Positions 1-18,930 of a DNA stretch of 18,930 bases are shown here, one piece after another (position 1 is the first letter of the stretch; each line of letters begins with the position of its first letter). Origin of the DNA: Myxococcota bacterium (GTDB lineage: Bacteria; Myxococcota; XYA12-FULL-58-9; JALHOP01). Location: positions 1 to 18,930 of the forward strand of contig JBGGMJ010000013.1 of NCBI GenBank assembly GCA_041288095.1, read 5' to 3'. The translations under genes were made by a program, and so were the position numbers. The notes below the pieces were generated by a model that made no database searches, had not been told where the DNA came from, and saw nothing but the letters and a program-made list of their open reading frames with translations.

Positions 1-86
1 TGGACACATTCGCCATGCTCCCGCGCGGCGCAAGCCTTCAGGGAGACCAAGAGCTCGTCGGATGCTAAAGCGGACAAGTCGTTCAT
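1..86 (-). CDS. 5' fragment of a gene running off the left edge; resembles the N-terminal helix of deltaproteobacterial HNH-endonuclease-domain proteins
   Basis: ATG at 86 (minus) preceded by the SD-like AGGATGAG. Open to position 1, reading MNDLSALASDELLVSLKACAAREHGECV. The LSxLxxDELLxxLxxxxxRE pattern is one I associate with that family, but only 28 codons are visible. Confidence 0.5.
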   Translation of the reverse strand, partial: MNDLSALASDELLVSLKACAAREHGECV

Positions 87-315
87 GACTCATCCTAACA
101 TCGGAAATTTTTGCCCCTTTGCAGCCCCGTGGCGCCCCGCAGACGGCCGCGGATGCGAAAATCACGGAAGCCGCCGAAGAAACGCAACAGCGCGCACGTG
201 AGCGCGCGCCAAGGCCATTCCAGAGCACGTCGGAATCGCTAAGGCGCCAACACCGAAACGCGTCGTCAACACCAAAGTGAAGCCGCTGTCGTTTTTTCAC
301 ACGCCCGCGTACGCA

Positions 316-337
316 AAATGCGCGTTAACGCGCATTT
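316..337. repeat. Perfect 22-bp palindrome AAATGCGCGTTAACGCGCATTT, flanked by smaller perfect palindromes (GCGTACGC 307-314, CCGCTATAGCGG 346-357)
   Basis: Read directly; each sequence equals its own reverse complement. Lies in the non-coding gap 87-511. Confidence 0.85.
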
Positions 338-511
338 CAAAGCGTCCGCTATAGCGGCACGCCCTTTAGAAGCACAACCTCCGGCCCCGCGGAGCAAGCA
401 GACGCCAAGGCAAACGCCCGCCCCCGGGTCTCCTCCACCCCCTCGGTGCAGATCCACCGAGGCCCCAAACAGCAGACGCTAAAACGGCTCGCAAGTGACC
501 GCAAAACGACA

Positions 512-733
512 CTACAACCGCGGCGCGTACGGATCCGACACGCGATCCGGCACCACTTGGCCATCCCGCTGCGTGCTCTCGCAGGAGCAGACCTGACACC
601 CCCGCGCGTCGGTCGTGCAGACCTCTTGGCCCCCGCCGACGCACCACGGCTTGTACTCCGTGCAACCATTCGACGTCGTGTGCGCACAGCTCGCTATGAC
701 GAGCACCGCTCCGACCGCCAGGAGGAGCTTCAC
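512..733 (-). CDS. Small Cys-rich lipoprotein (73 aa)
   Basis: GTG start overlaps the upstream stop (GTGA). Signal MKLLLAVGAVLVIAS-C with a lipobox-type Cys. Six further Cys ending in DARGCQVCSC. Confidence 0.75.
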   Translation of the reverse strand: MKLLLAVGAVLVIASCAHTTSNGCTEYKPWCVGGGQEVCTTDARGCQVCSCESTQRDGQVVPDRVSDPYAPRL

Positions 734-1086
734 GCCGCCTCTCCACGCGCGGCGCGCACCAAGCTGATGGCGCCGAGGTCGGACACCTCGATGACGTACC
801 CTTGCGGAACGACCGTCTGCCCAGGCTCGTACATGACCGCTCGCACCGCATCGGTGAGGCTCTTCAAGCGCTCCCCGTGCAGCCTGTCGCGCATCGCGAA
901 CAACACGATCTGGGGACTGTTGCGGGTGAAATGGTCGATGACGTTCTGGCGCGACGCCGTGAGCGGGCCAGCGGTCGCGCGGATGGCCTCAACCTCGCTG
1001 TTCATCACGTGCTCCATGCGATCGACGTCGATGTCGCCGAGGAGCTCGTCGTGAGCGATGCGGGGAAGGGAACGAGACATGGCCAT
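730..1086 (-). CDS. Hypothetical protein (~118 aa)
   Basis: Protein-like ORF (track 730..1119). GGAG SD upstream of the ATG at 1086 favours that start. Translationally coupled to the 512-733 gene. Confidence 0.65.
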   Translation of the reverse strand: MAMSRSLPRIAHDELLGDIDVDRMEHVMNSEVEAIRATAGPLTASRQNVIDHFTRNSPQIVLFAMRDRLHGERLKSLTDAVRAVMYEPGQTVVPQGYVIEVSDLGAISLVRAARGEAA

Positions 1087-1158
1087 CAAAGATACTCCAA
1101 AGCCTGTGAAATCGCCCATCTCTTGCGTGGACGGGCCTCACACGCCATCTTGCGGGCC

Positions 1159-1692
1159 ATGCGGGTAGGCCTTTGCTGCCTTACAATTCTGACCCTGTCG
1201 GCGTGTGCCAAGGACCCTACGGCACCTACAGAGATCTACTTGAATGTCGCGTCGACAGTCCGCGACATCGAGAAAGTGGTCCTATCCGCCCGTAGTCGCG
1301 AGGGGATCGTCGATGTTATCGAGCGAGATCCCGGCGATCGCGACATCAATATCGACCCTTTGATCGTGCGCTTGATCCCCAGTGTGGGGTTGGGCCTCGA
1401 GATCATCGTCCGCGCCGAGGGCTACAAGAACGGCAATGCGGTGGTCTCGGTCGGCGAAGAGCTCGATTTCCAGGAGAATAATCGCCGGGACCTCGAGATC
1501 GTCATGAACGAGGGGTTCTTCGATGACGATTTCGATCGCGACGGCTACCGCTTATGCGGCACCGGGCCCGTCAACGACGACTCACCGTGTGATTGCGATG
1601 ACAACCTTCCTGACGTGAACCCCTTTGGTCAGGAGCAATGCGGCAACGACGTAGACGACGACTGCAATGGCGAGCCTGACGATGGCTGTTGA
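1159..1692 (+). CDS. Lipoprotein with C-terminal Asp/Cys-rich putative metal-binding (MopE-like repeat) motif
   Basis: Start at ATG 1159 gives the signal and lipobox MRVGLCCLTILTLSA-C. C-terminus DDDFDRDGY...CDCDDNLPDVNP...EQCGNDVDDDCNGEPDDGC fits the DCDD..P...E.C.N.VDDDCNG..DD motif common in myxobacterial proteins. The upstream part of the track ORF (802-1158) overlaps the minus-strand gene and is probably not translated. Confidence 0.8.
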   Translation: MRVGLCCLTILTLSACAKDPTAPTEIYLNVASTVRDIEKVVLSARSREGIVDVIERDPGDRDINIDPLIVRLIPSVGLGLEIIVRAEGYKNGNAVVSVGEELDFQENNRRDLEIVMNEGFFDDDFDRDGYRLCGTGPVNDDSPCDCDDNLPDVNPFGQEQCGNDVDDDCNGEPDDGC

Positions 1693-1795
1693 TCGCGGGA
1701 AGAGGGGCAACCTGCGGCACGGGCTTGCGGAACCACGCGCCGGTACAGCATAAGCGCCGGGAGCAGGTAATTCGTGGTCAGCATCAAGGATAACG

Positions 1796-2731
1796 ATGTC
1801 GGGTGTATCGGTCCCATTCATGCTCGACCCTAAGCTGCGCGATGCGCGGCGCCTTGCGCGCCAACGCGTCAAAGAGGCGCACAAGCTCTTGCGACGCGCC
1901 AAGAGTGGAGTGTCCGAGAGCACGCGGGGCGCCATCCGCGGCAGCGCCGACGAGACCGCCGAGCTCGCCCGTGGCGAAAACGTCGAGGGCATCACCCGCG
2001 CCAGCGATCACCTGAGCGAGCTCATCGACGCGGACCTGGGCTCGTACCGCAAGCCGGCCTGGCGCGAGTCGCTCGAGCAGATCATCGTCGCGGTGCTCGT
2101 CGCCTTGTTGCTGCGCTCGTTCGTGCTCGAGGCTTTCAAGATCCCGAGCGGCTCGATGATCCCGACGCTCGCCATCGGCGATCAAATCTTCGTCAACAAG
2201 TGGGTCTACGGCCTGCGCGTCCCATTCACCTCGATTCGTATGGTGGACTTCGCGCCTCCGAAGAACGGCGACGTCGTTGTCTTCATCTTCCCGAATGAGC
2301 CGCACGAGGACTTCATCAAGCGCGTCGTCGGCGTGCCCGGCGACACAGTGGAAATCCGCCGCGGCGTAATCTACGTGAACGACATCGAGGTCGTGCGCGA
2401 GCCTCGCGGCAAGATGGACGTATGGGATCGCGAAACCAACAGCTCGGTCTGGAGCCAACAGCATAGCATCGCTTACACCGAGCACATGAACGACAAGCGC
2501 TACACCGTGCTCGAAGATCCGGCGGTGTCGCAGCGCTCGAACAACTGGGGCCCGCGCAAGGTGCCCGAGGGCCACATCTTCGTGATGGGCGACAATCGCG
2601 ACCACTCGTACGACAGCCGCGCATGGGGAATGGTGCCGCTCCAGAACGTCCTGGGCCGGGCCATGTTCGTGTGGTGGTCCTGGGGCAAAGACGGCCTCGA
2701 CATCAAACGCCTAGGAACGTGGATTGAGTGA
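1796..2731 (+). CDS. lepB: Signal peptidase I (peptidase S26) with N-terminal helical extension
   Basis: One TM segment, then AFKIPSGSMIPTL (catalytic Ser), DFIKRVVGVPGD (catalytic Lys) and FVMGDNRDHSYDSR (box E). Alternative start ATG 1820. Confidence 0.95.
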   Translation: MSGVSVPFMLDPKLRDARRLARQRVKEAHKLLRRAKSGVSESTRGAIRGSADETAELARGENVEGITRASDHLSELIDADLGSYRKPAWRESLEQIIVAVLVALLLRSFVLEAFKIPSGSMIPTLAIGDQIFVNKWVYGLRVPFTSIRMVDFAPPKNGDVVVFIFPNEPHEDFIKRVVGVPGDTVEIRRGVIYVNDIEVVREPRGKMDVWDRETNSSVWSQQHSIAYTEHMNDKRYTVLEDPAVSQRSNNWGPRKVPEGHIFVMGDNRDHSYDSRAWGMVPLQNVLGRAMFVWWSWGKDGLDIKRLGTWIE

Positions 2732-3464
2732 CCAACCGGTTCTGAACGGCCGGGTGGCTGTCATCACCGGAGGGAGTCGCGGCGTCGGCTACGCGATAGC
2801 GCACGCGTTCGTGACGGCGGGCGCGCGAGTCCTCGTGGTTTCACGCAAGCCCGACGCGGTCCGCGACGCCGTGAGCCGCCTCTGCGTCTCCGGCGAGAAC
2901 GCGCGCGGCTTGGCCCTCGACGTGAACGGGCCCGACGCGGCGCAAAGCCTGACCGCCGAAGCGCAGAAGGCATTCGGCCGCGTCGACATCCTGGTGAACT
3001 GCGCCGGCGTGTTCGTCTACAAACCGCTGCTCGATCTGTCAGCCGCTGATTGGGCGACGTCCTTGGCGACGAACCTGACGGCGCCATTCGTGCTCACGCA
3101 GGCATTCGGCCGCGCGTTCGTGGCCCAGAAGTCCGGCGGCTGCATCATCAACATCACCTCGGTGCATGGCGCTATCGCGGACGCCAACGGCGCGGCGCAG
3201 AGCGCTTCGAAGTTCGGCCTCGAGGGTTTGACCAAGGCGGCGGCCGAGGCGTTGCGGCCGCACGACATCCGAGTCAACGCCATTGCACCGGGCGCCATCG
3301 AACCGGACAGCGCGACGGCGCAGGGCAGCGGGCCGCGCGCTCGGGTGACCCAGGGCGATGTGGCGGCGCTCGCCGTCTATCTCGCGAGCGACGCGGCGCG
3401 AACGATTACGGGCTCGACGATCGAGCTGTTCGGGGTGACCCGTCCGGCCCTCATGCTCGGCTAG
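2724..3464 (+). CDS. Short-chain dehydrogenase/reductase family protein, atypical (YxxxK is QSASK)
   Basis: TGGSRGVG Rossmann motif, DILVNCAG, IINITS, IRVNAIAPG. TTG start overlaps the end of lepB. Confidence 0.9.
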   Translation: MSDQPVLNGRVAVITGGSRGVGYAIAHAFVTAGARVLVVSRKPDAVRDAVSRLCVSGENARGLALDVNGPDAAQSLTAEAQKAFGRVDILVNCAGVFVYKPLLDLSAADWATSLATNLTAPFVLTQAFGRAFVAQKSGGCIINITSVHGAIADANGAAQSASKFGLEGLTKAAAEALRPHDIRVNAIAPGAIEPDSATAQGSGPRARVTQGDVAALAVYLASDAARTITGSTIELFGVTRPALMLG

Positions 3465-3467
3465 AAG

Positions 3468-4742
3468 CTACGGCGCCGGCTTCAGGGGATAGCCCTTCGC
3501 CGCGAACGCGTCACGGACCTGCGCGAAGCCCTTGAGCAGGTAGCGCTCCACCTGCTCCTCGGTGTTCGCGGACGTGAGCGTGATGCGAAGCTCCTCGTGC
3601 CCGCGCGGGATCATCGGGTACGGCCCGAGCGTCAGCAGGACTCCGGCGTCGAGCAGGATCTTCGCGGCCAAGAGTAGGCGCTCGTTGTCGCCGGACCAGA
3701 CGCTGACGATGGGGAAGTAGTTGTCGTTGTCGACGTAGAATCCGAGCTCACGCAGGCCGTCGACAGCCATCTTGGTGAGGGCATAGAGCCGCCGGCGGTA
3801 GTCGTCGCCACGCGCCTCGTTCACCGCCATCGAGGTCAAGAGGCTCTGCAGCGACGCGGTCGGACACGGGCCCGACAAATCGTAGGGCGTCGCGTACGCC
3901 TTGACGAAGCTCATCGTGTTCTTGGACCCGGCGATGCCCGCGGCCATGGACGAGTACGCCTTGGAAAAGCCGGCGACGTACATGAAGTTGTCCGCCTCGT
4001 AGCGCAGACCGGCGCGGCGAACGATACCGTTGCCTCTGTATCCATAAGGCATGTCGGCGTCCGGTCGCTCACCGACCACGCCGAAGCCGTGCGCGTCGTC
4101 GATGTAGACGATGGCGTCGTACTTCTTGGCGAGCGCGGAGAGGCTTCCGAGGTCCGGATACCTGCCGGTCATCGAGAAGACGCCGTCGACCAAGATGACC
4201 TTCTTGGGGTTGGCGCGGTGCTGGTCGAGCAGAGCTTCGAGCGCGGTGAGGTCGCCGTGCGCGAAGCTGCACAGCGTGGCTCCGCTATCGCGGGCCATCT
4301 TGCACGCTTGATACATGGTCATGTGCGCGAACTTGTCGAGGAACATGACGCCGTCTTTGCCGACGAGCGCGGGAATGACACCGATCGAGACGAGCGTCAC
4401 CGTGGGCAAGATGAGGAAGGCTTCGACGCCCAGGAGCTCGGCAAGCGCCTCTTCACATTGATTGTAGAGATGCGGGCTCGCGACCAACCGGCACCAGCTC
4501 GGATGCACGCCCCAGCGTTTGAGCGCGGGCTCGATCTCTTCGATGATCTGTGGCTCGAGATCGAAGCCCAGGTAGTTGCACGAAGCGAAGTCCGCGACCC
4601 ACTGACCGTCGATGCGCAGCATGCGCCCGTCGATCTCGACCGCGGTGGCGTCGAACATGCGCGAGCGCTTGAGCACGTCCTGGATGCTCGCCCGTTGGCC
4701 GCTGACGTTCTTTTCGATGATGCGCTGGAAGATGTCGCTCAT
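3468..4742 (-). CDS. PLP-dependent alpha-oxoamine synthase (AONS/BioF-like superfamily), SxtA C-terminal-domain-like
   Basis: DFASCNYLG, DGVFSM, DDAHGFG, GFSKAYSS (PLP Lys) and LRITLTSANT. Start overlaps the stop of the adenylation gene (ATGA). Confidence 0.9.
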   Translation of the reverse strand: MSDIFQRIIEKNVSGQRASIQDVLKRSRMFDATAVEIDGRMLRIDGQWVADFASCNYLGFDLEPQIIEEIEPALKRWGVHPSWCRLVASPHLYNQCEEALAELLGVEAFLILPTVTLVSIGVIPALVGKDGVMFLDKFAHMTMYQACKMARDSGATLCSFAHGDLTALEALLDQHRANPKKVILVDGVFSMTGRYPDLGSLSALAKKYDAIVYIDDAHGFGVVGERPDADMPYGYRGNGIVRRAGLRYEADNFMYVAGFSKAYSSMAAGIAGSKNTMSFVKAYATPYDLSGPCPTASLQSLLTSMAVNEARGDDYRRRLYALTKMAVDGLRELGFYVDNDNYFPIVSVWSGDNERLLLAAKILLDAGVLLTLGPYPMIPRGHEELRITLTSANTEEQVERYLLKGFAQVRDAFAAKGYPLKPAP

Positions 4743-6292
4743 GGGACCTCGCTCGGCGGCAACTCGGCTTTGAGTCGTTGACGGTCGACCTTACCGCTCG
4801 AGGTGTAAGGAAAGCTCGCGACGATACGCAAGTCGAGCGGCACCATGTAGGCCGGGAGCTGCTGCCGCAGGAGCTCCAGAAGCTCTTCCGGGGTGGCCGA
4901 GCGGTCGTCCGCGAGGAGGACGAAGGCGTGCAGACTGCTGCCGTACTTGGGGTGCGGTCGATGAACGACCACGCACTGCCGGACTTTGTCGTCGCGGCAG
5001 AGCGCGGCCTCGACGTCACCGATCTCGACGCGATAGCCGCGCGTCTTCACCATGTCGTCGCGGCGCCCGAAGTAAGCGATGTTGCCATCGGGGAGGCGCT
5101 TGCCGATGTCACCGGTGCGCCAGAAGCGCAGCGGGAAGCGGTGGAAGCGGCTCCACACGTAGCGCTCCGCGGTGAGCTCGGGCTTTCCCAGGTAGCCGAT
5201 GCAGACGGTACCGCCGTGGCACCAGACCTCGCCGACCTCACCGACGTCGCACAGACGCGGGGGCGTTGCGTCCGTGTCGACGACGATGATGAACGTGTCG
5301 TCGACCTCACGACCGATCGGCACCGGCTCCGTCGGCGGCGTCTCGACCCAGTAGTACGTGATGATGTTGGTCTCGGTCGGCCCGTAGATGTTGCAGACCT
5401 TGGTCTTGGGCATGGCCCGCATGAAGCGCGACAGCATCTCGGGGTGAAAGGGCTCGCCGGCGTAGAGGAAGAGCCGGAGCGGAACGCCCGGGTCGAGGCC
5501 GCCCTTCTCGAGGAGCACCGTCGCCGCCGAGGGGGTCGCGTAGAGCACGGTCGCGCGCTCGCGCCGCATCGCCTCGACATAGGCGCGGTGGCGTTGCTCG
5601 GGGCTCATCCCTTCGAGCGTGCCGCGGCGCTGATCGATGACGATGAGGGTCGCGCCTCCGAGCAGCGTGGTGAAGATGTCGAAGACCGAGAAGTCGAAGT
5701 TGAGCGGCGAGCGGGCGGCGACGCGGTCATCCGGCCCTATGGCGAACTCCTTCGCCATCCACGCCACGAAGGTGATGGCGTTTCGGTGCGTGAGCATCAC
5801 GCCCTTGGGCGTTCCGGTCGATCCCGAGGTGTAGAGGACGTAGGCGAGGCCGTCGAGGATCTCCGGGCGAGTGGGGCGAGGGCGACTCGGCGCACCAGCC
5901 GCGGCTGCGTCCGGATGGATGATCCGCTGTAGCGGCTCGCCCTGGAGCTGCGCGCCATCCGGGTAGGCGACCGGATCGATGATCGCCGTGCGAAGCCCCC
6001 CGTCGGTGATGATCTGACGCAAGCGCTGCGGCGGCGCGAGTACGTCGAGCGGCACGTAGGCGCGGCCAGCGCGCAGCACGCCCAAGATGCTCACGATGGT
6101 CGCCTGTGTGACCGCGGAGCTCACCCCGACCAGATCTTCGTCGTCCGCGAGCACTCCCAAAAGGTGGTTTGCGACCCGGTTCGCCTGCGCGTCCAGCTCG
6201 GCATAGGTCATCGAGCGATCGCCCTCGATGAGCGCGACCCGGTCGGCGAAACGCGCGAACGCGGGGTCCAAGAGGGTGTGCAGCTGGAACAC
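4739..6292 (-). CDS. Standalone amino-acid adenylation enzyme (NRPS A-domain type, PltF/RedM/DltA-like), no fused PCP
   Basis: A3 YTSGSTGTPKG, A4 FDFS, A5 NIYGPTE, A7 RTGD, A8 GRRDDMVKTRGYRVE and A10 SSGKVDR. GTG start with AAGGA SD. Confidence 0.92.
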   Translation of the reverse strand: MFQLHTLLDPAFARFADRVALIEGDRSMTYAELDAQANRVANHLLGVLADDEDLVGVSSAVTQATIVSILGVLRAGRAYVPLDVLAPPQRLRQIITDGGLRTAIIDPVAYPDGAQLQGEPLQRIIHPDAAAAGAPSRPRPTRPEILDGLAYVLYTSGSTGTPKGVMLTHRNAITFVAWMAKEFAIGPDDRVAARSPLNFDFSVFDIFTTLLGGATLIVIDQRRGTLEGMSPEQRHRAYVEAMRRERATVLYATPSAATVLLEKGGLDPGVPLRLFLYAGEPFHPEMLSRFMRAMPKTKVCNIYGPTETNIITYYWVETPPTEPVPIGREVDDTFIIVVDTDATPPRLCDVGEVGEVWCHGGTVCIGYLGKPELTAERYVWSRFHRFPLRFWRTGDIGKRLPDGNIAYFGRRDDMVKTRGYRVEIGDVEAALCRDDKVRQCVVVHRPHPKYGSSLHAFVLLADDRSATPEELLELLRQQLPAYMVPLDLRIVASFPYTSSGKVDRQRLKAELPPSEVP

Positions 6293-6303
6293 GGGTTATC
6301 CTT

Positions 6304-9126
6304 TCACGTAGGCGCGATGACGAAGGCGCGACCGACTCGGGCTACCGGTCCGCCATCATGGACAACCAGAGCCGTCGACGCGAACATCCGCTGCAAGGAG
6401 CCGAGCCCATGGGCGACCGCGCGCATGCCGTCGCGGTCGCTCACGATGACCTGTTCGTCGCTCATGAGGTCGGCGACGACATCGCGACAGCCACAGACCT
6501 CGTAGTAGCGCATGCGCTCGTTCGTCGCGTCCTCGGTGAGCTGGTAGGTGCTGACGACGGCGGTCAGCTCGAGCGTCGCCAGATGGCGAATCACCTTGGC
6601 GTTCTTGGCGATGTTCCCGAAGCAATTGAAGGGGAACAACACGAGCGTCTTGTAGTCGGCCGCATGCAGGGCCTCGCGCTCGAATAGCCGATCGAGGTCA
6701 TCCGCCGAGGCGTAATGCACATGGGAGCGCAGCGGCCCACCGCCGTAGGGCTCGGCCTTGTGGACGAGGTCGCGAACGAAGTCGATGCCGTCGTAGTGAA
6801 GACCGCGCTCGTTTGCCCACTGACGATAGCGCCCCGGCCCGCTGCCGATCTCGAGCAGGTGATTCAAGCCACGCTCGCGCATCACCTGTTCGACGAACAC
6901 CATCTCGGCGGCGAGGTAGTCACCAATCGCGGGCGTGAACAGCGACGTGTCCTGCATGGCGCCGCCATAGCGGCTGAAGAAACCATGCGAGGCCGCTGGG
7001 CTCATCTCGACGCTGACCGCCGCGTCCAGGGTGTCGGGGAGGCAGGCGCTGATCTGCTCGAGCTCGGTCTCGTAGGGGCTCACGCAGGAGTAACCGTCGA
7101 GCCGCGCCAGGATCTGCGTCCCGCGACGGATGGTTCCCTCGACCACGACCGCGAAGCCCGTCTGGATCGGCACCACGAAGGTCACCTCGCCGCGGACGAC
7201 ATCGGCCTCGAAGGTCGCGAACCGATCGATGCCCGCGAAGAGCCGAGGGTTGAGAAAGAGCTCGACCGGGCCGTTGGCGGCATCGAGATAACCCGAGATC
7301 TCGAGCACCGAGCGCTGACCGCTACAGCGAACACGGTACGTCCAGCCGTCGACGGTCCGGCGCTGCAGGACGAGGTCGCTGGCCTCGCGCAGATGGCGTC
7401 CCTGACGGAGCAGCCCGCCGACACACCGCCGCGAACGCCCGACCGCCGACAACAAGATGCGGCGCAGATCACGGTGGGTGGCGTCGAGGTCGCTCGTCGT
7501 ATGCTCCTCGATGGTCGCCGAGAAGGTGTCGCGCTCGAGCGCGGTCAGCGGCTCATTCATGAAGCGGGCGCGCTGCGCGATGAGGGATGCGAGGTCCGAG
7601 CCGTCGCCGGGGCGCTGTGACCCGGCCGTCATGACCGCGGAGAGCACCGTGCTCGCGGCGCGGGCGAGCGCGCGGCTGTGCGCGCGTACCGTATGGCGCA
7701 GGCGCTCGACGTAGGTCTCCGGCAGGCCGTCGACGCGAAAGCCCAGCGCCTCGCGGGTTCGCGTGTCGAGCTCGTCGGGCGATAAGGCGTCGACGAGCAC
7801 CCAGCGCGGCAGAGCACCCAGCGCCGCGTGGATGTCCACCACCGACAGCTCGCGCGGCAGCGGCAAGAGCCAACGCTTTCCCGGGCGAATCAGGCGCGAC
7901 AGCGTCGTCCATGACTGGGCGAGCTGACGCATGGCCTCCGGGCAGCGCTCGCGAACCGCTGCAACGAAGGGCTCGGGCACGCCGAGCGCGCGCACCAGCT
8001 CGAGCGCGAAGGCATCGTCGTAGAGCCGGGGCAGCTCGTACCGCGCCCAGAGGGCGTCGTCTTGCCAGGCTGGGTCGGCCCCGGGCAGCTCCGAGATGCT
8101 CTTGAGCGAGGTGACCCACTCGAGGGTACGGGCCATGTGCTCGAGGCCGTACTGATCGACCGCGGAGCTCGTGCCGTAGATCGCCGTGTAGTCGTCGACC
8201 ATGATCGGCGCGGTGCCCGGCTGCGATGTCGTCGAGTCGAGGTCGACCGGGCCGCCGCCCACCAGGATGTTCGACGCCGCCTGGGCGCCGTGGTGCATCC
8301 GCCAGCGCGTCCACTGGGCCTGCGCGGTGGCATGGATGCCGAGGATCTCGGCCAAACGCCGGCGCCGCTCGGAGCCGCGCGCCGAGCGCTCGAGGCAATG
8401 GTCGAGCACCGCGGCGGCATCGGCTCGCGCCGCCGTCTCGGTCTCCATGAGATGTCCGAGACGCGGCTGGATCGCCGCGCGCACCATCCAGCCGTGCACG
8501 GCGTTGCCCTGAAGGCCGAGGGTCGAGGGGCGAATGAGCACGGCGAGCACGCGCGTGCCGGGGACCTCGACGAGGTTCTCGAGCACCATGCTGCACGCCA
8601 TGCGGCGGACGGCGTTCGTCACCTTGAGGCGGCCGTGATAGCCCTCGAATGTGCTGGGAGCCGCGTGGGCGAGGGGCGTCGCGCCGATGCCGGTGATGTA
8701 AAGCCCGAGCTCCGGGTCGATGACAGCGCGGCCCGCGCCCTTGTTGCCGAAGAGACCGACACCGCCATAGCGGTCAGCGAACAAGCGGCGGGTGAGGGGC
8801 GCGCTCATATCGGGTTGGACATCGAGCCCGCAGCGCTCGCGCACCCACTCGTCGATGTCGTCCGGTAGGTTCCAGCCAACCAGCTCGAACAAGGTCTCGA
8901 GGAGGTCGTGATCGACGTAGAGCACGACACAGTCGTCCGTCGGACGAGCGGCGACGGGCACGAGGTTCGCACCGATGAAGTCGAGGAGCTCGGTGCGGGC
9001 CGACGGCGTCACCCAGAGCTGCCGGGCGATCTCGAGCTGGTCGAGCCGCGTGATGCGTTCCCGATGGTCGGCGAGTCGGACTCCCCGCGCTCGCCCAGCC
9101 AGAATTTCTGGTTGCGCCGCACCCAC
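6304..9126 (-). CDS. Fusion protein: divergent SelO/YdiU/MchC-like N-terminal domain plus C-terminal class I SAM methyltransferase
   Basis: SelO-order motifs ADRYGG..GNKGAGRA, YITGIGATP, GTRVLAV, MVRA..RLGH, HHGAQAASNI..VDLD. The C-terminal ~230 aa carry LLEIGSGPG and YDGID. Exact start is uncertain. Confidence 0.7.
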   Translation of the reverse strand: MGAAQPEILAGRARGVRLADHRERITRLDQLEIARQLWVTPSARTELLDFIGANLVPVAARPTDDCVVLYVDHDLLETLFELVGWNLPDDIDEWVRERCGLDVQPDMSAPLTRRLFADRYGGVGLFGNKGAGRAVIDPELGLYITGIGATPLAHAAPSTFEGYHGRLKVTNAVRRMACSMVLENLVEVPGTRVLAVLIRPSTLGLQGNAVHGWMVRAAIQPRLGHLMETETAARADAAAVLDHCLERSARGSERRRRLAEILGIHATAQAQWTRWRMHHGAQAASNILVGGGPVDLDSTTSQPGTAPIMVDDYTAIYGTSSAVDQYGLEHMARTLEWVTSLKSISELPGADPAWQDDALWARYELPRLYDDAFALELVRALGVPEPFVAAVRERCPEAMRQLAQSWTTLSRLIRPGKRWLLPLPRELSVVDIHAALGALPRWVLVDALSPDELDTRTREALGFRVDGLPETYVERLRHTVRAHSRALARAASTVLSAVMTAGSQRPGDGSDLASLIAQRARFMNEPLTALERDTFSATIEEHTTSDLDATHRDLRRILLSAVGRSRRCVGGLLRQGRHLREASDLVLQRRTVDGWTYRVRCSGQRSVLEISGYLDAANGPVELFLNPRLFAGIDRFATFEADVVRGEVTFVVPIQTGFAVVVEGTIRRGTQILARLDGYSCVSPYETELEQISACLPDTLDAAVSVEMSPAASHGFFSRYGGAMQDTSLFTPAIGDYLAAEMVFVEQVMRERGLNHLLEIGSGPGRYRQWANERGLHYDGIDFVRDLVHKAEPYGGGPLRSHVHYASADDLDRLFEREALHAADYKTLVLFPFNCFGNIAKNAKVIRHLATLELTAVVSTYQLTEDATNERMRYYEVCGCRDVVADLMSDEQVIVSDRDGMRAVAHGLGSLQRMFASTALVVHDGGPVARVGRAFVIAPT

Positions 9127-9131
9127 GCCCT

Positions 9132-10610
9132 ATGGTGTTGCACGAAAGGATGCCGAATCCAAACGGCGAGGGAGACGCGGCGGCAGTCGCGGCCGAGCTT
9201 GCCGACTTGATCGAGAGGCAGCGGCGGACCATCGCCGCCGAACGGCTCGCGTGGGCCGGCCCCGACGCGGTGCGCGACGACCTCGCGGAGGTCGAGCAGC
9301 GCCTGGCCGCCCTGGGCGGCAGCGTTCGCCAAACCATCGAGGCGTGGCGGCTCACTCCCGCGCTGGTCTACGAGCTGAATCGAAGCGCGGGGGTCGCGAC
9401 CGCTGCCTTGCGCCACACACCGCCGCTCGCCGGGCTCCCCGAGGCGGTGCATCCGCTCCAGCAGGCCGTGCAGCCAGCCCCGTACATCATGGACTACGCG
9501 CGCAGTGGCGCACGGCTCAGCTACGTCGCCCAGGCACCGTTCATCACCGGAGTCGACCACCCGCTGCTCGCCGAAGCGGCCGAGCGAGCGCGGCGCACGA
9601 TCCACGGCGCTGGCGCGGGCAGGTCGCTCCTCTTCGGGTCAGGCATGGGGGCGATGAACACCGCCATCGACTTCATGGCGCAGACGGCGCGTGCCGCGGG
9701 ACGGCGTAACTTGCTCGGGCGTCATAGCTGGATCGAAGTGCAGGCCTACGCGCTCGAGCAGCATCCCGACACCTTCACGCTGGTCGACGAAACCGACGCC
9801 GATGCGCTCGCGAGCGCGCTCGCGGACCCAGCGGTCTTCGGGGTGATCATCGAGCCGCTCCCGAACCATCCGACGATGCCGGTGGCGGCGCTCGACGTGT
9901 GTTACAGCGCGCTCGAGAACACCGAGCGCATGCTCCTCCTCGACGCGGCCCACACACCCGAGGTCGCGCCACGCGTCATCCCGGGCGTCATCACGCTGTC
10001 GGTAGTGAGCGGCGTGAAGTTCCTCCAGGCGGGTCTCGACCTCGGCAAGTCCGGCCTGCTCACGTTTTGGGGCGATGACCGTGGCGCCTTCGCGCGCATC
10101 CTCGAGCTGCGCGAGCGCTCCGGACGGGTGCCGTCGTTCACGGAAGCCCGCCTCGCCTGCCTCGACGATCACGCGAGCTTCCAGGCACGCCTCGCCCGCT
10201 ACGACCGCAACATGCGGGCCTGGGCCGCGCACCTCGACGCGGGGCTTCGCGGCAGTGACCTCACGGTCGTCTCGCCGTGGCTCGAAGATCATCCCCACCA
10301 CGCAAGGAGCGCGACCATCGGCGGCGGTCGCTTTGTCTACCTCGGCCATCGGTCGGGCACGTCGCTGCTCGGTGTCGACAGGTGGCTATGCACCGAGGCG
10401 GCTGCTCGCGACCTGCCGGGGGTCGCGGCGTGCACCTTCGGGCTCAACGTCCCGCACGCCAACATCATCGTCGGCGCTGACGGCACGACGTTCCTTCGCC
10501 TGTCATCCGGCAGCGATAGCAGCGCTTCCAGCGACCGCGTCGTGGCGCTTTGGTCGGAGCTCCTCGCGGAACGCTTCAGACCTGCGACGAAACGATCTGC
10601 ACGCCGCTGA
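9132..10610 (+). CDS. PLP-dependent Cys/Met-metabolism (cystathionine gamma-lyase/synthase fold) enzyme with long N-terminal extension
   Basis: DYAR (YxR), FGSGMGAM, IIEPLPNHP, LLDAAH, SGVKFLQAG (PLP Lys) and FLRLSSG. Alternative start ATG 9150. Confidence 0.8.
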   Translation: MVLHERMPNPNGEGDAAAVAAELADLIERQRRTIAAERLAWAGPDAVRDDLAEVEQRLAALGGSVRQTIEAWRLTPALVYELNRSAGVATAALRHTPPLAGLPEAVHPLQQAVQPAPYIMDYARSGARLSYVAQAPFITGVDHPLLAEAAERARRTIHGAGAGRSLLFGSGMGAMNTAIDFMAQTARAAGRRNLLGRHSWIEVQAYALEQHPDTFTLVDETDADALASALADPAVFGVIIEPLPNHPTMPVAALDVCYSALENTERMLLLDAAHTPEVAPRVIPGVITLSVVSGVKFLQAGLDLGKSGLLTFWGDDRGAFARILELRERSGRVPSFTEARLACLDDHASFQARLARYDRNMRAWAAHLDAGLRGSDLTVVSPWLEDHPHHARSATIGGGRFVYLGHRSGTSLLGVDRWLCTEAAARDLPGVAACTFGLNVPHANIIVGADGTTFLRLSSGSDSSASSDRVVALWSELLAERFRPATKRSARR

Positions 10611-11226
10611 CGGTGTCCGCGAAAAAGGACGCGCCGAGCCCTTGCGCATGGCTCAGGATCTTTTCGATCTCCGCCGGCACCGCGGGCATCTGCCGGTACA
10701 TGTTCCAGTACTGCGCCACCTGAACGTTACGAATACCCGCGTACTGCAGCGACGAGACCGCCTCCGCGGCGTAGCTCGCGACGTTTCCAAAACGGTAGGC
10801 GGTCTGCAGGTTGCTGCCGAGCGTCTGGATGACCAAGGCGCGGTGATGCCGCAGGAGCCCGCCCTGGTAGGTCGTTCCGGTCGCGTCCGAGGCGAACGAG
10901 AACCCGGGGATCAGGAACACCCGGTCGAGGTAGCCCTTCAAGATCGCCGGCAGCCCGAAGTTCCAGGCCGGGAAGATCCACGCGAGGCAGGTCGCCCACT
11001 GGATGTGCTCCTGCTCGACCTTGCAGTCCTCGGGCACAGCCCCGGAGAAGCCGCTGCGCCACTCTTCTTCGGAGAGCACGGGGTTGAACCCGACACGGTA
11101 CAGATCGCGCTCGCGCACTTCGGCTTGGGCGCCGATCCCGGCGATGAAGCGCCGGGTGATCTCGGCGTTCAAGCTCTCCTTGCTCGGGTGGGCGGTCACG
11201 ATCAGAAGTCGTTGCGCGCTCGTCAT
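10576..11226 (-). CDS. NAD(P)H-dependent oxidoreductase, flavodoxin-like fold (quinone reductase KefF/MdaB type)
   Basis: TAHPSKESLN, RDLY..FNP and FPAWNFGLPAILKGYLDRVF. Start set at ATG 11226, which has an AGAGGA SD and overlaps the upstream stop (ATGA). Confidence 0.9.
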   Translation of the reverse strand: MTSAQRLLIVTAHPSKESLNAEITRRFIAGIGAQAEVRERDLYRVGFNPVLSEEEWRSGFSGAVPEDCKVEQEHIQWATCLAWIFPAWNFGLPAILKGYLDRVFLIPGFSFASDATGTTYQGGLLRHHRALVIQTLGSNLQTAYRFGNVASYAAEAVSSLQYAGIRNVQVAQYWNMYRQMPAVPAEIEKILSHAQGLGASFFADTVSGVQIVSSQV

Positions 11227-12035
11227 GGCGTCCTCTTGCGCAGCGCGATGACCTGCACCGCATCGTCCCAGCCGAGCGTGTGATCGGCGTAGCCGCCGAA
11301 AAATCCGCAGATCGACAACGGCGACTGCTGGGTGAGGAGCGTCAGCTCTCTCGGGAAGTAGACGCGCTCCGCCGATTTGATCTCGCGCACGGTTTCGCTT
11401 TCCCCGGTTTGGTTGGTGATGCGAATCACGGTGTCGACGCGACCGGTGAGCAGATCGAAGCGCGGCGCGTTGACGCCCCATTCCGCGCGGACCCGCCGTC
11501 CGGGGTGGCTCGGCGCGGTGCCGCCGTAGATGACCCCGTAGTCGATGTAGCCGACATCCTTCGGATGGTTTGCCTCGATGACCAGCAGGCTCTGGTCGTG
11601 CATCGAGCGCGACGCGCCGGCGAGAAACGCGTGCACGGCCGCATCATCCGGGAAATACGCCATGCTATCGAGCGGCAAGAGCACGAGGTCGTACGGCCCG
11701 CGTGGCGACAGATTGCACGGGTGCTCGCGAGCAAACTCGACCGGCGCTGGGGCGACAAGGGAGCGTGCGAAGCTCAAGAAGTCCTCACGCGTGTCGATGG
11801 CGGTACAGCTGAGCCCGCGGAGCGCGAGGGCGCGCGCGTAATACGCCGGGCCGCACTGCACCTCGAGGGCGCTTTGCGCTTTCCGGCCCATGAGCCGCTC
11901 GAAGAGGCCGAGCAGGAAGTCGACGTCGGCCGAGACATCGCGGAAGAAGGCCAGATGCAGCTCGAGAGGGCTCTCGAAGACCGCCGAATAGGCGAAAGGT
12001 TCCGGCGACGGGGAGGCAAGAGCGGGATTCTTCAT
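11223..12035 (-). CDS. Class I SAM-dependent methyltransferase (~270 aa)
   Basis: DVDFL..LF, motif I variant ALEVQCGPA, TAID, YDLVLLPLDS, LLVIE..HP and C-terminal R.YFPREL..L. ATG 12035 preferred because the track extension to 12239 overlaps the divergent gene at 12131. Confidence 0.85.
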   Translation of the reverse strand: MKNPALASPSPEPFAYSAVFESPLELHLAFFRDVSADVDFLLGLFERLMGRKAQSALEVQCGPAYYARALALRGLSCTAIDTREDFLSFARSLVAPAPVEFAREHPCNLSPRGPYDLVLLPLDSMAYFPDDAAVHAFLAGASRSMHDQSLLVIEANHPKDVGYIDYGVIYGGTAPSHPGRRVRAEWGVNAPRFDLLTGRVDTVIRITNQTGESETVREIKSAERVYFPRELTLLTQQSPLSICGFFGGYADHTLGWDDAVQVIALRKRTP

Positions 12036-12130
12036 GTCGCTGGCCAGGCGCGACGATAGCAGTGTATGTCGGGCCGAGGTAGATACAACCGTCACCTCCG
12101 CAAGCGCGGTCACCGGAAGGCGAGCCCGGC

Positions 12131-12583
12131 ATGGGTCAGTCGCACGAGTCGTTCTCAGAGAAGCAAGTACTCGCCGTGTTTCGTCGAACCGACGCGAACG
12201 GCAACTTCCTTTACTCCGACGCGCAAGCAACGGCAGCAACCGTTTTCTGCACGCTGACCTTGGTGCACCACGGGCACTTCACCATGGAGACCCTGCCACC
12301 GGCGCTCGCGGAAATCTGCGCCCGGTACATCAAGGACAAGAAGATCCAGGCCGGCGATCCGGCGAAGGTCCGCGCCGACATGGTGGCGCACTTCGATCGT
12401 GACATTCCCCTCGCCATGATGCGCGAGCTCAATGAAGCGATCACGACGATCGCTCGCGAAGGAGGCGCCGAAGCCGCCGAGGCCTTGGCGCGTGCCGCGC
12501 GCACGAACAGCAATCGACTAACAGGCGGCGGCCCGTTGCCCCCGAAGGGTGGCAAGGGTGGGGTCGGACCGCGCAACAACTAA
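12131..12583 (+). CDS. Hypothetical protein (150 aa) with Gly/Pro/Lys-rich C-terminal tail
   Basis: Clean ORF with GC-rich third codon positions that fills the gap between genes. No family recognised. Confidence 0.7.
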   Translation: MGQSHESFSEKQVLAVFRRTDANGNFLYSDAQATAATVFCTLTLVHHGHFTMETLPPALAEICARYIKDKKIQAGDPAKVRADMVAHFDRDIPLAMMRELNEAITTIAREGGAEAAEALARAARTNSNRLTGGGPLPPKGGKGGVGPRNN

Positions 12584-12645
12584 CCGACGGGCCATCTGGC
12601 CAACTTAATGAATTGATACGCGGCATATGCCCGCTGGAGGACATC

Positions 12646-12954
12646 ATGGGTATCGAGAACAGAGCGCCGACGACGCTCTCGGCTAGCCAACCGGTATGGA
12701 ACATGGAGACTGGCGCGAGCGCGGCTCGCGGCGGTCAGGCCACCCTCGGCCAAGTACTCAGCGCCTTCAGCGATCCGCAGTTCAGCGGCATCGCGAGCCG
12801 GAGCCCCGATCTCGCTGCGTCCGTTCGCGCACTCCAGACCGATGGGGCGACCATCCCCGAGTTGCACGATTTCGATCGTCAGGTGCACGCCGTCCCCGGC
12901 GCCTTGCAGGGCTTCGAGCGCGCTCTTGAGCGCGTCGCGCCCCACCTGCGCTAG
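12646..12954 (+). CDS. Small hypothetical protein (102 aa), paralog 1
   Basis: GGAGG SD before ATG 12646. Aligns along its whole length with 13161-13451, starting with the identical MGIENR. Confidence 0.85.
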   Translation: MGIENRAPTTLSASQPVWNMETGASAARGGQATLGQVLSAFSDPQFSGIASRSPDLAASVRALQTDGATIPELHDFDRQVHAVPGALQGFERALERVAPHLR

Positions 12955-12974
12955 AAAAATCACTCGCCTTTCCG

Positions 12975-12996
12975 CGGGGGTGTTTGCGCACCCCCG
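12975..12996. other. Stem-loop CGGGGGTG-TTTGCG-CACCCCCG downstream of paralog 1 (possible terminator or mRNA-stabilising hairpin)
   Basis: Perfect 8-bp GC-rich stem 20 nt after the stop. No adjacent U-tract, so not a canonical intrinsic terminator. Confidence 0.4.
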
Positions 12997-13160
12997 TACG
13001 GCGGGCCACACGGGCCTGAAGGCCTTGCCCCGCCCGCGCGTCGACCGCGTACGCATTCGAAGCCCTGTCGCTCCGACAGACCCAGAAGGCGCACCCTCCA
13101 GCCGGTGTCTCCGATAACCTGACCAACGATTAGCGCTCTCGGAGCGATAAGGGATTCGTC

Positions 13161-13451
13161 ATGGGTATCGAAAACAGACCATCTGGCACACTTGGATTGA
13201 ACGACACCGCTTGGCACATGGAGACCAGCCGCGGCCAGGCCACGCTGCAGAACGTCCTCCAGGCCTTCTCCGACCCCGGCTTCCGCGGCTTCGCGCAAAC
13301 ACCGGCCATCAGCCCCTCGGTCCGCGCGCTGCAGAGCAATGGCGCGACGCGAGGCGAGCTCCTCGACTTCGACGCCGCGGTGCACAGCGTGCCCGGTGCT
13401 CTGAATGCTTTCGAGAGCGCGCTGATCCGCGTCGCTCCGCACCTCGGCTAA
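13161..13451 (+). CDS. Small hypothetical protein (96 aa), paralog 2
   Basis: About 60% identical to 12646-12954 by hand alignment. AAGGGA SD-like sequence upstream. Confidence 0.85.
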   Translation: MGIENRPSGTLGLNDTAWHMETSRGQATLQNVLQAFSDPGFRGFAQTPAISPSVRALQSNGATRGELLDFDAAVHSVPGALNAFESALIRVAPHLG

Positions 13452-13480
13452 AGCGATACATATGCGGGGGCAGCGCGCCT

Positions 13481-14320
13481 TCAGGTGGGCTTCTGCCACC
13501 ACGCGCTGTGCCCCTGCATGTGCACGTCGGCCGTAATGGAGTGCTTGGCGCGGAACGCATCGATGGCGGCGCGCGCTCCCCAATAGGCGCCGTGCCCGTA
13601 GTCGTTCAGCAAGACGCGTCCCCCAGCGCTGAGCTTGGGGTAGAGCGCTTCGAGCACTGTCCGCGTCGAGTGCTCGTACTGGCAATCGACCCGGAGTAGC
13701 GCGAGCGCCTCGATGGGCGCGGTCGGCAGGGTGTCTTCGAACCAGCCGACGAGCAGCTTCACGTGGTCGCCGTACGCGCCCAACCGCTCGAAGCTCGCGA
13801 CGACCTCGTCGACGTTGGTCGCGAAAGCGCCGGTCCACGACAAGACCGCCCAGCTCGCGATCTCGGCTGGTGCATCCCGGTCGGGATCCGGCGGGGGCAG
13901 GCCGCGGAACGAGTCCGCCGCCCACAGACGGCGCCGCGGCGCGAGCTCTCCGAGCAACGCCGAGAGCAAGATCGAAATGCCGCCGCGAAACACGCCGGCC
14001 TCGCAGAAGTCGCCAGGCACACCCGCCGCGATCACATAGCGTGCATGGCCTTCGACATCGTCGAGGAACTCGCGTCCCAGCACCGTGAGAGCGCGGCCGC
14101 GATTGCCTTCGGCGGCGTAGTAAAGCTCGTCGAGCGGCGTCGACGTGAGGTCGTCGACGATCGCCTGCCACTTGCCGCGTGCCTCGAGCCGCGGACGCAG
14201 CGCCTCGAGGGTGGTGTAGAGGTGCTGGCGAAACGCCTCGATCTGCTCGGCTGTCGGCGTCTCGACAGCGCGATGACGAACCAGCTCGGCCTTGAGCTCT
14301 TCGATGCGTGGGCTTGCCAT
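13481..14320 (-). CDS. TylF/MycF/NovP-family O-methyltransferase-like protein with altered acidic active-site motifs
   Basis: VPGDFCEAGVFRGG, ADSFRGLP, GWFEDTLP, LYPKLSAGG and AIDAFR. ATG 14320 preferred because the track start at 14389 collides with the divergent gene. Confidence 0.88.
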   Translation of the reverse strand: MASPRIEELKAELVRHRAVETPTAEQIEAFRQHLYTTLEALRPRLEARGKWQAIVDDLTSTPLDELYYAAEGNRGRALTVLGREFLDDVEGHARYVIAAGVPGDFCEAGVFRGGISILLSALLGELAPRRRLWAADSFRGLPPPDPDRDAPAEIASWAVLSWTGAFATNVDEVVASFERLGAYGDHVKLLVGWFEDTLPTAPIEALALLRVDCQYEHSTRTVLEALYPKLSAGGRVLLNDYGHGAYWGARAAIDAFRAKHSITADVHMQGHSAWWQKPT

Positions 14321-14387
14321 GAACTTTTGACATACACCCGACCGGCCGCCTCGCGGTATGGTCTTCGCCGTCCAGGAGCCTCCTCCC

Positions 14388-17300
14388 ATGCAACTGTTCC
14401 GCGCCGTACGGGCTGGCCTCGTTGGTTGTCTCCTTGTGTCCGCTTTCGCGGGCTGTCACTCGGGTGAGTCGCTCGAGGTCACGCATGCCTCGCCGACCGG
14501 CGACCTGCGCGGCCTGCCGACGTACTTCGAAGTGCACTTCAATCGGCCGATCGTCGATCCAGACGCCGCCGAGGCCAAGGCGCAAGGGCTCGACATCGAC
14601 ATCACGCCGAGCCTCGCGGGCAAGGTGAGCTTCCCGACGCCGAACTCGATGGCGTTCGCCTTCACGGACCCGGTGCCGCCGGCGACCAAGGTGGAGGTCG
14701 AGATCGACAGCGGCCTGCGGACCTTCGACGGCAAGGCGGTGCTCAAGAGCAGCTACTCATTCGCCTTCACCAGCGAGAAGAACGGCGGCGCCGAGCTCGA
14801 GAAGGTGGCTCACACCAAGGAAGAGTGGGAGGCCGCCAAGGCGGACGGGGCGGCGCCACGGCAGATGGTCAGCGACGGCGAGTCGCAAGTGTCACTGCTC
14901 GGCCTTTACGACGACCTTGTGCTGACGCTGCGCTATCCGGAGAAGGTCGCGACCTTGAAGTCGCTCGTCACCGTGCAAGGCGAGCCGCAGGGGGGTGGCG
15001 GCGCCAAGACCTTGCCGGTCACGCTGACGTTCCCCGCTGGTGACACCGCGGACCGCGTGCTGATCACGCCGAGCTCGCCGTGGCCCGAGCATACCAATCT
15101 CAAGGTCAACCTCGCCAAGGGCCTGGGTGTCGCGCTCACGGGAGCCGGGAAGGTGACCAGCGAGGCGCAGACTCTCCAGGCCGCTACTTATCCGTCGCTC
15201 TCCATCGTCAGCGGGCCGACGTGCGATCTGTGCGTGCCGCCGTCGACCTTGGCCATCGAGTTTTCGACCCCGGTCGACTGCCAGCAAGCGCTGGCGAAGA
15301 TCGCCATCGTGCCGGCGATCGAGTCGTTCAACTGCTCGGGCCAAGCGAACGGCAGCCGCATCGTGCGCATCGAGCCGACGCCGGCGCTCAAGGCGCACAC
15401 CGAGTACACGCTCACCGTTGGTGGCGGCATCGTCGACACCTTCGGCCAAGCACTGGCGCAACCAAAGACGTTCACGCTCAAGACGGGCGACGCCGAACCG
15501 CGCTTTGCGCATCAGACGATGTTCAACGTCCTCGAGCGGGCCGAGAAGCCGGCGCACGAGGAGATGGTCTGGAAGACCACGAAGCTCAACGTCGAAGGCG
15601 CACGCCTGCCGTTCCGTGAGGCGTGGAAGATCATCGCCGCGCAAGATCTCGCCGACCAGGTCGCGTGGGAGGAGCTGCCGTGGTGGCTCTCCGAGAGCTA
15701 CTACGCCTACTACGAGTCGGATTGTTACTGGGACGAGGAAGCGGGCACCGAGATCTGCAACGAGAGCTCGCAGCGCTTTCCCGGCGCGACCGACGACACC
15801 GAGATCAAGATCCCGAACGCGGTGGCGAACAGCATCAGCGTCCCGCAGGGTGAAAACTGGGCGACGGTCACGGTGCCGCTCGAGCCCTACTTGAAGGGCG
15901 CCGGCGGCATCGTCGTCCTCAAGAACACACCGCTCGATCAGAAGGGCGTGCGCGTCAGCAACCCGGTGCTGCGCTTGCTCAACGTCACCGACATCGGCTT
16001 GTCGGCGAAGTACTCGACGCAGCAGCTCGTCGTCATGGCGGCCAAGCTCTCCGACGGCAAGCCCATCGTCAACGCCGAGATCGACATCTACATCGTCGAC
16101 GAGAAGGCGAAAGATCTAGGGGAGCCCGCGGCCCATGCCAAGACCGACGCCCAGGGCATCGCGGTGATTCGCGCGGCCGAGGTCGCGCGCAACGGAGGCG
16201 TCCCGAACCTGCAATCGAAGGGTGTCTTCGTGACCGCGAAAGCGGGCGACGACGAGGCGTTCGTCTGGTCGAAGTTCAAGAACGGCGGCAGCAGCGCACC
16301 GAAGAGCGGGGCGCGGCTCGTCGGCAGCGTCTACACCGAGCGCGGCATCTATCGGCCGGGCGAGACCGTCTACTATCGCGTCGTGGCGCGGCGTCAGTCA
16401 CCCGACGGCTTCACCACTCCCAGCGGCGCCGTGACCGCTTCGGCGGTCTTCGCGGAAGACATGTACGACGACGAGGGCGGCGCACAGGATGCGCTCTTCG
16501 TCAGCGATCAGACGTTCTCGAAGTTCGGCACCATCAGCGGCAGCTTCGTCGTGCCCGCCGATGCCCGCGTCGGCGAGTATCAGATCCGCGCCAAGGTCGG
16601 CGACGACATGTTGCACGAGAGCTTCCGCGTCGGTGAGTTCCGTAGAGCCGAGATGAAGGTCACGGTCGCGACCGACAAGCCGCAATACATGCGCGGGGCC
16701 AAGATGCATGCGCGCGTCAATGCCGACTACCTCTTCGGCGCTCCCGCCGCCGGCCTCACCACGCACTGGACGTTGCGCCGCCAGAGCTCGAGCTTCGACA
16801 GCAAGCGCTATCCGCAGGCCGAGTTCAGCGACTACGACTACCACAGCTGGTACGACGAGCGGTCGGACTACGCCGAGTTCCTCGACGAGGGCGACGCTAC
16901 CCTCGACGATACCGGCAGCTTCACCTTCGACCGCGTGCTCAAGGACGCATCGAGCAACGCCCGCCTCGAGAAGCTCATCGTGTCCGCTACCGTGGACGAC
17001 GCCAGCGGCCAGAGCGTGAGCTCGGCGACCACCGTCGATGTGCACCCCGCGAGCTTCTATGTCGGCATCGACCCCAAGGGGTACCTGCGCGAGAAGGGTA
17101 AGCTCTTCACCTACGACATCGTCGTCGTCTCGACCACCGACCAACCGCTCGGCGGCGTCGAAGTCACCGTGAACGGTGAGCAAGAGCGCTGGTACTCGGT
17201 GAAGCGCAAGGGCCCCGGCGGCCTCATGTACTGGGACTACCAGCACGAGAGCAAGAAGATGCCGGCCGTGTGCTCCGGTAAAACGGACGCCAACGGCGTG

Positions 17301-18930
17301 CTCGCCTGCCAGTACACGGCAGAGCACGGCGGCTCGCTGCGCCTGCGCGTCTCCGCCAAGGACGAAAAGAAGCGCGAGGTCCGCGCCTCGTCGTGGTTCT
17401 GGGTCACGGGTGACCCCGACTACTATTCGGGCCGCAGTGACGGCGGGAACCAGGTGTCGATCATGCCGGAAAAGCCAGAGCTCGAAGCCGGCGAGACCGC
17501 CCGCATCGCCATCGCTTCACCGTTCAAGGAGTCGATGGCGATGATCACCGTCGAGCGCGAGGACATCCTCTGGCGCAAGGTGATGCCGCTCGGCACCAAC
17601 GGTGTCGTCGACATCCCGATCCCGCCGGAGTGGGCGCCGAACGTCTGGATCTCGGCGACGGTGGTGCGCGGCCGCGTCAAGCCCGAGGGCGGCCTGTCGC
17701 CGGACCCGGAGCGTGACAAGCCGGCCTACGCGCTGGGCTACGCCAAGGTCGCGGTGAAGCCGACGCGCAACGTGCTCAAGGTGCAGCTCGCCTCCGACAA
17801 GCCGTTCTACGAGCCGGGTGAGCAAGTCGCGGTGACCGTCAACACCGCTGACCACCAAAGCAAGGGCACGTCCGCTGAAGTGAACTTGTACGCCGTCGAC
17901 GAAGGCGTGCTCATGCTCACCGCCTACCGGACGCCGGATATCGTCAAGGACCTGTTCCAAGAGCGCATGTATTCGGTGCTCTCCCTCGATACGCGCATGC
18001 ACGTGCTCGGACGCCGCAAGTTCATCCAGCCGACGCCGAAGGGCGAGGAAGACGGCGGTGGTGGCGGCGGCGACAACGACAACGAGCTGCGCAAGGATTT
18101 CAATCCGGTCGCGACCTGGATCGGTAGCCTCGTCACCGACGGTAGCGGCAAGGCGACGCATAGCTTCAAGGTCCCCGACACGCTCACGACCTACCGAGTC
18201 ATGGCGGTCGCGGTCACCGAGGGGACTCAGTTCGGCTCCGCTTCAGCGGAGTTCAAGGTCAACAAGACGCTCATGATGCGTCAGGCGATGCCGCGTTTCG
18301 CGCGGCCGGGTGACCGGATCGACGCAGGCGTGGTGGTCAACCACATGCTCCCCGAGGGAGCGCCGGTGACGGTCGCCATCGAGTCCATCGACGACAAGCT
18401 CTTCAACGTGAAGAGCGAAAAGACGCTGACGCGGACGGTGAAGGGAAAGGCCACCGAGCCGTTCCGCTTCAACATCGCCGCCAAGGACGTCGAAGGCGCG
18501 AGCGAGATCATCTTCAAGGCCACGATGGAGGTGAACGGCAAGAAGTTCGCCGACCGCGTCCAGCTCACGCTCCCCGTGAAGCGGGTGCAGCCGTCCGAGA
18601 CCGTCGGCATCGCGGGTGTCCTCGATAGCGGCACGGTGCAGCACACGCTGACGCTGCCGGAAGGCGCGCGCCCGACCAAGTTCGAGCTCAACATGAGTGG
18701 TCTGCCGGTGGCCTCGCTCGAGGAACGCATGCGTGGATTGGTCGGCTATCCCTACGGCTGTCTCGAGCAGCGCACGAGCAAGGTGATGCCGCTCATCGCG
18801 GTCCGCGAGCTCTCCGAGAAGCTCGGCTTCGCCTCGATCCCGAGCGAGAAGATCAAGGGTTGGGTCGAGGAGTGGGTGAAGATCGTTCCCAAGTACAAGT
18901 GCGGCGACAACGGCTTCGACTACTACCCGG
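14388..18930 (+). CDS. Bacterial alpha-2-macroglobulin family lipoprotein (3' end beyond the window, >1500 aa)
   Basis: AGGAG SD, then MQLFRAVRAGLVGCLLVSAFAG-C lipobox. Same-frame motifs: YTERGIYRPGETV (~16332), AVDEGVL, ELRKDF (~18084), PDTLTTYRV, PRFARPGD and thioester YPYGCLEQ (CLEQ 18759-18770). Confidence 0.95.
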   Translation, partial: MQLFRAVRAGLVGCLLVSAFAGCHSGESLEVTHASPTGDLRGLPTYFEVHFNRPIVDPDAAEAKAQGLDIDITPSLAGKVSFPTPNSMAFAFTDPVPPATKVEVEIDSGLRTFDGKAVLKSSYSFAFTSEKNGGAELEKVAHTKEEWEAAKADGAAPRQMVSDGESQVSLLGLYDDLVLTLRYPEKVATLKSLVTVQGEPQGGGGAKTLPVTLTFPAGDTADRVLITPSSPWPEHTNLKVNLAKGLGVALTGAGKVTSEAQTLQAATYPSLSIVSGPTCDLCVPPSTLAIEFSTPVDCQQALAKIAIVPAIESFNCSGQANGSRIVRIEPTPALKAHTEYTLTVGGGIVDTFGQALAQPKTFTLKTGDAEPRFAHQTMFNVLERAEKPAHEEMVWKTTKLNVEGARLPFREAWKIIAAQDLADQVAWEELPWWLSESYYAYYESDCYWDEEAGTEICNESSQRFPGATDDTEIKIPNAVANSISVPQGENWATVTVPLEPYLKGAGGIVVLKNTPLDQKGVRVSNPVLRLLNVTDIGLSAKYSTQQLVVMAAKLSDGKPIVNAEIDIYIVDEKAKDLGEPAAHAKTDAQGIAVIRAAEVARNGGVPNLQSKGVFVTAKAGDDEAFVWSKFKNGGSSAPKSGARLVGSVYTERGIYRPGETVYYRVVARRQSPDGFTTPSGAVTASAVFAEDMYDDEGGAQDALFVSDQTFSKFGTISGSFVVPADARVGEYQIRAKVGDDMLHESFRVGEFRRAEMKVTVATDKPQYMRGAKMHARVNADYLFGAPAAGLTTHWTLRRQSSSFDSKRYPQAEFSDYDYHSWYDERSDYAEFLDEGDATLDDTGSFTFDRVLKDASSNARLEKLIVSATVDDASGQSVSSATTVDVHPASFYVGIDPKGYLREKGKLFTYDIVVVSTTDQPLGGVEVTVNGEQERWYSVKRKGPGGLMYWDYQHESKKMPAVCSGKTDANGVLACQYTAEHGGSLRLRVSAKDEKKREVRASSWFWVTGDPDYYSGRSDGGNQVSIMPEKPELEAGETARIAIASPFKESMAMITVEREDILWRKVMPLGTNGVVDIPIPPEWAPNVWISATVVRGRVKPEGGLSPDPERDKPAYALGYAKVAVKPTRNVLKVQLASDKPFYEPGEQVAVTVNTADHQSKGTSAEVNLYAVDEGVLMLTAYRTPDIVKDLFQERMYSVLSLDTRMHVLGRRKFIQPTPKGEEDGGGGGGDNDNELRKDFNPVATWIGSLVTDGSGKATHSFKVPDTLTTYRVMAVAVTEGTQFGSASAEFKVNKTLMMRQAMPRFARPGDRIDAGVVVNHMLPEGAPVTVAIESIDDKLFNVKSEKTLTRTVKGKATEPFRFNIAAKDVEGASEIIFKATMEVNGKKFADRVQLTLPVKRVQPSETVGIAGVLDSGTVQHTLTLPEGARPTKFELNMSGLPVASLEERMRGLVGYPYGCLEQRTSKVMPLIAVRELSEKLGFASIPSEKIKGWVEEWVKIVPKYKCGDNGFDYYP

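Follow-up and report, generated by a model that had tools for sequence, protein, structure and literature searches.

The window analysed here is a whole contig of 18,930 bp from a Myxococcota bacterium. It carries a gene cluster flanked by LepB and SDR genes on the left and by a bacterial alpha-2-macroglobulin gene on the right. Genes and domains are laid out as follows.

3468–4742, minus strand: alpha-oxoamine synthase (AOS) gene, 424 aa (Pfam Aminotran_1_2, E=1.3e-28)
4739–6292, minus strand: adenylation (A) enzyme, 517 aa (AMP-binding and AMP-binding_C)
6304–9126, minus strand: 940-aa fusion ORF, SelO-like N-terminal half and AzeJ/VioH-type C-terminal domain
6307–7014, minus strand: AzeJ/VioH-type domain of the 940-aa protein, about residues 705–940
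7015–9126, minus strand: SelO-like domain of the 940-aa protein, then a beta-rich C-terminal subdomain
9150–10610, plus strand: Cys/Met-family PLP enzyme, 486 aa (alternative ATG at 9132)
10576–11226, minus strand: NQO1/MdaB-type flavodoxin-fold NAD(P)H oxidoreductase, 216 aa (Flavodoxin_2, E=1.5e-32)
11223–12035, minus strand: class I SAM methyltransferase (Methyltransf_25/11), 270 aa with ATG 12035 as start
12131–12583, plus strand: orphan protein with a glycine-rich tail, 150 aa
12646–12954, plus strand: orphan paralogue A, 102 aa
13161–13451, plus strand: orphan paralogue B, 96 aa
13481–14320, minus strand: TylF-family O-methyltransferase, 279 aa (alternative start at 14389; TylF, E=1.8e-49)

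Read directly from the sequence, ATGA overlaps lie at 4739–4742 and at 11223–11226, where the flavoreductase gene overlaps the methyltransferase stop codon, and an 11-nt gap (6293–6303) separates the A-domain gene from the 940-aa ORF. Direct reading and gene calls agree on gene content, both overlaps and the gap with an earlier sequence-only reading of this DNA. That reading had also described the cluster as lacking a carrier protein, and the carrier domain PF00550, with 17 matches genome-wide, indeed has none on the cluster contig. The window cluster also lacks a radical-SAM gene.

Judged by its sequence, the domain at the C-terminus of the 940-aa fusion is an azetidine-2-carboxylate (AZE) synthase of the AzeJ/VioH type, that is, a class I methyltransferase fold working as a SAM lyase. 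Searched alone against the PDB, it matched VioH (8ryg, E=5.7e-18), 29st (1.7e-10) and AzeJ (8ryd, 7e-8), and all three matches below 1e-3 were AzeJ/VioH-type chains. The AzeJ-like family profile retrieved 8ryg at 6e-67 and 8ryd at 3e-37, followed by an ordinary methyltransferase at 7.5e-7. The AzeJ/VioH signature motifs PFNxxGN and RxxYYxxC described in PMC11794875 are present as PFNCFGN and RMRYYEVC, while the signature FY reads FF; a Y18F variant of AzeJ kept about 60% of its activity (PMC11794875). Seven positions (P133, F134, N135, G138, R172, Y175 and Y176) are invariant in all 21 aligned AzeJ-like sequences. In AzeJ, SAM is kept in its kinked, ring-closing conformation by F134, N139, R172, Y175 and Y176 (PMC11794875), and all of these are invariant or close to invariant in the same alignment. 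Family membership and signature motifs together point to AZE synthesis by this domain. The fusion's C-terminal half had been called a methyltransferase in the sequence-only reading; the VioH/AzeJ matches and the two motifs speak against that call, and a role as tailoring methyltransferase was rejected on these grounds. The same reading had made the PLP enzyme the source of a non-proteinogenic amino acid. Given the assignment of the C-terminal domain, that amino acid is most likely AZE rather than a product of the PLP enzyme.

By sequence, the AOS is a member of the BioF/Kbl/SPT superfamily and falls into a highly conserved, cassette-specific clade. It scored 219 bits against TIGR00858 (bioF), under the cut-off of 426, and stayed below every NCBIfam equivalog cut-off. 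Its best PDB match was an AONS/KBL-type enzyme (8s1y/7poa, E=7e-47). Identity is 67–75% in four other myxobacterial loci and 43–69% in metagenome cassettes, with a mean column identity of 72% in the AOS alignment.

The A enzyme is classed as NRPS-type and stand-alone, without a carrier domain. It scored 359 bits against TIGR01733 (cut-off 317), and its best PDB matches were NRPS A domains and DltA. Its specificity positions, which we take to follow the Stachelhaus scheme and which were read by hand from sequence motifs rather than with a dedicated predictor, are D-(F/L)-F-S-L-A-I-I-(I/V)-K. They are alike in all eight AOS-linked A domains, including those of cassettes without a PLP enzyme; therefore, the substrate of the A enzyme must be available in every cassette, which speaks for AZE. 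The code lacks the Val236/Gln239 common to Pro-type codes and is unlike the two AZE codes given in PMC12283262. Thus, AZE as the substrate of the A enzyme remains a candidate only.

What the PLP enzyme, the methyltransferase, the flavoreductase and the SelO-like domain do in the cluster is predicted from family membership only. The PLP enzyme, which reached only E=0.039 against PF01053, is by sequence and predicted structure a divergent fold-type-I member of the Cys/Met gamma-lyase/synthase family. Its family profile matched Met gamma-lyase (E=2.8e-8) with Lys290, invariant within SGVKFLQAG, placed on the PLP lysine. The top folds for its model (pLDDT 83.5) were CGL, CalE6 and MGL at E~1e-13. 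It carries a three-helix N-terminal extension of ~90 aa and belongs to a small family with 11 other homologues at 34–45% identity. The methyltransferase matched only the generic methyltransferase 1wzn in the PDB (E=4.6e-5); its longest ORF reaches 12239, and homologues align from residue 75–81 of that ORF. PDB matches of the flavodoxin-fold protein were NADPH quinone oxidoreductases.

The N-terminal half of the fusion shares its fold with the SelO/YdiU AMPylases/UMPylases (PDB 6EAC, 6K20 and 6LNA). Pfam SelO gave no match for the window protein, the family profile picked up SelO/YdiU structures in the PDB (E=6e-6), and a Foldseek search with an AlphaFold2 model of the domain (pLDDT 86, pTM 0.89) returned SelO/YdiU as all top nine matches (E 5e-10 to 3e-9; TM-score by target 0.61–0.66). 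Of six catalytic SelO positions compared, the domain has lost three. The equivalents of R176, R183, N253 and D262 are invariant in all 27 SelO-like family members, whereas that of the catalytic base D252 is Ser or Gly in all 27. In place of K113, the window protein has Thr and its four closest relatives have His, with Lys kept in the other 22, and the E136 equivalent has also been lost in the clade formed by the window protein and its closest relatives. Apart from these replacements at K113, E136 and D252, the window protein differs from SelO/YdiU in its beta-rich C-terminal subdomain and its fusion to the AZE synthase. Because the catalytic Lys/Glu/Asp set is remodelled, the domain probably serves nucleotide or intermediate binding, regulation or self-protection rather than canonical protein AMPylation.

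Six gene families (AZE synthase, A enzyme, AOS, PLP enzyme, methyltransferase and flavoreductase) form a core, with a SelO-like protein close by. Its synteny is shared by 4 of the 400 other Myxococcota genomes sampled and by none of 21 closer relatives. This co-occurrence upholds the earlier claim of a real, conserved, carrier-less cluster around the A enzyme and the oxoamine synthase, as opposed to a chance collection of genes. The PLP gene was present in only four of the 400, and AzeJ-like genes at E 1e-73 to 1e-93 occur in exactly the same four genomes, with weaker ones (E~1e-30) in two further genomes. Identities in the four loci are 52–59% for the A enzyme, 67–75% for the AOS, 41–44% for the PLP enzyme, 47–56% for the methyltransferase and 53–55% for the flavoreductase, whose gene adjoins that of the methyltransferase in all four. 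The genomes are MAGs, three of the related loci break off at contig ends inside or beside the cluster, and the four f17 genomes are kin rather than independent observations. The SelO-like gene, fused in the window, is adjacent in L006, lies 2.5 and 4.6 kb off on the same contig in G233 and G235, and sits on a different contig in G320. A GNAT gene (glycine-N-acyltransferase/FR47 type) lies between the AOS and PLP genes in four of the five myxobacterial loci; the window is the exception. Of the extent originally proposed (3468–14320), only 3468–12035 is conserved elsewhere, as 12131–14320 has no counterpart in the other loci (tblastn, E<=1e-3).

Beyond the Myxococcota, 8 of 80 metagenome loci (7 of them distinct) have an AOS gene next to the AzeJ-like one; among the 20 loci whose flanks are each 3 kb or longer, the figure is 4 (3 distinct). 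GNAT genes stand beside the AZE-synthase/A/AOS cassette in L024, L027, L034 and L080. Judged from these sequences, AZE synthase, A enzyme and AOS belong together as an evolutionary unit, which appears again in other phyla and usually comes with a GNAT. To this three-enzyme core the myxobacterial version adds the PLP enzyme, methyltransferase, flavoreductase and SelO-like protein.

Alpha-oxoamine synthases condense an acyl thioester with an alpha-amino acid, with decarboxylation, to an alpha-aminoketone. AZE is a secondary amine and ill suited as the PLP-bound partner in such a reaction, a further reason to see it as the substrate of the A enzyme. On balance, we lean towards an accessory small-molecule cluster built on AZE without an NRPS or carrier protein, in which the A enzyme activates AZE and the AOS condenses it. 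The AzeJ/VioH-type domain would cyclise SAM to AZE and methylthioadenosine. The A enzyme would adenylate AZE and convert it to a thioester, most simply with free CoA, an acceptor that we assume, in a BioW-to-BioF-like relay. From the chemistry of its family, the AOS would then join the AZE acyl group to an alpha-amino acid with decarboxylation, giving an azetidin-2-yl alpha-aminoketone. The PLP enzyme may provide or modify the amino-acid partner, and the translationally coupled methyltransferase and NQO-type flavoreductase could act as paired tailoring enzymes. The product is probably an undescribed azetidine compound.

When comparing the cluster with known systems, AzeJ of Pseudomonas aeruginosa (azetidomonamides) and VioH of Cystobacter violaceus (vioprolides) are the described AZE synthases (PDB 8RYD–8RYG; PMC11794875). 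The window domain belongs to the same family and shares its PFNxxGN and RxxYYxxC signatures but is fused to a SelO-like domain and has FF for FY. Whereas the known pathways feed AZE to multimodular NRPSs, the window has neither NRPS nor carrier and places an AOS after the A enzyme. Unlike VioH, which has low activity on SAM and works together with a radical-SAM partner (PMC11794875), the window domain has no partner like VioG. Genes of the azeJ type with stand-alone A domains and N-acetyltransferases are already in print as clusters II and IV of PMC11794875, whose main text and three supplement files make no mention of oxoamine synthases, PLP enzymes, SelO or Myxococcota. BioW and BioF, including the natural BioWF fusion described in PMC9544090, follow the logic proposed for the A enzyme and AOS: an acid is activated with ATP and reaches the AOS as its CoA thioester, with no carrier protein devoted to the transfer. 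However, BioW does not belong to the NRPS-type A domains, and the window AOS stays under the BioF cut-off and probably uses an amino acid (AZE) instead of pimelate as its acid partner.

Saxitoxin SxtA (MT-GNAT-ACP-AONS) and the prodiginine PigH/PigI-type systems also combine a methyltransferase fold, a GNAT, an activating or loading function and an AOS on the way to an aminoketone derived from an amino acid, with the acyl group tethered on ACP or PCP domains. In contrast, the window has no ACP or PCP, and its methyltransferase-fold domain is predicted to be a SAM lyase, not a C-methyltransferase. In the literature searched, no characterised cluster combined these genes, in keeping with the earlier reading, which did not recognise a known pathway in the set.

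A rather unlikely alternative is that an ordinary hydrophobic amino acid is the substrate of the A enzyme and is built into the aminoketone by the AOS. AZE would then be only a co-metabolite or toxin, or would be attached at a later stage, for instance through an amide bond made by the A enzyme or through N-acylation by a GNAT. The specificity positions, which are not of the Pro/AZE type, and the GNAT in four of five myxobacterial loci are consistent with it, as is the suggestion that AZE, where stand-alone A domains occur, is "ligated into a peptide metabolite" (PMC11794875). However, the minimal cassettes comprise only the AzeJ-like enzyme, the A enzyme, the AOS and sometimes a GNAT, which would leave nothing to activate AZE. 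Moreover, the 11-nt gap, the ATGA overlap and the single AOS-linked AzeJ-like clade suggest consecutive steps. That clade emerged from a quick maximum-likelihood tree of 74 AzeJ-like rows, in which all 12 AOS-linked rows fall within one set of 16 (SH-aLRT 98) and none among the other 58; the four unlabelled rows of the set are on contigs of only 1.6–2.7 kb.

The same tree bears on a second possibility, which we consider improbable: that the AOS-linked clade catalyses another SAM-lyase or alkyl-transfer reaction, such as moving a 3-amino-3-carboxypropyl group onto the aminoketone or cyclising a modified SAM. Its separation from the 58 other rows, the long branches of the window and L006 domains (1.67 and 1.58), the FF in place of FY and the weak activity of VioH on plain SAM (PMC11794875) would fit, but the conservation of the SAM-holding residues across the 21-sequence alignment argues for AZE synthesis.

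Very doubtful is a protein-modification or RiPP-like system in which the SelO-like domain nucleotidylates the small paralogues and the other enzymes decorate them. Tandem paralogues of ~100 aa and a 150-aa orphan adjoin the enzymes, and SelO enzymes AMPylate proteins (PMC7359531), but nothing matching the small proteins turned up in the four syntenic loci or elsewhere searched, residues equivalent to K113, E136 and D252 are missing from the SelO-like domain, and the core enzymes (AZE synthase, A enzyme and AOS) work on small molecules. A chance neighbourhood of unrelated genes is hardly credible: gene order does vary between loci and neither 12131–14320 nor the left-flank SDR is conserved, but the genes are translationally coupled and the synteny of six gene families across five genomes, which span five genera and two families, already contradicts it.

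Cluster membership of the three small proteins and TylF, for which tblastn (E<=1e-3) found no counterpart in the other loci (L006 and L015–L017 for TylF), is uncertain; we regard them as genome-specific additions. The 150-aa orphan had no Pfam hit, no Atlas match and no counterpart in related loci, and paralogue B had no homologue in the protein database beyond its own record. All three small ORFs are nonetheless supported by a GC3 frame plot and RBS-like sequences, of the GGAGGA type for paralogue A, which within this genome is found only on the cluster contig. Paralogues A and B are 58% identical, a relationship between two of the three small unknowns that the sequence-only reading had missed.

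The gene map of the 18,930-bp window, which is the full contig C13 of a 5.85-Mb metagenome-assembled genome (MAG; G000, ~90% complete), combines listed ORFs with matches to Pfam and NCBIfam and with a GC3 frame plot:

802-1692, flank: 296-aa protein with a MopE-type Cu-binding motif (E=0.0018)
1796-2731 (+), flank: LepB
2724-3464 (+), left flank: FabG-like SDR
3468-4742 (-): alpha-oxoamine synthase (AOS)
4739-6292 (-): stand-alone NRPS-type adenylation enzyme (A enzyme)
6304-9126 (-): 940-aa protein
9132 or 9150-10610 (+): divergent PLP enzyme, two candidate starts
10576-11226 (-): Flavodoxin_2 reductase
11223-12035 (-): class I methyltransferase
12131-12583, 12646-12954 and 13161-13451 (+): three small ORFs
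13481-14320 (-): TylF methyltransferase
14358-18929 (+): bacterial alpha-2-macroglobulin, more than 1524 aa, running off the contig end

On this map and the family scans, the gene calls of the sequence-only reading are largely right, and its gene content, two ATGA overlaps and 11-nt gap are exact on direct reading. The overlaps couple the AOS gene translationally to the A enzyme gene, and the reductase gene to the class I methyltransferase gene. At the divergent pair, the gene for the 940-aa protein starts with GTG at 9126 (-) and the PLP gene with ATG at 9132 or 9150 (+). The intervening 5-23 nt imply that the promoters lie within each other's coding regions or that the starts are miscalled. 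The long N-termini of both genes are supported by homologue alignments. A promoter/terminator scan of 2500-15000 gave nothing beyond shuffled controls.

The central chemistry first proposed for this locus was misassigned. The C-terminal half of the 940-aa protein had been read as a methyltransferase; judged from its sequence, it is a SAM lyase of the azetidine-2-carboxylate (AZE) synthase type, an identity that rests on PDB matches, signature motifs and conserved SAM-holding residues. Searched alone, the C-terminal domain has three PDB matches below 1e-3 (8ryg, 5.7e-18; 29st, 1.7e-10; 8ryd, 7e-8), with no ordinary methyltransferase below that value. A 21-sequence family profile finds 8ryg at 6e-67 and 8ryd at 3e-37, and ordinary methyltransferases start at 7.5e-7. 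8RYG is VioH and 8RYD-F is AzeJ, both SAM-cyclising AZE synthases, for which the text of PMC11794875 gives the signatures FY(17-18), containing the gating Tyr, PFNxxGN(133-139) and RxxYYxxC(172-179). In the window, motif 133-139 reads PFNCFGN, in which P, F, the first N and G do not vary among the 21 sequences and the last N is conserved to at least 90%, and motif 172-179 reads RMRYYEVC, with R172, Y175 and Y176 invariant in 21/21. Across the same alignment, the positions that keep SAM in its cyclising conformation vary little or not at all. Motif 17-18 is FF in the window, not FY as in the orthologues of the related myxobacterial loci L006, L015 and L017. This weakens the case for an AZE synthase without excluding activity, as AzeJ Y18F is described as retaining ~60% activity (PMC11794875).

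An exhaustive phmmer search splits the 940-aa protein into ~600 N-terminal aa, shared with a family of ~700-aa proteins, and ~230 C-terminal aa that match many stand-alone proteins of 230-390 aa. The whole protein has no Pfam or NCBIfam match (Pfam SelO, PF02696, is absent even at E<=10), and neither part was found in three same-genus and 18 same-order genomes. The label 'SelO-like', given earlier to the N-terminal half, is borne out by profile, structure model and Foldseek search. A profile of 27 N-domain sequences finds SelO/YdiU in the PDB at E=6e-6, and six of the 27 members match Pfam SelO at E<=1. The more distant, cluster-linked copies of L015 and L016 score above the PF02696 gathering score (31-33 bits versus 22.8). 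In the AlphaFold2 model (pLDDT 86, pTM 0.89), Foldseek ranks 1-9 are all SelO/YdiU (E 5e-10 to 3e-9, TM by target 0.61-0.66); the first protein kinase comes no earlier than E=1.3e-3.

The catalytic set of SelO is listed in a passage of PMC7359531, citing Sreelatha 2018, as K113, E136, R176, D252, N253 and D262. When equivalents were mapped via an HMM alignment to YdiU, R176, R183, N253 and D262 were invariant in 27/27 family members, and the catalytic base D252 was Ser or Gly in 27/27. K113 is replaced by Thr in the window and by His in its four closest relatives and is Lys in the other 22, while E136 is Arg in the window and is lost throughout the clade of the window and its closest relatives. 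On this residue pattern the domain is a non-canonical SelO. The ~700-aa SelO-fold family also occurs in unrelated contexts in other Myxococcota (L004:11946-14267 in G025; L005:4681-6765 in G034) and is thus not restricted to an azetidine pathway. Recurrence of the fusion itself was considered for P0141 and P0155, proteins that also end in an AzeJ-like domain, and rejected, their N-termini being unrelated (hhalign probability 0.1%). Some AzeJ-like proteins are ~350-390 aa long with a C-terminal extension (L030:281-1411; P0018), and P0018 gives a weak PilZ match (E=0.0011).

The AOS matches Pfam Aminotran_1_2, and all 33 of its PDB matches at E<=1e-20 bear AOS-family names (AONS, KBL, SPT, ALAS, cysteate acyltransferase). 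Its best structure match is the AONS/KBL-type 8s1y/7poa, and K261 is invariant within GFSKAYSS. Scores against NCBIfam equivalog models miss every cut-off: bioF 219/426, KBL 154/460, SPT 165/640, ALAS 112/339 and CqsA-type 96/428. We accordingly class the protein, by these comparisons, in the BioF/Kbl/SPT superfamily, below every equivalog cut-off. The AOS of these cassettes is unusually conserved, with a mean column identity of 72%. The A enzyme passes the TIGR01733 amino-acid adenylation model (359.3 bits versus 317.4), and in the PDB it comes closest to NRPS A domains and DltA. A complex prediction for the two enzymes scored 0.00, a verdict of 'no answer' that carries no weight on binding either way. 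The absence of a carrier protein, claimed at the outset, holds: PF00550 (PP-binding) has 17 matches genome-wide in G000 and none on C13, and no PP-binding domain was found among the scanned ORFs of related loci.

The family of the PLP enzyme is small, with 11 other homologues at 34-45% identity. Its fold and PLP lysine agree with the initial Cys/Met PLP assignment, although it misses the PF01053 gathering score (13 bits versus 27); two of the 11 homologues have a precomputed PF01053 match. The family profile finds Met gamma-lyase 7bqw at E=2.8e-8, and the invariant Lys within SGVKFLQAG falls on the PLP lysine, VSGVK being aligned with SATK of the S-x-T-K motif. The best Foldseek matches of the model (pLDDT 83.5) are CGL, CalE6, MGL, CBL and CGS, at E~1e-13 to 1e-12; the model has an extra three-helix N-terminal bundle. 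In two gammaproteobacterial MAGs, members of this family directly follow an 830-850-aa Mur-ligase-like (cyanophycin-synthetase-like) protein (L007:7139-9691; L008:7224-9707), and in a Bacillota MAG one has an ATP-grasp ligase and a canonical Cys/Met PLP enzyme as neighbours (L009:11335-14834). These contexts outside Myxococcota suggest a role in other amino-acid-derived pathways. As for the remaining enzymes, the flavodoxin-fold protein resembles NQO1/MdaB-type quinone reductases and the 270-aa methyltransferase allows only a generic assignment.

A synteny scan of one genome per species, probed with the PLP family, yielded L006, a locus in a Myxococcaceae MAG. It carries counterparts of the PLP enzyme (44% identity), AOS (75%), A enzyme (58.5%), methyltransferase (56%) and flavoreductase (55%), with the SelO-like (28%) and AzeJ-like (31%) parts as separate genes. 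The PLP gene is present in four of 400 other sampled Myxococcota genomes, all of one family (f17; G330 was counted as the same genome as L006, since their contig coordinates match), and is absent from three same-genus and 18 same-order genomes. All four, and no further genome, have AzeJ-like genes at E 1e-73 to 1e-93; two others have weaker ones. In L015-L017, from G233, G235 and G320, the AzeJ-like, A, AOS, GNAT and PLP genes lie in a row. G235 is seen only in part: L016 starts at a contig break inside the AOS gene, so the A gene is not seen, and the AzeJ-like gene is on another contig. The GNAT is missing from the window. The methyltransferase-flavoreductase pair is present in all three genomes; after it, L015:6313-7400 and L017:1518-2615 (G233 and G320) carry an MR/MLE enolase-superfamily gene. 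Members of that superfamily can be N-acyl-amino-acid racemases or dipeptide epimerases; either activity, together with the GNAT, would be in keeping with an intermediate that is an N-acylated amino acid.

The SelO-like gene is fused in the window, adjacent in L006, and 2.5 kb and 4.6 kb away on the same contigs in G233 and G235; in G320 it is on another contig. In genomes of 7.5-11.5 Mb this proximity is far beyond chance, with the four f17 genomes being kin and hence not four independent observations. Co-occurrence of synthase, A enzyme, SelO-like protein and PLP enzyme elsewhere, proposed at the outset as a check, is seen in L006 and, in large part, in its kin. At tblastn E<=1e-3 none of the other loci shows a match to the SDR, any of the three small proteins or TylF, so that the window's conserved unit is 3468-12035. 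The proposal of a single cluster at 3468-14320 therefore stands for this part, with the small proteins and TylF as additions of uncertain membership. The left-flank SDR, considered as a pathway ketoreductase, was left out because a counterpart is absent from the four syntenic loci. The cluster is real, conserved and horizontally patchy.

Outside Myxococcota, the AzeJ-like profile was run against metagenomes and gave 80 loci. By tblastn, an AOS gene (43-69% identity) adjoins the AzeJ-like gene in eight of them (seven distinct) and an A enzyme is found in 13, while the PLP enzyme, methyltransferase, flavoreductase and SelO-like gene are found in none of the 80. When only the 20 loci whose flanks reach 3 kb or more on each side are counted, four (three distinct) contain both A enzyme and AOS, and eight an A enzyme. 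Pfam matches reveal a GNAT next to the cassette, in some cases along with an MFS transporter. The order is AzeJ-A-AOS-MFS-GNAT in L080; in L027, GNAT-AOS-A is divergent from AzeJ and a circularly permuted ATP-grasp gene. In L034:5668-10079, AOS-AzeJ-A-GNAT lies between cyaA/hemCD and dapF-DUF484, a housekeeping neighbourhood that we take to be typical of Gammaproteobacteria, and looks like an inserted island. In L024, the A enzyme between the AzeJ-like and AOS genes is reduced to a 141-aa C-terminal subdomain (3232-3657); the cassette has suffered a deletion or is decaying, unless the assembly is at fault.

For a tree of AzeJ-like sequences, 74 of 84 candidate rows were kept (at least 170 aligned residues, no stop codon). 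In the quick ML tree, midpoint-rooted, all 12 AOS-linked rows fall within one set of 16 (SH-aLRT 98), against 0/58 among the other rows. The four unlabelled rows of that set come from contigs too short to reveal neighbours. The window and L006 rows are on long branches.

AZE is a strained proline mimic and, to our knowledge, has so far been met in bacteria only as an NRPS building block, in azetidomonamides, vioprolides, bonnevillamides and clipibicyclene. We propose that an AZE synthase would here combine with a free-standing A enzyme and an AOS into a carrier- and NRPS-free route from SAM and one amino acid to an azetidinyl aminoketone. The AzeJ-like domain would convert SAM to AZE and MTA, as its sequence predicts, and the A enzyme would activate AZE and pass it to a thiol, most simply free CoA. 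The AOS would then perform a decarboxylative Claisen condensation with an alpha-amino acid. BioW/BioF, in which a CoA thioester is handed on, may serve as a model for this transfer (PMC9544090).

AZE as the A substrate is suggested by the specificity positions, D-(F/L)-F-S-L-A-I-I-(I/V)-K, which are the same in 8/8 AOS-linked A domains, PLP-less cassettes included, and by AZE being the only special substrate available in the minimal cassette. As a secondary amine, AZE would also be a poor candidate for the PLP-bound partner of the AOS. The positions, picked by hand at what we take to be the Stachelhaus motif sites, lack the V236/Q239 of Pro-type codes. They differ, too, from two AZE codes given in PMC12283262. 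Given this mismatch, we regard the full pathway from AZE through the A enzyme to the AOS as only moderately probable. The same mismatch would fit attachment of AZE at a later step, the A enzyme using another substrate, which seems unlikely. That the AOS-linked AzeJ-like clade performs a different SAM chemistry is quite improbable; the window's FF leans that way and the conserved SAM-holding residues lean against it. Sphingolipid (Spt/bCerS/CerR) and capnine (CapA/B/C) readings, prompted by AOS, GNAT and SDR together, were rejected because the AOS is far under the SPT cut-offs, the A enzyme is of amino-acid type and the AzeJ-like link explains the set better.

Around the proposed AZE-A-AOS core, roles are guesswork. 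The PLP enzyme could be the source of the amino-acid partner or could alter it, any role for the methyltransferase/flavoreductase pair is conjecture, and for the SelO-like domain one may think of binding or activating an intermediate, of regulation, or of self-protection against a proteotoxic proline mimic. As a tentative suggestion, a SelO fold without the protein-AMPylase catalytic triad could have been recruited in myxobacteria, and fused here to the AZE synthase, within a carrier- and NRPS-free azetidine alkaloid route. There it would transfer nucleotidyl or phosphoryl groups to small molecules or serve as a nucleotide-sensing partner; one conceivable task would be the activation of an intermediate destined for the gamma-lyase-like PLP enzyme.

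While AZE synthases and the NRPS pathways they feed are known, the carrier-less A-AOS logic is undescribed in the literature searched, and the SelO-fold fusion is unusual. The occurrence of azeJ-like genes beside stand-alone A domains and N-acetyltransferases has already been noted (PMC11794875). The terms oxononanoate, aminotransferase and Myxococc are absent from the main text and three supplement files of that paper, and SelO from its main text; the contexts in its Fig. 4 may still include an AOS. Among titles and abstract openings, neither an AZE synthase linked to an oxoamine synthase nor a SelO-like protein linked to a biosynthetic cluster was found. If the proposal is true, a compact, transferable three-enzyme cassette would join AZE to a second amino acid by a C-C bond, defining a new class of azetidine metabolites and offering a simple biocatalytic route to azetidinyl ketones. 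Should the SelO-like domain act as suggested, it would be the first member of the SelO family with a role in secondary metabolism. The spread of the cassette across phyla suggests an ecological role. The SelO-like partner offers a chance to learn the function of a remodelled 'pseudo-pseudokinase' outside protein AMPylation. The divergent gamma-lyase-like PLP family, which has Mur-ligase-like and ATP-grasp neighbours elsewhere, is uncharacterised.

The small proteins of the window (P0003-P0005) are not linkable to the cluster, as no comparison gave a significant match: Pfam returns only a below-threshold TetR_C_27 for P0003 (E=0.016, 15.8 bits versus a cut-off of 26.1) and nothing for P0004 and P0005, the protein database returns only its own record for P0005, ESM Atlas scores are <0.9 with TM <0.5, and alignment against each of the two small proteins that follow the SelO-like gene of L006 gives E=0.21 and 0.28. 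The products of 12646-12954 and 13161-13451 are tandem orphan paralogues with 58% identity, missed in the earlier reading; no other homologue turned up in anything searched. Both begin MGIENR and have good RBS-like sequences ahead of them.

Follow-up and report, generated by a model that had tools for sequence, protein, structure and literature searches.

The locus described here lies in a window of 18,930 nucleotides (the whole stretch of DNA analysed, from contig JBGGMJ010000013.1 of the Myxococcota assembly GCA_041288095.1), and its central feature is a single ORF in which a long relative of SelO and MchC is joined to an enzyme of the azetidine-2-carboxylate (AZE) synthase family. The parts of this ORF and the genes around it are as follows.

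6304..9126, minus strand: the whole fusion ORF, 940 codons, GTG start at 9126
8137..9006, minus strand: SelO/MchC-like kinase-fold core, residues ~41-330 (profile, AF2, Foldseek, VIA)
7402..8136, minus strand: helical region, residues ~331-575, matching the C-terminal helical domain of SelO/YdiU (VIA, AF2 secondary structure)
7039..7401, minus strand: beta-rich C-terminal domain of the long family and its last helix, residues ~576-696
6985..7038, minus strand: linker, residues ~697-714 (low pLDDT in the full-length model; domain limits)
6304..6984, minus strand: AzeJ/VioH-type SAM cyclase (AZE synthase) domain, residues ~715-940 (phmmer, Foldseek, motif alignment)
4739..6292, minus strand: stand-alone amino-acid adenylation (A) domain, 517 aa, without a carrier domain (Pfam AMP-binding, 3e-70)
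3468..4742, minus strand: BioF/Kbl-family alpha-oxoamine synthase (AONS-like PLP enzyme), 424 aa (domain matches and orthologues)
9132..10610, plus strand: divergent Cys/Met-metabolism (cystathionine gamma-synthase/beta-lyase-like, here CGS-like) PLP enzyme, 492 aa (Atlas match)
10576..11481, minus strand: flavodoxin-like-fold NAD(P)H oxidoreductase (Pfam Flavodoxin_2, 1.5e-32; homology from about residue 63-90 of the listed ORF)
11223..12239, minus strand: class I SAM methyltransferase (Pfam Methyltransf_25; homology from about residue 75 of the listed ORF)

The fusion gene heads a three-gene operon, in which the A-domain gene follows 11 bp on and overlaps the AONS gene by 4 bp. No start codon other than the GTG at 9126 lies upstream of residue 39, alignments with relatives begin at about residue 23, and the gene start is head-to-head with that of the CGS-like gene, 5-23 bp apart. 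The A domain scores 359 bits against TIGR01733 (cut-off 317). The CGS-like PLP enzyme gave no Pfam, NCBIfam or PDB sequence match; its Atlas feature scores are 0.97-0.98, with structure TM values of 0.6-0.75 to PF01053 clusters. The window showed neither an NRPS nor a radical-SAM partner, a carrier protein and a CoA-ligase partner were likewise not found, and no small gene is conserved between clusters; the small ORFs at 12131-13451, which the sequence-only reading had put forward as possible substrates, have no conserved counterparts in the related clusters described below. We hold the domain anatomy of the fusion protein and its membership of this cluster with high confidence.

The SelO fold that had been proposed for the N-terminal part is borne out by structural comparison. 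With an AF2 model of residues 1-700 (pLDDT 87.0, pTM 0.90), Foldseek ranks 1-9 are all SelO/YdiU (E 1.5e-10 to 1.5e-9; next match 2e-3), and VIA aligns model residues 41-567 with residues 3-455 of the SelO/YdiU chains at Z scores of 30.6, 30.5 and 30.4 over 429-434 residues, the next match having a Z of 13.1; the best of these alignments (Z 30.6) covers 429 of 477 residues with an rmsd of 4.3. The beta-rich domain of about 120 residues that follows is conserved in family alignments, ends in the family motif GY.F..P, and has strands (577-682) with a pLDDT of about 90 in the same model. All of the SelO-type motifs that had been quoted, in the right order and with substitutions, are found in the translation of the 940-aa ORF: ADRYGGVGLFGNKGAGR at residues 117-133, YITGIG at 143-148 (8683-8700) with T145 at the family's Lys position, HG at 164-165, VRR at 173-175 with R175 at the Glu position, HGAQAASN at 279-286 and VDLD at 294-297. 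The kinase-fold core thus carries R133, T145, R175, R216, R222, H279-G280, S285, N286 and D295. A profile built from 30 relatives pairs these motifs with GDGR, LKGAGLTP, DGRAVLRSTIRE, HGVMNTDN and LDY of YdiU/SelO, and matches SelO/YdiU structures at E-values from 7e-8 to 8e-6 (6k20, 7.3e-8; 6eac, 8.1e-6), so that the motif positions are homologous and not chance look-alikes; the residue replacements likewise stand as first given, in the translation, the profile alignment and a 60-sequence alignment.

The N-terminal part has no Pfam or NCBIfam match at E<=1, and a search of the whole genome with Pfam SelO (PF02696) returned nothing at E<=0.001. Among 34 scanned homologues four touch Pfam SelO, and only P0053 (34.3 bits) passes the gathering cut-off of 22.8 bits. 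A HMMER search of 1.84 billion representatives recovered 130 proteins at E<=1e-3, mostly of about 700 aa. MchC/MceJ is a distant SelO subfamily (PMC3281104), and the suggestion that the domain is nearer to this subgroup than to YdiU agrees with hhalign comparisons of the family profile with one sequence of each: probability 99.4, E 2.3e-21 and a score of about 167 for MchC (the E. coli CFT073 protein at the MchC position), against 97.7, 1.6e-12 and about 101 for canonical SelO. Within the SelO kinase-fold superfamily, the N-terminal ~700 residues are a long member of MchC-like type, from a family that is uncharacterised.

AZE is a toxic proline mimic, and it is to the enzymes that make it that the C-terminal domain is related. 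The partner had been taken for a methyltransferase, and it is not an ordinary one: by sequence, fold and intact signatures it is an AZE synthase of the AzeJ/VioH type. A phmmer search of the PDB gives VioH (8ryg, E 5e-17) and AzeJ (8ryd, E 5.6e-7), and Foldseek gives VioH (8ryg) at E 1.4e-9 (TMt 0.80, rmsd 3.3, 28% identity) and AzeJ chains at 3e-9 to 8e-9, with the next non-AZE methyltransferase at 3.3e-5. The key residues are F716-F717, GSGPG 761-765, D779/D782, P832-FNCFGN-838 and R871-MRYYEVC-878. Diagnostic signatures have been published for this family, namely FY, PFNxxGN (Phe134, Asn139) and RxxYYxxC (Arg172, Tyr175, Tyr176) (PMC11794875); the last two are intact in the fusion protein and in five cluster homologues, and the N-terminal FY motif, which holds the gating Tyr18, is FY in those homologues and FF here. 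The C-terminal ~225 residues are therefore an AzeJ/VioH-family enzyme with published AZE synthase signatures, and AZE is its likely product. That the domain is instead a genuine methyltransferase, or a different SAM lyase with ACC or homoserine lactone as product, would be in keeping with weak Pfam matches of the methyltransferase type (Methyltransf_23/25, E 0.046 and 0.084), with the Phe in place of the gating Tyr and with a mere 28% identity to VioH; we consider this very unlikely, since VioH and AzeJ are the best matches in both sequence and structure, four orders of magnitude before any methyltransferase, PFNxxGN and RxxYYxxC are intact, and a Y18F mutant of AzeJ retains about 60% activity (PMC11794875).

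The fusion ORF is genuine, and we read it as a protein with two functions in a small, conserved azetidine pathway. The fusion is also rare, as had been supposed: the C-terminal domain is absent from all 129 other representative homologues, word-index searches gave no further fused protein, and this is the sole case among the sequences searched. The notion that homologues are always two separate genes holds elsewhere, both parts being separate in five of five related clusters, and this would be the argument for an assembly chimera or for a stop codon lost in one assembly; that artefact, however, is refuted by a second contig and by gene order, and we regard its probability as negligible. An independent 6090-bp contig encodes an 873-aa protein (P0002), running to the contig edge, that includes the junction and differs only by D642E; because it crosses the junction with one amino-acid difference, the fusion is no artefact. 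In run X1 a contig spans 6748-7475 without indels or joints and has the same D642E difference, and a run from another study (X3) contains pieces of both halves of a 95-98% identical relative. The gene order in split clusters (L003/L049, L051) is AzeJ, A domain, AONS, SelO-like, and in the window it is SelO-like fused to AzeJ, then A domain and AONS; loss of a stop codon between neighbouring genes could thus not have produced the fusion.

In other Myxococcota the two functions of the fusion fall to two distinct genes within the one cluster. The gene set (AZE synthase, A domain, AONS-like enzyme, CGS-like PLP enzyme, methyltransferase, flavodoxin-like reductase and long SelO-like protein) recurs in five other genomes or contigs of the phylum: L003/L049 of G330 (Myxococcaceae MAG contig JBGALX010000005.1), the metagenome contig L051, and G233, G235 and G320. 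Identities to the window's genes across these five are 52-59% for the A domain, 67-75% for AONS, 41-44% for the CGS-like enzyme, 47-56% for the methyltransferase and 46-54% for the flavodoxin-like protein. Compared with their G330 orthologues the fused parts are only 28% and 32% identical, whereas the remaining five genes reach 44-75%. G233 and G235 have a more canonical long SelO-like gene some 3 kb from the set, and in G320 that gene is on a separate 4.3-kb contig; the proteins of these three genomes have the full canonical SelO residue set (Lys, Glu, Asp) and score above the Pfam SelO cut-off. The split clusters carry a GNAT (FR47-like) gene, which the window cluster lacks. Among 401 genomes of the phylum, five have a strong AzeJ-like match and all five also have a long SelO-like match (E<=1e-24), which 19 of the 401 have overall. 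Of 15 full-length phylum members from genomes other than that of the window, 13 showed no cluster gene within about 10 kb, so the chemistry of the family is not tied to AZE in general; near one more of the 15 (L046) there is a weak AONS-like match (26% identity, about 7 kb away) and nothing more.

In SelO, Lys113 and Glu136 (P. syringae numbering) hold the gamma-phosphate together with Arg176 and Arg183, and Asn253 and Asp262 bind Mg2+ (PMC8097203). The Lys-Glu pair is replaced in the fusion ORF by T145 and R175, and the other four residues are kept as R216, R222, N286 and D295, which, with R133, are invariant in all 60 aligned sequences. Kinase folds classically need the Lys/Glu pair for nucleotide binding, and losing it is the usual textbook sign of a pseudo-enzyme. 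Both residues are missing from six of the 60 sequences (the window, P0003, P0004, P0005, L003 and L051), which form one clade (SH-aLRT 100) in which every member with known context sits in the gene cluster described here: the absence of Lys and Glu marks the clade and goes with that cluster. Changes common to the clade are W70Y, K145, H162, E175, R304G and E523. The residue before the metal-binding Asn, Asp in SelO, is Ser, Gly or Ala in 46 of 46 long-family sequences of the MchC-like type and Ser in MchC. The window keeps 47 of 65 columns conserved in the main family and its clade mates keep 50, 44 and 49, which argues for a remodelled site and not a decaying one. The window branch in the tree is 2.32 substitutions per column (median 0.45).

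The reading that we favour, although we would give it somewhat less than an even chance, is that the fusion is a bifunctional enzyme that makes AZE and supplies it to a domain of MchC-like type, which activates or ligates it with the help of a nucleotide. The C-terminal domain would cyclise SAM to AZE and methylthioadenosine. With R216, R222, N286 and D295 kept and Arg175 at the site of the lost Lys's Glu partner, the N-terminal domain may still bind Mg-nucleotide in the flipped, SelO-like way, and, like MchC/MceJ, it would activate a carboxylate for ligation and not AMPylate a protein hydroxyl. This carboxylate-activating role is a tentative assignment, possible rather than probable; the likeliest carboxylate would be AZE from the protein's own C-terminal domain, or the intermediate that follows. 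From there, the A domain and alpha-oxoamine synthase of the operon could build an azetidine-bearing amino ketone, to be tailored by the CGS-like PLP enzyme, the methyltransferase and the flavodoxin-like reductase, and the fusion might serve to stop leakage of free toxic AZE. Several observations count against this reading: the cluster has its own A domain for carboxylate activation; its least conserved genes are the two fused parts, which could mean relaxed constraint; Lys and Glu are lost, and the branch is very long; no carrier protein or CoA-ligase partner turned up; most full-length phylum members lie away from the cluster genes; and in the full-length AF2 model the two domains are not confidently docked (pTM 0.69; residues 626-709 pLDDT <50).

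The same loss, branch length and low identity of both fused parts relative to the rest of the cluster would suit the main rival, a non-catalytic pseudo-enzyme that, as scaffold or allosteric partner, would activate, gate or stabilise the AZE synthase, or the A domain and AONS. Some AZE synthases do need a protein partner, VioH being reportedly poorly active alone and dependent on a partner enzyme; the FY segment of AzeJ closes over SAM as a gate (PMC11794875), and the linker here leads directly into the corresponding FF motif. Dudkiewicz et al. also proposed MchC proteins as accessory proteins or regulators of partner acyltransferases (PMC3281104). We nevertheless find a pseudo-enzyme doubtful, as N286, D295, R133, R216, R222 and H279 are kept in four of four Lys-less lineages that are about 30% identical overall, the window retains as many family-conserved columns as its clade mates, and the clade-wide changes look concerted and not random.

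Two other roles for the N-terminal domain would involve nucleotide transfer. It may be a protein AMPylase or NMP transferase like SelO/YdiU, used for self-protection or regulation (for instance of prolyl-tRNA synthetase or a pathway enzyme during toxic AZE production); besides the fold itself, the canonical relatives in G233, G235 and G320 fit this role, as do the detoxification or resistance genes often found with AZE clusters (PMC11794875), and the missing GNAT could call for some other protective function. It is quite improbable, however, given that the Lys/Glu pair is gone and the NTDN Asp is Ser, that MchC, and not SelO, is the nearer relative of the family, and that fusion to a biosynthetic enzyme as the first gene of an operon is commoner for consecutive steps than for immunity. 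An improbable alternative is that the Lys/Glu-less domain is a small-molecule nucleotidyl transferase, with AZE or the amino ketone that the operon derives from it receiving AMP or some other nucleotide group. If so, the product would be a proline antimetabolite of the aminoacyl-nucleotide type, for example a prolyl-tRNA synthetase inhibitor; among known kinase-fold AMP transferases the domain would be the first with a metabolite as its target, and it would be physically joined to the enzyme supplying that metabolite; and a function would be gained for the long MchC-like family as a whole.

A fusion within a small conserved biosynthetic cluster points to an undescribed step towards an azetidine-based natural product, and the locus to an undescribed azetidine-containing metabolite of soil Myxococcota. 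AZE synthases have been characterised structurally only since 2025. A survey records AZE clusters that contain stand-alone A domains and have no known product (PMC11794875), and the window locus sets out one cluster type of this sort gene by gene; a long MchC-like member of the SelO superfamily is not mentioned as a component in the survey's main text or in the supplementary files examined. The fusion is Rosetta-stone evidence that the AZE synthase and the SelO-like protein work together, and is a tractable experimental handle both on the chemistry of MchC-type SelO relatives and on whether a kinase fold without the Lys/Glu pair can do nucleotide chemistry.

Among known systems, the NIS siderophore synthetases AcsD and SbnC are the next-best structural matches after SelO (VIA Z 12-13.1). 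These synthetases activate the carboxylate of a small molecule by adenylation and go on to make an amide or ester; at 7-8% identity the likeness is one of distant fold, a mechanistic precedent only, with no evidence of common descent beyond it. AzeJ of P. aeruginosa and VioH of Cystobacter violaceus (PDB 8ryd-8ryg), which match the C-terminal domain best in sequence and structure, share with it GxxxG, the ribose Asp, PFNxxGN and RxxYYxxC; they are single-domain proteins, whereas here the domain ends a 940-aa protein and has an FF gate in place of FY. Stand-alone A domains also lie nearby in published AZE cluster types II and IV (PMC11794875). With SelO/YdiU (6eac, 6k20, 6lna, 9jym) the fusion protein has in common a fold that spans some 430 residues and takes in the C-terminal helical domain, the GxGR Gly-rich loop, two gamma-phosphate arginines, HG and the Asn/Asp metal ligands; it differs in being only 13-18% identical and without a PF02696 match at E<=1, in the replacements Lys113 to Thr, Glu136 to Arg and the Asp of NTDN to Ser, and in its additional beta-rich domain of about 120 residues and AZE synthase fusion. 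MchC/MceJ, the closest characterised branch by profile comparison, acts in siderophore-microcin maturation, in which a carboxylate is joined to a partner molecule according to reviews, although one review describes the precise function of MceI/MceJ as unknown. MchC works with an HlyC-like acyltransferase on a ribosomal peptide, and a Pfam scan of the 12 window ORFs showed no such acyltransferase, microcin precursor or ABC exporter; the FR47-like GNAT of the split clusters is from a different family. Nolan et al. 2007/2008 reportedly described an ATP dependence of MceIJ. At 516 aa MchC has no beta domain, and it keeps the Lys and Glu; its motifs are AERYGGSG, KGIG, HSNG, EALWGEV, RPAH and SPSN...MDF, and those it has in common with the family of the fusion are A[DE]RYGG, HS.G, EA.WGEV and RPAH, together with Ser for the NTDN Asp.

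The fusion protein is encoded by an ORF of 940 codons on the minus strand (9126 to 6304), and every motif quoted in a sequence-only reading of this DNA is present in the translation where that reading placed it. Translation starts at a GTG at 9126; no other start codon lies upstream of residue 39. The alignments of relatives to the fusion protein begin at about residue 23. The fusion gene, a gene for a stand-alone adenylation domain (A domain) and an alpha-oxoamine synthase (AONS)-like gene form one operon, given the short gap and the overlap between them:

9126 to 6304, minus strand: fusion gene, its stop 11 bp before the A-domain gene
6292 to 4739, minus strand: A-domain gene (517 aa), with a 4 bp overlap with the AONS-like gene
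4742 to 3468, minus strand: AONS-like gene (424 aa)

At 9126-9150 the fusion gene (GTG 9126, minus strand) and a PLP-like gene (ATG 9132 or Met 9150, plus strand) lie head-to-head with starts 5-23 bp apart, so the promoter of each must sit within the other gene; this arrangement is absent from the related clusters in which the two halves are separate genes (split clusters). The fusion gene has no match in the three same-genus genomes searched, and a PF02696 search of the window's genome (90% complete) detected no canonical SelO.

The fusion is rare, and it is real. Its junction is included in P0002, a protein of 873 aa on a separate 6090 bp contig, ended by the contig edge, in which D642E is the sole difference from the window's protein; in 129 other representative homologues the C-terminal domain was not found with an HMM of the AzeJ-like domain alignment (E<=1). 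Word-index searches for long proteins with the domain, using the C-terminal part near length, returned only P0002 besides the fusion protein, and those using the N-terminal part near length returned only the fusion protein itself. A word-index search with the C-terminal part among shorter proteins also gave nothing beyond the fusion protein, but it failed to pick up even VioH-like proteins and so has no bearing on stand-alone relatives. Among Logan contigs, a 728-base contig from sequencing run X1 covers 6748-7475 with no indels and carries the D642E difference; X1 may be the source sample of P0002, and the junction is therefore counted as having one independent confirmation. Run X3, from a different study, yields pieces 95-98% identical from both halves, and run X5 a contig over 7141-7472; no contig over the junction was found in X2 and X3. 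The full-length AF2 model has a pTM of 0.69, with low confidence at residues 626-709.

The C-terminal domain was taken in the sequence-only reading to be a methyltransferase; a methyltransferase-fold domain is indeed there, but its sequence and structure matches to VioH and AzeJ, together with its signature motifs, predict that it is most likely an azetidine-2-carboxylate (AZE) synthase instead. AzeJ and VioH are reported to cyclise SAM to AZE and MTA (Klaubert et al., PMC11794875). The best phmmer match among PDB sequences is VioH (8ryg, E 5e-17, residues 720-935), followed by a 'methyltransferase family protein' (29st, 1.4e-9) and AzeJ (8ryd, 5.6e-7). Foldseek with the C-terminal domain of the full-length model likewise places VioH first (E 1.4e-9, TMt 0.80, rmsd 3.3, 28% identity) and three AzeJ entries next (3e-9 to 8e-9); ordinary methyltransferases start at 3.3e-5. 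The motifs FY, PFNxxGN and RxxYYxxC are described as signatures separating AZE synthases from other class I methyltransferases (PMC11794875); the fusion C-terminus has P832-FNCFGN-838, R871-MRYYEVC-878, GSGPG and a conserved YDGxD. The FY position reads F716-F717, and the Y18F mutant of AzeJ is reported to keep about 60% of its activity (PMC11794875).

The N-terminal part has no Pfam or NCBIfam match. HMMER, run exhaustively on 1.84 billion representatives, gives a long family of 130 proteins at E<=1e-3, 39 of them at <=1e-10, which are mostly stand-alone, about 700 aa in length and aligned over residues ~40-690; PF02696 (SelO) touches four of the 34 homologues scanned with Pfam, one of them above the cut-off. 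A 30-member family profile matches four YdiU/SelO sequence groups in the PDB (E 7.3e-8 to 8.1e-6; next match 8e-3), and the AF2 model of the N-terminal part made with a 30-member alignment is confident (pLDDT 87.0, pTM 0.90). With this model Foldseek ranks 1-9 are all SelO/YdiU (E 1.5e-10 to 1.5e-9; the rank after is at 2e-3), and VIA aligns 429-434 of ~477 residues to SelO/YdiU with Z scores of 30.6, 30.5 and 30.4, the runners-up being the NIS synthetases AcsD and SbnC (Z 12-13) and protein kinases (~10). The structural match spans model residues 41-567, and a beta-rich domain (strands 577-682) followed by a final helix belongs to the long family alone. Two distant SelO-like family members are themselves fusions, P0067 (1076 aa) to an ATP-grasp L-amino-acid-ligase module and P0092 (1107 aa) to DUF7790 and a zeta-toxin/AAA-type kinase domain, a hint at frequent coupling of the family to amino-acid or nucleotide chemistry. 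A further member, at locus L021 (G348:C4:145706-147882), is present as two overlapping ORFs (profile positions 13-374 and 362-730) and is probably a frameshift or pseudogene.

In SelO of P. syringae, Lys113 (stabilised by Glu136), Arg176 and Arg183 are reported to hold the flipped ATP by its gamma-phosphate, and Asn253 and Asp262 to bind Mg2+ (PMC8097203). The fusion protein has T145 at the position of Lys113, R175 at Glu136, R216 at Arg176, R222 at Arg183, N286 at Asn253 and D295 at Asp262. Equivalents of R133, R216, R222, N286 and D295 are retained in all 60 aligned sequences; the Lys, the Glu and the Asp of the NTDN motif are all retained in 11 canonical SelO proteins and three long relatives (from genomes G233, G235 and G320). 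The main family (n=40) has the Lys throughout, the Glu in all but four (Ile, Val or Asp instead), and Ser, Gly or Ala at the NTDN Asp position in every member. Both Lys (to Thr/His) and Glu (to Arg/Thr) are missing only in six of the 60 sequences, those of the window, P0003, P0004, P0005 and contigs L003 and L051, which form one clade (SH-aLRT 100) in which the window sits on a very long branch (2.32; median 0.45). The window retains 47 of the 65 columns conserved in the main family, much as its clade mates do (50, 44 and 49), and the clade has a common set of changes (W70Y, K145, H162, E175, R304G and E523), from which we infer a pocket that has been remodelled rather than decayed. The three long relatives (L062:8184-10538 in G235, L060:9622-11871 in G233 and L064 in G320) have the full canonical SelO residues and a GDGRA loop, with those of G235 and G233 above the Pfam SelO cut-off; they have the 700 aa architecture, take a basal position in the long family and could represent an ancestral, still AMPylase-like state.

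A tblastn search with the proteins of the window located this gene set, its halves split, in a Myxococcaceae MAG contig (L003, identical with L049 and G330), in metagenome contig L051, which encodes P0005, and in G233, G235 and G320. P0003 and P0004 are predicted to lie in clusters of this type too. The L003 and L051 contigs share the following layout:

Gene order, strand and identity to the window's protein in the L003/L051-type cluster
Flavodoxin-like, minus strand: 52%
Methyltransferase, minus strand: 56%
AzeJ-like, plus strand: 32%
A domain, plus strand: 59%
AONS, plus strand: 75%
SelO-like, plus strand: 28%
CGS-like PLP enzyme, minus strand: 44%

Against their L003 orthologues the fused parts are thus 28% and 32% identical and the other five cluster genes 44-75%, an excess divergence that could stem from faster change once the parts were fused, or from a distant copy having taken the place of the original. 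In G233, G235 and G320 the order is AzeJ-like, A domain, AONS, GNAT, CGS-like PLP, methyltransferase and flavodoxin-like; a VIT/VWA gene lies between the cluster and the long SelO-like gene ~3 kb beyond in G233 and G235, and in G320 the SelO-like gene is on a separate 4.3 kb contig. The CGS-like PLP enzyme, the 492 aa neighbour of the fusion protein, has no Pfam match and no PDB sequence match, and is grouped in the Atlas with Cys/Met-metabolism PLP enzymes (feature scores 0.97-0.98, structure TM 0.6-0.75). Its gene is adjoined in split clusters by one for an FR47-like GNAT acetyltransferase (L049:13303-13956, L062:416-1210), missing from the window, which may be an AZE-detoxifying enzyme of the kind reported in PMC11794875.

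AzeJ-domain matches at E<=1e-5 occur in seven of 401 genomes of the phylum, five of them strong (<=1e-27; the window's genome, G233, G235, G320 and G330). A long SelO-like match (E<=1e-24) is present in all five, against 19 of 401 overall, although four of the five are from one family and the cases are not independent. Among 15 full-length family members in other genomes of the phylum the cluster is nearby only in G330; locus L046 has one weak AONS-like match nearby, and the remaining 13 have no cluster gene nearby. Neighbourhood clustering of 16 family loci and the window gave no partner gene conserved across the long family.

The small ORFs at 12131-13451, suggested earlier as assay partners for the fusion protein, have no counterpart in the L051 cluster by tblastx, and no small conserved gene, such as one for a carrier protein, is common to the window and L051. 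Outside the conserved cluster are the ORFs at 12131-12583 and 13161-13451 (150 and 96 aa, neither with a Pfam match) and a TylF-type O-methyltransferase at 13481-14389, which also lacks an L051 counterpart (tblastx); all three may be lineage-specific additions or not genes. By eye, an ORF of >1524 aa at 14358-18929, open at the window end, resembles bacterial proteins of the alpha-2-macroglobulin type, and its N-terminus looks lipoprotein-like.

We propose that the C-terminal domain would convert SAM to AZE and MTA, and that the N-terminal domain would still have a site for a Mg-nucleotide, given that every clade member has both arginines and both metal ligands; R175 (His in relatives) may replace the function of the lost Lys. 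According to reviews, MchC/MceJ help to join a carboxylate with a partner molecule; by analogy, the group that the N-terminal domain activates may be a carboxylate and not a protein hydroxyl, in keeping with the loss of the NTDN Asp across the family. AZE made by the fused domain would supply the nearest carboxylate. An amino ketone carrying the azetidine ring would next be assembled by the A domain and AONS and tailored by the other enzymes. The fusion would also restrict the escape of free AZE, whose toxicity is reported to arise because it is mistaken for proline (PMC11794875). That the window has no GNAT gene fits such a limit on its release.

The joining reaction of MchC/MceJ reportedly requires ATP; two reviews make no statement on ATP use by MceIJ. 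Kinase folds classically need the Lys/Glu pair to bind a nucleotide, and its loss argues against the proposed scheme. So do the standing of the fused parts as the least conserved cluster genes (28-32% against 44-75%), the window's long branch, the A domain already there for carboxylate activation, the lack of a carrier protein in the comparison of the window with L051, and the lack of a confident domain interface in the full-length AF2 model. The main alternative is an N-terminal domain with no catalysis of its own, serving as a partner in the gating or activation of the AZE synthase: the linker leads directly into the FY/FF segment, which closes over SAM in AzeJ, and VioH by itself is reported to have only weak activity (PMC11794875). 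We consider such a partner rather unlikely, and tentatively favour a carboxylate-activating domain.

Both domains are members of known superfamilies. The literature search gave no paper linking SelO/MchC-like proteins with AZE synthases or with the cluster described here, and three supplementary files of PMC11794875 contain no mention of Myxococcota, SelO/YdiU, a kinase, oxononanoate or a fusion. What is new with respect to the papers and libraries searched is the long MchC-like family, its Lys/Glu-less clade, its membership of AZE clusters and the fusion itself. MchC, the microcin H47 maturation protein, has been described as a distant SelO subfamily (Dudkiewicz et al., PMC3281104), and the impression in the sequence-only reading that the N-terminal domain is MchC-like is supported by profile scores and shared motifs, in a comparison with one MchC and one SelO sequence. 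The long-family profile matches the 516 aa protein encoded between mchB and the HlyC-like acyltransferase gene of E. coli CFT073, our MchC reference, with probability 99.4, E 2.3e-21 and score 166.6, against 97.7, 1.6e-12 and 101.2 for a canonical SelO of the same phylum. MchC has in common with the long family the motifs A[DE]RYGG, KG.G, HS.G, EA.WGEV and RPAH, as well as a Ser replacing the Asp of the NTDN motif of SelO.
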